Made by a program: the position numbers and the translations under genes. DNA of 63,617 bases, counting the filler, from an uncultured Methanosarcinales archaeon (GTDB lineage Archaea; Nanobdellota; Nanobdellia; Woesearchaeales; CALCXY01): NCBI GenBank assembly GCA_964385185.1. It is 5 parts of 5 records of this genome, joined end to end, with 100 filler letters (N's around TTAATTAATTAA, not from the genome) between each part and the next. Parts side by side here need not be neighbours in the genome. Positions count along the whole stretch, not along the records: positions 1 to 17,074 come from CAYLOA010000025.1; 4 more parts are not named here. One strand, given 5' to 3'. The notes under the pieces are model-generated. The model was not told where the DNA came from. It did not search any database and saw only the letters and a list, made by a program, of their open reading frames with translations. Below, piece by piece: positions 1 to 63,617 of the stretch. The first letter of the stretch is position 1. The number at the start of each line of letters is the position of its first letter.

Positions 1-60
1 ATTTTCCCAAATTTTCTCCGCTATGCTCCGAAAACTTCTTTTATCCCAAATGTTAAGTTC
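1..60 (+). other. 3' part of an attC-like recombination site (truncated by window start)
   Basis: Ends ...AACTTCTTTTATCCC-AAAT-GTTAAGT (GTTRRRY at 52-58); CCAAATTT...GAAA(A)CTTC segment resembles the equivalent part of the site at 3521-3624. Confidence 0.55.
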
Positions 61-110
61 AATAAATCTGGAGTACTTGATGTAAACTTTAAGAGGGCTA
101 TTTCTGGATA

Positions 111-677
111 TTAGGGTCGCTGTAACGATTGTAAAATCTCTTCTGAATTCATAACCTCTCCAAAATGTGACTTTATTGTTTTTAATGTATTCTCATGAAT
201 TACTGGATCAGAGGTAAAAGTCAAATCTGAACTAAATAAAACATTAAAGTCCCTAAACATAGCTGATCTTGCTGTTGACTCACAACAAACATTCGTCATT
301 GTACCTGTGATAATAATATTCTTAATCCCCTTTGCTTTCAATATAACTTCTAAATCTGTACCAAAAAAAGCATCATATCTTCTTTTCTTAATCATAATAT
401 CACTTTTCTCTGGCAAAAGTTCATTATGTACCTCTACTCCTTTAGTCCCCTCTCTTAAACCTTCTATTGCTAAACTTGGAAATAGTTTTGCTTCTACAGG
501 ATTATGTACAGTATCAAAAATATGTTTTGTGTAAATTATTGTAATCCCTCTCTTTCTACATTCGTCAATAAAAGACTTAAACTGAGTAATTCTATTGCGA
601 ATTCCTTTAACTTCAATTAATGCTCCATCTTCTACAAAATCATTTTGCATATCTATTACAAGTAATGCTGTTTTCAT
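111..677 (-). CDS. Isochorismatase-family cysteine hydrolase
   Basis: ALLVIDMQNDF, K-RYDAF, GTMTNVCCESTAR motifs; start moved to ATG 677 behind GGAGGT SD. Confidence 0.92.
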   Translation of the reverse strand: MKTALLVIDMQNDFVEDGALIEVKGIRNRITQFKSFIDECRKRGITIIYTKHIFDTVHNPVEAKLFPSLAIEGLREGTKGVEVHNELLPEKSDIMIKKRRYDAFFGTDLEVILKAKGIKNIIITGTMTNVCCESTARSAMFRDFNVLFSSDLTFTSDPVIHENTLKTIKSHFGEVMNSEEILQSLQRP

Positions 678-681
678 TTTC

Positions 682-2559
682 TTACCTCCTGTACTGAACA
701 TTTTGATCATACCAAACCATTGTTGTTAGTAACTTAAACACATCATTGGTTCTAACATCACGACCTGAAACTATGTCTGCATCTTCACTTATCGGTCTCC
801 ATTCCATCAATTTAGCTCCAGCTTCTTCTGGATTATCAAAAGTTGATTCTAACTCTTCAATTCGTCCAGAGTAATTCCTTGCTATCTCTCCAAAAGTATC
901 TCTGTTAAAATAATTCCAAAAGCTTTCATCAACATTGTTAATTCTTTTTCCAAACTCTTCGGCAATTGCTTTATGATAATCAATATGGGCAGCTGCTGGT
1001 AATGGTGCTTTTCCTCTAGCATAAATCTCTTCAGGAAGTGCGTCTTTGAACGCTTCTCTTAGGACATACTTCTCAGTATCTTCTCTAATCTGATATTCTT
1101 GAGGAATTTCTAAACATGTTTCAATTACATCAACGTCTTGAAATGGACATCTTGCTTCTAATGACTGAGCCATTGCACACCTATCGTTAGCTTTATTCAA
1201 GAATCCAAGAAAATCCACTGCATAAAGCCCCATCATTCTTCTTGTTGAATCAGAGGTGTCAAAAGATGAGTAAATATCAACCAGATAATCAACTCCTATA
1301 TCTAAATCAACATCATCATTGAACAATTTTCTGACATATTCTTTTCTTTGTGCAATAAGCTCTCTAAATCCTTCTTCGGTTTTACATTCTTCTTGATCAG
1401 ATTTCAATCCAGGAAATTTATGCCAATAGCCCCAATTAAATTCATCAGCACCTTCCCCTGTCAAGACAACTTTCACACCATTATCTGCAAGAACTTTGTA
1501 GTTTCTAAACATAGCTAGTTGTCTAATGCTGTCATGAATACCTAAAGCACCAACCATTTCTTCTAAGTCATCAAGAAAATTTTCTGGAGAAATATCACTA
1601 GAAACTAGTCTGACATTATCTCTGCTATCAGCTAGAATTTTGGCGTGTTCATAATCAGGATTGCTTGATTGAGCCGTGTATCTAATACAAGATGCTACAA
1701 TTTCATCATCATAATTATCAGCTGTAACAGCAGCAATTATACTTGAATCAAGACCACCACTTAAAGCCACCCCTACTTTTACTTCATCAGGTATTCTTTT
1801 TTTAATTCCAGCTTCTAGTTTAGTTCTTAACTCATCTACAGCATCTTCTAAAGATAATGGCTCTTCAATATCATTAATTGGTAATTGATAAAATCTTTTT
1901 CTTTTCAACTGACCTTCTTTTGATATTGAAACTACTTCACCAGGTTTTAATGATTGAATTCCTTCATAAGTTGAGCTTCCAAGAGGTTCTTCACCAGCTG
2001 CAAAAGCTGAACCAATTAATAATTGTGCAGCAACTCCTTCCAAATTTGGCTGAAAACCATTAGTTGAAACTAGGGCGGTTGGATGAGAACTGAAATTAAC
2101 TGTTTCTCCTTCAAGAGAGAAATATAATGGTTTCATTGCTGTTCTATCTCTAGCTAAAATTGTTTCACCAGTTCTTTTATCATAAATTGCAAATGCAAAT
2201 TGCCCATTTAACTTATCTAAAATTCCTTTACCTAAAGTAGTAAAACCTTCCAATAATACTTCAGTATCACAATCTGTCCTGAATGAAACACCTTGTTTTT
2301 CAAGTTCCTGTCTTATTTCTCTGTGATTGTAAACTTCTCCATTAAATGTAAGAACATAATTGTCATTTTCCATTGGTTGATCTGCTTCTCTATTATCTAC
2401 ATCAACTATGGCTAATCTAGTATGACCTAAAACAGCATTGCCATTTCTAAAAGTACCTTGTCCATCTGGACCTCTGTTTACCAAAACCTCATTCATTGAT
2501 TGAACGGTTTCTTCAAGTCCTGATTGGTTGGAATTGATTATTCCATTTATTCCACACAT
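682..2559 (-). CDS. asnB: Asparagine synthase (glutamine-hydrolysing)-like amidotransferase
   Basis: MCGI Ntn N-terminus, RGPD, FNGEVYN, LSGGLDSS, TGEGADE, EARCPF. Confidence 0.9.
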   Translation of the reverse strand: MCGINGIINSNQSGLEETVQSMNEVLVNRGPDGQGTFRNGNAVLGHTRLAIVDVDNREADQPMENDNYVLTFNGEVYNHREIRQELEKQGVSFRTDCDTEVLLEGFTTLGKGILDKLNGQFAFAIYDKRTGETILARDRTAMKPLYFSLEGETVNFSSHPTALVSTNGFQPNLEGVAAQLLIGSAFAAGEEPLGSSTYEGIQSLKPGEVVSISKEGQLKRKRFYQLPINDIEEPLSLEDAVDELRTKLEAGIKKRIPDEVKVGVALSGGLDSSIIAAVTADNYDDEIVASCIRYTAQSSNPDYEHAKILADSRDNVRLVSSDISPENFLDDLEEMVGALGIHDSIRQLAMFRNYKVLADNGVKVVLTGEGADEFNWGYWHKFPGLKSDQEECKTEEGFRELIAQRKEYVRKLFNDDVDLDIGVDYLVDIYSSFDTSDSTRRMMGLYAVDFLGFLNKANDRCAMAQSLEARCPFQDVDVIETCLEIPQEYQIREDTEKYVLREAFKDALPEEIYARGKAPLPAAAHIDYHKAIAEEFGKRINNVDESFWNYFNRDTFGEIARNYSGRIEELESTFDNPEEAGAKLMEWRPISEDADIVSGRDVRTNDVFKLLTTMVWYDQNVQYRR

Positions 2560-2668
2560 TTTGTTTCACCTATCATACTATTAAACTAACACATTCTTAA
2601 ATAAGAGTGTCCCCTTACAAGACGACTTTTAGAAAGTTTTATAAATAAGCAAGTATTTTAGGTTTTTA

Positions 2669-3427
2669 ATGGAGCTACAAGAACTGCGTAGAATCGGACT
2701 TACAGATGGAGAAATTAAAGTATATGAAGCACTCTTAGAGCTAGGAGAATCAACGAAAACAGCCTTAGCTAAAAAATCAGGAATTGCTCCCTCAAATATC
2801 TATGATGTAACTAACAGATTAATTGAGAAAGGGATTATCTCTAAAGTAGAGAAAAATGGTGTTGCTCACTTTAGTCCAGCTAATCCTAAAAGAATTCTTG
2901 ATTTTTTAGAACAAAAAGAAAAAGAGATGCAGAAAGAGAGGGATTTTGTAAATACTATTTTACCTACTCTATTGTTAAAATTTAGCGAAGCTAAAGAAAA
3001 AACTAATGTTGAAGTTTTCTCTGGATGGAATGGTATGAAAACAATTTTTGAAGATCTAATTGATGAATGTAAGAGAGGGGATCAAAATTACATTTTTGGA
3101 GCAAGTAGAGGGGAAAGTGACAAACAAGCAGATAGATTTTTTGTAAAATATTCTAAATTAAGAGAGCAAAGAGGGATTATTACTAACATTATTTTCAACA
3201 AAGAACTAAAAAAACGAAAAGCGAGAATCGATTTTTTTCTTAAATCAAAAAAATATAATGTTCGTTTTCTATCACAGGTAACTCCAGCTGAGATCATGCT
3301 GTATAAGAACAAGACTTGTATTATCATATTAACTAAAGAACCTTTAGTAATAAGAGTCACAAGTCAAGAGGTTATGAAGAGTTTTAAACAATACTTTGAG
3401 ATAATGTGGGGAACAGCGACCCAATAG
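2669..3427 (+). CDS. TrmB-family transcriptional regulator
   Basis: IGLTDGEIKVYEALL...IYDVTNRLIEKG HTH; C-terminal FKQYFEIMW. Confidence 0.88.
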   Translation: MELQELRRIGLTDGEIKVYEALLELGESTKTALAKKSGIAPSNIYDVTNRLIEKGIISKVEKNGVAHFSPANPKRILDFLEQKEKEMQKERDFVNTILPTLLLKFSEAKEKTNVEVFSGWNGMKTIFEDLIDECKRGDQNYIFGASRGESDKQADRFFVKYSKLREQRGIITNIIFNKELKKRKARIDFFLKSKKYNVRFLSQVTPAEIMLYKNKTCIIILTKEPLVIRVTSQEVMKSFKQYFEIMWGTATQ

Positions 3428-3520
3428 ATACTAAACTAGATTCTGTAAATGTTAGGAAATTGCCCTTTGTACTCCAGATTTACTTTGCTTCGCAATCCCT
3501 CCCACTTCGTAGTCGGGAGA

Positions 3521-3624
3521 ACTTAACAGCAACTATGCGATTACGTTCCGGTCGCCACTTCGTAGCTCCTTCCACTTCATCCAAATTTCCCTTCGGGAAA
3601 CTTCGCATAGTTGCAATGTTAGTC
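3521..3624 (+). other. attC-like site
   Basis: ACTTAAC (RYYYAAC) 3521-3527; 12-bp inverted repeat GCAACTATGCGA/TCGCATAGTTGC; GTTAGTC 3618-3624; internal CTTCG-loop hairpins. Confidence 0.65.
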
Positions 3625-4167
3625 TCCAACATAACTATCAGTAATAATAACTTCATTACCCCAATCAACCGTGATAGGTTCTTTATGTTCTAATACAACA
3701 TTAGCTGTAATCAAATTCTTAGGTATTGAAGGATTATAAGGCCCTTCTGCAACTTTTACATCATCAACCATAAATGCCTGCCCTCTATCAACATGAAAGG
3801 TATATAATAATTTGTGAGGGTTACCATCAAATAAATCAAAACTACTAGTCTGCATAGGAGGTATACCTCCTTCAAGAGCTTTGGCACCCATATTATAGAT
3901 AATCTTTAACCCAGCAATCTGTCTACTATTAATCAGTACAATATAATCAGGAATTAATCCAAAGTGATGTTCAACCTCTTCCATTGAACCTTGAAAATTC
4001 ATAACAACAGTACCCTCTCTTTTATTTTCAAAATCACTTGGCTGATATAAAGCACCATAAGTAAACTCACTAGGGGGTTTAAACATCTCAAATCTTTGTT
4101 CAACATACCAAACCCCACTTAATAACAAGAACGCAACTCCAATAATAATCAAAGCACCATGTTTCAT
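3619..4167 (-). CDS. Hypothetical membrane-anchored protein
   Basis: 182-aa ORF with N-terminal hydrophobic helix; family not recognised. Confidence 0.7.
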   Translation of the reverse strand: MKHGALIIIGVAFLLLSGVWYVEQRFEMFKPPSEFTYGALYQPSDFENKREGTVVMNFQGSMEEVEHHFGLIPDYIVLINSRQIAGLKIIYNMGAKALEGGIPPMQTSSFDLFDGNPHKLLYTFHVDRGQAFMVDDVKVAEGPYNPSIPKNLITANVVLEHKEPITVDWGNEVIITDSYVGD

Positions 4168-4233
4168 ACTCTAAATGAGATGTCATTCTTTAAAAATCTA
4201 TTCCCCATATCTAAAATAAGTATCTCTCAAAAG

Positions 4234-4277
4234 GCTCGCAGTCGTAAGACTGCGAGAGTTGGCACTCTGTGAGTGCC
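4234..4277. repeat. Twin-hairpin REP-like repeat, family A copy 1
   Basis: Reverse complement matches 51423-51466 at 43/44 nt. Confidence 0.9.
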
Positions 4278-4312
4278 TCCACCCCTACCTTTCCAAAACC
4301 CAAGACACAATA

Positions 4313-4320
4313 TTTATAAA
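4313..4320 (+). promoter_or_regulatory. TATA box for the uORF-cysE-cysS unit
   Basis: TTTATAAA centred about 27 nt before ATG 4343. Confidence 0.65.
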
Positions 4321-4342
4321 CCTCCAACCATTACCATTCCTT

Positions 4343-4366
4343 ATGTCAACAAACTGCTGTTGCTAA
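4343..4366 (+). CDS. Putative cysteine-sensing leader peptide MSTNCCC
   Basis: ATG TCA ACA AAC TGC TGT TGC TAA, ending 30 nt before cysE. Confidence 0.65.
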   Translation: MSTNCCC

Positions 4367-4396
4367 TTCTACCATTTAACTAGTCTGAGGTATAAA

Positions 4397-4948
4397 ATGA
4401 CATTCCTATCAACACTACAAGAAGATATAAAACAAGTAAAAAAGAACGATCCTGCAGTTAAGTCTCTACTAGAAGTACTCCTCTGCCACACTCCATTACA
4501 CGCAATACTTATACATAGAATAATCCACCCTTTAAGAAATATCCCTATCCTCCCCAGATTCCTCTCACAAATAAATCGATTCATAACAGGAATTGAAATT
4601 CATCCAGGAGCAACCATAGGAAGAGGATTTTTCATAGACCATGGAATGGGAATAGTGATAGGAGAAACAACAATCATTGGCTCTCACTGCCAAATGTTCC
4701 ATGGAGTAACGTTAGGAGGGACAGGCCATCATAAAGGCAAGAGACACCCAACGATTGGAAATAATGTCTACATCGGTATGGGCGCAACAATCCTAGGACC
4801 CATAAAAATTGGAAATAATGTTAAAATCGGTGCAAACACATTCATAATCATGAAGAACATACCAGACAATTCAACCGTTGTAGGCTATGATCCAAAAATA
4901 GTAAAATTAAATGGAAAGAAAGTTTCGCAAAATCTACAAAAAGCATAA
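4397..4948 (+). CDS. cysE: Serine O-acetyltransferase
   Basis: [40 protein letters not shown]. Confidence 0.93.
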
Positions 4949-4980
4949 AGAATAAAAACACCAAAGAGGTATAACAAAAA

Positions 4981-6375
4981 ATGGCATTAAAACTATACAA
5001 CACGTTAACAAGAACACTTGAACCTTTCAAAGAGATAAAGAAAGGAGAAGTAGGTATCTATGCGTGTGGACCAACAGTATACAACTATGTCCATATAGGA
5101 AACTTACGAGCGTACATCTTCTACGACTTAGTATCAAAATATCTAAAGTATAAAGGTTACAAAGTAAAATTAGTCTCCAACATCACAGACATAGATGATA
5201 AAACAATAAGAGATTCTCAAAAGAACAACCAATCATTAACAGAATTTACCGAAAAATACACCAAGGCATACATTGAAGACCTCACAACATTAAACATCGA
5301 TCTACCTGATGAAATGCCAAAGGCAACCGATTACATTAACCAAATGGTAGACATGACGAAAAAACTCCTAGAAAAAGGTCATGCATACAAAGCAGGTTCT
5401 TCAATCTATTTCAAAATTGATTCCTTTAATAAATACGGACAATTAGCTAAGTTAGACAACTTCGACCAATTAAAAAAGAATGCTGAAGGTCGTCTTTCCG
5501 ACGCAGATGAATATGAAAAAGACGATGTACGAGACTTCGCACTCTGGAAAGCGTACGAAGAAACCGATGGCGATGTATTCTGGGAACCAGATATAGGAAA
5601 AGGCCGCCCAGGATGGCATATTGAATGTTCTGTCATGTCTTCAGACTTATTAGGACCAACATTTGACATGCACTTAGGTGGTGTAGATTTAATCTTCCCT
5701 CACCACACAAATGAAATTGCTCAATCAGAAGGCACAACAGGCAAGAAGTTTGTCAATTACTGGCTACATAACGAACATCTCTTAGTAGAAGGAAAGAAAA
5801 TGTCAAAATCTTTAGGAAACTTCTACACTCTAAGAGATTTAGAAGAAAAAAATCACAAACCTGAAGCTATCAGATATCTTTTACTAGCAACACACTACAG
5901 ACAGAAGTTAAATTTCACACTAAAATCTTTAGAAGCTGCTCAAAACTCAGTAGACAGACTACAAGATTTCTACCGAAATCTAACCCATATCAAAGCCACA
6001 AAAAATCATCCTAAAGTAAAACCTTTAATTGAAAAGGCAAAAGCAGAATTTGAAAAAAAGTTAGATGATGATCTAAACATTTCAGAAGCGTTAGCTGTAA
6101 TTTTCGACTTCATGAGAGATATTAACAAATTAGAACTCTCAAAGCAAAATGCAGAGGATATTATCACTGTAATCAAACAATTTAACACGGTTATAGGAGT
6201 CATCCAAACAGAACAAGACGATCTAGAACCTGCTTTTCAAGAACTCATAGATCAAAGAGAAGAAGCAAGAAAAAATAAAAACTTCGAAGAATCCGATAAA
6301 ATAAGAAATGAATTAAAAAAGAAAGGAATACTCTTAGATGACACCTCAGAAGGAGTCATCTGGAAGAGAACTTAA
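4981..6375 (+). CDS. cysS: Cysteinyl-tRNA synthetase
   Basis: YACGPTVY, HIGN, DFALWK, GRPGWHIECS, KMSKS. Confidence 0.98.
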   Translation: MALKLYNTLTRTLEPFKEIKKGEVGIYACGPTVYNYVHIGNLRAYIFYDLVSKYLKYKGYKVKLVSNITDIDDKTIRDSQKNNQSLTEFTEKYTKAYIEDLTTLNIDLPDEMPKATDYINQMVDMTKKLLEKGHAYKAGSSIYFKIDSFNKYGQLAKLDNFDQLKKNAEGRLSDADEYEKDDVRDFALWKAYEETDGDVFWEPDIGKGRPGWHIECSVMSSDLLGPTFDMHLGGVDLIFPHHTNEIAQSEGTTGKKFVNYWLHNEHLLVEGKKMSKSLGNFYTLRDLEEKNHKPEAIRYLLLATHYRQKLNFTLKSLEAAQNSVDRLQDFYRNLTHIKATKNHPKVKPLIEKAKAEFEKKLDDDLNISEALAVIFDFMRDINKLELSKQNAEDIITVIKQFNTVIGVIQTEQDDLEPAFQELIDQREEARKNKNFEESDKIRNELKKKGILLDDTSEGVIWKRT

Positions 6376-7172
6376 TAATTTTGTTCCTTTCGAAAAGATA
6401 TTCCTCTTTGCATTCTATGTAACCCAAAAAAATCCTCAGCTTCAGGTTCGGAAGTCCAAGTGCCAGGTTTACCAGTTTTCTCAACATGAGTACTTATATC
6501 ATGCTGACTTGACCATCTAGTAAATCCTTCAGATCCTGTAGAATCGGCTAACCTCGGATTATCATACCCACCAAATTGAAGTTCCTGATGAGCAGCATCA
6601 CTCAAATCTGAAAACAATACTTCTCTAGCTCCAAGTTTTACAACATTGGCAAGATTAAAGGTTTCATCCTCTCCCAATAAATAAACTGCATCCACTAATC
6701 TTGGAAAGAAAGATACATCTCCTGAAGCAGTTCCATTTTGATTTCCATAAAGATCAGATAATTCTTGTACATGCTTTGAATCGGGAATTCTTTCCACAGC
6801 ATACATTAAATCGTCTGGATTAACTCCTGTGGAGGCAACTTCTAAAAGTTCATCAACATTACCACCTATTTCAGTCCAAGTTTTTAATACATGATCAAGA
6901 CCAAATTTTGATCCAGCTAAATAGAGATCAACTGTTTGTACTGCATCGATTGTAGTGACATAATTGTCTGAAATTTCTTGATACATTTCCATTAATTTTG
7001 GAGTTGGCTTAAATCTACTTAAAGGACCGTCAGGAACCCAATTAATTTGACGTAATTTATTCTGAGGATTTCCATTCCCATTAGAATGTTGAAATTCTAA
7101 AATGTCGATTTCAGCTTGATTCGCTTTTCTGCCCTGCTTTTCTGCAGCTGATGTATCATATTTTATTGCCAT
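6372..7172 (-). CDS. Hypothetical protein
   Basis: Long ORF; SD-like GAGGGTGG before ATG 7172. Confidence 0.65.
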   Translation of the reverse strand: MAIKYDTSAAEKQGRKANQAEIDILEFQHSNGNGNPQNKLRQINWVPDGPLSRFKPTPKLMEMYQEISDNYVTTIDAVQTVDLYLAGSKFGLDHVLKTWTEIGGNVDELLEVASTGVNPDDLMYAVERIPDSKHVQELSDLYGNQNGTASGDVSFFPRLVDAVYLLGEDETFNLANVVKLGAREVLFSDLSDAAHQELQFGGYDNPRLADSTGSEGFTRWSSQHDISTHVEKTGKPGTWTSEPEAEDFFGLHRMQRGISFRKEQNY

Positions 7173-7301
7173 TGTATACCACCCTCGTTGTATCTTTAGA
7201 GAATTTGACTTTTTATATAATTTATCAAATTCCACACTAAAAAACGCATTAATCCCTTATAAGAATAACTATCCCTCAAGAAACAAAGTACGAATTACGT
7301 A

Positions 7302-7610
7302 CTACAATCTCCAGAAAATTTTCTCAAAATCAGGCATAGGCTCTATCACAGGTTCAGTATCTCCCTGAATTTCTGTCATCCTTTGATATACTAAAGAGAT
7401 AAAAAAATAATTTTTCATCATCCCTACCATGGATTTTTTTAAAATATCTTTGGTACATGGAACAGATTGATACACAACAAAAGGCTTACATCTCCTTTCC
7501 CGATTACTATTCAACCTATCCGAGTGATATACATACAAGTGATTAGGATCTTTCCCCTCTTCTCCATTGCAAACATATTCCTTCCGAAATCGATTAAAAT
7601 GTATATCCAT
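7302..7610 (-). CDS. Hypothetical protein
   Basis: 102-aa ORF downstream of valS. Confidence 0.5.
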   Translation of the reverse strand: MDIHFNRFRKEYVCNGEEGKDPNHLYVYHSDRLNSNRERRCKPFVVYQSVPCTKDILKKSMVGMMKNYFFISLVYQRMTEIQGDTEPVIEPMPDFEKIFWRL

Positions 7611-7642
7611 AAAAATAGAAATTTCCCCTCATTATTAAACCT

Positions 7643-10039
7643 TTACAATTCAACTTCAACTTTCATCTCTTCACCTTGTTCATACTCTACTGTCTCAGCT
7701 CCAGTAGTACTACGAACATCACCTTCAATCTTCTCAAATTCCTTAACATCAATCTTACCAATTATACTCAAAACTTTAACAGGTTCCTTCATACTCAATT
7801 GTTTTTCACTTTTAGCTTTTCGAACTTCTCCAACCACAAAAACAATTAATTCTCCCAAAGCAGAACAATCGTCTACCTTAACAGGCAGTGGCCAAGAAGA
7901 AACATGGATACTATCCAACTTTTCCCTCTCACTATAATAAAGATGATAAATTTCCTCAGTAATGTGAGGCATAATCGGAGCCATCATTTTCAAAACTCCT
8001 AATAATCCATGATACAAAGCATACTGTGCACTTTTCCGACCTGCTTCCCCTCTTTTATCAGGATTGTAAATTCTATCTTTAATAATCTCCAAATAATTAT
8101 CACAAAACGTTTGCCAAAAGAACTTATCAACATCAGCTTTGGTCCGAGCATACTCATACGTATCAAAACTTGAAGTAGCATTCTTAATAACCGTATTCAA
8201 CTCACCTAAGAACCATTTATCAACACACTCTAATTCAACCTTCTCATCGGTAAAATCTTCTAGATGCATGAAACAGAACTTAGAAGCATTCCATAATTTG
8301 TTAATAAATTTCTCACCTGTAACCAAATCTTTCTCTTGAAAACTTAAATCATCTCCTAATTTCGAACCAGCAGACCAATATCGTAAACTATCTGAACTAT
8401 ACTTCCCTATCATTTCTTGAGGTTCAACAACATTCCCCTTACTCTTACTCATTTTTTTCCCATGAGGATCCAAAGCATGCCCTGAAATCATAACATCTTT
8501 CCAAGGTTTCTTACCAGAATGCAATTGACTCTTCACAACCGTATTAAACAGCCAAAACGTAATAATATCGTGAGCCTGAGGACGTAAAGACATAGGAAAT
8601 AAATCTTTTTGAACACTTTTAGGCATCAATTCAATAGCCAACTGAGGAGTCAAACTACTCGTAGCCCACGTATCCAGAATATCTTCCTCAGGAATAAACT
8701 CACTACATCCACACTTTTTACATTTCTTAATCGGTGGCTTATCCACTAAAGGATCAACAGGCAAATCATGTACAGATGCAACTACAACCTCATCACATTG
8801 TTTACAATACCAAACCGGAAAAGGAATTCCAAAGTATCTCTGACGACTAATCAACCAATCCCACGCTAAACCTTTAACCCAATGATCATACCGGACTTTC
8901 ATATGTTTAGGATACCAATTTAATTCTTTACCCCATTCTAGCATCTCATCTCGTTTATCCAAATAGGAAATAAACCATTGTTTGGAATTAATAAATTCAA
9001 TAGCAGTACCACATCGTTCGTGCACATTAACAGCATGCTTAATCTGTTTCTGTCCTTTCAACAAACCAGCTTCATCCAAATCTTTAAGAATCTCTTTTCG
9101 AGCTTTTTTAACATACATCCCTGTATAATCTCCAGCCAATGCAGTCATATGACCATCTTCACCAAGAGCTTCAATAATCGGTAAGTTGTGAGCCTTTTGC
9201 CATTCCATATCAGTCTGATCACCAAAGGTACAACACATTACTGCACCTGTCCCTTTTTCAGGATCGGCACGTTTGTCAGGAAGAATATCAACAGTATGTC
9301 CAAAAAGAGGAACAGTTGCTTTCTTCCCTTTATATTTCTCAAACCGTTTATCATCAGGATGATAAAAAACTGCAACACATGCAGGTAATAACTCAGGTCT
9401 AGTCGTCCCTATCACTAATTCCCCATCACCAACTTTAAACACGATATCATTAAACTGACTATCAACTTCTTTATCTTCAGCTTCAACCTGGCTAATACCA
9501 GTCTGACATTCAGGACACCACATGGTAGGAGCTTCCTTTCGATACTCTAATCCTTTCTCATACAACTCCAAAAAACTACGCTGACTTATTTTCTGAGAAT
9601 GCTTATCAATAGTATCGTAAAATATCTTCCAATCACAACTCATTCCTATTTTTTTCCAATCAGCAATATATGCAGGACGCAATTCATTATCTAAGGTATC
9701 TAAGCAAATCTTCCTAAACTCATCTCGATCCATATCCTTACTCTTCACACCTTTCATCTGTTCAATCAATCTCTCAGTAGCTACTCCATTATTATCAGTT
9801 CCGAAGGGATAAAAAACTCGTAAACCTTTCATTCTATTATATCGAGCAACAAAATCTTGCTGAGTATAACTAAACGCATGTCCAATATGCATCTTACCAG
9901 AAACAGTAGGCGGTGGAGTATCAATACTAAACACCTTACCCTTGCCTTTGACATCAAAAGTATACACTCCTTTTTCTTCCCAATACTTCTGCCATCTAGC
10001 CTCGGCTTCATTACTATCATACTTCTTACTCATATCCAT
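7643..10039 (-). CDS. valS: Valyl-tRNA synthetase (archaeal type)
   Basis: DTPPPTVSG-MHIGH, DWLISRQR, KMSKS; about 800 aa. Confidence 0.98.
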   Translation of the reverse strand: MDMSKKYDSNEAEARWQKYWEEKGVYTFDVKGKGKVFSIDTPPPTVSGKMHIGHAFSYTQQDFVARYNRMKGLRVFYPFGTDNNGVATERLIEQMKGVKSKDMDRDEFRKICLDTLDNELRPAYIADWKKIGMSCDWKIFYDTIDKHSQKISQRSFLELYEKGLEYRKEAPTMWCPECQTGISQVEAEDKEVDSQFNDIVFKVGDGELVIGTTRPELLPACVAVFYHPDDKRFEKYKGKKATVPLFGHTVDILPDKRADPEKGTGAVMCCTFGDQTDMEWQKAHNLPIIEALGEDGHMTALAGDYTGMYVKKARKEILKDLDEAGLLKGQKQIKHAVNVHERCGTAIEFINSKQWFISYLDKRDEMLEWGKELNWYPKHMKVRYDHWVKGLAWDWLISRQRYFGIPFPVWYCKQCDEVVVASVHDLPVDPLVDKPPIKKCKKCGCSEFIPEEDILDTWATSSLTPQLAIELMPKSVQKDLFPMSLRPQAHDIITFWLFNTVVKSQLHSGKKPWKDVMISGHALDPHGKKMSKSKGNVVEPQEMIGKYSSDSLRYWSAGSKLGDDLSFQEKDLVTGEKFINKLWNASKFCFMHLEDFTDEKVELECVDKWFLGELNTVIKNATSSFDTYEYARTKADVDKFFWQTFCDNYLEIIKDRIYNPDKRGEAGRKSAQYALYHGLLGVLKMMAPIMPHITEEIYHLYYSEREKLDSIHVSSWPLPVKVDDCSALGELIVFVVGEVRKAKSEKQLSMKEPVKVLSIIGKIDVKEFEKIEGDVRSTTGAETVEYEQGEEMKVEVEL

Positions 10040-10105
10040 AATAATCTAAATTCTAACTGTATTTTTAAGCCTTATGGCAAATAATCTATCTAACACAAGC
10101 AGATA

Positions 10106-10191
10106 CCACTGGACTTAGTCCTTGCATTTCCAGCTAATGGTCTGGAAATGCAGAAGGACTGGGACGCTGTGCGTCCCTACAAGTCCAATGG
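10106..10191. repeat. GC-rich branched palindromic element
   Basis: Closing stem CCACTGGACTT/AAGTCCAATGG enclosing hairpins GCATTTCCAG/CTGGAAATGC and GGGACGC-TGT-GCGTCCC. Confidence 0.75.
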
Positions 10192-10252
10192 AACAGCCGT
10201 ATTCATAAAGTCTTATCTAAAACTTTAAATACTCTCAACTCAAAAACTAACC

Positions 10253-10906
10253 ATGCCTAAAACTCATAAAAAAATAAATAAAGAATATTTCCGTATTGCA
10301 ATCTTTGGTTCTGCAAGAACAAAAAGAAACGATCCTCGTTACAAAAAAGTCCACAACCTAGCCAAAGAGATTGCTGAAGAAGGGTTAGACATCGTAACAG
10401 GAGGTGGCCCAGGATTAATGGATGCAGCCTCAAGAGGACACCATAGAGGAAGAAAAAAATCAAAAATTCAAGATCCATACAGCATAGGATTAACAATAAC
10501 GCTCCCACATGAGCAGAAAGACGCATTCCATCTTGATATCAAAAAACACTTCAATCGTTTTTCTAATAGATTAGATACATTTATGGAACTATCCAACGTA
10601 GTAATAGTAACTTCTGGGGGAATTGGAACCCTCCTCGAATTAATGTATTCTTGGCAACTGCTCCAAGTGGGCCAGGTAAAAGACGTCCCTATAATACTAT
10701 TAGGAAATGAATGGAGGGGACTCCTAAAATGGATTAAAAAAGAAATGTTAGGAAAAAAATTCATCAGTAAAAAAGATTTTGATTTCATATTTATGGCAAA
10801 AAACAATAAAGAAGCAATGAAATTAATAAAAGAATTCTATGGAGATTATGTAGTAAAGCGCCATATCTCAGCAGATTTTAACCGATTTAGACTGCATAAA
10901 ATATAG
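10253..10906 (+). CDS. LOG family protein
   Basis: IFGSAR, TGGGPGLM, GGIGTLLEL. Confidence 0.9.
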   Translation: MPKTHKKINKEYFRIAIFGSARTKRNDPRYKKVHNLAKEIAEEGLDIVTGGGPGLMDAASRGHHRGRKKSKIQDPYSIGLTITLPHEQKDAFHLDIKKHFNRFSNRLDTFMELSNVVIVTSGGIGTLLELMYSWQLLQVGQVKDVPIILLGNEWRGLLKWIKKEMLGKKFISKKDFDFIFMAKNNKEAMKLIKEFYGDYVVKRHISADFNRFRLHKI

Positions 10907-10953
10907 TCTCTTGAACAAATAACTACTTAAACCACCCCATCTACCCTCAATAC

Positions 10954-12156
10954 ATGCTCCCTTTTATAAAAAAATATCAACCTACATTAGACACGATTAA
11001 AGGCCAAGATTCTGCCATTCAACAACTTACCACTTTCTTAACCAATTTTAAAAATCAAAAAAAAAAAGCATTATTTCTCTGGGGACCCTCAGGAGTCGGT
11101 AAAACTTCTTCAGCTGCTGCTTTAGCAAAACAATACAATCTAGACTTAATTGAAGTAAACGCTTCCGATGTAAGAAATAAGAATCAAATCCAAGAGCGTT
11201 TAGGAAACGCTATTCAACAACAATCCTTATTCAGCGAGGGAAAACTAATTTTAATTGACGAAATTGACGGCCTATCAGGCAGAAAAGATAGAGGGGCAGT
11301 ACCAACCATCGCAAAACTCATAGATAAAACAACTTTTCCCATCATAATTACAGCATACAATCCATATGACCAAAAATTAAACACAATCAGATCAAGATCT
11401 ATGCTAGTAGAGTACGCTGCTCTAGACTATCTTGCAATAACAGAAATACTAAAAATTATAGCAAAAGAAGAAAAAATCACCTATGATGAAACTGCAATAA
11501 AAACACTAGCAAGACGAGCAGGAGGAGATGCGAGGGCTGCTATTAATGATTTCCAAATCCTCACACAGGACAACAAACTCACAAAGGAATCCATTGAATC
11601 TCTCCATGACAGAGAAAGACAAGAAAATATCATCCAATCATTACTAAAAGTATTCAAAACAACCAATCCTCAAGTGGCGCTTCCTGCATTTGACTATGTA
11701 GCAGAAGACACCGATAAAATTCTGTTATGGATTGATGAAAACCTCCCCAAAGAATACAAAAAAAACGAAGACTTAGCAAGAGCATACGAACATCTCAGCA
11801 AAGCTGATATCTATAAAGGAAGAATTAGACGTTGGCAACACTGGAGATTTATGGTGTATATTTACCACCATTTAACGGCAGGAATAGCAACGGCAAAGGA
11901 GGAAAAATATCCAGGATTTTCCAGTTACAAACCTACTATGAGAATATTAAAAATCTGGCAAGCTAATATGAAACATGCTAAGAAGAAAGCCATCTCTAAG
12001 AAAATAGCGATACACACTCACACATCAACAAGACGTGTATTAGAATCAACATTTCCCTACTTCAAAGAAGCATTTAGATCCAACAAAGATTACGCAGAAG
12101 GCATGACAGAAACTCTAGAACTAGACAAAGACGAAGTCGCATGGCTTAAGAAATAG
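10954..12156 (+). CDS. rfcL: Replication factor C large subunit
   Basis: GPSGVGKT, EVNASD, IDEIDG, GDARAAIND, WIDEN. Confidence 0.93.
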   Translation: MLPFIKKYQPTLDTIKGQDSAIQQLTTFLTNFKNQKKKALFLWGPSGVGKTSSAAALAKQYNLDLIEVNASDVRNKNQIQERLGNAIQQQSLFSEGKLILIDEIDGLSGRKDRGAVPTIAKLIDKTTFPIIITAYNPYDQKLNTIRSRSMLVEYAALDYLAITEILKIIAKEEKITYDETAIKTLARRAGGDARAAINDFQILTQDNKLTKESIESLHDRERQENIIQSLLKVFKTTNPQVALPAFDYVAEDTDKILLWIDENLPKEYKKNEDLARAYEHLSKADIYKGRIRRWQHWRFMVYIYHHLTAGIATAKEEKYPGFSSYKPTMRILKIWQANMKHAKKKAISKKIAIHTHTSTRRVLESTFPYFKEAFRSNKDYAEGMTETLELDKDEVAWLKK

Positions 12157-12181
12157 TAAACATTAATAACTTCTTACATAA

Positions 12182-12472
12182 TCTGAAGCATATGACCACA
12201 ACACATGGTATAAAAAAGATCCTAAAGATCATAGAAGGCAAGAAAGAAAACTCTATTTCCCCAAAGTATTAGATGAAAAATACAAGGAGATCCCTAATTT
12301 TTTAATATTAGGATCATACGCTCTTATTATTGATGTCCAAGATGACGAAGTTTTCTCTCTTTTAATCCGTCACAAGAACATGGCAGATGCATTAAAAACA
12401 ATTATTAGAATAATCAATGATTCTGCTACCTTACCAGAAGGATTCAAAGAAGGACCGCCTATAAAGTTGTAA
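12182..12472 (+). pseudogene. Possible remnant of a TrmB-type C-terminal domain
   Basis: Open frame with no start near its 5' end (…FSLLIRHKNMADALKTII…). Confidence 0.3.
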
Positions 12473-13385
12473 TAGGCCTACTCTGCACTATAAACAATTC
12501 ATTATCTTCAATACACCATTCAATATCTTGAGGACTCCCATAATGTTTCTCAATAGCAACTCCCATTTCAGAAATAACCTTAAGCTCTTCTTCATTCAAA
12601 ACCTGTTCATCACTATTCTCTAATTCTTTTTCAACATTCTTCCCATTCTCAAGAAACAATCCTTTCTTCTTAGAACCAATAGTAATATCTTTAACTTCAC
12701 CTTCACGTGAAACTAAATAAGTATCAGGAGTAATCTGTCCTGCAACAACTAATTCACCGAGTCCAAAACTTCCTTCAATAACCATTTCCTTCCGATCCTT
12801 AGTAACAGGATTAACCGTAAACAAGACTCCAGCCTTAGCACTCTCTACCATTTTCTGAACCACAACAGCAATTAATACTTCATCATGCTTAAAGTTATTC
12901 TTCTCTCGGTAATAAATAGCTCGAGCAGTAAAAAGAGAAGCAAAACACTCAACAACAGCTTGTAATACATCCTTTTTTCCTTTAACATTCAAAAAAGTAC
13001 TTTGTTGTCCAGCAAAACTCGCCTCAGGTAAATCTTCTGCAGTAGCAGAGCTTCGAACAGCAACATACCCCTTTCCCAATTCTACATAACTATCAGAAAT
13101 GGCATGTTTTACTTCATTATCTAAGTTACACCCCAATATAATCTGTTGACACTCAACAGCAATCTTATCAAGCTTCTCAGAATCTTCTACATCGAGCCCT
13201 GCTAACTTACTCATAAGCTCACTCTGCACTTGAGAAACAAATTCTTGGTAAGCTTGTGCTGTAACCACAAAACCAGGAGGAACAGGGATACCAGCCTTGG
13301 ACATCTCACCCAATGAAGCCCCTTTACCACCAACTATGGAAACATCATCCTTTCCCACGTCAGCAAACCATTTTACATCTTCCAT
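12459..13385 (-). CDS. Stand-alone PEP synthase/PPDK N-terminal ATP-grasp domain
   Basis: GGKGASL, VRSSATAED, SFAGQ, PQDIEW, VQSRPIT; stops before the His domain. Confidence 0.9.
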   Translation of the reverse strand: MEDVKWFADVGKDDVSIVGGKGASLGEMSKAGIPVPPGFVVTAQAYQEFVSQVQSELMSKLAGLDVEDSEKLDKIAVECQQIILGCNLDNEVKHAISDSYVELGKGYVAVRSSATAEDLPEASFAGQQSTFLNVKGKKDVLQAVVECFASLFTARAIYYREKNNFKHDEVLIAVVVQKMVESAKAGVLFTVNPVTKDRKEMVIEGSFGLGELVVAGQITPDTYLVSREGEVKDITIGSKKKGLFLENGKNVEKELENSDEQVLNEEELKVISEMGVAIEKHYGSPQDIEWCIEDNELFIVQSRPITTL

Positions 13386-13441
13386 ATAATAGAGAATCTC
13401 CTAGGAATATAAAAAGATAATGAAAAAAAAAAGAAAAAAAA

Positions 13442-14533
13442 TTAAATAACAGCTGCAACGCCGTTATTCGCTTCTTTAACATCATATACTGCTTTTTCAA
13501 GATCTCCATTGGAATCAATAGTGATAACACCACTAAATCCTTGGTAATCTTTCACATTATACAATGCTTCTTTGACAACAACTGGGTTGGTACCAAACTC
13601 TCTAAAGATATCTGCCAAAATCATGACGTTATCATATCCTTGTTGAGTTCCAAGTGAAGCTTCAATCCCTTTTGCTTTCATTTTAGCGTCAAACTCTTCA
13701 CTAGGTGGTGTAGAAGGAACTAAAAACCTTGCACCATCTCCTGCACTAGCTGCTTGTTCCCATAGGGTATCATCTGCCCATGAGTCTCCACCAAGAACTT
13801 TAGCATCAATACCAAGTTCTTTCATTTGAGTAAGTAAAGCAACACCAGACTGAGTATAGCTTAAAATATATACAACATCTGGATCGCTGTCTTTAACTTT
13901 AGTCAACTGACTTCGTAGATCAACACTACCTTGTGCAAAATCTTCTTCAGCAACAATGTTTCCACCAATGCTTAGTAAATGTTCTTTAAAGACATTCTTC
14001 ACACCAACACACCAATCTCCTTGGCAGTTCATAATAGCAATTCTCTCTCCAGCAAGATCATTCAAAACATATTCAGCAGCAACTTTCCCTTGGAAAGCAT
14101 CGCTCGGGTAACTTCTAAAGATATAATCTCCAGAGTTAGTAATATCTGGATTACTTGATGTTGGACTAAACAGTACAACTCCAGCTTCTTCAGCAATAGG
14201 AGCAGCTCCTAGTGTTTCACCAGAACATAATCCACCCACAATAAACTTAACACCATCGATGTTAATTAATTTGTTAGCAGCGTTAGCTCCTTCTTTAGGA
14301 CTACATTGTCCATCTTCATAAATAGCTTCTAGTAATCTTCCATTAATACCGCCTTCGGCATTAATTTCTTCAATTGCTGTACCAACAGCAACTTTAATGT
14401 TTACACCTAAGAAAGCAACATCACCTGTTAAAGGCCCAATACTTCCAATCTTGATTGGTCCTTCTGCAGTTTCAGTCGCACATCCTGATAATACTACCAG
14501 TAATGCAATTCCAAGAATAATAACATGTTTCAT
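13442..14533 (-). CDS. LivJ/K-type ABC substrate-binding lipoprotein
   Basis: LSGC lipobox, IKIG…PLTG, EINAEGGING, YIFR-YPSD. Confidence 0.88.
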   Translation of the reverse strand: MKHVIILGIALLVVLSGCATETAEGPIKIGSIGPLTGDVAFLGVNIKVAVGTAIEEINAEGGINGRLLEAIYEDGQCSPKEGANAANKLINIDGVKFIVGGLCSGETLGAAPIAEEAGVVLFSPTSSNPDITNSGDYIFRSYPSDAFQGKVAAEYVLNDLAGERIAIMNCQGDWCVGVKNVFKEHLLSIGGNIVAEEDFAQGSVDLRSQLTKVKDSDPDVVYILSYTQSGVALLTQMKELGIDAKVLGGDSWADDTLWEQAASAGDGARFLVPSTPPSEEFDAKMKAKGIEASLGTQQGYDNVMILADIFREFGTNPVVVKEALYNVKDYQGFSGVITIDSNGDLEKAVYDVKEANNGVAAVI

Positions 14534-14609
14534 TGTTAACCCCCTAGCTATAAATAGCTAATAGCAACATAAAACACATAACATATATAAAATTTACTCT
14601 ATAAATCGG

Positions 14610-14810
14610 TCAAAGCGCTCGCCTTCTAAACTCTCTAAATCCACAATCTACTCCACCACATCGTTGATTATCCATTATTCTTTGATAGTCAGCACTATAT
14701 TCTTTCAAATCTTCCATATCTTTGTCTAGTTTAACACGTTTAAATCGTTGATTTCTAAACTTCAATGATACTATTTCCTTTCGTACATCTTCAGCATGTT
14801 CTCCATTCAT
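14610..14810 (-). CDS. Hypothetical protein
   Basis: 66 aa, ATGA overlap with the RHH gene. Confidence 0.5.
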   Translation of the reverse strand: MNGEHAEDVRKEIVSLKFRNQRFKRVKLDKDMEDLKEYSADYQRIMDNQRCGGVDCGFREFRRRAL

Positions 14811-14935
14811 TTTAACATCCTCCTAACTGCATATTCAATAAAATGACTCTTATTTCTAAACAAACCATCTTTGAGTTTACCATCTATAGAAGCCAATACT
14901 TTATCATCCATACTAATACTAACCTTTTTCTTCAT
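14807..14935 (-). CDS. Ribbon-helix-helix (CopG-like) protein
   Basis: MKKKVSISMD…FRNKSHFIEYAVR; GGGGAG SD. Confidence 0.75.
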   Translation of the reverse strand: MKKKVSISMDDKVLASIDGKLKDGLFRNKSHFIEYAVRRMLK

Positions 14936-14954
14936 ACATTCTCCCCAACTACAA

Positions 14955-15053
14955 AAGTAGTAAGAATTACTACTAAGTAGTAAGAACTTATATTTAAACC
15001 TATGCCAAAAAAGAACACAAAGTTTAAATACTATAACTATAACTATAGTTATA
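14955..15053. promoter_or_regulatory. Divergent promoters with operator-like palindromes
   Basis: AAGTAGTAAGAA x2 (14955, 14975); TTACTACT-A-AGTAGTAA; TATA TTTAAATA 15023-15030; perfect palindrome TATAACTATAGTTATA 15038-15053. Confidence 0.55.
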
Positions 15054-15248
15054 ATGACTACAACAATACAAATTTCGGACACAACAAAGCAACTTTTGGA
15101 AACCTTCAAGACAGAGAAAAAAACATATGATGATATTATTAGAGAATTAGCCCATAAAAAGTTAAAAATTCCAAAATCAGGATTTGGTATGACACCAGGA
15201 TTGTCATGGAATAAAGAGGAGGACAGACTAGACCTAGATGACAGATAA
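15054..15248 (+). CDS. VapB-type antitoxin
   Basis: MTTTIQIS…TYDDIIREL; overlaps PIN gene. Confidence 0.75.
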   Translation: MTTTIQISDTTKQLLETFKTEKKTYDDIIRELAHKKLKIPKSGFGMTPGLSWNKEEDRLDLDDR

Positions 15249-15624
15249 ATACGTTATAGATACTTCTGCCTGGATTGAGTATTTTAGTGGAACCAAATTG
15301 GGAAAAAAGGTACAGCCCATAATAGAAAAAGCAGAAATTGGTACATCTTTCCTAGCTATTGCTGAACTCGCTGACAAATTTACTAGATCTGGGAAAGAAA
15401 TTAAGCAACCTCTCGATATTATCAGATCAAAGGCAGCATTACTACAACTTTCCACCAATATTTGCCTCAATGCAGGGTCACTTAAGAATAAAATCAGAGA
15501 GAAAAAACCAAAATTTGGCCTTACTGACGCACTTCACCTTGCAACTGCAATCGACGAAAAAGCAATCCTTGTAACTACAGATAATGATTTTCAAGACACA
15601 GAACATGCTCTTGTAATAAATTAA
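15238..15624 (+). CDS. vapC: VapC-type PIN toxin
   Basis: VIDTSAWIEYF, IAEL, DALHLATA, LVTTDNDF. Confidence 0.88.
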   Translation: MTDKYVIDTSAWIEYFSGTKLGKKVQPIIEKAEIGTSFLAIAELADKFTRSGKEIKQPLDIIRSKAALLQLSTNICLNAGSLKNKIREKKPKFGLTDALHLATAIDEKAILVTTDNDFQDTEHALVIN

Positions 15625-15636
15625 AAATAAAAAGAA

Positions 15637-17074
15637 TTAACGATCAAACCTACCTTCATTCCGCTTTCTCACACCTGCAATCTCATCAGCATTCATTCCA
15701 GGCAACACAGGCTCAATAGGTATCGAAGTACTTCCTTTAATCCCACATATCATTTTAAAGTATTTTGTAGCAGACTCTCTCAGACGTTTTCTAGGATGTG
15801 TCAAAACTGTCGGCAAAGCCAAAAAATCCAAACATTGAAACAATTCTGGATTCTCCAACATCTCTTCAACCTGACTTTCATATAACTGTGCATCTAATCC
15901 ACCAGTCCATCCAGCATTACCTGGTGCAAAATCTTTAGTCACGTGAGGCCTTGGAATTGCTCCATATTTCTTATACATATCCTTACAAAATTTGTATGCC
16001 AATTTCAGAGTCTTTCCACTATCAGCTTTATTATGGCCAAATACCATCAATGACTCAGGAGTAACTCCTAAAACCTTACTTGTAGTAATAATAGTACTCA
16101 GACAATATTTTTCATCTTTATTATGTCCTTTACCAATTTTATTCCACAAAGCAGCAGTCATACCATCTACACCATAACCAACAGTATGAAATCCAGCTTT
16201 TACTAGGTCTTGTAAGACTTCAGGAACTCTCGTTTTTAAGTACGGAACTTGGTCTAGTATTCTCTTTTCAACTTTCTTTGGTTTTACACCTTGCAAAAGA
16301 AAAATATCTTGATCTTCCTTTTCCCATAAGTTCACATAGGATTCAACACAGGCTAAACCTCTAAGATTAATCTTAAAGCCTTCATATTTCTCCTTAAGGT
16401 CAATTACATTCTTCGCAAAAGTGTGCAATTCATCAGGTGTCTGAAATACATCTAAGTTTGACATATAGATATTCAGTTCATTGACACCAAAATCTCTCTG
16501 CTTGTTAATCAAATATTCTAATTCATCCTTCATAATACCTTGGTCTCGGTACTTTTCACCAACATTGGGCTGACCAGGCCTATTCCTATCAGCAGTACAA
16601 AAACTACAAGCTTTCGCACATCCTTGAGAAACATAAAAACTAAACTCTCTTCCCACTTTTTCTCCTTTTTCATTTACTTGAGTCAGATATTTTTCCAAAT
16701 ATCCTTGCTTATCTAATTGTTCATATGCAGGAATAAGTGAAACTTCCTCAGGTGCAGGCAATTTACTCTGATCCATTATACTAAAAGGATCATCAACCAA
16801 CTGCTCCAAAACATCACTTCGATTACCATTCAAAGCATCATCTCCAAATAACTCATGAAACTGATCTTCAGGCAATTGTTCAATAACTTATCCACCTAGA
16901 TATACTTGAGCATCTGGATACTCTTCTTTTACTTCTTTTTTTCTCCGTATAGCATCAGGAACATAAGGATGTCCTAGAAGACCGACAGCTACATGTTCAC
17001 CCACCAATTCTGCAAGCTTAATATTCTCATCATGGAACTTAACATCCACTCCAGCAGCCATTAATCGAGCTCCT
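15637..17074 (-). pseudogene. Radical SAM protein, 5'-truncated, with in-frame TAA
   Basis: CAKACSFC motif; frame open to the contig end except TAA at 16888-16890 (…VYLGG*VIEQL…). Confidence 0.7.
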
Positions 17075-17174
17075 NNNNNNNNNNNNNNNNNNNNNNNNNN
17101 NNNNNNNNNNNNNNNNNNTTAATTAATTAANNNNNNNNNNNNNNNNNNNNNNNNNNNNNNNNNNNNNNNNNNNN
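17075..17174. other. Artificial contig linker
   Basis: N-run/TTAATTAATTAA/N-run. Confidence 0.98.
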
Positions 17175-17176
17175 AT

Positions 17177-17695
17177 ATGGAATTATTGCCAGGAGCTGCA
17201 GAGGCTATACGAAAATTGAATTTGACTGAGTATTTGGTTATTATGATATCTAATCAGCCTGTTGTTGCACGAGGATTAGTTTCTATGGAAGGTTTAGATG
17301 AAATTCATAAAAAGATGGAATGGTTGCTTGGGAAAGAAGGTGCTAAATTGGATGGAATGTATTTTTGTCCCCATCATTTTGAGAAAGGTTTTCCCGAGGA
17401 AAATAAATTCTATAAGTATACTTGTTTATGTCGTAAACCAGGAACATTAATGATTGAGACTGCAGTTAAAGATTTTAATATTGAATTAGAAGGAAGTTGG
17501 ATGATTGGAGACTTTGCAGGAGATGTGTTATGTGGACAGAATGCAGGTGTAAAGACTGCAGTTATAGATGGCACTAGAAGTATTGATACAACTCATGATG
17601 GAACAAAGGTTAAGGCTGATCTTGTTGTGGAGAGTCTAAAAGTTGCAATAGATACCATACTACAACAATGCTTAAAAGATGATAAAGACTTGTGA
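17177..17695 (+). CDS. gmhB: Heptose bisphosphate phosphatase (5'-partial)
   Basis: ISNQP, CPHH, CRKP, MIGD; N-terminal DxD lost at contig edge. Confidence 0.85.
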   Translation: MELLPGAAEAIRKLNLTEYLVIMISNQPVVARGLVSMEGLDEIHKKMEWLLGKEGAKLDGMYFCPHHFEKGFPEENKFYKYTCLCRKPGTLMIETAVKDFNIELEGSWMIGDFAGDVLCGQNAGVKTAVIDGTRSIDTTHDGTKVKADLVVESLKVAIDTILQQCLKDDKDL

Positions 17696-17700
17696 ATACT

Positions 17701-18687
17701 ATGATTATTACAAGAACACCCTTCAGGATTAGTTTTGTTGGTGGAGGGAGTGATTTGGAGTCTTTTTATCGTCATCATCAAGGTTCGGTGTTGAGTACAA
17801 CGATTAACAAATTTATGTATATTAGTTCTCATAATTTCTTTGATGAAAAGAAAATACGATTAAAATATTCACAAACAGAGACAGCGAGTTCTCACGCAGA
17901 GATAAAACATCCTGTATTTCGAGAAGTTATTAAGAAATTTAACATTCCTGGAGCTGTTGAGATTAGTAGTAATGCAGATATTCCTTCAGGAACCGGACTT
18001 GGGAGTAGTAGTGCATTTACAGTGGGGTTATTACACAATCTACATTCCAAGAATGGCAGAATGGTCAGTAAAGCTCAATTAGCGAGAGAGGCTTGTGAGA
18101 TTGAGATTGAACAATTACAAGAACCTATTGGAAAACAAGATCAGTATGCAGCTGCCCATGGTGGATTGAATGTGATTAAATTTAATGCAGATGGGAGTGT
18201 TCATGTAGACCCTGTTCATCTACGAAAAGAAGTGTATAAAGGATTGCAGGAAAGGTTGTTAATGTTTTATACTGGTGAACAGAGAGATACTTCTAGTATT
18301 TTGGCTGAGCAAAAGGCAAATATGGCTCAAAAGGATAAAGTGGATATGTTGAAGCAAATGGTAGATTTAGTGGAAGATTTGAAGGATAGTTTGTATAAAA
18401 ATAATCTTCCTCAATTTGGTGAGGTCATGCATAAGAATTGGGAATTAAAGCAAAAATTGGCTAAATCAATTAGCAATCCACTGATTCAAAGTTTGTATAA
18501 TAAGGCTTTGGCTAACGGAGCAACTGGTGGAAAATTGTTAGGTGCAGGCGGTGGAGGATTTTTATTATTTTATTGTGAACCTGAAAAGCAGCAACAACTT
18601 CGGAGTGCATTACAAGATTATCGAGAGTTGAAGTTTAAGTTTGAACATGAAGGAAGTAAGATTGTCCATGTAGGAGATGAATATTAA
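17701..18687 (+). CDS. hddA: D-glycero-alpha-D-manno-heptose-7-phosphate kinase (GHMP)
   Basis: RTPFRISFVGGGSD, PSGTGLGSS, GKQDQY, GKLLGAGGGG. Confidence 0.88.
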   Translation: MIITRTPFRISFVGGGSDLESFYRHHQGSVLSTTINKFMYISSHNFFDEKKIRLKYSQTETASSHAEIKHPVFREVIKKFNIPGAVEISSNADIPSGTGLGSSSAFTVGLLHNLHSKNGRMVSKAQLAREACEIEIEQLQEPIGKQDQYAAAHGGLNVIKFNADGSVHVDPVHLRKEVYKGLQERLLMFYTGEQRDTSSILAEQKANMAQKDKVDMLKQMVDLVEDLKDSLYKNNLPQFGEVMHKNWELKQKLAKSISNPLIQSLYNKALANGATGGKLLGAGGGGFLLFYCEPEKQQQLRSALQDYRELKFKFEHEGSKIVHVGDEY

Positions 18688-19244
18688 TGACTGTTGATGG
18701 TTATTTTGATACGGTAAAGAAAACTCTTGATAGTTTGGATCGTAAAAGTATGGATTCTTTTGTTGAATTAATCTGGGATTGTTATGAACGAGAGGGCACC
18801 CTATATTTTTTTGGAAATGGTGGATCAGGGGGCAATGCTTCTCACATGTGTGGAGATATGGTGAAAGATGTGAGTAATGGTCTTGAGAAGCGGTTTAAAG
18901 TGATGTGTTTGAATGATAATGTCCCTAGTATGATGGCTGTTGCCAATGATATTTCTTACGATGATATTTTTTTGGAACCTTTAAAGAATTTTTTACAGGC
19001 TGGTGATTTAGTTGTGGGGATTAGTGGGAGTGGTAATAGTCCTAATGTTGTGAAAGCGCTTCTTTATGCTAAACAGAAAGATGTTTCTACAGTTGCTTTA
19101 TGTGGTTTTGATGGTGGAAAGATCAAAGAGATTGCAGATTTATCAGTTCATGCTCAGGTTCAAGATATGGAAGTGAGTGAAGATATTCATTCTATTATCG
19201 GACATGCTGTTAAAAAGTTGTTAATGGAGAAGTTGGGGAAATAA
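18687..19244 (+). CDS. gmhA: Phosphoheptose isomerase (SIS)
   Basis: GNGGSG, AVAND, ISGSGNSPNV, EDIH. Confidence 0.88.
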   Translation: MTVDGYFDTVKKTLDSLDRKSMDSFVELIWDCYEREGTLYFFGNGGSGGNASHMCGDMVKDVSNGLEKRFKVMCLNDNVPSMMAVANDISYDDIFLEPLKNFLQAGDLVVGISGSGNSPNVVKALLYAKQKDVSTVALCGFDGGKIKEIADLSVHAQVQDMEVSEDIHSIIGHAVKKLLMEKLGK

Positions 19245-19286
19245 GACTCCACAACACTTAAAAACCGTCATTTCTTCCCTTATACT

Positions 19287-19913
19287 ATGAATAAGAAATA
19301 TTATGCTACACGGTTTACACATGATCCTAAGAGGAAAGTTGTTTGGAAAGCTATAGCTTCCCATTTACAACAATTTGTTCCAAAGGATGGTGTTGTGTTG
19401 GATTTAGGGTGTGGATATGGTGATTTTATTAATAATATCAAAGCAGGTAAGAAACATGCACTCGATATCCATGGAGAGGTTAAGAAATATTTAGATGAAG
19501 ACGTAGAGTTTCATGTGATGGATGGAACTAAGGTTGGTGAAATTCCTGAAAATTTTGATGTGGTATTTGCTTCTAATTTCTTTGAACATTTTGATAAAAA
19601 TCAATTAAATTTGATGGTAGAAGGGATTAAGACTATTTTGAAAGAGGGTGGAAAGATTGTATTGATGCAGCCTAACTATCATTATGCATACAAAGAATAT
19701 TTCCATGATTATACACACAAAACTATTTTCTCTCATGTCAGTCTAGCTGATTTTTTAGTAGGGCATGGATTTACTATTGAGACTGTACTTAAGAAATATC
19801 TACCTTTAGAGATGAAATCACGATTACCTAAGAGTTCGTTGTTAACTCGATTGTATTTGCTTAGTCCGTTTAAGCCGTTAGCTAAACAGATGTTAATTGT
19901 GGCTCAAAAGTAA
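19287..19913 (+). CDS. Class I SAM-dependent methyltransferase
   Basis: VLDLGCGYG, FASNFFEH, DYTH. Confidence 0.85.
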   Translation: MNKKYYATRFTHDPKRKVVWKAIASHLQQFVPKDGVVLDLGCGYGDFINNIKAGKKHALDIHGEVKKYLDEDVEFHVMDGTKVGEIPENFDVVFASNFFEHFDKNQLNLMVEGIKTILKEGGKIVLMQPNYHYAYKEYFHDYTHKTIFSHVSLADFLVGHGFTIETVLKKYLPLEMKSRLPKSSLLTRLYLLSPFKPLAKQMLIVAQK

Positions 19914-19920
19914 CTTTACT

Positions 19921-21558
19921 ATGGAAAAAATAAATAAATGGTTCTTGTTATTGTTGGTCTTTGGTATAGTGTTGCGTTTAGGAGGATTAGGCGATGCTCT
20001 CTATCAAGATGAAGCTGTCTGGGGTTATGTTATTAGAGAATTTGCTACATATGAAGGTATTACTAAATTTATTCCTCATCCACCACTTGCTATTTGGGGA
20101 TTTCAATTTTTTAATTTAGGTTTTGTTACCAATGCATATACAATGAGGATGTTACCCTTTATTTTTGGGATTATTAATATTCTCTTGGTGTATTTTATTG
20201 GTAGAAGGTATTTTTCCGAGAAAACAGGGAGATGGGCTGGAGCCTTAATGTTATTTAGTTTCTGGCATTATGTTGCTTCATTACAAGTTGATATGGAAGG
20301 AAGTTTTCTTACTTTTATTTTGTTAGTTACGATGTGGAGTTATATGGAGTATGATCATACTCGTCAGAAGAAATGGTTATGGGTTACTGCTTTTCTTTTT
20401 GGACTGAGTATGTTGACTAAGATTACTGCTGTGATTTTATTACCGATAATTGGATTACATTTATGGTATAGTCATAAGAAGATCGTTCCTGCCATTAAGG
20501 ATTTTATTCCTGTGTTTATTGTGGGTATGGCTTTCTTCTTTTCCTGGGTAGGATGGGCATATTTGTTCAATCAACCTTTGTTTCAACATGTGTTTGGTCA
20601 TGCAACCAGTACTGTTGTTGTTGAAGGAAAAAGTTTCTTTTCTGTATTGCCACTTGTGTATTTTTTACTTTGGGGAACAGCATTGTACACCTTTCTCTTT
20701 GGATATAGTTTCTATAAACGTAAAAAGGAATATGTTGTGTTTTGGTTATGGGTGTTAGTTCCTCTTGTGTTTTACTTTTTTGTAGGAAAAGATTTAGTTG
20801 CTACGTATGATAGATATCTTATGATTGGAATACCTGCATTGGCTCTTGTATGCGGGGATGTTATAGCAGAATTTAGATTGCATAAGAAAGAGTTGATGTT
20901 GGGAGGATTGTTTGTTTTTTTTGGTTATTTTTTCAGTTTGTTGTTGAATATATATGGGACAAGAGTTACACATTCTATTGCTTACTACGGAGCTCTTGTT
21001 AAGAGTTTTCAATGGAATTTTCTGATTCCTTTGAGCAGTTCTACAGGTCCTGTTATTAAAATTAGTTTTCTAATGATTGCTCTTAGTTTTATTATTTCAT
21101 TCTTTTTGTTTCTGGTTATTTGGAAAGGTAAGGATCAAGTTCGGAAGTCAGCTTTTGCTGTATTTTTGGGATTGCTGTTTGGTTTTAACTTATTTATGAT
21201 CGTTGAAGTTATGGAACCACTTACTCAGCCAGATGTTTCTGATACTATGTTTGAATTGTATCAATATGTAGGAGTTAATGAGATGCCTAAGCCCTATATT
21301 AGTAATATGCTGGCTACTGCTTTTTATGGTGATGTGGAGATTTATGAAAATGAAGATCATACGTTCAATTATGTGATGGGTGATGAATTGGTTGATCAAA
21401 GAGTAGATTTAGCTATTGCTGAGGAGGGGACTATTCTGCTTTTGGATTATCCTGGAATTAGTAAAGACAGCCATATCTGGAAACGAGTGAATGAATGTGA
21501 GTTGGTGTATACCTCTGTTTCAAAAGGTTTTAAAAGCGGTTATGTGTTCCGTTGTTAA
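19921..21558 (+). CDS. ArnT/PMT-like GT-C glycosyltransferase
   Basis: DE motif, HPPL, multiple TM helices. Confidence 0.8.
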   Translation: MEKINKWFLLLLVFGIVLRLGGLGDALYQDEAVWGYVIREFATYEGITKFIPHPPLAIWGFQFFNLGFVTNAYTMRMLPFIFGIINILLVYFIGRRYFSEKTGRWAGALMLFSFWHYVASLQVDMEGSFLTFILLVTMWSYMEYDHTRQKKWLWVTAFLFGLSMLTKITAVILLPIIGLHLWYSHKKIVPAIKDFIPVFIVGMAFFFSWVGWAYLFNQPLFQHVFGHATSTVVVEGKSFFSVLPLVYFLLWGTALYTFLFGYSFYKRKKEYVVFWLWVLVPLVFYFFVGKDLVATYDRYLMIGIPALALVCGDVIAEFRLHKKELMLGGLFVFFGYFFSLLLNIYGTRVTHSIAYYGALVKSFQWNFLIPLSSSTGPVIKISFLMIALSFIISFFLFLVIWKGKDQVRKSAFAVFLGLLFGFNLFMIVEVMEPLTQPDVSDTMFELYQYVGVNEMPKPYISNMLATAFYGDVEIYENEDHTFNYVMGDELVDQRVDLAIAEEGTILLLDYPGISKDSHIWKRVNECELVYTSVSKGFKSGYVFRC

Positions 21559-21568
21559 GTGATATACA

Positions 21569-22288
21569 ATGTATAAAGGACAAAAAGTAAGCATTATTTT
21601 TCCAACATATAATGAGAAAGATTCTATTAGAGAGGCTTGTGACGAATTTTTAGCTAATGAGTTTGTTGATGAAGTACTTGTTGTGAATAACAATGCTGCT
21701 GAAGGTACTAAAGAAGAAGTAGAGAAAACTAAGGCTAAACAGGTTTTTGAGAAGAAACAAGGGTATGGTTGGGCTATACGAAGAGGGTTTGAAGATGCAA
21801 TTGGTGACATTGTTATTGTAAGTGAACCAGATGGAACGTTTTATGCTAAAGATGTTGATAAATTGTTAGCTTATTCAGATGATTTTCCTGTGGTGTTTGG
21901 AACAAGAACAACAAGAGCTCTTATTTTGAATGGAGCTAATATGGGTCTTTTTTTGAAGTGGGGAAATTGGTTTGTAGCTAAATTAATGGAGTTTATGTTT
22001 AATACTACTCATCTTTCTGATGTGGGTTGTAGTATGAGGCTGTTAAAAAGATCAGCTCTTGATAAAATTCGAGGAAAGTTTACTATTGGGACGAGTCATT
22101 TTGGTCCAGAGTTAATGTTGCTCACTATTTTGAATAAAATTGATTTTATTGAAGTTCCTGTTAAGTATGGACCTAGAGTGGGACAGAGTTCTGTCACAGG
22201 AAGTTTTTGGAAAGCTTTGAAATTAGGAATAGTTATGATTGGATTAATTGTTAAGTACAGGTTTACATCACTTTTTAGGAAATACTAA
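21569..22288 (+). CDS. GT2 (DPM-synthase-like) glycosyltransferase
   Basis: PTYNE, KQGYG, EPDGT. Confidence 0.88.
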   Translation: MYKGQKVSIIFPTYNEKDSIREACDEFLANEFVDEVLVVNNNAAEGTKEEVEKTKAKQVFEKKQGYGWAIRRGFEDAIGDIVIVSEPDGTFYAKDVDKLLAYSDDFPVVFGTRTTRALILNGANMGLFLKWGNWFVAKLMEFMFNTTHLSDVGCSMRLLKRSALDKIRGKFTIGTSHFGPELMLLTILNKIDFIEVPVKYGPRVGQSSVTGSFWKALKLGIVMIGLIVKYRFTSLFRKY

Positions 22289-22289
22289 C

Positions 22290-23345
22290 ATGGCAAAAAA
22301 AGTTTCTATCGTATTATTGAATTTTAATAATGAACATGATACTAACAAGTGTCTTGATAGTTTGGTTGGTCATGATTATTCCAATTTTGAGGTTATTGTT
22401 GTTGAGAATGGTAGTAAAATAGGACATGTTGATCGATTGAAGAAACATATAGAAAAATTAGGTAAGAAATTGGATATTACTCTTGTTGAAGAAACCGATA
22501 ATATGGGTTTTGCTGAAGGAAATAATATTGGTGTTCGTAAGGCTAAGGGAGAATATGTGGTGTTGCTGAATAATGATACGATTGTTAAGAAAGGATATCT
22601 TAAATCTATGGTAGAGAAGTTAGAGAGTGATGATAAGATTGCCATTGTTGGAAGTCGTATTAATAATATTGAGGAATTTTATGGTAATGTTGAGACATTA
22701 GGCAATGTTATTAGTTTGATGGGAGAGCCCGTTAACGTTAACATTAAAGATTGTGAGAAAATTGATCAGGATGATTTTACATTTATGGCATCTGGCTGTA
22801 GTATGATGTTTCGTAAAGATGTGTTGCCTGAGCCATTTGATGGAGATTATTTTATCTATGGTGAAGATACCTATGCTGCTTGGTTGGCACGGTTAAAAGG
22901 ATACGATGTTAAGATTGCTCCTGAGAGTAGGTTGGATCATTTAGGTGGGCAGGTTCGTGTTAAGGCTTCTAATTTACTTGAGTTTCATGGAGAGAAGAAT
23001 AAGATAGTTAATCCTTTGATCTTTTATTCAGGATGGAATGTTTTGAAAATGGTGCCACTTATTTTGGTGAATATGTTGTTGACTCTTGTAGTGAGCACGG
23101 TAAAATTACGAGTTCATATTCGATTGAAGAGTTATTTGTATTTGGTTACACATTTTGGTAAGATTATGGAGAAAAGAGCAGGGATACAGAAACAGAGGAA
23201 AGTTTCTGATAAGAAGATTGCTCCTTATATTACGTATAAGATTCCGCAGAACTTTGGATTTGTTAGTTCAATAGTTAACGGATTATTGTTTGTGTATTGC
23301 TTTATTGTAAGGTTGCCTGTTAAGGAGATCTACACTCAAAAATAG
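22290..23345 (+). CDS. GT2 glycosyltransferase
   Basis: NMGFAEGNN, LLNND, YGED. Confidence 0.88.
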   Translation: MAKKVSIVLLNFNNEHDTNKCLDSLVGHDYSNFEVIVVENGSKIGHVDRLKKHIEKLGKKLDITLVEETDNMGFAEGNNIGVRKAKGEYVVLLNNDTIVKKGYLKSMVEKLESDDKIAIVGSRINNIEEFYGNVETLGNVISLMGEPVNVNIKDCEKIDQDDFTFMASGCSMMFRKDVLPEPFDGDYFIYGEDTYAAWLARLKGYDVKIAPESRLDHLGGQVRVKASNLLEFHGEKNKIVNPLIFYSGWNVLKMVPLILVNMLLTLVVSTVKLRVHIRLKSYLYLVTHFGKIMEKRAGIQKQRKVSDKKIAPYITYKIPQNFGFVSSIVNGLLFVYCFIVRLPVKEIYTQK

Positions 23346-23408
23346 AGTTTTCTACCAGTAGAATATACTAGCACAACACTTAAAAAGTCAATTTGAGCCC
23401 TTATTTGT

Positions 23409-24314
23409 ATGATTACAGGTAAAAAGATCCTCATTACAGGAGGAACAGGATTTATTGGTTCTTTACTTGGTAAGGAGCTAGCGAAAGACAATGAGATTGT
23501 TGTATTTGATAAATCAGAAGGTGATGATATTCTTGATTATGACGCTTTAAGTGCAAAGATGAAGGGTATAGATATTGTTGTTCATCTTGCAGCTATTGCA
23601 GGACAGAATATTGCTTGGAAGTTGCCAAGAGAAGTGATGGAAGTTAATATTATTGGAACGTATAATGTGTTAAATGCTATGGTTGAACATAATGTGAAAC
23701 ATATTGTCTTTAGCTCAACATCAGAAGTCTATGGATCTTCGGTTGATAATGCAAAAGAAGATGAGCCCATGATGGAAGGACCTCCTCAAGAAATAAGGTG
23801 GATGTATGCTAATAGTAAATTGGCTTGTGAGAATTTTTTATTTGCATATAAATTGAAGTATGATTTTAAGATTACTATTCTTCGTTATTTTAATATTTAT
23901 GGTGAAGGACAAGATAAAACAGGTCATACTGGAGCTTTAGGAATATTTGTTCGAAAAGCTCTTGCTGGTGAACCGATTACGATTAACAACGATGGAAAGC
24001 AGGTGCATACTTGGTGCCATGTTGATGATTGTGTAAAAGGAACTTTATTGGCCATGGAGAAACCTGAAGCTGAGGGAGAAGTGTTTAATATTGGAAATAT
24101 TGCTACAAAGATGACTATTAAGGATTTAGCTGAGAAAGTTGTTGAGGTAACTGGTAGTAAAGTTGATTTAGAATATGTAAAGATGGAGAAACCAGATATT
24201 GTTATGAGAGTTCCTAATGTGGAGAAAGCTAAAAATGTATTAGGCTTTGAAGCAAAGGTAGGTATTGATGAAGGAATTACCAGGGTGGCAGAATGGCACA
24301 AAAATCAGTCTTAA
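23409..24314 (+). CDS. NAD-dependent epimerase/dehydratase
   Basis: ITGGTGFIG, STSEVY, YxxxK. Confidence 0.9.
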   Translation: MITGKKILITGGTGFIGSLLGKELAKDNEIVVFDKSEGDDILDYDALSAKMKGIDIVVHLAAIAGQNIAWKLPREVMEVNIIGTYNVLNAMVEHNVKHIVFSSTSEVYGSSVDNAKEDEPMMEGPPQEIRWMYANSKLACENFLFAYKLKYDFKITILRYFNIYGEGQDKTGHTGALGIFVRKALAGEPITINNDGKQVHTWCHVDDCVKGTLLAMEKPEAEGEVFNIGNIATKMTIKDLAEKVVEVTGSKVDLEYVKMEKPDIVMRVPNVEKAKNVLGFEAKVGIDEGITRVAEWHKNQS

Positions 24315-25150
24315 TTGTGGGAGCAAGTGGATTTGTTGGCAAGAATGTTATAGAACAAGTTCCTTCAGATTGGGATGTTACAGCAACTTATTGCAATACT
24401 TCAGATTTTGTTGAATTTTGTGAGGGCAAAGAAAATGTTACGCCCTTGAAGTTAGATTTGTTAAGTGATTTTGATATTTCTGGTGATTTTGATGTTGTTG
24501 TGTATATTGCTGCAAATTCTGATCCTAAAAAAAGTTTTGAGATGCCTGAAGAAGATTTTACATTAAATGCTGAAGGTGTTGTTACATTAATGGATAAGGT
24601 AACTTGTAAGAAATTAGTCTACTTTTCATCTGGAGCTGTTAAATTAGATCAAGATATTCCTTATATTAAATCTAAGCAAGCTGGAGAGGCAAATGTTATT
24701 CGATTAGCAAAGGAAAAAGGATTTTCTTTTGTTATATTACGATTGTTTGAAGCTTTTGGTCCATATAGTCCTTCTCGAAAGATTTTTAGACGGATGTGTG
24801 AATCACTTGAGAAAGGAGATACTACCTTTACCATTCATGGTGATGGAACTAATTTAGTCGATCCTATGTATGTAGAAGATACAGCTCGTGCTGTTATTGC
24901 AGTTGTTGATGGAGATAAAGTAGATGTTACTCTTGATTTGTGTACAGGGAGTCCTATGACTATTACAGAAGTAGGAGAAGCTATTGGTAAAATTTATAAT
25001 GTTGATTTATTGTTAAAGTATGAAGGAGAAGCTGTTGAGAAAGTAACTTTCAGCGGAGATCCTAGTCATCTCAAGGAATATTACGGATTTGAGAAGAAAA
25101 TTACTTTTGCAGAGGGGATTGAATCATGGAAAAAAAGAAACTTGGAATAG
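24293..25150 (+). CDS. NAD-dependent epimerase/reductase
   Basis: GASGFVG, YIKSK. Confidence 0.85.
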   Translation: MAQKSVLIVGASGFVGKNVIEQVPSDWDVTATYCNTSDFVEFCEGKENVTPLKLDLLSDFDISGDFDVVVYIAANSDPKKSFEMPEEDFTLNAEGVVTLMDKVTCKKLVYFSSGAVKLDQDIPYIKSKQAGEANVIRLAKEKGFSFVILRLFEAFGPYSPSRKIFRRMCESLEKGDTTFTIHGDGTNLVDPMYVEDTARAVIAVVDGDKVDVTLDLCTGSPMTITEVGEAIGKIYNVDLLLKYEGEAVEKVTFSGDPSHLKEYYGFEKKITFAEGIESWKKRNLE

Positions 25151-26151
25151 GAGTCATTGGTTGTGGCCGTGTAGCGCCGTATCATTTTAATGCTATTAAC
25201 GCTATCGATAGATGTGAATTAGTTGCACTTTGTGATGCTGATAAAAATAGATTAGAGGAAGCAGGTAAAGAGCAAAAAGTTACTTTATATGACGATTATG
25301 AAAAGATGTTGAAAGATCCTAATGTAGATGTAGTAAGTGTGTGTACACCACATGGAAGTCATGCAAAGCATGCTATTATGGCTGCAAAGGCTGGAAAACA
25401 TATTATTACTGAAAAGCCTATGGCTATGAATGTGAAGGATGCTGATGAGATGATATCTGAGGCTGAGAAAAATAAGGTACGATTATTTGTAATCAAACAG
25501 AATAGATACAATCCTCCTATTGTTAAGTTAAAAGAAGCTGTTGATAAAGGAAGATTTGGCAAAATGGTTTTGCTTAATACCACTGTTTTCTGGACACGAT
25601 CTCAAGATTATTTTGATATGGACAAATGGAGAGGGACTACTTCAGATGATGGAGGGGTAATGATGAATCAAGCTTCTCACCATATTGATCTTCTTCATTG
25701 GTTAGGAGGAGATGTGAAAAGTGTTTTTGCTTATGGAGATACTCGAACTCATGATTTAGAGGTTGAAGATACTGCTGTTGCTGTTTTAAAGTTTAAGAGT
25801 GGAGCTATGGGAGTTATCCAAGGAACTACTTGTGCCTTTCCTAAGAACTTAGAAGGGAGTGTTACCGTTCTTGGAGAAACTGGAAGTGTTAAGGTGGGTG
25901 GTTTTGCTGTAAATAAAGTAGACACCTGGGAATTTAAGGATCAAGCCCAAGGAGATGAATGGGTTAAACAGATGAAGACTGAACCCCCTACTGTGTATGG
26001 TTTTGGTCATCAAGAATTGTATCGGGAATTAGTGGATGCTATTATTGATGGAAAGGATGCTATGATGACAGGAGATGAAGGGCGGAAGAGTTTAGAGTTG
26101 ATTATGGCGATTTATGAATCAATTAAAACTGGGAAGGAGGTTACACTGTAG
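25126..26151 (+). CDS. Gfo/Idh/MocA oxidoreductase (WbpB/WlbA-like)
   Basis: GCGRV, EKPMA, QNRYN, NQASHHID. Confidence 0.88.
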   Translation: MEKKKLGIGVIGCGRVAPYHFNAINAIDRCELVALCDADKNRLEEAGKEQKVTLYDDYEKMLKDPNVDVVSVCTPHGSHAKHAIMAAKAGKHIITEKPMAMNVKDADEMISEAEKNKVRLFVIKQNRYNPPIVKLKEAVDKGRFGKMVLLNTTVFWTRSQDYFDMDKWRGTTSDDGGVMMNQASHHIDLLHWLGGDVKSVFAYGDTRTHDLEVEDTAVAVLKFKSGAMGVIQGTTCAFPKNLEGSVTVLGETGSVKVGGFAVNKVDTWEFKDQAQGDEWVKQMKTEPPTVYGFGHQELYRELVDAIIDGKDAMMTGDEGRKSLELIMAIYESIKTGKEVTL

Positions 26152-26766
26152 ATGGGCGCTAATAATGTGAAGATGGGCAAAGATGCTCAGATTGGAGATT
26201 TTGTTCTTATCGGTGTAGCTCCAAAAGGCAAGAAAGAAGGAGAAGTTAAGACAGTAATTGGAGATAAGGCCACTATTAGAAGTCATAGTGTTATTTATGC
26301 AGGCAATAATATTGGTGATCATTTTCAAAGTGGACATTCGGTTGTCATTCGAGAGGATAATACGATTGGTAATGATGTAAGTATTGGAAGTCAAAGTAAT
26401 ATTGAGCATCATGTTACCATTAAGGATGGAGTTCGGATTCATAGTCAAGTATTTATTCCTGAAGAGAGTGTTATCGGAAAAGGAGCTTGGATTGGTCCAC
26501 GAGTATGTGTTACCAATGCACCGTTTCCAAATACACCTACTACTAAAGAAAATTTAGTTGGTGTTGAGATTGGAGAAGATGCAAAGATTGGAGCAAATAG
26601 TACTTTATTGCCTGGAGTGAAAATTGGTAAAGGTGCTTTTGTGGGTGCAGGAAGTGTAGTTACTAAAGATGTTCCTGCTGGAAAGTTAGTTGTCGGTAAT
26701 CCAGCTAAAGTTGTGAAAGATGTTAAAGATATTGTTGATGATGAGGGTAAGAAGGTATATTCATGA
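26152..26766 (+). CDS. Hexapeptide-repeat N-acetyltransferase (WbpD-like)
   Basis: LbH repeats, GAGSVVTKDV, GNPA. Confidence 0.85.
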   Translation: MGANNVKMGKDAQIGDFVLIGVAPKGKKEGEVKTVIGDKATIRSHSVIYAGNNIGDHFQSGHSVVIREDNTIGNDVSIGSQSNIEHHVTIKDGVRIHSQVFIPEESVIGKGAWIGPRVCVTNAPFPNTPTTKENLVGVEIGEDAKIGANSTLLPGVKIGKGAFVGAGSVVTKDVPAGKLVVGNPAKVVKDVKDIVDDEGKKVYS

Positions 26767-27845
26767 AGATTCCTTTTGTAGATTTACAAGCTCAGTATCA
26801 GGGCATTAAGAAAGAGATGGATGTAGCGATTGCTTCGATTTTAGATAATACTTCTTTTATTATGGGGAAACCTGTTGAGGAGTTTGAGAAAGAATTTGCT
26901 TCTTTTTTGGATGTGAAGCATTGTGTAAGTGTTAGTAGTGGGACAAGTGCTTTGTATTTGGCTTTAAGAGCTTTAGGTATTGGTGAAGGGGATGAAGTTA
27001 TTTTACCTTCTCATACATTTATTGGTTCAGTAGAACCGATTACATTACTTGGTGCAGTGCCTGTCTTTGTTGATGTTAAAGATTATGTTATTTCGGTTTC
27101 TGATGTTAAGGATAAGATAACAGATAAGACTAAGGCAATAATTCCAGTACATCTGTATGGACAGAGTTGTGATATGGATTCGATTATGGAAATTGCTAAA
27201 GAGCATGGATTGAAGGTTATTGAAGATGCTTGTCAAGCACATGGTGGAGAATATAAGGGTAAGAAATTAGGTACGATTGGTGATGCTGGTTGTTTTAGTT
27301 TTTATCCTGGGAAAAATCTTGGTGGATATGGAGATGGTGGAGCTGTTGTGACTAACAATGAGTCATTGGCAACTGAGATGAGACAGTTTTTAGATCATGG
27401 AAGAGAGAAAGGTGAAAAGTATGTTCACGCAACTCTGGGTTTTAATTTTAGAATGGATGCATTACAGGCAAAGGTGTTGAGTGTTAAGTTGAAACATTTG
27501 GCAGATTGGATTACTCAAAGACAGAAGAATGCTGAGATGTATGATAAGAAGCTGAGTAAATTGAAAGGGGTTAAGGTTCCTCCCGAAGGCGTCTATCATC
27601 TCTATGTTATTCAACATCCTGATCGAGATGGATTACGTGAACATCTTGCTGAGAAAGGAATATCTACTGGAATTCATTATCCTGTTCCACTTCATTTACA
27701 ACCTGCTTGTAAAGAGTTTGGTGGAAAAAAAGGAGATTTTCCTGATACTGAGAAGATTGTAGATACAATATTATCTTTACCTATGTATCCTGAATTGACT
27801 GAAGAGCAGATTGATTATATCTGTAAAGCTATCGAGGAGTTTTAA
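26763..27845 (+). CDS. DegT/DnrJ/EryC1/StrS aminotransferase (WbpE-like)
   Basis: VHLYGQ, EDACQAHG, SFYPGKNLG. Confidence 0.92.
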   Translation: MKIPFVDLQAQYQGIKKEMDVAIASILDNTSFIMGKPVEEFEKEFASFLDVKHCVSVSSGTSALYLALRALGIGEGDEVILPSHTFIGSVEPITLLGAVPVFVDVKDYVISVSDVKDKITDKTKAIIPVHLYGQSCDMDSIMEIAKEHGLKVIEDACQAHGGEYKGKKLGTIGDAGCFSFYPGKNLGGYGDGGAVVTNNESLATEMRQFLDHGREKGEKYVHATLGFNFRMDALQAKVLSVKLKHLADWITQRQKNAEMYDKKLSKLKGVKVPPEGVYHLYVIQHPDRDGLREHLAEKGISTGIHYPVPLHLQPACKEFGGKKGDFPDTEKIVDTILSLPMYPELTEEQIDYICKAIEEF

Positions 27846-27846
27846 C

Positions 27847-28875
27847 ATGAAGAAAGTTAGTATTTTGGTTTTATGTTACAATGAAAAGAAATTTATTAAG
27901 ACATTATTGGATTCTTTGAAGGAACAAGATTACAAAGGAGAGATTCAGACTATTGTTGTTGATAATGCCTCTACTGATGGGAGTACAGATTTTGTTGAAG
28001 ATTTAATTGCTAAAGATTTTACCAATGTTCAATTTATTAAAAATGATAAGAATATAGGAACACCTGGTTTTAATCTCGCTTTGCCTCATGTCAAAGGAGA
28101 ATATGTTATGTGGGTAGGGAGTGATACTAAGTTTGCCCCTAGTTGTGTTTCTGAAATGGTTAAATATCTAGATGATCATCCCAAAGTGGGTGGAATTTAT
28201 CCTCATGTTTTGGATTGGGAAGGAATGTATCTAGAAGGATGGTATCGATTTTCACGAACATTGTATTTCTTTTCAATTTTAGGTAAAAGTGAGGAGAAAG
28301 AGTATAGTGCCATCGGTCCTGGAATGATGAGGAAAGAGATTTTAGATGTAATTGATTATATTTATGACGATGATTATTTTTATTCCTATGAAGATGTAGA
28401 TCTTTGTTTGCGGATGAGATTGTTAGGATGGCCTACTGAATATTTTAAAGATGGAATTTTATATCATCGTGGCAGTATTTCATTTAATACACAGCAGAAA
28501 AAAGCAAAGTTAGTGTATCTTGGAGATAGAAATGCTTTGATTACTTTACTTAAGATCGATCAGATACATACTCTTGCTTGGGTTTTGCCTTATACTTTGG
28601 CTTATCGAGGATTGTTAATATTGAAGGAACTTGTTACTTTACGATGGAAGTTTGCAGCTGCTAGGACTGGAGCTGTATTGTATCCACTATTTCATATTCC
28701 TATGATTTGGAAGAAACGAAGAGGGGTACAGAAATATCGTAAGAAGAGTGATGGGTATGTCTATAAGATTGCTGATGAAAAAGGATTTATACAAGAAGCT
28801 TTTAAGAAGTTGATTGGAAGAGAAACTTTTGATGTGAATAAATTTCATAAGAAATATAGAAAGGAAAAAAATTAG
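27847..28875 (+). CDS. GT2 glycosyltransferase
   Basis: VDNASTDG, YEDVDLCLR. Confidence 0.85.
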   Translation: MKKVSILVLCYNEKKFIKTLLDSLKEQDYKGEIQTIVVDNASTDGSTDFVEDLIAKDFTNVQFIKNDKNIGTPGFNLALPHVKGEYVMWVGSDTKFAPSCVSEMVKYLDDHPKVGGIYPHVLDWEGMYLEGWYRFSRTLYFFSILGKSEEKEYSAIGPGMMRKEILDVIDYIYDDDYFYSYEDVDLCLRMRLLGWPTEYFKDGILYHRGSISFNTQQKKAKLVYLGDRNALITLLKIDQIHTLAWVLPYTLAYRGLLILKELVTLRWKFAAARTGAVLYPLFHIPMIWKKRRGVQKYRKKSDGYVYKIADEKGFIQEAFKKLIGRETFDVNKFHKKYRKEKN

Positions 28876-28890
28876 GGATTGGCGTGAACA

Positions 28891-29934
28891 ATGAGAATAG
28901 CTGTCATAGGAACCTACCCTCCGCAAAAGGATGGAATTGGAATTTATACTTCTAAGTTAGTTAAAAGTATGCAGGATGATGGTCATGAAGTCAAGGTGTT
29001 TACTTTCAAGGGAAATTCTGGGGAAGGTGTTGTAGGATGTTTATCAAAGAATAATCCATTCAGCTATCTTTCTACAGCTTTTAAGGTTAAAAAATATAAT
29101 CCTGACAAAGTATTGATTCAACATGAGTATGTGCATTACAATTGGTTATATTTTCCAGGAATTGTAAAGTTTCTTTGGTTTTTAGGCATAAAAAGTAGTA
29201 TTATGATGCATACCGTGAGTCCTTATGATAAAGGTTGGAAAGCATTTGTGTTTAAATTGGTGCATTTCACTATGTTCTTTTTTTGCAAGCATGTTTTTGT
29301 GCATACTGAGGGTGCTAAAAAGAAATTATTGTCTCGAAGTTGGATTAAACCAAAAGTAGACGTGGTTCCTATTGCTATCGATGCTCAAGCAGTTCCTAAA
29401 CTAGCTACGGGTAAGAAGTTGCTTAGTTTTGGATTTATTTCTTCAGATAAAGGTCTTGATATCTTATGTAAGGCTGTTCATGGATTGCATGTTGATGTAA
29501 CTATTGCAGGAAGTGTGAGTCCTTATGCTATGAAGAAACAACATGCTTTTTTGAAGAATTTGGAGAAGGATTGTTCAGCTGAGAATATTACTTTAATCAA
29601 TAAATTTGTATCTGAAGAAGAGAAGGAGAAGTTGTTTAAAGAAACTGACTACTTTGTATTGCCCTATCGTTTTATTGAGCAATCAGCTGTATTGACTGAG
29701 GTTTGGGGATATGGAAAGATTCCTATTTGTTCAGATATTCCTGGATTTAAGGAAGAAATTGGTACTGAGAATGGAGTATTGTTTAGAGATGGTGATTCCG
29801 AGAGTTTGAGAGGTGTTATTGAAAATATTATTTCTAATAAGAGAAAGCAGCAAAAGATTTTGGATAGCATTAAGAAATTACAGAAGGAAAGGAGTTTTAA
29901 TGTGTGTGCTAAGAAGGTTGTAGATTTACTTTAA
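28891..29934 (+). CDS. GT4 glycosyltransferase
   Basis: YPP-K-GIG-Y, FGFI, VLPY…QSAV. Confidence 0.85.
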   Translation: MRIAVIGTYPPQKDGIGIYTSKLVKSMQDDGHEVKVFTFKGNSGEGVVGCLSKNNPFSYLSTAFKVKKYNPDKVLIQHEYVHYNWLYFPGIVKFLWFLGIKSSIMMHTVSPYDKGWKAFVFKLVHFTMFFFCKHVFVHTEGAKKKLLSRSWIKPKVDVVPIAIDAQAVPKLATGKKLLSFGFISSDKGLDILCKAVHGLHVDVTIAGSVSPYAMKKQHAFLKNLEKDCSAENITLINKFVSEEEKEKLFKETDYFVLPYRFIEQSAVLTEVWGYGKIPICSDIPGFKEEIGTENGVLFRDGDSESLRGVIENIISNKRKQQKILDSIKKLQKERSFNVCAKKVVDLL

Positions 29935-32156
29935 TTTTTTCTGAAATAGAGAATGCTTGCAATGAGGATGAACATGGATATGATTGAGATGATTATTCCT
30001 CTTTTGAATACTTGTGGTTGATAGGAGAAGGTAATTTCGTTAGTTCCTGCTTCTATGTATACTGCTCTGAATATTGAATTTGCTCTTAAGATTTGAAGAG
30101 GTTGGTTGTTGTTTGTTGCTTTCCATCCTGGATGAAATTGTTCTGAGACAAAGAGATAGCCAGGATTTTCATTGTTTATTTTTATTTTGAAGTGATTGGG
30201 AGAGGATTGTTCGATAACTGCTGGAGTATATTCTCCTGGATTGTTTAACGGTGTAGTTGGTTTTTCTGAGAGAATGATGGAAGTTTTAGGATTGAATATA
30301 TCTGAAGTTATTAATCCAAGAGGGTTTGTAGATGGTTTAGCGTTTGGAACAAGAAAAGCTTTTGGGAGTGTTTCTCTTGATTCCACAGTAAATTCATTGT
30401 TTTCGTTATTTATGATAAATCCTACATTTAGGAGATCTAGAAGTATGGGATGGTGGTCAGCCTCCTCTATATATCTTACATATTCAGCTGAAACTGAGTT
30501 GGCACCTGAGTCAACCATGTCTAGGTCATAGAATTGTGCTTTCCAAGCTGGATATTGATAGGTAGGATCATATGATCTTGCCGTAGGGTTAGTTTGTAAT
30601 GCTGTTATGATGTTATCTTGACTGTATATTTCATCTATGGGTTTAGCGTCTATAAATGGCATTCCGTAGATGAATAGTTCTGCGATGATAATAATGGCTA
30701 CTATTGTTAGGAATGTTTGTTTTGTTGCTTTTTTATGTTGGAATGCAAATAAGGTTGTTGTGAAAGCTACCAAGACTATAGTTGCTAGTAGCATGTCTTT
30801 CAATATTTGTTGGAGGACTGTTGACACATTTTCTAGATAGTAGGAAGCAGATCTTGAGAAAGGTCCTGTTGTTTTTAAGATTCCTGCATCTATTTTATCT
30901 TGGACTAAGTTTTGTCCATAATTAGTGAGTGTTGGGGTGAGGAGTGATGCTCCTATTGTTGAAATTATGGCTAGAATGCTGATTATTGTGAGGATTTTGA
31001 GGAGTTTTTCATTTTTTTGTGAGAGTATTTTTTGGATACCAAATCCTGCTAGGACTGAGGCTGCTAATGTAAATAGGAAGAGAATTCTAGCGGGAGCTCG
31101 GAAGAGATGAAATCCAGGAATTTGTGTGATAAGGTGATAGAGTGGTGTGAATTTCCCTAGTGCTATGAGGATGGTGAGGATAGCTATTCCTGAAAAGAGC
31201 CATCTATATTTATTTTTTTGTGAGAGTCCTATGAGTGCTAGTAGTAATGGGAGGATTCCTAAGAAGATAGAGAGTTCCCAGAAGTTTAATGCTCCCCAGT
31301 AGGTGTGAGTAGTTGGTGTTCCAAAAAAGTGAGGTGATAGAAGTGTTATGAGGTGGGTAGGTGGGAGGGAGAATTGTGAAAGATATTCATACGTAGGGGA
31401 TGCTCTTGAAGATAGAGATGCACCTTCACCTGTGGGTAAGATATAGAATGCAGCTAAGGTTAATGAGAAGATTACAGCAGCTAACATGATTAAAGAAGGT
31501 TTTAATGCAAGATTTGGTTTTTTATTTTCTTGGAGCGTTCTTACAAGCCAATAGATACCAACAATGAATGTTGAGTAGAGTAGGAGTTGAGGATGAGATG
31601 AGATTATTTGGAGTGCTAAAATACCTGAGAAAAGGATGGGATAGATGAGCTTCTTTTTTTCTAAGTATTCTTCGATTAAAAGTAAGAGTAAGGGGGTGTA
31701 TGCTATTCCTGTGAAGACAATATGTCCTGCAAATAGATGAGACATTATTTTTCCCGAAAACATAAAGATTATTGCTGAGATTAATGCTGGAAATTGTTGG
31801 AGCCCTATTTTTCTCGTGTAAAGATAGGTGAAGAGTCCTGCTAGGAAGATATGGAGCATTACTACAAAAGTAAATACAAATGCTGGTTGCATGATGTATG
31901 ATAGGAGGAATGGTGGATAGAATAAGAATGATTCTGGATCATTAACTGCGGATATTCCAATTGTGTACAGAGGATTCCATTTTAAGAGTTCTCCTGAGTC
32001 TTGGAAAGTATTGTGTTTCATTCTTTGTAGATTGTAATGATAGAATACAATGTCTGATCCTGGAGAATAGAGAAGTTCGTCTGGATTGGTGAGTGGTTGA
32101 TAGAAGAAAATACCCGTTAGGATGATGAGTAGTAAGACTATATGGGTTGTTTTCAT
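29931..32156 (-). CDS. YfhO-family membrane glycosyltransferase
   Basis: WNP…G, FYPP, FRAPAR, HPGWKA, RAN-IFRAV. Confidence 0.82.
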   Translation of the reverse strand: MKTTHIVLLLIILTGIFFYQPLTNPDELLYSPGSDIVFYHYNLQRMKHNTFQDSGELLKWNPLYTIGISAVNDPESFLFYPPFLLSYIMQPAFVFTFVVMLHIFLAGLFTYLYTRKIGLQQFPALISAIIFMFSGKIMSHLFAGHIVFTGIAYTPLLLLLIEEYLEKKKLIYPILFSGILALQIISSHPQLLLYSTFIVGIYWLVRTLQENKKPNLALKPSLIMLAAVIFSLTLAAFYILPTGEGASLSSRASPTYEYLSQFSLPPTHLITLLSPHFFGTPTTHTYWGALNFWELSIFLGILPLLLALIGLSQKNKYRWLFSGIAILTILIALGKFTPLYHLITQIPGFHLFRAPARILFLFTLAASVLAGFGIQKILSQKNEKLLKILTIISILAIISTIGASLLTPTLTNYGQNLVQDKIDAGILKTTGPFSRSASYYLENVSTVLQQILKDMLLATIVLVAFTTTLFAFQHKKATKQTFLTIVAIIIIAELFIYGMPFIDAKPIDEIYSQDNIITALQTNPTARSYDPTYQYPAWKAQFYDLDMVDSGANSVSAEYVRYIEEADHHPILLDLLNVGFIINNENNEFTVESRETLPKAFLVPNAKPSTNPLGLITSDIFNPKTSIILSEKPTTPLNNPGEYTPAVIEQSSPNHFKIKINNENPGYLFVSEQFHPGWKATNNNQPLQILRANSIFRAVYIEAGTNEITFSYQPQVFKRGIIISIISMFILIASILYFRKN

Positions 32157-33175
32157 CTTTTGTAGAGTTTATGTGTTGCTAATGCTACTGCATTCCAATT
32201 TGCTACTTTTCTATATGCTGTTATGTTCTTTTGATACTTGGTATAGTTATTTTCGACATTGAGTACTGCTTTTTGGATTGCAATGTGTGAATTAGGGTGA
32301 ATAACTTTTCCAATATTGTATTCCTGAGCAATTTCATGGACTGCTCCTACTTCAGAGACAATTACAGGTATGTTATATGATACTGCATCTGCAATAACTG
32401 CTGATGTGTATGGTCCCCAGATGTAGGGCATAATCATTATTGAAGCATCTTTGAAATATTGGATTTTCTTTTTTTCTGATATCCAGCCAAAGTCACACGT
32501 GACATGGTTGAGGTTATGTTTCTTAATGTATGATTGTAATTCATCAGCGTATGCTTGGTTTACAGGATTTCCAGCTAATGTGAGTTTGTGGTTTTTTAGG
32601 TGTTTCATTGCTCTTAGTAAGTGAATATGTCCTTTTTCTTTTGAGAGGATACCAAAACTGAGAAGATGGTGATTATTTTTGGGTTTGTTGTTTGTGGGAG
32701 TTATACCCATTAAAACTGTAGAGATGTTATTGTACCCTTTATTTTTCAGGAATTTTTGTTGTAGTGGTGAGTGGACAATGATATTCTTTGCTTTTTTGCA
32801 AATTTGGTTTTCTATATGTCTGAGGACTTTATTTTTTATTCCTTTGTTGCTGTATTGGACTTCGTGGAGTGTAACGGTTACTGGAATGTCTTGATTTAAG
32901 GCTTTTATGAAGGGTTGGTTGAGGAGTTTAGGTGCAAAGTAGGGGGCTATATATTGAAAGTGAATTTGATCTAGTTGTTCATCTTTGATTATCTGTCTAA
33001 TTTGTGATGCAAATGAAATTCCATGGAATTTTATCTTATGATCTGCAGTTGAGTTCATAGATCCTATGGTAATGACATCCATCTTATTGTCTTTCATGGC
33101 TGTGACTAGATTGTTTGTATATATTGCAATTCCACATTTTTCAGGTGGAAATCTAGATACCATACCTATTTTCAT
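32153..33175 (-). CDS. GT4 glycosyltransferase
   Basis: FPPEKCGIA-Y, TLHE, FGILS-EKG. Confidence 0.85.
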   Translation of the reverse strand: MKIGMVSRFPPEKCGIAIYTNNLVTAMKDNKMDVITIGSMNSTADHKIKFHGISFASQIRQIIKDEQLDQIHFQYIAPYFAPKLLNQPFIKALNQDIPVTVTLHEVQYSNKGIKNKVLRHIENQICKKAKNIIVHSPLQQKFLKNKGYNNISTVLMGITPTNNKPKNNHHLLSFGILSKEKGHIHLLRAMKHLKNHKLTLAGNPVNQAYADELQSYIKKHNLNHVTCDFGWISEKKKIQYFKDASIMIMPYIWGPYTSAVIADAVSYNIPVIVSEVGAVHEIAQEYNIGKVIHPNSHIAIQKAVLNVENNYTKYQKNITAYRKVANWNAVALATHKLYKR

Positions 33176-33227
33176 TATCTTCTCTATCTTAGAAAGCTAT
33201 ATAAATCTAGTGCAATTTAGGTTAAGA

Positions 33228-33938
33228 ATGGAGAAAAAGGTTTCTGTGGTGCTTGCCACTTACAATGAAAAGGATAATATCAAAGTAGTTATTGAAGGTT
33301 TAATTAAACATGTTGATGGACTTTTTGAGGTGATTGTAGTTGATGATAATAGCCCTGATGGCACTTGGAAAATAGTACAAGAGATGGGTAAAAAGGATAA
33401 AAGAATTAGGTGTATACATCGTGTTCATGAACGAGGATTAGGAAGTGCTATTGCTCGTGGTGTTGCTGAGTCAAAAGGGAATTGTATTGGTTGGATGGAT
33501 GCAGATACTGCACATCCTCCTGAGACTATGGGAAAGATGGTTGATGCTCTATCAGATTATGATGTAGCTATGGGAAGTCGATATGTTCCTGGTGGAGGGG
33601 ATGATCGGAGTTCATTGAGGATCGTTACTTCAAAAATGTTGAATTATTATACAGGGGCTGTATTGGGAAGTTTTAAGGTGCATGATTGGCATACAGGATT
33701 TATTGTTGGACATCGAAGAGTGTTTGATAAGGTTACGTTAATGGATACAGGATATGCTATGTATTGTATTAAGTTTTTACGTGATTGTGTTCGAGCTCGG
33801 TTTACCATTAAAGAAATTCCTTTTATTAATCGTGAACGGACTCTTGGTGAGAGTAAAAGCATAGCTGGAACAATGGATTTGTTTAAACATGGGATTAATT
33901 ATGGGATTGATATTATTAAGTTGAGATTTTCAAAGTAA
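33228..33938 (+). CDS. GT2 polyprenol-phosphate mannose synthase-like
   Basis: TYNE, DDNSPDGT, MDAD, GSRY. Confidence 0.88.
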   Translation: MEKKVSVVLATYNEKDNIKVVIEGLIKHVDGLFEVIVVDDNSPDGTWKIVQEMGKKDKRIRCIHRVHERGLGSAIARGVAESKGNCIGWMDADTAHPPETMGKMVDALSDYDVAMGSRYVPGGGDDRSSLRIVTSKMLNYYTGAVLGSFKVHDWHTGFIVGHRRVFDKVTLMDTGYAMYCIKFLRDCVRARFTIKEIPFINRERTLGESKSIAGTMDLFKHGINYGIDIIKLRFSK

Positions 33939-33989
33939 TTGTTGTTGTATTATGTAAATGTTTAAATAATTGAGAGGTATTCTGGATGT

Positions 33990-34239
33990 ATGACAGTAGG
34001 AAAACAGGAATATAAGGGAACAATTTCAAATCCCTCTTCAGCTTGTTCTTTTTTCTATATGAATGAAGATACTTTTACTCAAGCTGTTGATGCTGTTTTG
34101 CCTTCCGTATTTAATGATCAAGAATATAATCCGTTAGAAAGATCTTTAGATGATACTCGTAATCTTGTTCTAAGAGGTAGTTTATTAGTCACTCCAAACT
34201 TACCTGATGTACGAATTGGGATTCAATATAAGCATATAT
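33990..34239 (+). CDS. Hypothetical protein (3'-partial)
   Basis: ORF runs into linker. Confidence 0.4.
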
Positions 34240-34339
34240 NNNNNNNNNNNNNNNNNNNNNNNNNNNNNNNNNNNNNNNNNNNNTTAATTAATTAANNNNN
34301 NNNNNNNNNNNNNNNNNNNNNNNNNNNNNNNNNNNNNNN
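34240..34339. other. Artificial contig linker
   Basis: N-run/TTAATTAATTAA/N-run. Confidence 0.98.
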
Positions 34340-35088
34340 ATAATTTTATTACTTTGATGATCCATTGTGGTTCAAGAGGGATGGGACATCAAGTAGCCTC
34401 AGATTTTATTAGAAGTATGGAGAAGAAGTATGGATATGCTGATTTACCTGACAGGGAGTTGATTAATGCCCCAATTACTTCACAAATTGGTCAGAAGTAT
34501 GTGAAAGCAATGAATGCTGCTGCTAATTTTGCTTTTGCCAATAAACAACTTATTACTCATAATATTCGTGAAGAGTTTTCAAAAATATTTGGAGACTATG
34601 ATGTAGGTGTCTTGTATGATATCTGTCATAATATTGCTAAGTTTGAAAAACATAAGATTGATGGGTCCGTTAAGGAAGTTTGTGTGCATAGAAAAGGTGC
34701 TACTCGTAGTTTTGGTCCAGGACGGAAGGAACTTCCTGAGAAGTATCAAGGAGTTGGACAACCTGTTTTGATTCCTGGTAGTATGGGGACTTCTTCTTAT
34801 TTATTAGTTGGGACTGAGAAGGCTGAAGAGGTTAGTTTTGCTTCAACTGCACATGGTGCTGGAAGGGTTATGAGTCGAAATCAAGCTATGCGAGATTTTA
34901 ATAAAGCAGATATTGTTCAAGATTTAGAGAAAAAGAAGATTTATTTACGAGGAGCTTCTAAACGTGGAATTGTTGAAGAAAGTCCTGGTGTGTATAAAGA
35001 TGTTAATGAAGTAGTTAGAGTTAGTGATGCACTTGGTATTGGTAATTTAGTTGTTAAGGTTAAGCCTTTGGGTGTTATTAAAGGATAG
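34340..35088 (+). CDS. rtcB: RNA-splicing ligase RtcB (5'-partial)
   Basis: HCGSRG, HNIAK, HRKGAT, PGSMG, HGAGR. Confidence 0.93.
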
Positions 35089-35356
35089 ATGCTAGGTTTA
35101 AGTCTTGGATTATTCTGGCTGTAAGTCTTTTTTCTGCCTTGCTTATCCCATTCCCATTTAATGGTATGTCTACTACTTTGTCATATTTAAGAATTAAATT
35201 GTCATGTTTATCTTTTCGAGTACACCCTGTGTGATCTACAGTAGCTTTAGCATGCCAACGACGATTATGTTGATATATTTCAAACGTGTAAGGAATCCTA
35301 ACATTCATTACTGTCGATCCATGATACCAAATTGAACCAGTATATGTTTTACTCAT
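35078..35356 (-). CDS. Hypothetical protein
   Basis: 92-aa ORF. Confidence 0.5.
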   Translation of the reverse strand: MSKTYTGSIWYHGSTVMNVRIPYTFEIYQHNRRWHAKATVDHTGCTRKDKHDNLILKYDKVVDIPLNGNGISKAEKRLTARIIQDLNLASIL

Positions 35357-35392
35357 TGACTAAGTGATATTATTATTATTTTAAAAACTTTT

Positions 35393-36031
35393 CTAAATTT
35401 CAAATATTTTCCCCTTCTTACCGACGTTAATTACTGTTGTGTCTCCAATCTTTTCTTCTATGCCTTCTGCTTCATGGACATGGGAGCAGAGAAGGATGTC
35501 GGGTGTGAATTTCTTTGCTGCTTTTGTTACTCCGTCTGATCCAGGTAGAAACTTGGTGAATTTTTCCATTTTGGTTCCTGAGGGATGGACATGTGTTACC
35601 ATTATTTTCTTTTTTAGGTAGTCAATTTTGTCATGGCCTACCTTTAGAAGATCAAATATTTCATCTTCATCTAATTGGAATAATCCTATGTTTGCGCCGC
35701 CTGCTCCGAATATTCCGACTTCTCTGTATTTTACTGAGTAGCCATGGATGTTTTTAACGTCGTATAATTGTGCTAGAAAGTCAGCTGTTGCGACTGTTTC
35801 ATGATTTCCAGGAATTAAGAGGACTTTTTCATTTCTTTTTTTGAATGGCCCTACAATATTATCTGTTGATTCTTCAAATTGGGTGAGGTCTCCGCAGAGG
35901 ATGACTAAGTCTACTTTTTCTTTTTCAGCTTGTTTTGCAAGTTTCTCTGCTAGGGATGTATCTCCATGTATATCTCCTGCTGCGAGGATTTTTAGTTTTC
36001 TTTCCCTCTTTGGAGATTCTTTTTTAGTCAT
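35393..36031 (-). CDS. Metallophosphoesterase
   Basis: DIHG, GD, GNHE, SHVHE. Confidence 0.9.
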   Translation of the reverse strand: MTKKESPKRERKLKILAAGDIHGDTSLAEKLAKQAEKEKVDLVILCGDLTQFEESTDNIVGPFKKRNEKVLLIPGNHETVATADFLAQLYDVKNIHGYSVKYREVGIFGAGGANIGLFQLDEDEIFDLLKVGHDKIDYLKKKIMVTHVHPSGTKMEKFTKFLPGSDGVTKAAKKFTPDILLCSHVHEAEGIEEKIGDTTVINVGKKGKIFEI

Positions 36032-36063
36032 AGAGATATAGAAGTAATTGTAGTATTAAAATG

Positions 36064-36636
36064 TTACCGTTGTGTCACTTTTGCAATTGCCGAAGTTAAA
36101 TCTACTAATGTGGATGGATTTCCTGCTTTTTCTCCATCACTTATTACAAATTCAACTTTAGATTGAATATCTGTATCGATTGTTTCAGAGGAAGTCATAA
36201 ATTCATCTCCTGCTTTATTCACAGAAGTGGAAATGATGGGAATTTTTAGTTCTTTGACAATATCTTTTATCCAATGATCTGGAATTCTCACCCCGATTGA
36301 ATGTATTCCAGGATTTACAGATGAAGTTACAATAGATTCATTTTTGAGTTGAAGAATGAGGGTGAAGGGTCCAGGAAGTCTTTTTAACCATTTCCTTGCT
36401 TGAGCGTTTACTTCACAATTTGATTCAATCCACTCGATTGATGGTGCTATGATTGAAAAAGGTGAATAGAGTCTTTCTTTGGCTGCACGTACTAGTTTTA
36501 CTGCCTCTTCATTCGTTGCGTCGCATCCTATACCGTAAATAGTGTCAGTTGGATAGACAAATAGGGCCCCATCTCTTATCTTTTTTATATAGATATCTTT
36601 GCTTGCTAGAAATTCATCCTTTGAAATTGTATGCAT
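36064..36636 (-). CDS. tsaC: L-threonylcarbamoyladenylate synthase (TsaC/Sua5 domain)
   Basis: YPTDTIYG, K-R, PGPFT, STSVN. Confidence 0.9.
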   Translation of the reverse strand: MHTISKDEFLASKDIYIKKIRDGALFVYPTDTIYGIGCDATNEEAVKLVRAAKERLYSPFSIIAPSIEWIESNCEVNAQARKWLKRLPGPFTLILQLKNESIVTSSVNPGIHSIGVRIPDHWIKDIVKELKIPIISTSVNKAGDEFMTSSETIDTDIQSKVEFVISDGEKAGNPSTLVDLTSAIAKVTQR

Positions 36637-36813
36637 TATAAGAAGAATATTTTGGAGTTTATATAGATTATGTTGTAATATTATATAAAAACGTGACTTG
36701 TGGGTAGAAGTCTTATATTGGCCAAATTGTATGGTTTTGGATGATTTTGAGTGGGCATAAGCACAAGACAAGTGCCCCCCTAGGCTATTTAAAGGACTGA
36801 GCGTATGTATAGT

Positions 36814-36879
36814 ATATCAGAAACTTCCCATACAATGGCAAGTTCCTGAGCATGATCAAGAACCTATGGTTCTTGACAT
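36814..36879. repeat. Bipartite palindromic element, family C copy 1
   Basis: ATATCA-stem-TGAGCATGATCA-stem-TGACAT; same scaffold as 60464-60573. Confidence 0.75.
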
Positions 36880-36941
36880 AACAATGGCGAGGCGCAGGGT
36901 GGGACCCGGCCTCCACAATTTTGTTTTTTGAGGTGATAAAA

Positions 36942-37043
36942 ATGGAAATGGAAGAATTATTTTTTAGGCAAATACAGAAAGTTACTATGGATACGTTGTA
37001 TCCAACTTTGTATATCAAAATAGGAGGGGATACTCATGTTTAA
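36942..37043 (+). CDS. Putative 33-aa microprotein
   Basis: GAGGTG SD; MEMEELFFRQIQKVTMDTLYPTLYIKIGGDTHV. Confidence 0.5.
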   Translation: MEMEELFFRQIQKVTMDTLYPTLYIKIGGDTHV

Positions 37044-37161
37044 ACTATTCAAGCAAAAAAAGTATATGGATTGGGGAGAATATAAGCACAGAATCACATT
37101 CATTGAAGACTATTTCTTTCAACAGTCTGTCCGTCAGGCTAATGTTAGGCACCTTACCTAG
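37036..37161 (+). CDS. Putative 41-aa microprotein
   Basis: GGAGG SD, overlaps previous stop; MFKLFKQKKYMDWGEYKHRITFIEDYFFQQSVRQANVRHLT. Confidence 0.5.
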   Translation: MFKLFKQKKYMDWGEYKHRITFIEDYFFQQSVRQANVRHLT

Positions 37162-37204
37162 TACCCCTTCCCTCGGCTGCCATCTACAAAAAGCGCTGAG
37201 GGGT

Positions 37205-37933
37205 CTATTTCTTTATTGCATTAATATATGAAGCGTTTAATCCACCCAGTCTGAATATTATGATATCTTTTACTTTTAGTTTTTTCATTTCTTGTATGTC
37301 TTCTTTTAGTTTATTTGGTGAGAGGATAGGTTCATTTCCAAGAATTCCTATTGCAATAGTTCCTAAGCCCACCATACATTTTTTTGTATGTTTTAATGTG
37401 TAAGGTAATGAATTTTCTACAAACCATTTTGTGTGGTGTTTTGATAACATCGATGTATAATACATAAAGATCTTTGTATGTGGGTGTTTTTTATCACAGT
37501 AGGATACTCCTAGGATTTCGGATAACCATAATACAGCGTATTCTGCGGTGTATACGTGCTTATGTGAGTGGAAGAATTTTTTTATTAAGGATTTGTTTTT
37601 TATGAAGTAGGGCAGAGTGGTTAAAAATCTCCAAGGATGTCGAAATGGGAGTTCTAAGTCAAGCATTATAGGTTGATTGTTGGGTATTTCTTGGAAGATT
37701 CTTTTTAGAGCTGAAGTTTTTGAGAATGGAGAAATCCAGTAGCCTTCTTTACCTTGTAGAATAGGCCAATAGATACATTCTGTTTTTTTGTTTATTTGTT
37801 TTATATTATTTTGTAGGTGGAGGAATTCTTTGTATGAATGTGCGGCTAGGAAGAGTTTGTGTTTCCAGGTGATTAAAGATAATTTATTTAGGTTTTTGAT
37901 TGTTGGGAATTCTTCGAAAAAGTGGGTGTTCAT
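37205..37933 (-). CDS. Hypothetical protein (possible TIM-barrel/GH-like)
   Basis: 242 aa; MLDLELP, IFRLGG. Confidence 0.6.
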   Translation of the reverse strand: MNTHFFEEFPTIKNLNKLSLITWKHKLFLAAHSYKEFLHLQNNIKQINKKTECIYWPILQGKEGYWISPFSKTSALKRIFQEIPNNQPIMLDLELPFRHPWRFLTTLPYFIKNKSLIKKFFHSHKHVYTAEYAVLWLSEILGVSYCDKKHPHTKIFMYYTSMLSKHHTKWFVENSLPYTLKHTKKCMVGLGTIAIGILGNEPILSPNKLKEDIQEMKKLKVKDIIIFRLGGLNASYINAIKK

Positions 37934-37958
37934 GATGGTTCTAAGTAATATGTGTATA

Positions 37959-39029
37959 TTAAATTAACTGTAGAATGTTTGATGCCCATAACATACCTTC
38001 ATCTGTTGAGTAGAACGGTGTTTTGAAGGGTTTTCCTGTTTTGTCGAATACTTCTAAGAATGTTTTGTGTTTTTCAATTAAAGAGATATAGGTGTTTAAG
38101 TGGTGTTTGTATTCTGGCGTATTTTTTATGAGTTTTAAATATAATGGGCCCATGTGCATCCAGATAGCATCTCTTTCGTAGTCTCCTGCAAAGATTTCTA
38201 GCCAGATTAATTTGTGTTGTTTTTTAGTTGCATATTTTAGAGGGAATGGTTGGGCGAGATTCTTTATTGATTGTAGTGCTTTTGTTTTTATTGCTTTGTT
38301 TGTTATTGTGTTTGTTATGAATGGAAAGATGTTTGCATCGCCAGAGACTTCAGGATTGTTTGAGAGGTCATCTTTGAAATAAGATCCTGTCCAGAAATGT
38401 TTGGTTATTAGTTCTTCGTAATTGTAATCTTTTAATGGGTTTGGGAGGGATAGTTTTTTGAGGTCTTGTTGGAGCATGGAGAGCATGCAATTGTCGTAGC
38501 AACTGGATGATCTTTTTGCGTAATCTTTCATAGAAGAGAAATGTTTATTTCTCTTTACTAAGCCATTATTGTCTAGGTAGGATGTGAAGTTATTGATGTT
38601 TTTAATGAGGAAGTCTTTGTGTTTGTTTATGAGTTGTTTGTTGTTTAGGAGGGTGAGTGAGTGGATGAGCCATGGTAATGAGTCTATTGCTTCATTAGGG
38701 AAGTTGAAGGGGATGTTATTGGGTGTAATAGATGTTGTTATTTTATTGTGTTTTTGGAATATGTTTAGGGCGTAATTTAATGTTGAAGTTACTTGCTCTT
38801 TGTATCCTAGTTTTAGGAGTGATTCTGTGCACCAACCAAAGTCTCTTGTGTAGAATTGGGTGAAGTGACCAGAAGATACTTGGAAGAATTTGTTGTTGTA
38901 GCAGTTGTTTATTATTTTTTTTAGAATTTGCTTTGGTGTTCCTTTGTATGTTTTGAAGCCTCGTTTATTTACATTGAGGTGTCTTCTGAACATACGATAT
39001 GCTTCTTTTAGGTGGATTAGTGATATCAT
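37959..39029 (-). CDS. Putative six-hairpin glycoside hydrolase-like protein
   Basis: FYTRDF, IWMHMG, FLEVF…MLWA; start at ATG 39029. Confidence 0.55.
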   Translation of the reverse strand: MISLIHLKEAYRMFRRHLNVNKRGFKTYKGTPKQILKKIINNCYNNKFFQVSSGHFTQFYTRDFGWCTESLLKLGYKEQVTSTLNYALNIFQKHNKITTSITPNNIPFNFPNEAIDSLPWLIHSLTLLNNKQLINKHKDFLIKNINNFTSYLDNNGLVKRNKHFSSMKDYAKRSSSCYDNCMLSMLQQDLKKLSLPNPLKDYNYEELITKHFWTGSYFKDDLSNNPEVSGDANIFPFITNTITNKAIKTKALQSIKNLAQPFPLKYATKKQHKLIWLEIFAGDYERDAIWMHMGPLYLKLIKNTPEYKHHLNTYISLIEKHKTFLEVFDKTGKPFKTPFYSTDEGMLWASNILQLI

Positions 39030-39034
39030 GAAAA

Positions 39035-39481
39035 TGAACGGACCAGAGGAGACGACTAAGTTACTAGTCGACGGCAACGTAGTACAGGGATTTCGTAAAA
39101 CGAAATCCCTGAAGCTAAAATAATGAACGGACCAGAGATAAAGCGGAATTGCTTCCGCAGACCTCTGGTCCTACTCTTTTGAACGGACCAGAGGAGATTT
39201 GAACCGACTGAAAGGTCAGCTCGACACCCTAGTAGTAAGGGGATCCACTTTGTGGACCCCTCAGCTAAAATAATGAACGGACCAGAGGAGACGACTAAGT
39301 TACTAGTCGACGGCAACGTAGTACAGNNNNNNNNNNNNNNNNNNNNNNNNNNNNNNNNNNNNNNNNNNNNNNNNNNNNNNNNNNNNNNNNNNNNNNNNNN
39401 NNNNNNNNNNNNNNNNNNNNNNNNNNTCCACTTTGTGGACCCCTCAGCTAAAATAATGAACGGACCAGAGGAGATTTGAAC
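39035..39481 (-). repeat. Tandem array of tRNA-Arg 3'-end copies with hairpin spacers
   Basis: TGAACGGACCAGAG at 39035, 39124, 39180, 39274 and 39457 (the tRNA itself); 100-N gap at 39327-39426. Confidence 0.85.
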
Positions 39482-39555
39482 TCCCGACCTATCCCTTAGG
39501 AGGGGATCGCTCTATTTGCCTTGTGTTTTACACATCCAGACTGAGCCACAGGTCC
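39461..39555 (-). tRNA. tRNA-Arg(CCU) with 20-nt D-loop intron (39516-39535)
   Basis: Cloverleaf after removal; ATCCC-CT-CCT-AA-GGGAT anticodon arm; BHB motif. Confidence 0.9.
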
Positions 39556-39729
39556 ATAAAGAATGAGGGTTGAAAACTGTATTTAATAGTTGTGGTAGAG
39601 TGGGTAAATGTTTAAATATTGCCAGGAGTATGCATTATTATGGCAGAGGAAGTCTGGATTTGGCAAGATTTTTGCAAATTAACTGTGTACAATAGAAATA
39701 TTTATATACTGTTTCTCTAATATTAATGT

Positions 39730-40365
39730 ATGGCAAACACAAAACAATTCGCAGATGAGATGGTAAGAGATTTTGGAGCAATAGATGATTGGACACCCGA
39801 TCAAACTTATAAAGTAGCTAAAATGATTGTTACTGGTCCTTTAGGTAAAGAAATTGCAAGTGGGAATAAGAGATTTTTAGATCAAGCTGTAGGTTATCAT
39901 GAGGATAATTTTAATGCTATCGCAACCGGTAAGAAGAGTTTTCAAAAATATTCTAATGGAATTAAAAATCATATTAAAAGGGCACTTCCCCATCAGTGGG
40001 GTCATATAGCCGCAGGAGGTGATGGACCTGTTGCAGGAGGAGTGAGAGGATATGACACCATTATGAGAGAATTGCATGGAATTGATAATTTATCTGTTAA
40101 TGGAATTATCCAACTTACTAGAGAAGTTACCACTGACCCTGAACTTTCCAGTGTTCGGGGGCAAGCTCCAAATATGAAGACATTAGGTATGATATTGGGA
40201 GCATATGATAGTAGGGTTGACAAGGATGGAGTACCTACAGCTCAAGAATATCTTCATAGTGCATCGAGCTCAGGAAAAATTCGTCTTGATTCCCTAAAAA
40301 ATATTCTAAAAAAATCCTACTTGCCGAACTTGGAAGGTCATCTTTCGAAACGAGCCAATAGATAG
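39730..40365 (+). CDS. Hypothetical protein
   Basis: 211 aa with upstream TTTATATA. Confidence 0.65.
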   Translation: MANTKQFADEMVRDFGAIDDWTPDQTYKVAKMIVTGPLGKEIASGNKRFLDQAVGYHEDNFNAIATGKKSFQKYSNGIKNHIKRALPHQWGHIAAGGDGPVAGGVRGYDTIMRELHGIDNLSVNGIIQLTREVTTDPELSSVRGQAPNMKTLGMILGAYDSRVDKDGVPTAQEYLHSASSSGKIRLDSLKNILKKSYLPNLEGHLSKRANR

Positions 40366-40433
40366 ATTTATTGATAGTTATTTGATCTAACAAATTAATT
40401 AGATTTTTAAGTGAGTAATTGTTTCTATTTCTT

Positions 40434-41363
40434 ATGTACAAAATAAAAGAAATACCCGAGGATTTTAAGGTAGATGAGATAAGTAATGTTGAGGTAGAGG
40501 ATAGTGGTAAGTATCTTTATTTTCTTATGAGTAAGAGAGATTATACTACACTTGAGGCTTTACAGAATGTTGCTATGTTGATGAATGTTCCTAAAAAGTT
40601 TTTGGGTTTTGCAGGGACTAAGGATCGTCGTGCTATTACTTCTCAAATGGTGAGTTGTCGAAATTGTAAAAAAGATAAGCTATCAGGAGTTAAGATTGAG
40701 GATATTTCTGTTGAGTATAAAGGATTTGGAAGTGAGCCCATCTCTTTAGGAGATTTAAAGGGGAATGCATTTGAAATTGTTGTTCGAGAGGTTGAGAAGA
40801 AGCCTAAGCATGTTGATAAAGTTATTAACTATTTTGGAGAACAACGATTTTCTAAGAATAATGATGATATTGGTAAATTATTAGTGCAGAAGAAGTATAA
40901 AGAAGCTGCTCAGTTAATTGCAGAGGGAGAAGGTAAACATGAAAGGGATGTGCGTGAAGCCCTTAATTTTCAAGAGAATGATGCTATTGGAGCTCTACGG
41001 AATGTTCCTAAGAAAATATTGACATTATATGTCCATGCCTATCAATCTAAGTTGTGGAATGAGATGACGGTGTTGGACAGGGAGGAAATTCCAATTATTG
41101 GTTTTGGAACTGAAGTTGATGCAGATGTAGATGCCGTATTGAAAAAAGAAGGAATTTCATTTCGTGATTTTATCTTTCCTGCTATGCCTGAAATTAGTGC
41201 TGAAGGTGGAATACGAAAGAAATTTGTAGATGTTCATGATTTAGAGATTGGAGAATTAGAAGATAATGATCTTGGTGAAGGGAAGAAAATAGTTGTTAAG
41301 TTCTGGTTAGCAAAAGGATGTTATGGAACAGAAGTTGTTAAAGCATTATTTGAGAATTGCTAA
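40434..41363 (+). CDS. truD: tRNA pseudouridine(13) synthase
   Basis: EDFKVDE, AGTKDRRAITSQ, GNAF, NYFGEQRF. Confidence 0.93.
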   Translation: MYKIKEIPEDFKVDEISNVEVEDSGKYLYFLMSKRDYTTLEALQNVAMLMNVPKKFLGFAGTKDRRAITSQMVSCRNCKKDKLSGVKIEDISVEYKGFGSEPISLGDLKGNAFEIVVREVEKKPKHVDKVINYFGEQRFSKNNDDIGKLLVQKKYKEAAQLIAEGEGKHERDVREALNFQENDAIGALRNVPKKILTLYVHAYQSKLWNEMTVLDREEIPIIGFGTEVDADVDAVLKKEGISFRDFIFPAMPEISAEGGIRKKFVDVHDLEIGELEDNDLGEGKKIVVKFWLAKGCYGTEVVKALFENC

Positions 41364-41975
41364 TATATCTTTGGTTACTTTTTTTATTTCTTTAGTTCCA
41401 TCGACTGATTTTAGAAGTTTATCTTTTTTATAGAGTTTTAGTAAAGGTTCAGTCTCTTTTTTGTAAATTTTAAGTCTTTCTGCTATGGGTTCTGGGAAAT
41501 CGTCATCTCTTTGAATTAATGGTGATGAGTCTTCATCACATACTGCGGGGTCTTTTGGTTTCGGCATGGTGTAGAGATTGTAGATATGGTTGCACTTCAT
41601 GCAGGTTCTTCTGTTCAGCATTCTATTTGTTGCTTCTTCGTCTGAAATTTTTATTTGGATGACTTTGTCTAACTTTGTAACTTCACTTAGTGCCTTAGCT
41701 TGAGGAGCTGTTCTTGGAAAACCGTCTAAGATGTAGCCTTTTTTTGTATCTTTGTTTTTAAGTCTCTCTTGGACCATTTGGATTACAAGTTCGTCTGGGA
41801 CTAATTCTCCACTTTTCATAAAAGAATCTGCTTTTTTACCTAATTCTGTTTGTTTCTTTAGATGTTCTCTAAACATGTCTCCGCTACTGATATGTGGGAT
41901 TTTTAGTTTGTCTTTTAGAATTATAGCTTGAGTGCCTTTACCAGAAGTTTGTTTACCTATTAGGAGTATGTTCAT
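41346..41975 (-). CDS. adk: Adenylate kinase (bacterial type)
   Basis: SGKGTQ, HISSGDMFR, LDGFPRT, QRDDD. Confidence 0.93.
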   Translation of the reverse strand: MNILLIGKQTSGKGTQAIILKDKLKIPHISSGDMFREHLKKQTELGKKADSFMKSGELVPDELVIQMVQERLKNKDTKKGYILDGFPRTAPQAKALSEVTKLDKVIQIKISDEEATNRMLNRRTCMKCNHIYNLYTMPKPKDPAVCDEDSSPLIQRDDDFPEPIAERLKIYKKETEPLLKLYKKDKLLKSVDGTKEIKKVTKDILAILK

Positions 41976-42025
41976 AAGGATTAAATTGGGAGAGGGTTAT
42001 TTAAAGGTTGTTAAGAATAAAAATA

Positions 42026-42121
42026 AGCCCCCGATGAGACTTGCACTCATGATCTGCAGCTTACAAGGATCGGCTCCGAATAAAGTCGGAACTGCCGCAT
42101 TGGCTACTATGCTACGGAGGC
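42026..42121 (-). tRNA. tRNA-Thr(UGU) with 23-nt intron at 30/31 (42069-42091)
   Basis: GCCTCCG/CGGGGGC acceptor, U73, GCAGC-CT-TGT-AA-GCTGC after splicing; BHB motif. Confidence 0.88.
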
Positions 42122-42161
42122 ATGGACATATGTGTTCTAGAATGTTTTATAAAGTTTACGG

Positions 42162-42662
42162 CTAATACCTATACAAATTGAGAAGACCTTTGAGTCTTGC
42201 ATGTAAGTCTCCAATGGAGTCTTTCACTTCTCCTTGTAATTGAGAAGTATATGGCTTATAGAAATATTTGTCAAACATGGTTCTAATCAGGAAAAAGGTT
42301 GGTTTAGATTCCCATCTATTCTCATAATCGGTTTCTAGGTATGCGTCAAATACAAAATGAGCTTTTCCTTGATTTAATCGTACCTTGACACCATCTTTCT
42401 CAACTTCTACTTCTTTTATATCTGAGAAGATCATTCTTACCTTAATAACAGATTTAGCATATTCAGTTAATTTCTTCCAGGGTTCAACCACAATTTCAAC
42501 ATATTTACCCTCAGGGAATACTGATTCTATGTTTTTTGCTTCACGTTTATCGTATCCTTTTTCTTCAAACCATTCATCCATGAGTTTATAGATATCCAAA
42601 ATAGAAAAGAGACCTTCATAGGTCATTCGCATCTTGTCTACGAGTACTTCTCTTTCTGCCAT
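42162..42662 (-). CDS. Hypothetical protein, paralog 3 of triplet
   Basis: YEGLF…IY…WFEEKGY; DYENRW. Confidence 0.8.
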   Translation of the reverse strand: MAEREVLVDKMRMTYEGLFSILDIYKLMDEWFEEKGYDKREAKNIESVFPEGKYVEIVVEPWKKLTEYAKSVIKVRMIFSDIKEVEVEKDGVKVRLNQGKAHFVFDAYLETDYENRWESKPTFFLIRTMFDKYFYKPYTSQLQGEVKDSIGDLHARLKGLLNLYRY

Positions 42663-42664
42663 GA

Positions 42665-43195
42665 TTAATACCTGTGTGCTGAAGCGTTATGTGCTGTCTC
42701 CATATTCAAATAGTCCTTTACTACATAATAAAGCTTATGGATTCTATAATATAATTCGTCTTCCCATCCTCCTGTGATTGTGTTGAATAACACATATTTA
42801 TTCATCCAATCTTGAAGATATTCTAGAAATTTATTTCCTGAAAACATATTTTGCCAGTCCAGTTCAACATAGCCATCCATTTCCATTTGCATTCTGCCTG
42901 ATAGCATTTTTTTCTTTTTTCCATCTCTTACTACTTCCACATCTTTCATGTCCCAGATATGAAAGTGTACGTAGATCCAGAATCTGACATAAGCATTTGA
43001 TTTTCTTTTACCATACCATCCCACTTCTTGCTCGTATCCTAGTGGACTAGGGACCTTATGCTTGTAATATTGCTCATGGAATTCGTACCCTTGGCCTTCT
43101 AGCCAAGATTGAATTGTCCTATACAGACCGTCCATATCAAAGACTCCCCTATACTTAAGCCCAAAAACGGGCATTTCTCTTTTGATGGATACCAT
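42665..43195 (-). CDS. Hypothetical protein, paralog 2 of triplet
   Basis: YRGVF…LY…WLEGQGY; LDWQNMF. Confidence 0.8.
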   Translation of the reverse strand: MVSIKREMPVFGLKYRGVFDMDGLYRTIQSWLEGQGYEFHEQYYKHKVPSPLGYEQEVGWYGKRKSNAYVRFWIYVHFHIWDMKDVEVVRDGKKKKMLSGRMQMEMDGYVELDWQNMFSGNKFLEYLQDWMNKYVLFNTITGGWEDELYYRIHKLYYVVKDYLNMETAHNASAHRY

Positions 43196-43261
43196 GGAGT
43201 TGTTTTAAGGAACACGGTTTAAATAGTTTTTGATAAGAAATGTTTATAGGGAGCCACAGAC

Positions 43262-43864
43262 TCAGTTAAATTCCTTGTCGTAGAAGAATTTTTGTCCTTC
43301 TGGCTCTGGTAAGTAAGTTCTGAGTTTTAGGTAGGTCTTCATGGCTTCCTTAAATCGGTAGAGATCGTCCCTGAATTCCTTCTCGTGTACTTTTAGATCT
43401 TTTAGAATTACTCTCTTGTAGAACCAACTGTATAAATGTTTTAGTAACCAGTGTTTTTTCCAGGTTCCTTGGTAGTCTACTACTAATTTTGCATATATTT
43501 TAAACTCAGGTTCTCCTGTGTTGGCTTTAAATTTCATTCCGTTATACATTACTTCAGCATCTTTTAGCGTGATTATGTGCCAGTCGATATCTAAGACATA
43601 TTTGTAGAAGCTATTACCTGTGGGTATTTTTTCACATCTCCACCAAATCCAAAGTTCATCGCCTGCATCTTGTGTCACTCGATGCATATAGAGTGTTTCG
43701 TTGAAGATAGGATCAAATCTTGGTGCATAGCCTTCTTCTATCAGCCATTCGTGTGCAACGATGTATAGATTCTTTAGATGAAAATAATCCTTATGCTTGA
43801 GTCTGGTATCTTCGATAATAGAAATATAATCTACATCCTCGTATTTATGACGAATTCTGGCCAT
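43262..43864 (-). CDS. Hypothetical protein, paralog 1 of triplet
   Basis: HKDYF…LY…WLIEEGY; VDYQGTW. Confidence 0.8.
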   Translation of the reverse strand: MARIRHKYEDVDYISIIEDTRLKHKDYFHLKNLYIVAHEWLIEEGYAPRFDPIFNETLYMHRVTQDAGDELWIWWRCEKIPTGNSFYKYVLDIDWHIITLKDAEVMYNGMKFKANTGEPEFKIYAKLVVDYQGTWKKHWLLKHLYSWFYKRVILKDLKVHEKEFRDDLYRFKEAMKTYLKLRTYLPEPEGQKFFYDKEFN

Positions 43865-43943
43865 ATTGTCTTCTTTGTAAATTGCGTATTTAAAGTTTTT
43901 GGAATGGGTAAGGTTTAAATACGTTGGAGGGTTTTCCATTTCT

Positions 43944-45140
43944 ATGATTATTGGAGTTGTAGGAAAACCTAATGTGGGTAAAAGTACTTTCTTTAAGGCA
44001 GCTACGCTTGCAGAAGTTGAAATTGGAAATTACCCTTTTGTTACGATAAAGGCCAATTCTGGAGTTGGCTATGTTCGGGTAGAGTGTGTTGATAAAGAGC
44101 TTGGAGTACAGTGTAATCCTCGTATGGGGCATTGTGTTGAGGGTGTTCGGTATGTTCCTGTTGAGTTGATCGATGTTGCAGGATTAGTTCCTGGAGCACA
44201 TGAAGGTAAAGGAATGGGGAATCAATTTTTAGATGATCTGAGACAGGCTGATGTACTCATTCATGTTATTGATATTTCTGGTGGTACTAATGAAAAAGGG
44301 GAGACGGTTAATGTAGGAGAGTACGACCCTGCAGAAGATGTAAAATTTTTAGAAGTAGAATTAGATATGTGGATTTTAGGTTTGTTGAATAAGGGATGGG
44401 AAAAATTATCACGAGAAGTTAAGCAAACTAAACAAGATCCCTTCAAAGCTTTAGCTGGACATCTTTCTGGATTGGGAATTGATGAAGATTTCGCTAAAGA
44501 TGTTATTCAAGGATTGTCCTTAAGTGAAGATATTGCGAGTTGGAGTGAGGTAGAATTGAAGAAAGTTGCTACTGCTCTGCGTGAGAAGAAGAAACCTATC
44601 ATTATTGCTTGTAATAAAATAGATGTTGCAGGCGGGAAAGAGAACTTTGATCGATTGGTTAAAGAATTTCCATCGTTGTTATTTGTTCCTTGTAGTGCTG
44701 AATCTGAATTGGCTTTGAAGGAAGCGGGTAAACATGAGTTGATTGATTATAATGCTGGAGAAGGAGATTTTAGTGTTAAGGATGAAGGTAAATTGAATGA
44801 TAAGCAGACGAAGGCTTTGGAATTTGTTCGTCAGAATGTTCTTGAAAAGTTTAAGAGTACTGGCGTTCAAGAAGTTTTAGATAAAGCTGTTTTTGAGTTA
44901 CTTGGATATATTACAATATTTCCTGGAGGGGTAAATAAATTAGAGGATAAGGATGGGAATGTTCTTCCTGATTGTTTTTTAATTCCTGGAGGGAGTACTG
45001 CTTTAGATTTTGCTTATAAAATTCATTCAGATTTAGGAGATACGTTTATTCGTGCAATAGATGTTAAGACCAAACGAACTGTTGGAAAAGAACATGTTGT
45101 ACAGAATAGAGATGTTGTTGAGATTGTGAGTGATAAATAA
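43944..45140 (+). CDS. ychF: YchF/OLA1-family ATPase
   Basis: [26 protein letters not shown]-terminal TGS. Confidence 0.92.
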
Positions 45141-45141
45141 T

Positions 45142-45525
45142 CTATTTCTTAGAAAATCTGTCAAAGCTTTGTACTAGGTCTATCATATATTTGCCTTCTT
45201 CAAGTTTGAAGATTAAAGGATCTCCTTTGAAGAGGTGGACTAAGTCTAATTCATATCTTCCTGGCTTTAAGACTCTGATTGCTTCTAGATCGAGAATGAC
45301 GGGTTGTTTTCTGTCTACTTCGGATCCAACTAAATCAAAAACGTCTTTTTCTATTTGTTTTTTATCAACGTCTGTTAAGTTAATTGTTTGTTGAACTTTC
45401 TTTAATTGAGCTAACTTAGATTGCTTGATAAAGAAAAATAGCTTAGCTCCACAAGAACATCCTTTTAGAATTTCTGCTGCGCCATCTTCATAGAAATTGT
45501 TGCATCGTACACATTGATGTGGCAT
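45142..45525 (-). CDS. OapC/ArvC-like Zn-ribbon protein (DUF2072)
   Basis: MPHQCVRC…ILKGCSCG-KLFFF; GRYELDL. Confidence 0.85.
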   Translation of the reverse strand: MPHQCVRCNNFYEDGAAEILKGCSCGAKLFFFIKQSKLAQLKKVQQTINLTDVDKKQIEKDVFDLVGSEVDRKQPVILDLEAIRVLKPGRYELDLVHLFKGDPLIFKLEEGKYMIDLVQSFDRFSKK

Positions 45526-45530
45526 AGTTT

Positions 45531-45899
45531 TTACCTTTTCTTCTTCTTTTTATCATTCATTAATAATTCAATTTTAGTTGGATCTTTCTTAATTGACTTT
45601 ACAATATTTGCTGGTCCTATGATTGTAAATCCTGATCTATTTCCTAGTAATAATGTTGAAACCATTGAGCCAAATCCTGTGGTTTTTTTATCTTCTACTA
45701 CAGCTAGTTCAATTCCTTTGAAATCTTTATTGATTTCCTCCATGGTTGCTTTGATTAATTCAGCTTCTTCTTCTTTTCTTAATCTCCCTTGGAGAAGGAC
45801 AATTTTTTCTTGTTTAGCAATGGTGAGTAATTTTCTAATACGTCCTACTGAGGATAAGTCTGCGATCTGAGCGTATGGTACAATTTGTAATGTTAACAT
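45531..45899 (-). CDS. OapB/ArvB-like protein (DUF2073)
   Basis: EEAELIKATM…FKGIE…TIIGPA. Confidence 0.85.
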   Translation of the reverse strand: MLTLQIVPYAQIADLSSVGRIRKLLTIAKQEKIVLLQGRLRKEEEAELIKATMEEINKDFKGIELAVVEDKKTTGFGSMVSTLLLGNRSGFTIIGPANIVKSIKKDPTKIELLMNDKKKKKR

Positions 45900-45910
45900 T
45901 TTACCTCTTT

Positions 45911-46543
45911 TTAATCACTTATCTTGAATACGGCTTCATAAAACTTTTCTAAATTGTTACCGTATTTAGCGGAAATCCCAACAACATCATACTGTGGAAA
46001 GGCCGCTTGTACTTTCTTTATGTTTGCCTTTTTTAAGTCTATCTTATTTGCAACGATTAAAACAGGAATATCTCTTGCAGCAAGGTTTCCAATAATTGTA
46101 ATGTTTACTTGAGAATAAGGATCGATTGTTCCATCTAAGACGATAATTACGACATCCATGTCGTCCAACCATTTAATTGCGTCAATGACTCCTTTAGTAG
46201 CTTCTTTGGCACGCTTCTTAGCTTGTTTTTCTTTCATTCCAAGTTTAACAAACTCTTCGTAGTCGATTTTTGTAGCAATACCTGGAGTATCTACAAGATT
46301 GAATGTTAATTCTTTTCCTTTAGATTTAATTGTTATTTGTTCTTTGATTTGGATTTCTCTTGTTTCGTGAGCCATGGCTGAAGAGGATCCTATGTTTTCA
46401 CCAAGCCAGTCTTGAGAAATCTTATTTGCTAGGGTGGTTTTTCCTCCGTTAGGTGGTCCATACAATCCTAGCTTGAAATTCTGTTTATTTTTGAAGATAT
46501 TTTTAATAAAATTCTTAATAAAACTAGTAAATTTTTCAATCAT
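45911..46543 (-). CDS. OapA/ArvA-like small GTPase
   Basis: GPPNGGKTTLAN, HETR, DTPG, NKID, ISA. Confidence 0.88.
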   Translation of the reverse strand: MIEKFTSFIKNFIKNIFKNKQNFKLGLYGPPNGGKTTLANKISQDWLGENIGSSSAMAHETREIQIKEQITIKSKGKELTFNLVDTPGIATKIDYEEFVKLGMKEKQAKKRAKEATKGVIDAIKWLDDMDVVIIVLDGTIDPYSQVNITIIGNLAARDIPVLIVANKIDLKKANIKKVQAAFPQYDVVGISAKYGNNLEKFYEAVFKISD

Positions 46544-46660
46544 TTTAATCCACTTTACTGTCCCTCTGGTAAGTTTATATACTTATTGGTTTTAGAGAAT
46601 ATAGGTAAATTTTTGGTAGTTTTGGACATAATTTAGTTCTTGGATATGATAGTGATGGGC

Positions 46661-46701
46661 TCACCACAACAACAGGTGCGCACAGCGCACTGTTGTGGTG
46701 A
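46661..46701. repeat. 41-bp palindromic repeat, family B copy 1
   Basis: TCACCACAAC…GTTGTGGTGA; inner GTGCGC-ACA-GCGCAC. Confidence 0.85.
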
Positions 46702-46753
46702 GATTAGAAAAAACCTCCACTGAAGTTACATTTATATACATGGAAGGCTGAGA

Positions 46754-47317
46754 ATGTATATGGAAGATGCAGTCAAAAAGGGAATTCTCCAAATACTTAA
46801 TAAAATTATTAGGGCTGTTGTTAAAAATGATTCTGCTTTGTTGAAATTGATTAGTGAAGATAGTGTTCAGAACGCAGGTATCTATCAAGATGAAGATAGT
46901 ATAACAATTGCTGTTGTTGGATATGCTTTATCAAAGACATGTCAAAGATGTATTGTTGAAGAAGAAGGTAAACCTTTGCATACCTTAATCCTCTCTGAGT
47001 TGCAAAAGGCAAGGGATCTTTTGGAAAAAGGAAATGAACAAGAATATAGAAAACATATCAAGAGTTTAGTGAAAGATATTATTTCTATAGATAACAAATT
47101 CAAAATTTATATTGAAGAGGTTATTGAGAAGGCTAAAATCAAAAAGGGGAGTGCATTGTATGCTACTGGAATTAGTATGGGTCGTGCTTCTGAATTATTA
47201 GGAATTAGTCAGTGGGAGTTAATGAATTACTTGGGGAAAACTACACTTAGTGATCAAACAGGGGAGGCTGTGCCTACAGGAGAACGATTGGCCTTTGCAA
47301 GAGGTTTGTTCAAGTGA
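46754..47317 (+). CDS. Hypothetical protein with C-terminal UPF0175-like HTH
   Basis: GISMGRASELLGISQWELM. Confidence 0.7.
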   Translation: MYMEDAVKKGILQILNKIIRAVVKNDSALLKLISEDSVQNAGIYQDEDSITIAVVGYALSKTCQRCIVEEEGKPLHTLILSELQKARDLLEKGNEQEYRKHIKSLVKDIISIDNKFKIYIEEVIEKAKIKKGSALYATGISMGRASELLGISQWELMNYLGKTTLSDQTGEAVPTGERLAFARGLFK

Positions 47318-48003
47318 AGAGTTTAGTTTTTGATGCTGGGCCGTTAATTTCTATTACTATGAACAACCTATTGTGGGTTATGAAAGATTTGAAGGCTAAG
47401 TTTGGTGGTAAATTTCTATTAGCTGAAGGAGTACGATATGAACTTGTTGAAAAACCAATGAAGACTAAAAATTATAAATTTGAAGCTATGCAAACATTAG
47501 AGCAAATTCGAAACGGAGTATTTGAAGTTGCTAAAGATGTGCATACTAAAGCTTTGACTAAGGAATTAATGGATATTGCCAATAGTTGCTTTACTACTCA
47601 TGGTAGGGATTTGAGAATAATTCAATATGGTGAGATGAGTGCCTTGGCTTTGCTTTTACATGAGAAGGCTGAAGCGTTAGTTGTTGATGAGCGAACTACT
47701 CGATTGTTAATCGAACATCCTGCAAGGCTGCATAAAGTGTTAAAACGAAAGTTGCACACAAACGTTAAAATGAATAAAGATCAGATTGAAGCATTTCAAC
47801 ACAAGGTGCATGGTGTGAAAGTGTTACGATCGATTGAGCTTATGACCGTTGCATATGAGCTTGGATTGTTGGATATATATCTTCCTAATATGAAAAATGC
47901 TCGTGAGGAATTAGTAGACGCAATTCTTTGGGGATTAAAAATTGATGGCTGTGCCATTTCAAAGCGTGAGATTGATCGCATCAAAAAGATTGAACGGAAA
48001 TGA
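47314..48003 (+). CDS. PIN-domain-like protein
   Basis: VFDAGPLI, GEMSA, VDERTTR. Confidence 0.7.
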   Translation: MKSLVFDAGPLISITMNNLLWVMKDLKAKFGGKFLLAEGVRYELVEKPMKTKNYKFEAMQTLEQIRNGVFEVAKDVHTKALTKELMDIANSCFTTHGRDLRIIQYGEMSALALLLHEKAEALVVDERTTRLLIEHPARLHKVLKRKLHTNVKMNKDQIEAFQHKVHGVKVLRSIELMTVAYELGLLDIYLPNMKNAREELVDAILWGLKIDGCAISKREIDRIKKIERK

Positions 48004-48172
48004 TTTTGTCGTCTATGAGGCAAAAGGTTTAAATATGAGTACGATTGAGAAAAATTATTGAAAATAATTGAGGACTTTGATAAACAATTTAAAGTGTCAA
48101 AGTCCACAAAGAAAACATTGAATAATAATCCATGAGGAGGTTATTCAATGTTTTCAATTGGAGGGTAAATAT

Positions 48173-48406
48173 ATGGCTAAAAAAGTTGCAAAAGTTGGAG
48201 TAAAAAGAGAAAAGGGATATCTGTATTTTATTGACAAAGCAGGTGATATTTCTCGGACAAAGATGGCCCGTGGTGGCGGAAAGAAGAAAGGAAAGTCCAA
48301 GAAAGAAAAAGTTGCTAAAGTCGGTGTAGAAAAAGAATCAGGCTACTTATACTTTATTGACAAACAAGGCGACGTTGCTATGGCTAAAATGGCCAGAGGA
48401 CGTTAA
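48173..48406 (+). CDS. Small basic CC1-like chromatin protein
   Basis: Two repeats KVAKVGV.(R/K)E.GYLYFIDK.GD…KMARG. Confidence 0.7.
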   Translation: MAKKVAKVGVKREKGYLYFIDKAGDISRTKMARGGGKKKGKSKKEKVAKVGVEKESGYLYFIDKQGDVAMAKMARGR

Positions 48407-48408
48407 TT

Positions 48409-48585
48409 TTATTTTTTTTTACTTATTTTTTCCAACTTACTAAATAAGCTTTTTGCATCTTTTAGAAATTGTTTATCTTGTTTAGTTAATTCTTCTTTGG
48501 TTACTATGTGTTTCTTTTCTAAGATTTTAGCTTTGTTTAAAGCTGCTTGAACTACTTTTTTGTTTATTAGTTTTGGTTTAGGCAT
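48409..48585 (-). CDS. Hypothetical 58-aa basic protein
   Basis: MPKPKLINKK…ISKKK; below ORF track cutoff. Confidence 0.4.
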   Translation of the reverse strand: MPKPKLINKKVVQAALNKAKILEKKHIVTKEELTKQDKQFLKDAKSLFSKLEKISKKK

Positions 48586-48609
48586 ATAACCTATAGGTTA
48601 TCGAGGTAT

Positions 48610-49081
48610 TTAAATCTTTTTGACAATTCCTAGAGTTGCATCTACTTCTACTAGATCTCCATCATGAAGAACCTTTGTTGCATTGCTTGTACCGATGATT
48701 GTAGGAGTTTTCAGTTCTCGTGCTACAATAGCTGCGTGGCAGAGCATACCTCCTGCATCGGTGATGATAGCGGATGCCTTTTCCATAATAGGTAGGAAAT
48801 CTGGATTGGTCATACCTGTTACTAAAATGTCTCCCTTTTGGAAATCATTTTTGATATATGGATCTAACAAGATCTTTACTTTTCCTTTTATTTTTCCTGG
48901 AAAGGCTATAGTTCCTTCTACCTTTTTTGATTCTGGAAATAATGATTCTTCAAACTGTTTAGCTTTATTTGCAGTTAAGATTACAAGATTACCCTCAGTT
49001 GATCCTAGTATTGAATGATTGTGTCTTTGGATCAGGATATTGTCCTTTGGAAGAACCTTCTTGTGTATGTAATTCTTTAAT
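48610..49081 (-). CDS. PEP-utilising enzyme mobile (phospho-His) domain protein, 5'-partial
   Basis: ILVTGMT-PD, GGMLCHAAIVAREL; frame open to contig edge. Confidence 0.85.
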
Positions 49082-49181
49082 NNNNNNNNNNNNNNNNNNN
49101 NNNNNNNNNNNNNNNNNNNNNNNNNTTAATTAATTAANNNNNNNNNNNNNNNNNNNNNNNNNNNNNNNNNNNNNNNNNNNN
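49082..49181. other. Artificial contig linker
   Basis: N-run/TTAATTAATTAA/N-run. Confidence 0.98.
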
Positions 49182-49382
49182 AAAGATCTGAACTAGGAAA
49201 ACGATTTCCAGACATGTATCTGAAGAAACAAATACTTTCTTTAGACATTCAAGACATTTACCAATATAATCAACCAGAACTAAAAGATATGCTTACCAAA
49301 AAAATTAATCATCTAGCCATTCAGCAAACTGTTCCTTCTTCAACAACATAAACTATAAATACCCCTAAACTCAAAACAACCC

Positions 49383-50021
49383 ATGGGGGAAATGAAGTTT
49401 AGTTATGTTCTAGCTATTATTGTCATAATTGTATTAGCATTCACCTTATTCATGAATGTCATCCTTCCTACTCCAGATATTGACCTACTAGAAGGAACAC
49501 CTACAAAAACAACATTCACGTTAGAAGAAGATCAAGGAACTAATCCAGGAGCAACAGTCACATTAATCGAATTTGGAGATTTCAAATGTCCATTCTGTGG
49601 CCAGATGCATCCCGACATAAAGAAACTACTAAATCTCTACCCTGACAATCTCAACTATGTCTACAAACATTTTCCAGCAGATGAAGAAGACTCTGCAAGA
49701 GCATCCCTAGCAGCAGAATGTGCAAGAGAACAAGATCAATTCATACCCTACATAAACATTTTATTCGAAAGACAACTAGACTTTTCATATGCAAAACTAC
49801 AAACATTTGCTGCAGAATTAAAACTCAACCAAAATGATTTCGTTGATTGCATGGAAAACTTTAACGGATTAGATAGAATTGATAATGATATCAAAGAAGG
49901 AAAATTAAATGGAGTAAAGGGAACACCAACAGTATTCATAAACAACAGAAAACTAGAAGGCATTCAATCTTTTGAAAGCCTAAAATTATTAATAGAACAA
50001 GAACTAATCAGGGTCAAATGA
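49383..50021 (+). CDS. DsbA-family thioredoxin-fold protein
   Basis: N-terminal TM, DFKCPFC, HFP, GTPT. Confidence 0.9.
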   Translation: MGEMKFSYVLAIIVIIVLAFTLFMNVILPTPDIDLLEGTPTKTTFTLEEDQGTNPGATVTLIEFGDFKCPFCGQMHPDIKKLLNLYPDNLNYVYKHFPADEEDSARASLAAECAREQDQFIPYINILFERQLDFSYAKLQTFAAELKLNQNDFVDCMENFNGLDRIDNDIKEGKLNGVKGTPTVFINNRKLEGIQSFESLKLLIEQELIRVK

Positions 50022-50863
50022 AACTATACGTAGAAGAGGCAATAATTGCCTTCGATCATCTAAAGAAATTAAAATCAACGATAACGATAGTTATCCTTGA
50101 CATATTATTCCTACTCTTATATGGATTTATCCAAGGAGCTCCAGAAATATCAGGTTTTATTGGAAAAACCTATCAATATCTCAAAGTATTCCTAAATCTA
50201 GTTTCAGAAAGTGCAAAATCATTAACAGAAGATGCGGCAAGAAAGGTAAGTGTTCTCCAATTGATTGGACAAAATGACGCTATTGCGAGATATTTCTATC
50301 TCATAATAATAACATTAATTCTATTCGCCATTGCAACATATATTCTCTACGTAATTATAGAAGGTTCTGCTTGGTGGCATAGCTACAAAGCAATCAATAA
50401 GCAAATTTCATACAAAAAATTCATCACTCAATTTTCATTAGTTTCATTACCATTTTACACGGGAGTTATCCTCCTCTTCATCTTATCCTTCGCAGACACC
50501 TATAGAGCAATAACGTTAGAAAGAATGTCTCTCCCCTCACCCATAGGACTCAAACTATTCATGTTATTCATAGGATTAGTCTTAATCTACTTTGGAAGTA
50601 TTGCCTACGCATTAATTGGGCAAGAATCAGCAACAAAAACAATAAAGAAAGCAATACATATCGGCTTCTCAAAAGCCCATAAATACTTCCCAGCATTCTT
50701 GGTAGTTTTCATAGTATTCTTCCTCTTAAACTTCATAGCTTTATTTCTAGGAAACATTTCACCAATTGCCATGATGATTGTAGGGATACTTTTAATCTTC
50801 CCATCAATAGCTTGGGGGAGAATGTATAGCAAATTAGTTCTAGATAAAATCATAAACCATTAA
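50018..50863 (+). CDS. Hypothetical membrane protein
   Basis: Several TM segments; ATGA overlap. Confidence 0.75.
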   Translation: MKLYVEEAIIAFDHLKKLKSTITIVILDILFLLLYGFIQGAPEISGFIGKTYQYLKVFLNLVSESAKSLTEDAARKVSVLQLIGQNDAIARYFYLIIITLILFAIATYILYVIIEGSAWWHSYKAINKQISYKKFITQFSLVSLPFYTGVILLFILSFADTYRAITLERMSLPSPIGLKLFMLFIGLVLIYFGSIAYALIGQESATKTIKKAIHIGFSKAHKYFPAFLVVFIVFFLLNFIALFLGNISPIAMMIVGILLIFPSIAWGRMYSKLVLDKIINH

Positions 50864-50894
50864 ATTTATATATGAAAAAGACATCTGTAAACAC

Positions 50895-51041
50895 ATGGCA
50901 AAAGACTGGAAAGCAGTAAGTATGCAAAAAGTAAATGCAGAACAAGCTACAAATATCTGCCCTGAATGTAAATCTGAAGATGTTACTAATGAAAGCGGAG
51001 AAATTTTCTGTAAAAAATGTGGTTTTGTACTAAGTGACTAA
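50895..51041 (+). CDS. Stand-alone TFIIB-type zinc ribbon (48 aa)
   Basis: CPECKS…GEIFCKKCGFV; upstream TTTATATA. Confidence 0.7.
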   Translation: MAKDWKAVSMQKVNAEQATNICPECKSEDVTNESGEIFCKKCGFVLSD

Positions 51042-51163
51042 GATGGAATTAGAGTTAAAAAAACTAAATAAACTCATAGCTATTAAGATTAAACAAGATC
51101 TAGGTGAAGGACTTTCAAAAGGAGAAATCCAATTTGTCCAGAACACCATAAACGGTAACTAAC

Positions 51164-51382
51164 ATGCCACTCTATCATACAAACAAAAACCCGTTATGGG
51201 TTGATTTAATCCCACCGTATGGAAAACCAGAGTTGGCTCTCTACGGCACCATAGCTGAAGTGCTAGCAATCCTATTCACCATCTTAATCTTGTTTGAATT
51301 TGTTTCTTTCACAGAACCTCAACGTTCTATTACTATTGCCCTATGGCTAGGAGCATGGTATGCTAATTATTTTGAGAGATAA
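51164..51382 (+). CDS. Small membrane protein
   Basis: 72 aa, hydrophobic. Confidence 0.55.
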   Translation: MPLYHTNKNPLWVDLIPPYGKPELALYGTIAEVLAILFTILILFEFVSFTEPQRSITIALWLGAWYANYFER

Positions 51383-51422
51383 TTCTTTTCTAAACATATA
51401 TAAAAATTAAAAAAGTAGTAAT

Positions 51423-51466
51423 GGCACTCACAGAGTGCCAACTCTCGCAGTCTTTCGACTGCGAGC
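51423..51466. repeat. Twin-hairpin repeat, family A copy 2
   Basis: GGCACTC-ACA-GAGTGCC plus CTCGCAGTC-TTTC-GACTGCGAG. Confidence 0.9.
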
Positions 51467-51477
51467 ACATCTGCAAG

Positions 51478-51518
51478 TCACCACAACTGCACCCTGTGGG
51501 TGCCAGTTGTTGTGGTGA
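51478..51518. repeat. 41-bp palindromic repeat, family B copy 2 (inverted)
   Basis: Same termini and length as 46661-46701; inner stem covaries. Confidence 0.85.
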
Positions 51519-51622
51519 CACTACCTATAACATGATACCTGTTTTAACGATACAAATTCTCTTAAAACGAACAAACCGTAAACTATTAAAAGGAAAAGAC
51601 TACCTGAATATCGGTGATAATT

Positions 51623-51865
51623 ATGTCAGATGAAAAAAAAGTAATTGTATACTCAACAACAAATTGTCCTTGGTGTCATAAAGCAAAAGACTTCCTAAAA
51701 GAACAGAAAATTGCTTTCGAAGACATCAATGTAGAAAATGATGAAAAAGGACGAGAAGCCATGATTGAAAAATCAGGTCAAATGGGAGTTCCTGTTATCA
51801 ATGCAAAAGGAACAATTATCGTTGGCTTTGACGAACCTAAAATCAGAACAGCTTTAGGTATTTAA
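51623..51865 (+). CDS. Glutaredoxin/NrdH-like protein
   Basis: CPWC, GVPV, VGFD. Confidence 0.9.
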   Translation: MSDEKKVIVYSTTNCPWCHKAKDFLKEQKIAFEDINVENDEKGREAMIEKSGQMGVPVINAKGTIIVGFDEPKIRTALGI

Positions 51866-51903
51866 CACAACTTTAATATACTCTTTTTCTTATTTTTATA
51901 ATT

Positions 51904-52755
51904 ATGAAATATGCCATTGGTATAGACTTAGGTGGAACAAAAGTATCTGGTATATTAATGGATGAACAGGGAAAAGTAATCCAAAAAGAAGTACGCCCAA
52001 CTCCCTCTGAAAGTCCAAAAGAAGATATTCTAAACACAATTGAACACTTAATCGAAGATCTGTCAACAAAAACAATAGAAGGTATTGGAATTGGTCATCC
52101 TGGATTTAGTATGGATGGAAAACTCACATCAATATACAACATTCCAAGTTTTAAAAACATAAACTTAGCAGAAGAAATGAGTGAAAGAACAAAAAATACA
52201 ATAAAAACAGAAAACGATGCAAATTGCTTCGCCTTAGCAGAACATGCTTACGGTGCAGGAAGAAACTACGCAAATATGTTTGGAATAATCATCGGCTCTG
52301 GAATAGGTGGAGGAATTATAATCAACAACAAATTATACAGCGGAGCACATGGCGGTGCAGGTGAAGTTGGGTTTACACCCTTAGGAGAAAAATCATTTGA
52401 ATTATATGGTTCTGGCAAAAACATCATGAAAACCTATAAAGAATTAGATGGCCCTGCAAAACACGAAAACCCAGCAGATGTGTTCAGAGGAACTGATGAA
52501 ATTGCTAAACAACTGACAAGAGAAGTATTTGAATACTATGCTAAAGGTTTTGCTACTATTATCACAATTCTAGATCCAGAAGCAATCATTATCGGTGGAG
52601 GAGTATCCAATGCTTTCCACCTCTTTGAAAATACACTAAAAAAACAAATGCCAAAATATGCTCCAAATGCTAACACAAAGAAAGTAATCATCGCCAAAAA
52701 CGAATTAGGTGACGATGCAGGAGTAATCGGTGCAGCAGCATTAGTATTTGAGTAA
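51904..52755 (+). CDS. ROK-family sugar kinase
   Basis: GIDLGGT, ENDANC, GAGEVG, AGVIGAA. Confidence 0.9.
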   Translation: MKYAIGIDLGGTKVSGILMDEQGKVIQKEVRPTPSESPKEDILNTIEHLIEDLSTKTIEGIGIGHPGFSMDGKLTSIYNIPSFKNINLAEEMSERTKNTIKTENDANCFALAEHAYGAGRNYANMFGIIIGSGIGGGIIINNKLYSGAHGGAGEVGFTPLGEKSFELYGSGKNIMKTYKELDGPAKHENPADVFRGTDEIAKQLTREVFEYYAKGFATIITILDPEAIIIGGGVSNAFHLFENTLKKQMPKYAPNANTKKVIIAKNELGDDAGVIGAAALVFE

Positions 52756-52793
52756 ATCACAAACTTAATATACCTTTATTCTAAATAATATCC

Positions 52794-53222
52794 ATGATCT
52801 ATATAGGCTCAGACCATGCAGGATTTAAACTAAAAGAAAAAATTAGACAGTACCTTACAAAAAAAAGAATTGACTGGGAAGACCTCGGAACTCATAGTGA
52901 CAAAAAGAAAGTAGACTATCCAGACTTTGCCAAACTAGTAGCAAAAAAAACAGTAAAAACCAATTCTTTAGGAATATTGATATGTGGTTCAGCCATTGGA
53001 ATGACTATTGCTGCAAATAAAATAAAAGGAGCAAGAGCATTCCAAGCATATGATAAATATACAGCAATTCACGGAAGAGAGAACGATCACACCAACATTA
53101 TCTGTCTAAGAGGAAACAAATCTCCAGACTCTCAAATTAAAATCCTAGAATATTGGCTAAAAGCTAAACCACTAAACGAAGCAAGATTTCTAAGAAGAGT
53201 AAAGAAAGTAAACGCTTTATAA
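52794..53222 (+). CDS. rpiB: Ribose-5-phosphate isomerase B
   Basis: SDHAG, DYPD, ICGSAIG, AANK. Confidence 0.88.
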   Translation: MIYIGSDHAGFKLKEKIRQYLTKKRIDWEDLGTHSDKKKVDYPDFAKLVAKKTVKTNSLGILICGSAIGMTIAANKIKGARAFQAYDKYTAIHGRENDHTNIICLRGNKSPDSQIKILEYWLKAKPLNEARFLRRVKKVNAL

Positions 53223-55136
53223 TTTCTCCAATTTATTAACATAATCAGTCATGGCATCTATAAACTCTGCATGACTCCAAGTTAAAGGACAGACACTTAA
53301 TCCTTCCCCTGAAATAGGATGCACTTGCTCAGCCAATAATCCAGTAGGTTGTGCATGATCCATCACCCAATTCAAAATCTCAAGTGGCTCTTCCATCTCT
53401 TCCTTAGAAGCAGCCTTTCGAATCAAATATTTAGCATACCAACAAGAGCAAATAAACCAAGGATTGCCTGGAATCATATCCAAATCATCACTCTGCTGAA
53501 AATAATAGTCATTATGATACCTTGCAATTCCTCCAATAGAAGTTTTTACACCTAACCATTCTTTCATTTTTTCCATTGTGCTTTGCACTCGTGAATCAGT
53601 AACATCAAAAACACCAAATTCTGTAATGGCAAACACACTAGCATCCATAGTATCATCATAGACAACTTCATCCCCTTCAAAACTAACACTCCGCCTAAAA
53701 TAACCTTCTTTCTCATTATACAAATAACTCAACTTAGCTTGACGTATTGCATCAAATCCAACATTACAGATTTTACAAAATTTCTTATCTTTAATCAAAT
53801 GCCCTAATTCATCAGCTGCCTTTAACCCAGCCAAAGTTGCTGCCGTAGTAAAGGTAAAAATCCCTCGTCGCTCCTCCCATAAATCAAAACTCTCCTTAGG
53901 AAGACCATTCTCATATCTATACCGAGCTAAAAACTCCCCCATGGGTTTAATAAGAGGTTTATACAATTCTTTGATAAACCTTTTATCTTTAGTAATATCA
54001 TAATACACTTTCAAAGCATGTAAAACAAGAGCTGTCTCATCTTCTTGAATAGGTAAACTGTAATCTCCATCCAACACCCAAGGATGCCAACTACTTCCCA
54101 AACTTCCATCTGGATTATACTTATGCAATAAACATCCTTCTTCAAAAAGCACTTTTTTACAAAAATTAAAAAATTTCTTAGTATCTGCAGCAAATCCTGC
54201 TTTAATTAAGGCAATTGCAACTAACGCTCCATCTCTTGGCCACATATAGGAATACGTATCTTTGTTAAATTCCATATTATCAGAATCATTTGCTGCAATA
54301 ATGGCACCTTGATGATCAAACTGTGTCCGAACAATCAACAAAGACCGTTTGTAAAACTCTTGCAACTTAGCATCAACCAATCCAATATTAGGAGTTATCT
54401 GGCTCAGCCATTCATGTTCCTCTTTTCGAGATTTTTTAATAAACTTCGTAAATCCTTTCTCTAAAAAATCATCTTTTAGATCTAACACTTCGTTTAAATG
54501 AGTCCCTGCAATAAGATAATAGTAAAATACCCGTTCACCATCAGAAGGCAACGTTAAATCTAAAGCAACAACAGAATCAACTTCACCTTGATGGATAGGT
54601 TTTCGTTCCATATCCCATCCCACATTAACATGCTCTCCAATGTCAAAATCTACCATAGCATTACATTTCAGATCATCACAAAATCCCACTAAAAAATACG
54701 TATCTCGTTTGTAATGCACCACTACATTCTCATGAGGATTGAAAAAACCTGTATCACCTACTCCATCACCATACAAATGAAAATCATGATGAACACATAT
54801 TCGTATTTTTCGTTCGTGATTCGTCCCATTTTTAACCGTTACCTTCCGTAGGAAAATATTATCTTCTACTGTCTCCTCAAATTTAAGAGACAATTTCATA
54901 TTAACATTAACGGCAGTAGAATTCGTCACCAAATGATCTTTCCAATATTTCAGATCCTTTTCCCAAGCTTCTTCATTGAGCCAAGAAACCTGCTCTCCTT
55001 CTAGGATTGCCATCCTATGAGCATGTCCACCAAGATGATTATACTGCCCTACATGAGGAAAATAAATATCTCGAACTTGCATCCATCTATCGATATTTAC
55101 CAATAACTGCTGATCACCGAGAACGATATGTCTCAT
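53217..55136 (-). CDS. Glycoside hydrolase family 15
   Basis: WPRD, DLWEE, LAEQ, PLTWSHA. Confidence 0.9.
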   Translation of the reverse strand: MRHIVLGDQQLLVNIDRWMQVRDIYFPHVGQYNHLGGHAHRMAILEGEQVSWLNEEAWEKDLKYWKDHLVTNSTAVNVNMKLSLKFEETVEDNIFLRKVTVKNGTNHERKIRICVHHDFHLYGDGVGDTGFFNPHENVVVHYKRDTYFLVGFCDDLKCNAMVDFDIGEHVNVGWDMERKPIHQGEVDSVVALDLTLPSDGERVFYYYLIAGTHLNEVLDLKDDFLEKGFTKFIKKSRKEEHEWLSQITPNIGLVDAKLQEFYKRSLLIVRTQFDHQGAIIAANDSDNMEFNKDTYSYMWPRDGALVAIALIKAGFAADTKKFFNFCKKVLFEEGCLLHKYNPDGSLGSSWHPWVLDGDYSLPIQEDETALVLHALKVYYDITKDKRFIKELYKPLIKPMGEFLARYRYENGLPKESFDLWEERRGIFTFTTAATLAGLKAADELGHLIKDKKFCKICNVGFDAIRQAKLSYLYNEKEGYFRRSVSFEGDEVVYDDTMDASVFAITEFGVFDVTDSRVQSTMEKMKEWLGVKTSIGGIARYHNDYYFQQSDDLDMIPGNPWFICSCWYAKYLIRKAASKEEMEEPLEILNWVMDHAQPTGLLAEQVHPISGEGLSVCPLTWSHAEFIDAMTDYVNKLEKL

Positions 55137-55245
55137 AACTGTATTTCGTGAAATAGAGGTATAAAAACGTATCCTTTAAACTCTAAAACCAAAGCTTTAT
55201 ATGTAACTATTGAATAAATCATGATGTTGGGGTATATATAAGAAT

Positions 55246-55878
55246 ATGAACAAGATAATTCCTACTATTTTAGCTAAGACTAAAGATGAACTCATGGAAA
55301 GACGTACACTGCTAAAGCAGCACTTTCCTCTGGCTCAACTTGACGTTGGTGATGGTAAATTTGTTCCTAATAGAACTCTACAACTTGACAATATCAAACG
55401 TTCTAAATTAAAATATGAAGTCCATTTAATGGTAAAGGATGTTTTAATCAATATTAAAAAAGCATTAAAATTACATCCCTATGCTATCACATTCCATTAT
55501 GAAGCCTGTCGTTCTGACGAAGAGGTTTTAACATTAATCAATTTTATTAAAAAAAGAAAAATTAGACCAGGATTGGCGATCAATCCTGCAACTCCAATTC
55601 CTAAAATTAGACAATATCTAAAACATGTGGACCGAATTCTTGTTATGGGTGTCCATCCAGGATTCTCAGGACAAAAACTGCTACCAACCACCTATGCCAA
55701 AATTAAAGGATTAAGAAAAGGCAATAGAAAGTTAAACATCCAAGTTGACGGTGGTGTAAATGAGACTAATATTGAGAAATTAAACAAAGCGGGTGCAAAC
55801 TTATTCTGTGTAGGTCACTACCTCTCAGGTGATGATATTTCTAATAGATATAAATTGTTGAAAAGAATGGTTAAGTAA
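55246..55878 (+). CDS. rpe: Ribulose-phosphate 3-epimerase
   Basis: DGKFVPN, VHLMV, MGVHPGFSGQ, VDGG. Confidence 0.9.
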   Translation: MNKIIPTILAKTKDELMERRTLLKQHFPLAQLDVGDGKFVPNRTLQLDNIKRSKLKYEVHLMVKDVLINIKKALKLHPYAITFHYEACRSDEEVLTLINFIKKRKIRPGLAINPATPIPKIRQYLKHVDRILVMGVHPGFSGQKLLPTTYAKIKGLRKGNRKLNIQVDGGVNETNIEKLNKAGANLFCVGHYLSGDDISNRYKLLKRMVK

Positions 55879-56083
55879 TTATTTCTTACAACTATTAGTT
55901 AAATACAGAATTTTTATTCCTAAAACAACACTCACTAATCCTATAAAATAAGCCCAATTAACCATAGCATACCATTCATTAAAGATAATTAAAACACCTA
56001 AAACAACTAATACTCAAGCTTCACATTTACCACAACTAGTTAACATACGGTTATTATAGAACTTTAAGTATATAAAATGTTGT

Positions 56084-56785
56084 TTAAGGAGTCAAAACTT
56101 TTTCTTCTATTGGAGCATACTTGAATCTACCAACATCTGTAACAGAACGATTATTATCAACCATCCACCTTAGATAATTTGCCCCAGTAAGTTGTCCCGC
56201 TGTTGAAATAGGAACATGCAGAACACCCTTATCGTCAATCTCAGGTTCCATACTCATATAGATATCAGAAACTCTTCCAAATTGCCGCATTTTCCTCTGA
56301 AACTTTGGAAGCAACTGTTCCACCATTACAGTTCTTTCATAAACTGATGCAGACAATTGGCACCTTAATTCGAAAGGATAATTGTGCTCATTCAAATACT
56401 CGGCCTCAGTTCGACTTGTATTTAAATCTGGGTCAATAAAACTAAGTCCTAACTGCAATCTCTGATACATTTTCTCTGTCCCTGGTCGCTTTGTATCCTT
56501 AGCAAGAAACCGGTGACCACTATGATACTTCCATGCCCAGATAATTACTCTCCGCTCTACTTGATCTTCTTGTAATAACTCAAAAAATGTTCGCAATTTA
56601 CGTGTAGGATGTGTTCTTCCTGGAACATTTGTTCCGATAAGAGTCACCTCTTCTAATTCATCTATTGAGGTTGGATACATTTCTTGAATTTTGACATCTT
56701 CAGAAGCAAAAGGAATCATTCTTGCCCTCGCATTTTTAGCATGTAACCCATACTGCTCAAAATCACCAATAAACATATATGACAT
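56084..56785 (-). CDS. Hypothetical protein
   Basis: Long ORF, family not recognised. Confidence 0.6.
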   Translation of the reverse strand: MSYMFIGDFEQYGLHAKNARARMIPFASEDVKIQEMYPTSIDELEEVTLIGTNVPGRTHPTRKLRTFFELLQEDQVERRVIIWAWKYHSGHRFLAKDTKRPGTEKMYQRLQLGLSFIDPDLNTSRTEAEYLNEHNYPFELRCQLSASVYERTVMVEQLLPKFQRKMRQFGRVSDIYMSMEPEIDDKGVLHVPISTAGQLTGANYLRWMVDNNRSVTDVGRFKYAPIEEKVLTP

Positions 56786-56868
56786 AATAAGGGAGAATAG
56801 AATATAATATAAAAAGATATAGGTAAAACCCAAAGGAATATAAACTACCCTGAATTATTCGTATCAGA

Positions 56869-57405
56869 ATGACGTTCGAACTATCAGAAATAAAAACGAT
56901 CAGAAAACAACTGAATTTAACACAAGCAGAGCTAGCTAAAGCTGCAAATGTTTCTCAATCATTAATAGCAAAAATAGAAGCTAACCGACTAGATCCTACC
57001 TTCACCAATGCAAAAAAGATCTTCCAAACATTAGAATCATTCCAAGGGAAAAAAGAACTGAAAGCAGAAGAAATAATGAATAAAAGTATTATCTCGGTAA
57101 CATCAGTAACTACAATAAAAGAAGCAATTAACTTGCTAAAAAAACACGCAATTTCCCAAGTGCCTGTTATAGATACAGGCCATGTGGTAGGGTTTATCTC
57201 AGAGACTATTATTCTAAATGCTTTATTAGAACAAAAAGGAACTACTGTCTTAGATATCATGCAAGACACACCACCTATCATTACGAAAAAATCTTCAATA
57301 GATGTCGTATCAGACTTACTAAAATTCTACCAAATGGTGATTGTAGGAGATAAAGGAAAAGTACTAGGCGTTATTACACGATCTGATGTACTGAAGAAAA
57401 TATAA
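56869..57405 (+). CDS. HTH-CBS transcriptional regulator
   Basis: LTQAELAK…SQSLIAKIE…DP plus CBS pair. Confidence 0.9.
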   Translation: MTFELSEIKTIRKQLNLTQAELAKAANVSQSLIAKIEANRLDPTFTNAKKIFQTLESFQGKKELKAEEIMNKSIISVTSVTTIKEAINLLKKHAISQVPVIDTGHVVGFISETIILNALLEQKGTTVLDIMQDTPPIITKKSSIDVVSDLLKFYQMVIVGDKGKVLGVITRSDVLKKI

Positions 57406-57450
57406 TCCACCACAACAATCATTATAAACAATTCATTCTATAGTATCTTT

Positions 57451-58599
57451 ATGAAATTATCCGAAAGAGCCTCAAACTTACAGCCATCTGCAACACTAGC
57501 CATATCAGGAAAGGCTAAAGCCCTAAAAAAAGAAGGAAAAGATGTCATCGACTTCGGTGCTGGTCAACCTGACTTTGAGCCACCATCTTTCATAAAAACT
57601 GCAATTAAAGCAGCAATTGACAAACCAGGGATTGGAAAATATACTGCCGTTCCAGGAACACCTGAAGCAAGAGAAGCAATTACAAAAAAATTAAAGTCTG
57701 ATTACAATCTAGATTACACATCCAATGAAGTGATGGTTACTGTGGGAGGAAAATGTGGATTATTCAATATCTTCCAAGCACTTATCGACAAAGATGACGA
57801 AGTGATCATTCCCTCACCGTACTGGGTTTCTTATCCAGAACAAGTAAAGTTTTGCAATGGCACTCCAGTGATAGTTGAAACAGATAACAATTTCAAACTA
57901 CAAGCATCTTCAGTAGAAGCTGCAATTACAGATAAAACAAAAATTATCATCTTAAATTCTCCATCTAATCCAACAGGAGCTGTCTCAGATGAAGAAGAAT
58001 TAATAAAAATTGCAAATCTAGCAGTTGAAAAAGACATCTTAATAATCTCAGATGAAATCTATGATAAAATCATCTTTGACAAAAAACATCTCTGCATTCC
58101 AGCAATAAGTGAAGCAGTAAAGAAACAAACGATCTACTGTAACGCATTATCAAAAACATATGCCGTTCCAGGATTACGTTTGGGATACATCGCAGCAAAT
58201 GAATCGTTAATAAAAGCATTAACAGCCATTCAAGGACAATCTACATCTAATCCAGATGCGTTAATGCAAGAAGCATTGATTGTGGCATTCTCATCTCCCA
58301 TGGATGAAGTCAATGCTATGGTTGAAGAATTCAAAAAGAGAAGAGATTATATTGTACAAGCTTTAAACGAAATTCCAGGAGTGGAATGTCCATCACCTGA
58401 TGGTGCTTTCTATGTCTTTCCTAAAATACCAACTGATAATTCTTTACAATTTGCTACAGATTTACTAGAAAAGAAATTAGTAGCAGTTGTCCCAGGAGCA
58501 CCCTTCGGACGTGAATCACATGTAAGAATATCCTACGCTGCTTCACTGGATAATATCAAAGAAGGTGTTAAACGAATTAGAGAATTTATAGAAAACTAA
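57451..58599 (+). CDS. Class I/II PLP aminotransferase (AspC-like)
   Basis: NSPSNPTG, SDEIY, SKTY…GLRLG, GAFY. Confidence 0.92.
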   Translation: MKLSERASNLQPSATLAISGKAKALKKEGKDVIDFGAGQPDFEPPSFIKTAIKAAIDKPGIGKYTAVPGTPEAREAITKKLKSDYNLDYTSNEVMVTVGGKCGLFNIFQALIDKDDEVIIPSPYWVSYPEQVKFCNGTPVIVETDNNFKLQASSVEAAITDKTKIIILNSPSNPTGAVSDEEELIKIANLAVEKDILIISDEIYDKIIFDKKHLCIPAISEAVKKQTIYCNALSKTYAVPGLRLGYIAANESLIKALTAIQGQSTSNPDALMQEALIVAFSSPMDEVNAMVEEFKKRRDYIVQALNEIPGVECPSPDGAFYVFPKIPTDNSLQFATDLLEKKLVAVVPGAPFGRESHVRISYAASLDNIKEGVKRIREFIEN

Positions 58600-59168
58600 G
58601 CACTAGCCTTAACAGCTTCAACTTTCGTTGCAACTTTAGGTTCAATCTTATTTTCAACAATATCTAATGTACATTTAGCAGGTAATTTACTTGCAAATTT
58701 CTTTAATGCTGATCGTGCAATATCTAATCGTGTTTTGTACACATCAACACTTACTAATATTTTTCCTGGTTTAATCTGGCATGCATTTCCAATAACTTTA
58801 CCAAATGAAGCTTTCATTCCTGTACTCATTCTATCTGCTCCAGCTCCAGCAGCTAATGGATTTTCTCTAAGAACGTGATGTGGATGCATCCTAATTTTAA
58901 GATGAAATCCTTTTTTACCTAATTCTCTTTCTAAAACACGAGAAGCTTGTTGTCTTCCAGACTCAATAGCATTATCTCGAATCTGCATTCTTTGTTTACT
59001 TACTAAATGAACTGTCCAAGGAAAACTTCTTGTAAGGTTTCCAATATCAAAATTAACGATTTTATTAGAAGGATTACCCCTAATATAGGATTTCTCTCTA
59101 TATTTAGACTTTCTCGTATAAGGTCTTTCTACTCTCCTATACGCTACAGCTCTTCGTAATTTTGCCAT
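58596..59168 (-). CDS. rpl10e: 50S ribosomal protein uL16 (L10e)
   Basis: QIRDNAIES, PHHVLREN…GAGADR…GM. Confidence 0.95.
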   Translation of the reverse strand: MAKLRRAVAYRRVERPYTRKSKYREKSYIRGNPSNKIVNFDIGNLTRSFPWTVHLVSKQRMQIRDNAIESGRQQASRVLERELGKKGFHLKIRMHPHHVLRENPLAAGAGADRMSTGMKASFGKVIGNACQIKPGKILVSVDVYKTRLDIARSALKKFASKLPAKCTLDIVENKIEPKVATKVEAVKASA

Positions 59169-59264
59169 AGATACTAGGATATATGAACTGTTTAAAAAGC
59201 TTACGTTTTAAGCAAAGTAAGAATCAATACATACATTTATTAATAATAATTCCAATATATCCAC

Positions 59265-59462
59265 ATGAACAAAAATAATGGTGAAGTTGGATTAAACACC
59301 TGTAATATGGTAGTATGTAAGAAATGTGGATATCTCTGTATCCTTGTAGGGCTGTTAATCCTAGCATCTTCACTCAATCTTTGGAGCAACGCTCCAAGCT
59401 GGTTTAATGGATGGACTTTTCTTCTTTCAGTATTTTCCTCAATAAAACTTCTAATTCTCTGA
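59265..59462 (+). CDS. Small membrane protein
   Basis: CKKCG plus hydrophobic stretch; start uncertain. Confidence 0.45.
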   Translation: MNKNNGEVGLNTCNMVVCKKCGYLCILVGLLILASSLNLWSNAPSWFNGWTFLLSVFSSIKLLIL

Positions 59463-59665
59463 ACTGTTTTTGCAGATATTGTAAAAAATGTTCTATTTCA
59501 GCCATTCATTTAAACAAATATTCAATATTTTATATACTTTCTGATAACGGGGCGGAAAACTGCTCTATGTACTTACTGGATGTAATGAGGACGGACTCCA
59601 AATTTACTCTGCGGACGCAGGTTTCCAGAACTCCGTTCCCTTCGGTCACTCGTAACTGGAAACGA

Positions 59666-59820
59666 ATATAACAGGAATTATACGGAAAATTCGGTCGGCT
59701 TCGCCTAAATCGCCAAGCGATTTCCCGAATTTTGCCTACATTGAATTTCCCAGCTATGTTCCGCTCCCTGCGGTCGCTCCACGAGGGGAAATCCAACGTC
59801 GCATAATTCCAACGTTATAC
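59666..59820 (+). other. attC-like site
   Basis: ATATAAC; GGAATTATACG/CGCATAATTCC inverted repeat (1 mismatch); AAC-GTTATAC; GC-rich internal hairpins. Confidence 0.65.
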
Positions 59821-59908
59821 GCAATTAAATTTGAAGTCCTAAAAATTTACAAGAGGGGCTTTGGCTTTGAACAACATTTATATATCAACAAATATTTTTA
59901 ATTTTAAT

Positions 59909-59979
59909 ATGAAAACAGTTGGAATAATTGGAGGTCTTGGACCGGAAACAACTTCGGAATTTTACTTAGACTTAGTCTT
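59909..59979 (+). CDS. Aspartate/glutamate racemase family (3'-truncated)
   Basis: MKTVGIIGGLGPETTSEFYLDLV. Confidence 0.75.
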
Positions 59980-60079
59980 NNNNNNNNNNNNNNNNNNNNN
60001 NNNNNNNNNNNNNNNNNNNNNNNTTAATTAATTAANNNNNNNNNNNNNNNNNNNNNNNNNNNNNNNNNNNNNNNNNNNN
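59980..60079. other. Artificial contig linker
   Basis: N-run/TTAATTAATTAA/N-run. Confidence 0.98.
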
Positions 60080-60201
60080 ACGATGTTGTGTAGTCCATTA
60101 ACGGCAAAGCCAAATACACTACCTCCCATAATAAATCCCAATACTCCTACTAGCAAAAACACAACTCCTATGATTTTTGCCCACGTTTGATTTGCTCCCA
60201 T
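60080..60201 (-). CDS. DUF4383-like membrane protein (partial)
   Basis: GVVFLLVGVLGF…FAVNGLHNI. Confidence 0.6.
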
Positions 60202-60294
60202 TCTATCCACCTCTTTTTTTTAGGTTACTCCAGAAAATTACTGATAGCACCCCGATTTTAGTATAACAAATATAGAAATATGCATTTATAAAGT

Positions 60295-60699
60295 TTACTC
60301 CTTAGCATCGACGGTAAATAACACATTATCTCCATCTACATCAAATAATCCAAGTCTTGCACCTGCATCTAACCAACCATGAGCATAATTTAAAGCAGCA
60401 AATGCATTTACTTTATCTCCTTTATCAGCAAAATGCTGAGCATCACTATAATACCTTGAAGCCATGTCAAGGACCACATGCGCTTGACAATATCCACACA
60501 TACATTCATGTTTTCCTTTTTTTCGAGCTGGTGGTCCTTGAGCATGCTCAGGGATGCCCGGCGTCCCTGACATATCTAGAAAATCTTCAGCACTCTTCTG
60601 AAAATCAACTTTACCTTTCTTAACAATCTGCACCTTCTTAAGAGCCTTGCCAGTAACAGAGAAATACTTCTTAAGTTTAGCATCAGTTATTTTATCCAT
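60295..60699 (-). CDS. DUF357 protein with 36-aa in-frame insertion
   Basis: DFLDM…YYSDAQHF…YAHGWLDAGARLG. Confidence 0.88.
   Translation of the reverse strand: MDKITDAKLKKYFSVTGKALKKVQIVKKGKVDFQKSAEDFLDMSGTPGIPEHAQGPPARKKGKHECMCGYCQAHVVLDMASRYYSDAQHFADKGDKVNAFAALNYAHGWLDAGARLGLFDVDGDNVLFTVDAKE
60464..60573. repeat. Bipartite palindromic element, family C copy 2 (intragenic)
   Basis: ATGTCA-stem-TGAGCATGCTCA-stem-TGACAT; net +108 bp. Confidence 0.8.
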
Positions 60700-60701
60700 G
60701 T

Positions 60702-61094
60702 TCAATAAGGATTTTTTATTTTTATATCTTTTATAGATTTATAATGTTTGATATTCTTTGTTACCAGAGTTTTAGTCCCAAAGTGAAGAGTTGTTGCAGC
60801 TATTATTGAATCTGCAAAGGGTACATTGAACTTTCTCCTTACTTCACCTGCTTTTTGTGCAATAGTTTTATCCATATTGATTCTTGTCATTAAGGAAAGT
60901 AAATTATTAAGTCTTGCTTGTTCTTGAAGTGAGGAAGCTGATTTTCCTGAAAAAAGTTCAGCCTCAGTAATTACAGAAAATGAAGCAGAAAAATATCCTT
61001 CTTCTATCTTCATAAAAAATTTTTTAGCATTAGGAAATCCTCGTAATAAATCTACGATAATATCTGTATCAATTACAAAGGATTCTTTAAACAT
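60702..61094 (-). CDS. vapC: VapC-type PIN toxin
   Basis: IDTD, TEAEL, DSIIAAT, TKNIKHY. Confidence 0.9.
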   Translation of the reverse strand: MFKESFVIDTDIIVDLLRGFPNAKKFFMKIEEGYFSASFSVITEAELFSGKSASSLQEQARLNNLLSLMTRINMDKTIAQKAGEVRRKFNVPFADSIIAATTLHFGTKTLVTKNIKHYKSIKDIKIKNPY

Positions 61095-61095
61095 T

Positions 61096-61320
61096 CTATC
61101 TCCAATTATTTCTAATTTTATTTACAAAGTTAACACTATCTTTAATTTTTCCTGCCCAAATACCTGCTGCTGCTTCCACAGGACTTTCTTTTATTTTTTC
61201 TAAAATAATCTTATCATCTTCAATTCGCTCTCTCATTCTTTCACCTATCTTAATGTCAGCCTCTTCCCTTATTTCTTTTGATAATGTAATTTGGTAGTTT
61301 CTTGTTACTACTGTTGCCAT
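61096..61320 (-). CDS. AbrB/MazE-type antitoxin
   Basis: VTRNYQITLSKEIRE…IKIGE; GGTGA SD. Confidence 0.85.
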   Translation of the reverse strand: MATVVTRNYQITLSKEIREEADIKIGERMRERIEDDKIILEKIKESPVEAAAGIWAGKIKDSVNFVNKIRNNWR

Positions 61321-61373
61321 AGTAATATCACCTACTAATATAGTAGTAATCCTATATATAAATCTTTCCTTTT

Positions 61374-61712
61374 CTATCCATACAACACCACCCCAATAAC
61401 AACCATTATATCCACTATTATCCACAACACTGAAGAAATAATAAGTGGCTTCTCTTTATGAACTATCCCATACGCCAACCAAACAACAGCGTTAATAGTA
61501 AATACAATCCAGGTAATTAAACCCACTCCTGAAGCACTCTTCTCCACCCATATCTTCCATATTTGTTCAAGAGTAACCAAGGGAACAGTAAAAGCAAACA
61601 AATAAATTATCTGATCTATCATTCGTTTATGAGGTGCTTTAGAAGGGACATCATTTCCTAACTTACGTCTATGTAAATGTCTTTCTCCTGCTGTATTCTG
61701 TCCCATACCCAT
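61374..61712 (-). CDS. SemiSWEET/PQ-loop membrane protein
   Basis: QIWKIW…KSASGV…WLAYGI. Confidence 0.75.
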   Translation of the reverse strand: MGMGQNTAGERHLHRRKLGNDVPSKAPHKRMIDQIIYLFAFTVPLVTLEQIWKIWVEKSASGVGLITWIVFTINAVVWLAYGIVHKEKPLIISSVLWIIVDIMVVIGVVLYG

Positions 61713-61778
61713 CTATCTTCTCTAGACATTAATATAGTTTTGCATAATTATTATATACCCTAAAATAAAAAAAGCCAC

Positions 61779-62414
61779 ATGTTAAAATTAGATCTTATCA
61801 AACAATGGGAAAATAGATTACAATTAAGGAAAGAAGAGATCCAAGCTTTCAAGGATATTCAACGAGAAGACTTCCTACCCAAAGAACAAAGACTATTAGC
61901 TTATCAAGACACACCATTGCCTATTCTCAGAGGAAAAACGATCTCTCAACCTACAACAGTTATGTTTATGACTTCCATCCTTGACCTCCAATCCAACCAT
62001 GTCGTCCTAGAAGTAGGTTCAGGTTCTGGCTATCAAACAGCAATTCTATCAAAATTAGTAGGCAAAGGTATTGTCCATTCAACCGAAGTCATCCCAGAAT
62101 TAGTTCAATTCGCAAAAAAGAATATTAAAAATGCAAAAATACAAAACGTAAAAATTTACGAAGAGGATGGATCCAAAGGATTACCTCATGAAGCCCCCTT
62201 TGATAGAATAATAATCACCGCTGCATGTAAAGAATTTCCTAAAGAATTACTTCAACAATTAAAACCAGGAGGAATAATTGTAGGTCCAATTGGGTCAAAA
62301 GAAGAACAAGAGATGGTCAAAGGAATAAAAGATAAAAAAGAAAAATTAGAATTACATTTTCTTGGACAGTTTATATTTAGTCCTTTATATGGCAAATACG
62401 GTTTCACAATTTAA
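61779..62414 (+). CDS. pcm: Protein-L-isoaspartate O-methyltransferase
   Basis: TISQP, VLEVGSGSGY, APFDRII. Confidence 0.93.
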   Translation: MLKLDLIKQWENRLQLRKEEIQAFKDIQREDFLPKEQRLLAYQDTPLPILRGKTISQPTTVMFMTSILDLQSNHVVLEVGSGSGYQTAILSKLVGKGIVHSTEVIPELVQFAKKNIKNAKIQNVKIYEEDGSKGLPHEAPFDRIIITAACKEFPKELLQQLKPGGIIVGPIGSKEEQEMVKGIKDKKEKLELHFLGQFIFSPLYGKYGFTI

Positions 62415-62527
62415 CAAATTGCTACCGGTATGATGCCTTTACATGTAAGCCACATAAGTAATGCTCCTACAATAAATGTTACAGCTGCTAATCCAACCGG
62501 ATGGTGGATAAATCCTTTTTTAAACAT
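62411..62527 (-). CDS. 38-aa hydrophobic microprotein
   Basis: AGGAG SD; MFKKGFIHHPVGLAAVTFIVGALLMWLTCKGIIPVAIC. Confidence 0.55.
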   Translation of the reverse strand: MFKKGFIHHPVGLAAVTFIVGALLMWLTCKGIIPVAIC

Positions 62528-62655
62528 AGTATCAACTCCTCTTTTTGTAAGTGCCTAAAGACACCTCTAACTAACTATTTACATCTCATAATATATAAAT
62601 GTAACGAGAAATAAGAACTGAAAAGTTCCTTGTTAAAATAATGCCCTCTTGTAAT

Positions 62656-63617
62656 TTATTCTATAGGAATAGGTTGATCAAACACTTGCAAATACGGATA
62701 ACCATCATTAACATCAGGACTTATAGCCCAAATAGTATCAAAATCCCAAGATTCTGGATAGGTTGATTGATCTTTTAATTGGGAAGTTGTTTTACCTTCT
62801 CCTCCTGAACTTGAAGACATACCACTAGACTCAACATCCCAAAAAGAATTTGAGGCACTTCCTCTAAAAGTATTACCTACTAAACCACCAACAGGACCAT
62901 TTCCACTCACACCCCCAGAAGCATAAGAACTAGAAATGGATCCATACCTGTTTTGCCCTGCTAAACCACCAACATAACCCTTTCCACTCACACCCCCAGA
63001 AGCATAAGAACTAGAAATGGATCCTTTTTGGTTATTTCCTACTAAACCACCAACATCATTTTGACCATTCACACTTCCAGAAGAATAAGAACCAGAAATA
63101 CTTCCTCTAACATTCTGTCCTACTAAACCACCAATATACCTATTTCCATTTACACTACTCAAAGAATAAGAACTATAAACAGATCCACCAAAGTTCTGTC
63201 CTACTAAACCACCAACCAGTTGACCTCCACTCACACTCCCAGAACCATAAGAACTAGAAATAGATCCACGATTGTTTTTCCCTACTAAACCACCAACAAC
63301 TTTCTTCCCCCTTATATCTCCACCTTCTAATCCAACAGATCTTATGATCGCAGTATCACCAATTTGACTAAATAGCCCCACATAATCTTTCAGTGGCCTG
63401 TTTATATTTAAATTCCTTATGACATGATCTTGACCATCAAAAATTCCTGAAAAAGAGTTTATTGTATTAAACCCTTCAGCAACTCCATCATTATTATCAT
63501 CCCAATTTATAGTATCAGAGCAATCAATATCCTGTTGTAACTCATAATTAGCATTTACATTTGAATTCATATTTTGTAAATCTTGACAACTACAAAGAGG
63601 AATAGGATCCTGCGTAT
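62656..63617 (-). CDS. GLUG-motif surface protein (5' end beyond window)
   Basis: VGGLVG repeats with 26-aa period; F-G-FDGQ-H-I; GYPYL. Confidence 0.88.
   Translation of the reverse strand, partial: TQDPIPLCSCQDLQNMNSNVNANYELQQDIDCSDTINWDDNNDGVAEGFNTINSFSGIFDGQDHVIRNLNINRPLKDYVGLFSQIGDTAIIRSVGLEGGDIRGKKVVGGLVGKNNRGSISSSYGSGSVSGGQLVGGLVGQNFGGSVYSSYSLSSVNGNRYIGGLVGQNVRGSISGSYSSGSVNGQNDVGGLVGNNQKGSISSSYASGGVSGKGYVGGLAGQNRYGSISSSYASGGVSGNGPVGGLVGNTFRGSASNSFWDVESSGMSSSSGGEGKTTSQLKDQSTYPESWDFDTIWAISPDVNDGYPYLQVFDQPIPIE

Follow-up and report, generated by a model that had tools for sequence, protein, structure and literature searches.

Does the DNA between positions 53 and 3618 form a single gene cassette, bounded by recombination sites like those of integrons, in an archaeal genome? 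An initial annotation of the window (the whole 63.6-kb stretch of DNA that was analysed) had proposed as much from inverted sequences at the two ends. We find that interpretation partly supported, and we put at about 0.78 the probability that 53-3618 is one cassette of an integron-like array, the host being a marine DPANN (Woesearchaeota-type) archaeon. The features under discussion are:

1-60, + strand: site A, 3' part, the 5' part being cut by the contig start (partial match to covariance model R1, model positions 54-107, 37.9 bits)
53-3618, no strand: putative cassette unit with the bounds first proposed, based on the neighbour rule and the flank pairing matrix
61-123, + strand: left non-coding end, 3' strands of the "private clamp" (63-76, TAAATCTGGAGTAC; 91-104, AAGAGGGCTATTTC; 114-123, GGGTCGCTGT)
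111-710, - strand: predicted isochorismatase-family hydrolase, 199 aa (PF00857, E 1e-44)
682-2559, - strand: predicted AsnB-like glutamine amidotransferase / asparagine synthase-family enzyme, 625 aa (PF00733, E 2e-50; GATase_6, GATase_7)
2669-3427, + strand: predicted TrmB-family transcriptional regulator, 252 aa (PF01978, E 4.7e-15), divergent from the two-gene operon
3413-3518, + strand: right non-coding end, 5' strands of the clamp (3413-3422, 3455-3468, 3469-3482)
3519-3626, + strand: site B, attC-like (R1, 101.6 bits, a match by construction for a training member; also recovered by the architecture scan)
3619-4167, - strand: neighbouring ORF outside the cassette, 182 aa, no family match, its stop codon within R' of site B
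59664-59822, + strand: site C, complete, on another contig of the window (R1, 66.2 bits, training member)

The sequence elements that drew attention to the locus are all where they had been placed: GTTAAGTTC at 52-60, GAACTTAAC at 3519-3527, the 12-bp inverted repeat formed by GCAACTATGCGA (3529-3540) and TCGCATAGTTGC (3603-3614), AATGTT at 3615-3620, and the stop codon at 3619-3621 that ends the minus-strand ORF 3619-4167. The exact inverted 9-mer pair is present, but alone it is near chance: the interval 1-3700 holds 110 inverted 9-mer pairs versus 67 +/- 11 in 50 shuffles, and such a pair between 1-110 and 3428-3618 arises in 5.85% of 2000 shuffles. The observation is nonetheless confirmed, and it is larger than noted. 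Four inverted blocks common to 51-123 and 3413-3528 are colinear: 51-60 is the exact reverse complement of 3519-3528 (10/10) and 63-76 of 3469-3482 (14/14), 91-104 is approximately complementary to 3455-3468, and 114-123, which overlaps the 3' end of the isochorismatase-family gene, is complementary to 3413-3422 (10/10). The small hairpins at 3485-3495 and 3496-3518 in the right end have no counterpart in the left. The interval 3450-3620 is a GC island (46-50% versus ~32% around it). A gapped local alignment of the two flanks scored 42.5, a value reached in 0 of 1000 shuffles; we rejected this statistic as non-discriminating, given that other windows of the same contig score 41.0 and the direct orientation 51.5. 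The weight of the case therefore rests on a family-wide rule relating neighbouring sites, described below.

The truncated site A is completed by a metagenome contig, L082, that is 99.97% identical to positions 1-3605 and extends the window leftwards. What the window itself retains is the last part of the variable hairpins (AAATTTTC..GAAAACTT), followed by L' (CTTTTATCCC, 39-48), a bulge (49-50) and R' (TGTTAAGTTC, 51-60). On L082 the complete site occupies 3546-3645 of the minus strand and includes R'' (TCATATAACA) and L'' (GGGATAAAAG), the latter pairing with 39-48. The matching 5' half on which the initial annotation had made its reading depend is present upstream. Farther left on L082 are an Asp/Glu racemase gene and then a further site, Z. 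Site B comprises R'' (GAACTTAACA, 3519-3528), L'' (3529-3540), variable hairpins with C-GAA-G loops on the minus strand (3541-3602), L' (3603-3614), an AA bulge (3615-3616) and R' (TGTTAGTCTC, 3617-3626). It had been taken for a secondary site into which the cassette had inserted; its TAACA, 12-bp stem, AA bulge and TGTTA instead make it a full canonical member, the last on its contig. Site C lies between a ribosomal protein gene and a racemase gene, and its outer clamp (59593-59606 and 59826-59839) pairs in cis, with 13 of 14 positions plus one G.U on the minus strand.

Sites Z, A, B and C are built alike: TAACA is followed by a 12-bp stem that covaries, hairpins that vary, a bulge of 2 nt and TGTTA. 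In their stems, 8 of 17 pairs are changed on both sides and 95.6% of cells are paired, a result not reached in any of 500 shuffles. In R''/R', B and A's 3' end conform to RYYYAAC / GTTRRRY; A's own R'', Z and C are each off at one position. As had been remarked at the outset, there is no obvious extrahelical base: the 12-bp L stem has no unpaired column, and the site is otherwise unpaired only at a G.T/A.C apical pair and at the 2-nt bulge that parts L' from R'. As for a central spacer, the R and L boxes are separated by a one-sided bulge of 2-3 nt (GA, AA or AAA), confined to the 3' arm. The flanks of these sites pair with those of their neighbours. The 5' flank of A pairs best with the 3' flank of Z (cofold gain -21.8 versus -11.1 with its own), and that of B with the 3' flank of A (-36.8 versus -4.0). 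The integron rule by which the start of a cassette is complementary to its own site's 5' box holds here, at 5/5 positions of the R-box extension and 24/24 over two stems.

Several searches returned nothing. R1 found no further copy in the other ~58 kb of the window and, with filters off, no site besides A and B in 1-17074; the complement of 3617-3690, sought as the start of a next cassette after B, was not found; and a degenerate outer-clamp pattern gave 0 matches in viral contigs. Neither the whole window at gathering scores nor the surroundings of B and C at E<=10 matched any family of Rfam 15, and ARAGORN gave no tRNA in 1-8000. There is no target-site duplication at the ends of A or B; with no transposase either, a TIR transposon was ruled out. 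Other GC-rich intergenic hairpin repeats do occur in the window, such as 4234-4277, which matches 51423-51466 and stands at 7x flank depth in metagenomes.

R1, trained on sites Z, A, B and C only and giving rough E-values, detects sites (E<=1e-3) in 51 of 150 sampled genomes (34%) of the order to which the related genome G001 belongs, in co-oriented arrays. A phylum sample, partly shared with the order sample, has them at E<=1e-5 in 58 of 150 genomes. They form clusters on one strand, 0.1-7.5 kb apart, for example nine in L193, six in L191 and five in L192. When 62 distinct sites are compared, pairing holds in 96.3% of cells and double changes affect 11 of 17 pairs (none of 500 shuffles as high); TAACA and TGTTA hardly vary, being found in 57-61 of the 62. 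Within the L stem, 10 of 12 pairs show double changes and 95.7% of cells are paired, and its sequence is also fairly conserved (GGRATTWARMGG). The commonest conserved wobble, a G.T at pair 22-204 in 45 of 61 sites, is on the top strand, not the bottom. These findings support the assignment of sites A and B to a real, widespread attC-like family.

The neighbour rule, tested over seven arrays, holds that the 5 nt after TGTTA are complementary to the first 5 nt of the next site. Full complementarity (5/5) was found in 17 of 28 neighbour pairs versus 3 of 35 cis pairs and 48 of 1162 non-neighbours (4%), and flank duplexes are more stable between neighbours (-20.3 versus -15.6 and -15.3; Mann-Whitney p 1e-6 and 3.5e-4). 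The other 11 neighbour pairs fall short of 5/5; undetected sites may lie behind some of them. In these arrays inter-site distances range from 94 to 7498 nt, so that the length of 3.57 kb, once thought unusual, is not.

A more stable, purine-rich bottom strand with GAA in the terminal loop is the criterion of strand asymmetry given for attC sites in Nivina 2016 (PMC5027507). The present sites show the same asymmetry. As DNA, the bottom strand is the more stable in 55 of 61; top-strand skew is negative for GC in 59 and for AT in 51 of the 61; and CGAAG occurs 71 times on the bottom strand versus 3 on the top. The reverse polarity, with the window's minus strand as top and the genes running the same way as the sites, was ruled out, since the purine-rich GAA-loop strand is the complement of the TAACA-to-TGTTA direction and since, in 19 genomes, a recombinase gene lies 5' of that direction.

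That no integrase is in view is correct for the entire window, where 0 of 68 scanned ORFs match PF00589. In relatives, we cross-read by hand the list of R1 sites with that of matches to NF040815 (XerA). In 19 genomes, a match lies 240-6949 nt from the 5' end of the sites, on the same contig and the opposite strand, and no case of any other geometry was seen within 7 kb of an array. The array-adjacent copies score 186-236 bits, around the cut-off of 220, and many genomes have a second, higher-scoring XerA (240-282 bits) elsewhere; the array-linked copy thus looks like a paralogue. The adjacent proteins have 275-278 aa and match Pyrococcus abyssi XerA (4A8E) in one stretch (E 1.2e-47), whereas the match of a 278-aa copy to VchIntIA (2A3V) is split in two. 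The integron integrase model TIGR02249 exceeded its cut-off in 0 of 5 array-bearing genomes (best 130.5 versus 265 bits), and its matches all skip approximately model positions 182-240. Judged by these alignments, the array-adjacent recombinases of relatives are XerA-like and devoid of the IntI-specific segment.

The distribution of the cargo indicates that it is accessory and patchy. The AsnB-like gene is found in 3 of 400 genomes of the order (E<=1e-80). The TrmB protein is 72% identical to the one adjoining the same operon in G001/L001, and MAGs of Moraniibacteriota and Bdellovibrionales hold copies of the operon pair with 51-60% identity to it. The initial annotation held that fixed synteny of these genes without flanking sites would speak against it. 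The same three genes do lack such flanks in G001/L001, L085 and G239 (around the module in L001, the only inverted repeats are AT-rich pairs at chance level), but their neighbourhoods differ. G019 has a homologous TrmB / AsnB-like cassette whose end is marked by an R1 site (70.8 bits) lying 158 nt past TrmB; an inverted repeat of 12/12 adjoins the two terminal stop codons. A TrmB gene with divergent partners had been considered odd cargo; cassettes of TrmB plus a divergent gene also exist in G007 and G019.

How might such a cassette move? The cargo unit would be TrmB with the divergent AsnB-like amidotransferase / isochorismatase-family hydrolase operon, parted from other cassettes by structured sites of ~85-170 nt with the plan 5'-nnnnnTAACA, 12-bp L stem, variable hairpins, L return, 2-nt bulge, TGTTAnnnnn-3'. 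By analogy with attC, the purine-rich bottom strand would fold as single-stranded DNA, and a tyrosine recombinase would exchange strands within the invariant TGTTA/TAACA box. All DNA 3' of such a crossover would belong to the next cassette, which would explain why the cassette start (53-123) mirrors 3413-3528, the DNA just 5' of its own site B. On circularisation, these two segments would close a long stem under the site; in silico, the 3618/53 junction folds to -89.4 kcal/mol versus -54.7 for the native continuation. The position of the crossover is narrowed no further than to the invariant stretch from the bulge through TGTTA, at 49-55 and 3615-3621, and G|TT is the point suggested by likeness to attC. 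The likely enzyme, to judge from relatives, is a XerA-derived paralogue whose gene, divergent at the 5' end of the array, would here be expected beyond site Z on the left, outside the contig. The neighbour rule and the flank pairing fit the proposed single excisable unit, which may still be mobile; excision itself was not seen. Neither a 3618-to-53 joint nor a cassette-skipping contig nor an empty site was found among the short Logan contigs of four runs, which break at the sites and are hence uninformative. In all four metagenome runs, sites A and B reach 3-4x the k-mer depth of the genes that they enclose, and variant copies occur. Other observations count against the cassette reading, among them the lack of a recombinase in the window, the neighbour pairs short of 5/5, the top-strand wobble, and the relatives G001, G239 and L085 with the same genes but no site. 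The cis-pairing clamp of site C and its setting between ribosomal protein and racemase genes are not predicted by a simple array model; and, here as in other cassettes, genes face both ways and a regulator is carried along, unlike classical promoterless cassettes.

These observations might be read in other ways. The locus could be a classical integron array (CALIN) with ordinary attC sites, on which a true IntI would act whose gene is elsewhere in the genome. The AAC/GTT boxes, L box, variable terminal structure, GAA loops and purine-rich, stabler bottom strand (compare PMC5027507) agree with this, as does the NCBIfam name of NF040815, "site-specific tyrosine recombinase/integron integrase". 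Further, Ghaly et al. 2022 (PMC9668308) report archaeal integrons, mostly CALINs, in Nanoarchaeota among other phyla. We nevertheless consider it unlikely: none of the five array-bearing genomes reaches the TIGR02249 cut-off, the skipped model segment and the one-stretch match to XerA rather than VchIntIA point away from IntI, the L stem contains no unpaired base, and a site family in 34% of the order's sampled genomes contrasts with the 75 archaeal genomes in all, with enrichment in Asgard, that PMC9668308 gives.

A slightly less probable reading takes the sites for passive structured repeats of intergenic DNA (MITE-, REP- or terminator-like), which spread themselves without moving the genes between them. 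The window does hold the other hairpin repeats at 4234-4277 and 51423-51466 with their 7x depth, A and B sit at gene 3' ends, and relatives keep the three genes without sites. Independent insertions, however, would pair best in cis, whereas these sites pair with their neighbours; they leave no target-site duplication at A or B and no more R1 copies in the other ~58 kb, in which they differ from MITE- and REP-type repeats; and in 19 genomes co-oriented arrays are tied to a divergent recombinase gene at one end. Least probable, and in our view very improbable, is that the GC-rich islands are structured non-coding RNA genes, with A and B a split or permuted, SRP-like RNA gene. Folding is strong (z -3.5 / -3.0 for B; -5.95 for C on the minus strand) and the stems covary. 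Against this, no tRNA was found and no Rfam family even at E<=10, several copies per genome stand in arrays adjoining a recombinase, as much as 7.5 kb, with protein genes on either strand, separates the pairing halves, and the C-GAA-G loops and purine skew match described attC bottom strands. The split-gene form was dropped in view of the arrays, the neighbour rule and the recombinase linkage.

As a cassette array, the system resembles integrons in its co-oriented hairpin sites with AAC/GTT boxes, L box and variable terminal structure, its purine-rich, stabler bottom strand with GAA loops, the complementarity between the start of a cassette and its own site's 5' box, the tyrosine recombinase gene divergent at the array's 5' end (here seen in relatives), and accessory cargo partly shared across domains. 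It differs in the XerA-like recombinase of 275-278 aa in relatives, without the IntI-specific segment; in a conserved 2-nt bulge instead of an extrahelical base in the L stem; in the conserved sequence of that stem; in complementarity that reaches 24-60 nt past the box ("private clamps"); and in cassettes that are often multi-gene, with their own regulator and mixed orientation (also in L192 and L196). Vibrio cholerae repeats belong to sedentary chromosomal integrons and carry three extrahelical bases, which were not seen in the archaeal sites here. They too are long (~100-130 nt), similar within a genome, branched and variable in their terminal structure, and arrayed on the chromosome, but host domain and enzyme type are different; PMC5027507 gives 133 bp for VCR2.

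Housekeeping-type recombinases offer another comparison. P. abyssi XerA is the closest solved relative of the array-adjacent recombinase; its dif is a single short duplex site, whereas here folded sites of ~100 nt stand in an array. The pdif modules of Acinetobacter plasmids and IMEX elements are gene modules moved by a housekeeping-type recombinase at Xer-type sites. Those sites are 28-bp, duplex, dif-like and alternating in orientation; here they are long hairpins, all in one orientation.

What defines an integron is IntI with its extra domain. We lean towards the wider view that DPANN archaea of this order run an integron analogue of their own, in which a XerA paralogue without the IntI domain would capture and shuffle cassettes through attC-like sites, folded on the bottom strand, whose stems the clamps extend, and that this common system may be a main entry route for accessory and cross-domain genes. 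Our literature search found no report of XerA-linked arrays of this kind; the supplementary tables of PMC9668308, outside that search, may list some as CALINs. Enough is established about the sites, the strands and the candidate enzyme to apply the recombination assays that have served for archaeal attCs. If the proposal is true, cassette capture at folded sites has arisen, or survives, beyond the IntI clade. The system is common, in a third or more of sampled genomes, among hosts with very small genomes, and would give these reduced DPANN genomes a concrete mechanism of gene gain, including that of bacterial-like operons.

The window consists of MAG contigs strung together with N/TTAATTAATTAA linkers, and the finding sits on the first contig (1-17074). 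The N blocks around TTAATTAATTAA (17075-17174, 34240-34339, 49082-49181 and 59980-60079, also 39327-39426) mark joined separate contigs, so neighbourhood across them carries no meaning. The relevant features are these:

1-60, attC-like site A, partial in the window
111-710, minus strand, isochorismatase-family hydrolase gene
682-2559, minus strand, AsnB-like glutamine amidotransferase gene
2669-3427, plus strand, divergent TrmB regulator gene
3519-3626, attC-like site B
3619-4167, minus strand, 182-aa ORF with no assigned family
59664-59822, attC-like site C, complete, on another contig

The initial annotation had proposed that 53-3618 is an integron-like three-gene cassette. We confirm the observation itself and extend it. 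The core reading, an integron-like cassette with attC-like sites at its ends and a boundary in the GTT box, draws its support from independent comparative evidence. All of the motifs quoted for it were found in place. The inverted 9-mer pair at the cassette ends is near chance, as 5.85% of 2000 shuffles yield such a pair between both non-coding stretches; 110 inverted 9-mer pairs occur in 1-3700, against 67 +/- 11 expected. The pair is part of a longer colinear inverted repeat of four blocks: 51-60 with 3519-3528 (10/10), 63-76 with 3469-3482 (14/14), 91-104 with 3455-3468 (approximate) and 114-123 with 3413-3422 (10/10). A gapped alignment score of the cassette flanks did not separate them from background; significance thus rests on a family-level test of neighbouring sites. 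The GC island at 3450-3620 folds strongly on both strands and matches no tRNA and no Rfam family.

Inspection of upstream sequence for more sites, which had been suggested as a check, was made possible by a metagenome contig (L082) that matches window 1-3605 at 99.97% identity and extends 973 nt farther left. It carries site A in full, with its 5' box TCATATAACA and 10-bp stem GGGATAAAAG/CTTTTATCCC, then an Asp/Glu racemase gene, then a further site, Z. One layout is common to all four sites (Z, A, B and C): nnnnnTAACA, then a stem of 10-12 bp, variable hairpins of 44-105 nt, the stem return, 2-3 unpaired bases and TGTTAnnnnn. Double-sided changes are found in 8 of the 17 stem pairs. By cofold gain, the inner stems pair in cis, whereas the outer flanking DNA does not: the best partner of the 5' flank of A is the 3' flank of Z (-21.8, versus -11.1 with its own), and that of B is the 3' flank of A (-36.8 versus -4.0). 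Joining 3618 to 53 in silico closes a long hairpin of -89.4 kcal/mol, versus -54.7 kcal/mol when the DNA runs on into the 182-aa ORF as it does natively. Were strand exchange to take place in the invariant TGTTA box, all DNA 3' of the box would belong to the next unit; the trans pairing of the flanks and the 3618/53 hairpin are the pattern expected in that case. This is the integron logic invoked earlier, in which the start of a cassette complements its own site, here stretched over 24-60 nt.

The family-level test asked, in seven arrays (that of the window and six of other genomes), whether the closing 5 nt of a site, once reverse-complemented, equal the opening 5 nt of a second site.

Complementarity between the closing 5 nt of one site and the opening 5 nt of the site compared
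Next site in the array: 5/5 in 17/28 pairs, mean match 4.1
Same site (cis): 5/5 in 3/35, mean match 2.2
Non-neighbours: 5/5 in 48/1162, mean match 2.1

The other 11 of the 28 neighbour pairs fall short of 5/5, and missed sites may lie between some of them. The flank duplex between neighbours (-20.3 kcal/mol) is stronger than that in cis (-15.6) or in other pairs (-15.3; p 3.5e-4 and 1e-6). Site C does not fit a simple neighbour rule, given its setting and its clamp, an inverted stretch outside the stem: the outer 14-bp clamp (59593-59839) pairs in cis, with one G.U on the minus strand. The site lies 424 nt from the ribosomal protein L10e gene, and a second Asp/Glu-racemase-like ORF (59910-59979, contig end) starts just past it.

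A covariance model, R1, was trained on Z, A, B and C and matches those four by construction; its matches beyond them (40-85 bits) are independent. In the window it finds no copy besides A, B and C. G001, the Woesearchaeota MAG whose AsnB-like gene is closest, has one site. A sample of 150 genomes from the order of G001 has sites in 51 (E<=1e-3; the unpublished G132 included), and a phylum sample overlapping the order sample has them in 58 of 150 (E<=1e-5). The sites cluster on a single strand, with nine within 6 kb on one contig (L193), six on L191, five on L192 and four each on L194-L196. In a set of 62 distinct sites, pairing holds in 96.3% of the stem cells and double changes occur at 11 of the 17 pairs, a level reached by none of 500 shuffles. 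The consensus is G[C/A]A-N-N-TAACA-GGRATTWARMGG ... AACT-TCKYTWAATYCC-GA-TGTTA-NNYNC. Two further claims fared less well. Insertion at a secondary site is unsupported, B being a terminal site of canonical form; so is the view that 3.5 kb is exceptional, as inter-site distances in the family range from 94 to 7498 nt.

The sites resemble attC in their strand asymmetry. Taking the TAACA-to-TGTTA direction as the top strand, the bottom strand is the better DNA fold in 55 of 61 sites (mean 1.64 kcal/mol), the top strand has a negative GC skew in 59 sites and a negative AT skew in 51, and the bottom strand carries 71 copies of C-GAA-G versus 3 on the top. Nivina et al. 2016 (PMC5027507) describe attC bottom strands as enriched in purines, lower in folding energy and bearing a GAA loop, and the archaeal sites have the same three traits. 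The match is incomplete, however: no extrahelical base lies in their L stem, the sites having just a one-sided 2-nt bulge, and their commonest wobble lies on the top strand.

No tyrosine recombinase is found among the 68 scanned ORFs of the window. Recombinase-site adjacency in relatives was assessed by hand comparison of site positions with the best 150 of 209 recombinase matches. A gene like XerA, the archaeal tyrosine recombinase (NF040815, E<=1e-30), shares a contig with the sites in 19 genomes, encoded on the strand opposite to them and 240-6949 nt off their 5' end. One array-adjacent copy is at L192:12709-13545.

Genomes with an array-adjacent XerA-like gene
G003, G006, G007, G018, G019, G029, G040, G043, G052, G056
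G062, G066, G074, G099, G105, G113, G134, G135, G136

Among these best 150 matches, no other geometry occurs within 7 kb of sites, and four same-contig genes lie farther off (9.8-132 kb); array-adjacent copies score 186-236 bits, and many genomes have a second copy away from the array at 240-282 bits. Two array-adjacent proteins (275 and 278 aa) match the integrase model TIGR02249 below cut-off, split in two stretches; the 278-aa protein aligns with P. abyssi XerA (4A8E) in one stretch (E 1e-47) and with VchIntIA in two. In none of five array-bearing genomes does a TIGR02249 match exceed the cut-off, and all of the matches skip approximately model positions 182-240. From this gap and the description in PMC9668308, we infer that the IntI-specific domain lies at the skipped positions.

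Of 400 genomes sampled from the order, 3 carry the AsnB-like gene. G001 retains the TrmB, AsnB-like and isochorismatase genes (72, 65 and 55% identity) between unrelated genes, with neither site nor repeat in the flanks; two further loci, L085 and G239, likewise lack sites. The two-gene operon also occurs in Moraniibacteriota and Bdellovibrionales MAGs (51-60% identity). In one bacterial relative (L083 2210-2330), the operon is followed, by eye, by a putative SAM riboswitch ahead of metK. A related cassette in G019 holds TrmB, a PLP enzyme, a class IV aminotransferase and an AsnB-like gene; at its end, 158 nt past TrmB, stands a site of 70.8 bits. A 12/12 inverted repeat lies by both of its terminal stop codons (L200, G019:C21, 81-92 and 4881-4892), with a GCGACCC core in common with window 114-123 / 3413-3422. 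Other cassettes carry, in mixed orientation, a TrmB-plus-prenyltransferase pair, SurE, an AbiEii-like ATPase and a nucleotidyltransferase, and one a 7.5-kb type III restriction-modification unit.

The stretch is present in 20 runs from 16 studies of marine and hydrothermal-vent metagenomes. In all four runs examined, the depth of sites A and B is 3-4x that of the intervening genes, with variant copies and divergent continuations; the contigs of these runs, all of them short and ending at the sites, showed neither a 3618/53 junction nor an empty site.

The window holds other repeats. A second, GC-rich double-hairpin type, with no significant R1 match, is intergenic at 4234-4277 and 51423-51466 (inverted, 44 nt, 98%), with more copies at 46646-46701 (similar to 51478-51533) and 10112-10216; some sit between divergent gene starts. 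Bin 4117-4263, which overlaps the first of these, has ~7x flank depth in four of four runs, with several different continuations. Direct repeats, exact and near-exact, cluster at 38860-39560 (e.g., 39033-39087 = 39272-39326), with a 100-N block and a weak match to tRNA (39461-39537, 30.4 bits) in their midst; they reflect either an artefact of assembly or an element that is repeated and tRNA-linked. The genes for OapC and OapB, origin-associated proteins (45142-45899 and 46544-46753), adjoin a long intergenic GC hairpin in what may be a replication origin region. At 62841-63322, an 81-nt unit is repeated five times in tandem within a gene for a GLUG-motif protein.

Ghaly et al. 2022 (PMC9668308) report integrons of archaea whose integrases have the IntI domain, together with many arrays without an integrase (CALINs), Nanoarchaeota included; archaeal attC sites were put through recombination assays in that study. 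A full-text literature search found no paper on XerA-linked cassette arrays, and the supplementary lists of Ghaly et al. may already include some of these arrays. Four features set the present system apart from published integrons: the type of enzyme, which is XerA-like in relatives, the lack of extrahelical bases, the long private clamps and the self-regulated multi-gene cassettes.

What the first reader, a model, noticed from the sequence alone, without database searches (positions are those of the whole stretch)
4313..4396. Leaderless tri-cysteine uORF ahead of cysE-cysS: candidate archaeal Cys-sensing attenuator
Seen: TATA box TTTATAAA (4313-4320), then ATG at 4343 at the expected archaeal start-site distance, encoding MSTNCCC* (TGC TGT TGC TAA). 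cysE follows 30 nt later with its own GAGGT SD, then cysS. Established: leaderless poly-Cys sORFs act as Cys-responsive attenuators in mycobacteria, and Firmicutes control cysE-cysS by a T-box. Inference: ribosome stalling at three Cys codons tunes cysE/cysS expression. I do not know of such a system described in DPANN archaea. The mechanism is unclear: only a weak TACC/GGTA pairing over the SD is visible, so translation-coupled termination is an alternative.
Basis: partly seen in the sequence, partly recalled or inferred. Interest (0 to 1): 0.85.

Follow-up and report, generated by a model that had tools for sequence, protein, structure and literature searches.

The report
Three-cysteine mini-ORF heading archaeal cysE-cysS
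A seven-codon reading frame ending in three cysteine codons sits where the transcript of an archaeal cysteine operon is predicted to begin, so it could be a sensor of cysteine supply, but no related genome could be checked to show that it is more than coincidence.

Summary
TTTATAAA lies at 4313-4320. ATG at 4343 opens MSTNCCC-stop (4343-4366). GAGGT lies at 4387-4391, cysE at 4397-4948 and cysS at 4981-6375.

In favour:
- Leaderless mRNAs dominate this Woesearchaeota-like window, with TATA-like hexamers peaking 28-30 nt before gene starts.
- A promoter matrix built from 23 such genes ranks 4343 19th of 125,596 positions. No rival promoter lies in the intergenic region.
- cysE carries a Shine-Dalgarno like an internal operon gene.
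- A run of three Cys codons in such a leader has a chance of about 2e-4 (Markov model) to roughly 1e-3 (my estimate from observed frequency).

Against:
- No RNA structure beyond shuffled controls links the small ORF to the cysE ribosome site.
- No terminator-like site follows the small ORF.
- Conservation is untested.
- Two tRNA promoters also have ATG at the predicted start site, so ATG there does not prove coding.

Verdict: a credible but unproven archaeal counterpart of the mycobacterial polycysteine leaderless small ORFs, about 40% likely to be a working sensor.

The parts
4306..4310 (+). BRE-like CANAA just upstream of the TATA box
   Evidence: It matches the conserved CA.AA columns at -37 to -33 of the matrix built from 23 leaderless gene promoters of this window. 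Function is inferred.
4313..4320 (+). TATA box TTTATAAA (a palindrome)
   Evidence: it starts 30 nt before ATG 4343. This is the same geometry as the window's leaderless genes, where the peak lies at -28 to -30. The plus orientation scores 12.0 bits. The best minus-strand site in 4168-4400 scores 2.2.
4343..4366 (+). Seven-codon ORF MSTNCCC plus TAA, beginning at the predicted transcription start
   Evidence: The promoter matrix ranks this position 19th of 125,596. Translation is inferred, not shown.
4355..4363 (+). Three consecutive Cys codons TGC TGT TGC immediately before the stop
   Evidence: Cys makes up 1.02% of the window's predicted proteins, and TGC is the rarer codon (36 TGC against 155 TGT).
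4387..4391 (+). Shine-Dalgarno GAGGT of cysE
   Evidence: The same motif precedes cysS and other internal operon genes. It is absent from nearly all leaderless first genes.
4397..4948 (+). cysE, short serine O-acetyltransferase (183 aa)
   Evidence: The N-terminus aligns with those of relatives, so the start is right.
4966..4970 (+). Shine-Dalgarno GAGGT of cysS
   Evidence: The 32-nt cysE-cysS spacer has no high-scoring promoter (top list).
4981..6375 (+). cysS, cysteine--tRNA ligase (464 aa)
4234..4277 (.). 44-nt GC-rich double palindrome upstream of the promoter. It is a neighbour and is not shown to belong to the system.
   Evidence: A 43/44 identical inverted copy lies at 51423-51466, upstream of a glutaredoxin-like gene. 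There is no Rfam match.

Best explanation
The cysE-cysS operon is transcribed from the promoter at 4306-4320. Its mRNA begins at or within a base or two of A4343. The first thing a ribosome meets is therefore a 5'-terminal AUG opening a seven-codon ORF that ends in three Cys codons. This organism translates most first genes without a leader, so this ORF is probably translated. How long a ribosome stays on it would depend on the supply of charged tRNA-Cys. That dwell time would set the output of cysE and cysS, which are translated from their own Shine-Dalgarno sites 20 nt (cysE) and about 600 nt (cysS) downstream of the small ORF's stop. A ribosome stalled with a Cys codon in its A site would cover roughly 4343 to 4375. 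That leaves the cysE ribosome site free. The likely effect of stalling is therefore positive. It would keep the 5' end occupied and protected from 5'-to-3' decay, and keep the weakly folding leader open. Release of a defined sequestering hairpin is not indicated. Shown here: the sequence, the promoter geometry, the operon layout and the statistical rarity. Inferred: the start site, translation of the small ORF, stalling, and the sign and mechanism of the effect.
For: (1) TATA-like hexamers start 27-31 nt before gene starts in 26 cases, against 0-2 cases at every other distance. Leaderless initiation is thus the rule here. (2) A matrix of positions -48 to -1 from 23 leaderless genes, with the ATG excluded, scores 4343 at 12.0 bits. 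That is rank 19 of 125,596, inside the training range of 7.1-21.0. The next best plus-strand site between 4168 and 4400 scores 4.9. (3) cysE has GAGGT at -10 like internal operon genes, and a predicted 54-nt leader. Other leadered first genes that I read off one search have TATA elements implying leaders of roughly 10-30 nt. (4) The chance of three consecutive Cys codons is 2.1e-4 by the Markov model, or about 1e-3 by my scaling of the observed intergenic frequency. None of 80 loci fetched with this enzyme has a CCC ORF of 15 codons or fewer within 300 nt upstream. One of the 80 has a 41-codon GTG ORF with CCC. (5) The operon is a known target of tRNA-Cys sensing elsewhere. T-box leaders precede cysE in 6 of 29 bacterial cysE-cysS loci. 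(6) The same architecture is experimentally established in mycobacteria: a leaderless ORF with Cys codons, first in a cysteine operon (10.1101/834739, abstract and sections 6 and 10 read). Cys runs next to the stop codon without terminators were noted in Actinobacteria (PMC1262725, passages). (7) cysE-cysS adjacency is kept in relatives. P0005 and P0123 lie at 4832-5401 and 5427-6824 of one Tara contig. Three further protein pairs share the same longest-contig length.
Against: There is no evidence of conservation. L004, the single archaeal locus, has no such ORF, though its gene context differs. There is no structure. The fold of 4340-4420 has z = 0.20, and 109 of 200 shuffles fold as well. 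Pairing of the small ORF with the SD/AUG scores 0.27 against shuffle means of 0.19 and 0.22. No terminator-like site lies on the plus strand between 4343 and 4397. ATG at the predicted start site also occurs at two tRNA promoters (42123 and 39557, minus strand). The ATG may therefore be part of the initiator preference and not a start codon under selection. No cysK or cysM is in the window, so cysteine synthesis in this organism is not shown. The finding was picked out by eye from an unknown number of windows.
Confidence: 0.4

Rival explanations
1. Coincidence. cysE simply has a 54-nt 5' untranslated leader. The initiator region happens to read ATG, as it does at two tRNA promoters. The following bases (CTGCTGTTGC, a low-complexity CTG/TTG stretch) happen to read Cys-Cys-Cys before a stop. 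Any translation of it has no regulatory consequence.
For: ATG at the predicted start site of two tRNA genes. TGYTGYTGY is roughly 7 times commoner in the window (19 sites) than I calculate from base composition. Several other short ORFs sit at TATA+27-32 by chance. There is no structure. No conservation has been shown.
Against: The chance of the Cys run is 2e-4 to 1e-3, and it sits in front of exactly the two genes whose products make and charge cysteine. None of 80 other loci shows a comparable short ORF.
Confidence: 0.42
2. The small ORF is translated but is only a ribosome-loading or coupling device. Ribosomes enter at the 5' AUG by the organism's preferred leaderless route, terminate at TAA and re-initiate at cysE 30 nt on. 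The Cys codons are incidental. Alternatively, stalling lowers rather than raises cysE-cysS output.
For: Leaderless initiation dominates here. The stop lies 20 nt from the SD and 30 nt from the ATG. Translational coupling by termination and re-initiation in archaea is recalled knowledge; I read only the search listing of PMC12548453.
Against: cysE has its own good SD. Nothing explains the Cys run. Lower cysE output under cysteine shortage would be the opposite of the logic of T-box control of the same operon.
Confidence: 0.1
3. Control of cysE-cysS is transcriptional. It would act through the 44-nt double palindrome at 4234-4277, 66-109 nt upstream of the start site. That element recurs almost unchanged upstream of a glutaredoxin-like gene and could bind a regulator, for example the TrmB-like protein encoded at 2669-3427. 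The small ORF would be irrelevant.
For: Copies are 43 of 44 identical with unrelated flanks. Both lie upstream of thiol-related genes. No promoter is predicted to transcribe the element.
Against: There are only two copies. Near-identity including the loops looks more like a recently spread repeat than an operator. The second copy is in the opposite orientation and also lies just after the end of a small-gene cluster. A related hairpin at 46646-46701 sits upstream of an unrelated gene. This reading does not exclude the small-ORF reading.
Confidence: 0.08

Closest known systems
Polycysteine leaderless short ORFs of mycobacteria (Ms5788A and the 'Cys ribulon'; Canestrari et al., 10.1101/834739)
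   Same: A short ORF starts at the 5' end of the transcript. It has consecutive Cys codons. It is the first cistron of an operon of cysteine metabolism. The downstream gene has its own SD. No terminator is present. The authors report that two consecutive Cys codons suffice, and that all five ORFs with three or more responded (section 10).
   Different: This case is archaeal, not actinobacterial. It has only 7 codons and 3 Cys, whereas one search shows more than six Cys codons in Ms5788A. At Ms5788A the Cys tract must base-pair with the SD region (section 6), and here no such pairing exceeds shuffled controls. The downstream genes are cysE-cysS. There are no experimental data and no conservation data.
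Candidate Cys leader peptides of Actinobacteria (Seliverstov et al. 2005, PMC1262725)
   Same: Runs of Cys codons lie next to the stop codon of a short upstream ORF, with no terminator hairpin (passages).
   Different: Those are conserved and alignable among Mycobacterium species. Rho-dependent termination was proposed for them, and archaea have no Rho (recalled).
T-box leader of Firmicutes cysE-cysS (Rfam RF00230)
   Same: The same operon is controlled, and the same signal is read (charging of tRNA-Cys). It was found upstream of cysE in 6 of 29 cysE-cysS loci here.
   Different: The T-box is a roughly 200-nt structured RNA that binds the tRNA directly. There is no T-box match in this window, and the leader is 54 nt and unstructured.
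Classical leader-peptide transcription attenuators (trp, his, leu; recalled)
   Same: A short ORF enriched in codons of the regulated amino acid precedes the biosynthetic genes.
   Different: Those need alternative terminator and antiterminator hairpins and an SD-led leader peptide. Neither is present here.
Stalled-ribosome 5' stabilisers such as the ermC leader (recalled)
   Same: A ribosome stalled near the 5' end could protect the mRNA from 5'-to-3' decay without any special RNA fold. This would fit an unstructured leaderless transcript.
   Different: There the stall is induced by a drug, not by an amino acid. This is purely an analogy and nothing was tested here.

Membership tests
Polycysteine leaderless short-ORF attenuator (mycobacterial type) | The ORF begins at the 5' end of the transcript (AUG or GUG at the start site) | tested here: met
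   By sequence geometry only. TATA starts 30 nt before the ATG. The promoter matrix gives rank 19 of 125,596. The start site itself is not mapped.
Polycysteine leaderless short-ORF attenuator (mycobacterial type) | At least two consecutive Cys codons in the short ORF | tested here: met
   TGC TGT TGC at 4355-4363.
Polycysteine leaderless short-ORF attenuator (mycobacterial type) | First cistron of an operon of cysteine-related genes | tested here: met
   cysE and cysS follow on the same strand with SDs and no intervening promoter.
Polycysteine leaderless short-ORF attenuator (mycobacterial type) | The Cys tract pairs with the SD region of the next gene, so that a stalled ribosome frees it (shown for Ms5788A) | tested here: not met
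   The MFE fold pairs the first Cys codon with GGUA of the SD, and the 5' AUGUCA with UGACAU at the cysE start. The energy is only -6.9 to -7.3 kcal/mol (z = 0.20). Also, 146 of 500 and 189 of 500 shuffles pair as well. The authors say this feature may not hold at all loci.
Polycysteine leaderless short-ORF attenuator (mycobacterial type) | Downstream expression responds to cysteine supply and depends on the Cys codons | not testable with these tools
   This needs a reporter or proteomics in a host that reads leaderless mRNA.
Polycysteine leaderless short-ORF attenuator (mycobacterial type) | Short ORF conserved in related genomes | not tested
L004 lacks it but is a different locus type.
Classical leader-peptide transcription attenuator | Alternative terminator and antiterminator hairpins after the leader peptide | tested here: not met
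   No terminator-like site on the plus strand in 3900-5100. No fold beyond shuffles.
T-box riboswitch | Match to the T-box covariance model | tested here: not met
   No RF00230 match at the gathering threshold in the window, nor at E up to 10 in 4100-4500. The model does find 6 bacterial leaders in the fetched loci.

The most novel reading that the evidence does not exclude
An archaeon senses cysteine supply through the ribosome itself. A seven-codon leaderless ORF with three Cys codons heads the cysE-cysS mRNA, and the time a ribosome spends on it sets the operon's output without any dedicated RNA fold or protein regulator. This would be the first amino-acid-sensing leader ORF that I could find for Archaea. 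It would have arisen independently of the mycobacterial ones, in a lineage where leaderless translation is the default.
Probability: 0.35. Interest if true: 0.85.

Novelty: new variant of a known kind. Interest (0 to 1): 0.6.

Why it matters
Regulation by leader peptides that read the charging of a tRNA is a classic of bacterial genetics. I found no described archaeal case in the listings of five literature searches (the top 12-15 of 67 to 781 papers were seen). Ribosome-profiling papers on Haloferax and Methanosarcina report upstream ORFs, but in the passages I read they assign them no sensing role. If real, this would show that the leaderless short-ORF sensor is a simple solution reached independently in two domains. 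It would suggest how small-genome archaea with few regulators tune an amino-acid pathway. It would also give a search pattern (promoter, then ATG at +30, then a run of one codon, then a stop, then an SD-led cognate gene) that could be applied across archaeal genomes.

Tried and rejected
(1) The search for related loci with an alignment of 16 close enzymes. The conserved motifs chosen match serine acetyltransferases of all bacteria, so the scan stopped at 601 stretches. The 80 loci kept are 79 bacterial plus L004. A single-protein query might have done better.

(2) Scan of 300 nt upstream of the enzyme gene in all 80 loci for ORFs of up to 45 codons with CC or at least 3 Cys. None has 15 codons or fewer. 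Thirteen loci have longer ORFs of this kind, which are probably chance. The four Actinomycetota loci show no short Cys-run ORF; one (L069) has 25-34-codon ORFs with scattered Cys.

(3) Attenuator structure: rejected.

(4) A small RNA transcribed leftwards from the palindromic TATA box through the two hairpins. The fold is good (z = -3.85), but the minus-strand promoter score is at most 2.2, so this is not supported.

(5) An upstream promoter that would put the CCUCC-like stretches at 4276-4280 and 4322-4326 into the mRNA as anti-SD sequences. No promoter above 4.9 bits exists there.

(6) Read-through fusion of the small ORF to cysE, which is in frame. None of the N-termini of 15 relatives extends upstream.

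(7) Whether the intron-bearing tRNA at 42026-42121 is tRNA-Cys. No GCA is present in its anticodon region.

(8) Rfam at permissive thresholds on the leader and on both hairpin copies gave only noise.

Full report
**What is there.**
- The window reads TTTATAAA at 4313-4320.
- ATG at 4343 is followed by TCA ACA AAC TGC TGT TGC TAA (MSTNCCC-stop, 4343-4366).
- GAGGT lies at 4387-4391 and the cysE ATG at 4397.
- cysE (4397-4948, 183 aa) is a short serine O-acetyltransferase. It matches Pfam Hexapep, NCBIfam EpsC at 213.5 bits (cut-off 150), and TIGR01172 cysE at 208.5 bits (cut-off 210.65).
- cysS (4981-6375) scores 510.6 bits on TIGR00435.
- The gene to the left (3619-4167) is on the other strand. 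It encodes a 182-aa protein with a hydrophobic N-terminus and no family match.
- So 4168-4396 is a divergent intergenic region of 229 nt.
- The small ORF is in frame with cysE, separated only by the TAA. The N-termini of 15 relatives do not extend upstream, so it is not part of the enzyme.

**Whose genome.**
- The window carries archaeal genes: RFC large subunit, archaeal-type uL16, RtcB and AglJ-like glycosyltransferases.
- The nearest named CysS relatives, at 58-73% identity, are labelled Candidatus Woesearchaeota by their sources.
- G+C content is 34.8%.
- The window is several contigs joined by runs of N with a stop-in-all-frames linker. The cysE contig runs from 1 to about 17074.

**The promoter argument.**
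- I listed the 80 nt before every predicted gene.
- TATA-like hexamers start at -31 to -27 in 26 cases (1, 5, 12, 7 and 1). Every other distance has 0-2 cases. Most first genes here are therefore leaderless.
- Genes inside operons instead carry GAGGT or GGAGG a few bases before the ATG.
- A weight matrix of positions -48 to -1 from 23 leaderless genes, with the ATG left out, was run over both strands. Position 4343 scores 12.0 bits, rank 19 of 125,596, within the training range of 7.1-21.0. It matches both the TATA columns and the CA.AA columns at -37 to -33.
- Between 4168 and 4400 the next best plus-strand site scores 4.9 and the best minus-strand site 2.2.
- This is therefore the only credible promoter for cysE. 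It points rightwards even though the TATA box is a palindrome, and it places the start site on the A of the small ORF's ATG.
- cysE then looks like a second cistron. It has an SD and lies 54 nt from the start site. The few other leadered first genes that I read off one search have TATA positions implying leaders of roughly 10-30 nt.

**A caution on that argument.**
- Two other untrained high-scoring sites (42123 and 39557, minus strand) also have ATG at the predicted start.
- Both turn out to precede tRNA genes that begin at the G of that ATG.
- The first, at 42026-42121, scores 43.1 bits on the tRNA model once searched locally. It has a 30-nt anticodon region, meaning it contains an intron.
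- So A-T-G at the start site may be partly an initiator preference. Its presence at 4343 is not by itself evidence of a coding start.
- What remains unusual is the content of the ORF.

**How unusual.**
- TGYTGYTGY occurs 19 times in the window on both strands, 3 of them intergenic.
- Of 1374 short ATG ORFs, only this one has CCC.
- I simulated 2,000,000 leaders from a first-order Markov model of the window's 7,396 intergenic bases. The probability that an ORF starting at the 5' end has at least 3 consecutive Cys codons before its first stop is 2.1e-4. For at least 2 it is 7.2e-3.
- Scaling from the observed intergenic frequency, I estimate about 1e-3.
- Cys makes up 1.02% of the window's proteins. 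cysE and cysS have two Cys each.
- In the 80 loci fetched with the enzyme, none has a CCC ORF of 15 codons or fewer within 300 nt upstream. One (L073) has a 41-codon GTG ORF with CCC at -258.
- The finding was selected by eye from an unknown number of windows, so these figures are not a significance level.

**Mechanism.**
- The mycobacterial model needs the Cys tract to pair with the SD region (10.1101/834739, section 6).
- Here the minimum-energy fold does pair the 5' AUGUCA with UGACAU across the cysE start. It also pairs the first Cys codon with GGUA of the SD.
- The fold is worth only about -7 kcal/mol (z = 0.20; 109 of 200 shuffles fold as well). It fades as more of cysE is included or the temperature is lowered.
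- The summed pairing probability between the small ORF and 4387-4403 is 0.27. When the small ORF's bases are shuffled, 146 of 500 shuffles reach it. When only its internal codons are shuffled, 189 of 500 do.
- No terminator-like site lies on the plus strand of 3900-5100.
- So neither transcription attenuation nor a defined sequestering helix is supported.
- By geometry (my inference), a ribosome held at the Cys codons would cover about 4343-4375 and leave the cysE site free.
- The simplest way stalling could raise expression is by occupying and protecting the 5' end and keeping the leader open.
- Re-initiation after the TAA is the alternative, and it could give the opposite sign. I cannot choose between these with sequence alone.

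**Relatives.**
- Close relatives of the enzyme exist as proteins: P0002 at 86% identity, and P0003 to P0006 at 73-78%.
- cysS follows cysE in them. P0005 and P0123 lie at 4832-5401 and 5427-6824 of one Tara contig. P0002/P0125, P0003/P0121 and P0006/P0124 share the same longest-contig lengths.
- Their DNA was out of reach. 
- In L004 (60% identity) cysE starts 13 nt after a membrane-anchored winged-helix gene. It has no small ORF and no cysS after it. This is a different arrangement and says little either way.
- Among the 80 loci, 29 have cysS directly after cysE. Six of those 29 have a T-box leader in front. This confirms that the operon is elsewhere controlled by tRNA-Cys charging.

**Literature.**
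- Canestrari et al. show that polycysteine leaderless short ORFs control cysteine operons in Mycobacterium smegmatis. Two consecutive Cys codons suffice, all five ORFs with three or more responded, and the authors leave open whether pairing is needed at every locus (abstract and sections 6 and 10 read). Their supplementary tables could not be opened.
- Seliverstov et al. 2005 noted Cys runs next to the stop codon of upstream ORFs, without terminators, in several Actinobacteria (passages).
- Ribosome profiling in Haloferax found upstream ORFs and a mild A-site pause at Cys codons (passages). Work on Methanosarcina lists upstream ORFs without assigned roles (passages).
- In the listings I saw no archaeal amino-acid-sensing leader ORF. 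Only the top 12-15 hits of each search were seen.

**Verdict.**
- The attenuator-structure part of the idea is not supported, and the conservation test is still open.
- I put the working-sensor reading at about 0.40, coincidence at about 0.42, and the remainder on coupling-only or transcriptional control.
- If real, it is a new variant of a known kind: the mycobacterial polycysteine leaderless ORF, in an archaeon and without the pairing.

Noticed in passing
4234-4277 and 51423-51466: A 44-nt GC-rich element of two perfect hairpins (9-bp and 7-bp stems) occurs twice in inverted orientation, 43 of 44 bases identical, with unrelated flanks. The single difference keeps a GNRA-type loop (GTAA / GAAA) on one strand. 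Copy 2 lies upstream of a glutaredoxin-like gene (51614-51865) and about 40 nt after a cluster of small ORFs. There is no Rfam match and no predicted promoter.
   Followed up: partly
46646-46701 and 51478-51533: A second family of long GC-rich hairpins, 73% complementary between copies. One copy lies right next to copy 2 of the double hairpin. The other lies upstream of the gene at 46760.
   Followed up: no
42026-42121 (minus strand): A tRNA gene with a roughly 23-nt intron in the anticodon region. ARAGORN missed it, and so did the whole-window Rfam run. A local search found it at 43.1 bits. It has its own strong promoter, with the start site 2 nt before the mature 5' end. Its anticodon was not settled, but no GCA is present.
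   Followed up: partly
39461-39537 (minus strand) and 39033-39481: A second tRNA that ARAGORN did not call (Rfam 30.4 bits), with a promoter-like site at 39557. It sits among 55-nt and 48-nt exact repeats on either side of an N gap, which looks like the same contig end assembled twice.
   Followed up: no
about 17074-17176, 34237-34342, 39310-39458, 49081-49183, 59976-60083: Runs of N around a TTAATTAATTAA linker. The window is a chain of separate contigs, so gene order across these points means nothing.
   Followed up: yes
34354-35085: An ORF matching only the C-terminal 250 residues of intein-containing RtcB starts right after an N linker. It is a gene cut by a contig end.
   Followed up: no
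whole window: Promoter grammar of this organism: CA.AA at -37 to -33, TTTAWAWA from about -30, T at -1 and the ATG at +1. Promoter-proximal genes are mostly leaderless, and internal genes use GAGGT or GGAGG. Several unannotated 26-64 codon ORFs sit at this geometry (15054+, 39640+, 48585-, 50895+ a zinc-ribbon-like 48-aa ORF, 59909+).
   Followed up: partly
51614: The glutaredoxin-like gene appears to start leaderless at a GTG 30 nt after a TATTAAAA element, not at the ATG nine bases further on.
   Followed up: no
P0124 (relative of cysS): In one relative the predicted CysS is 506 aa against 464 aa here. The extra length may be a gene-caller extension into the cysE-cysS spacer.
   Followed up: no
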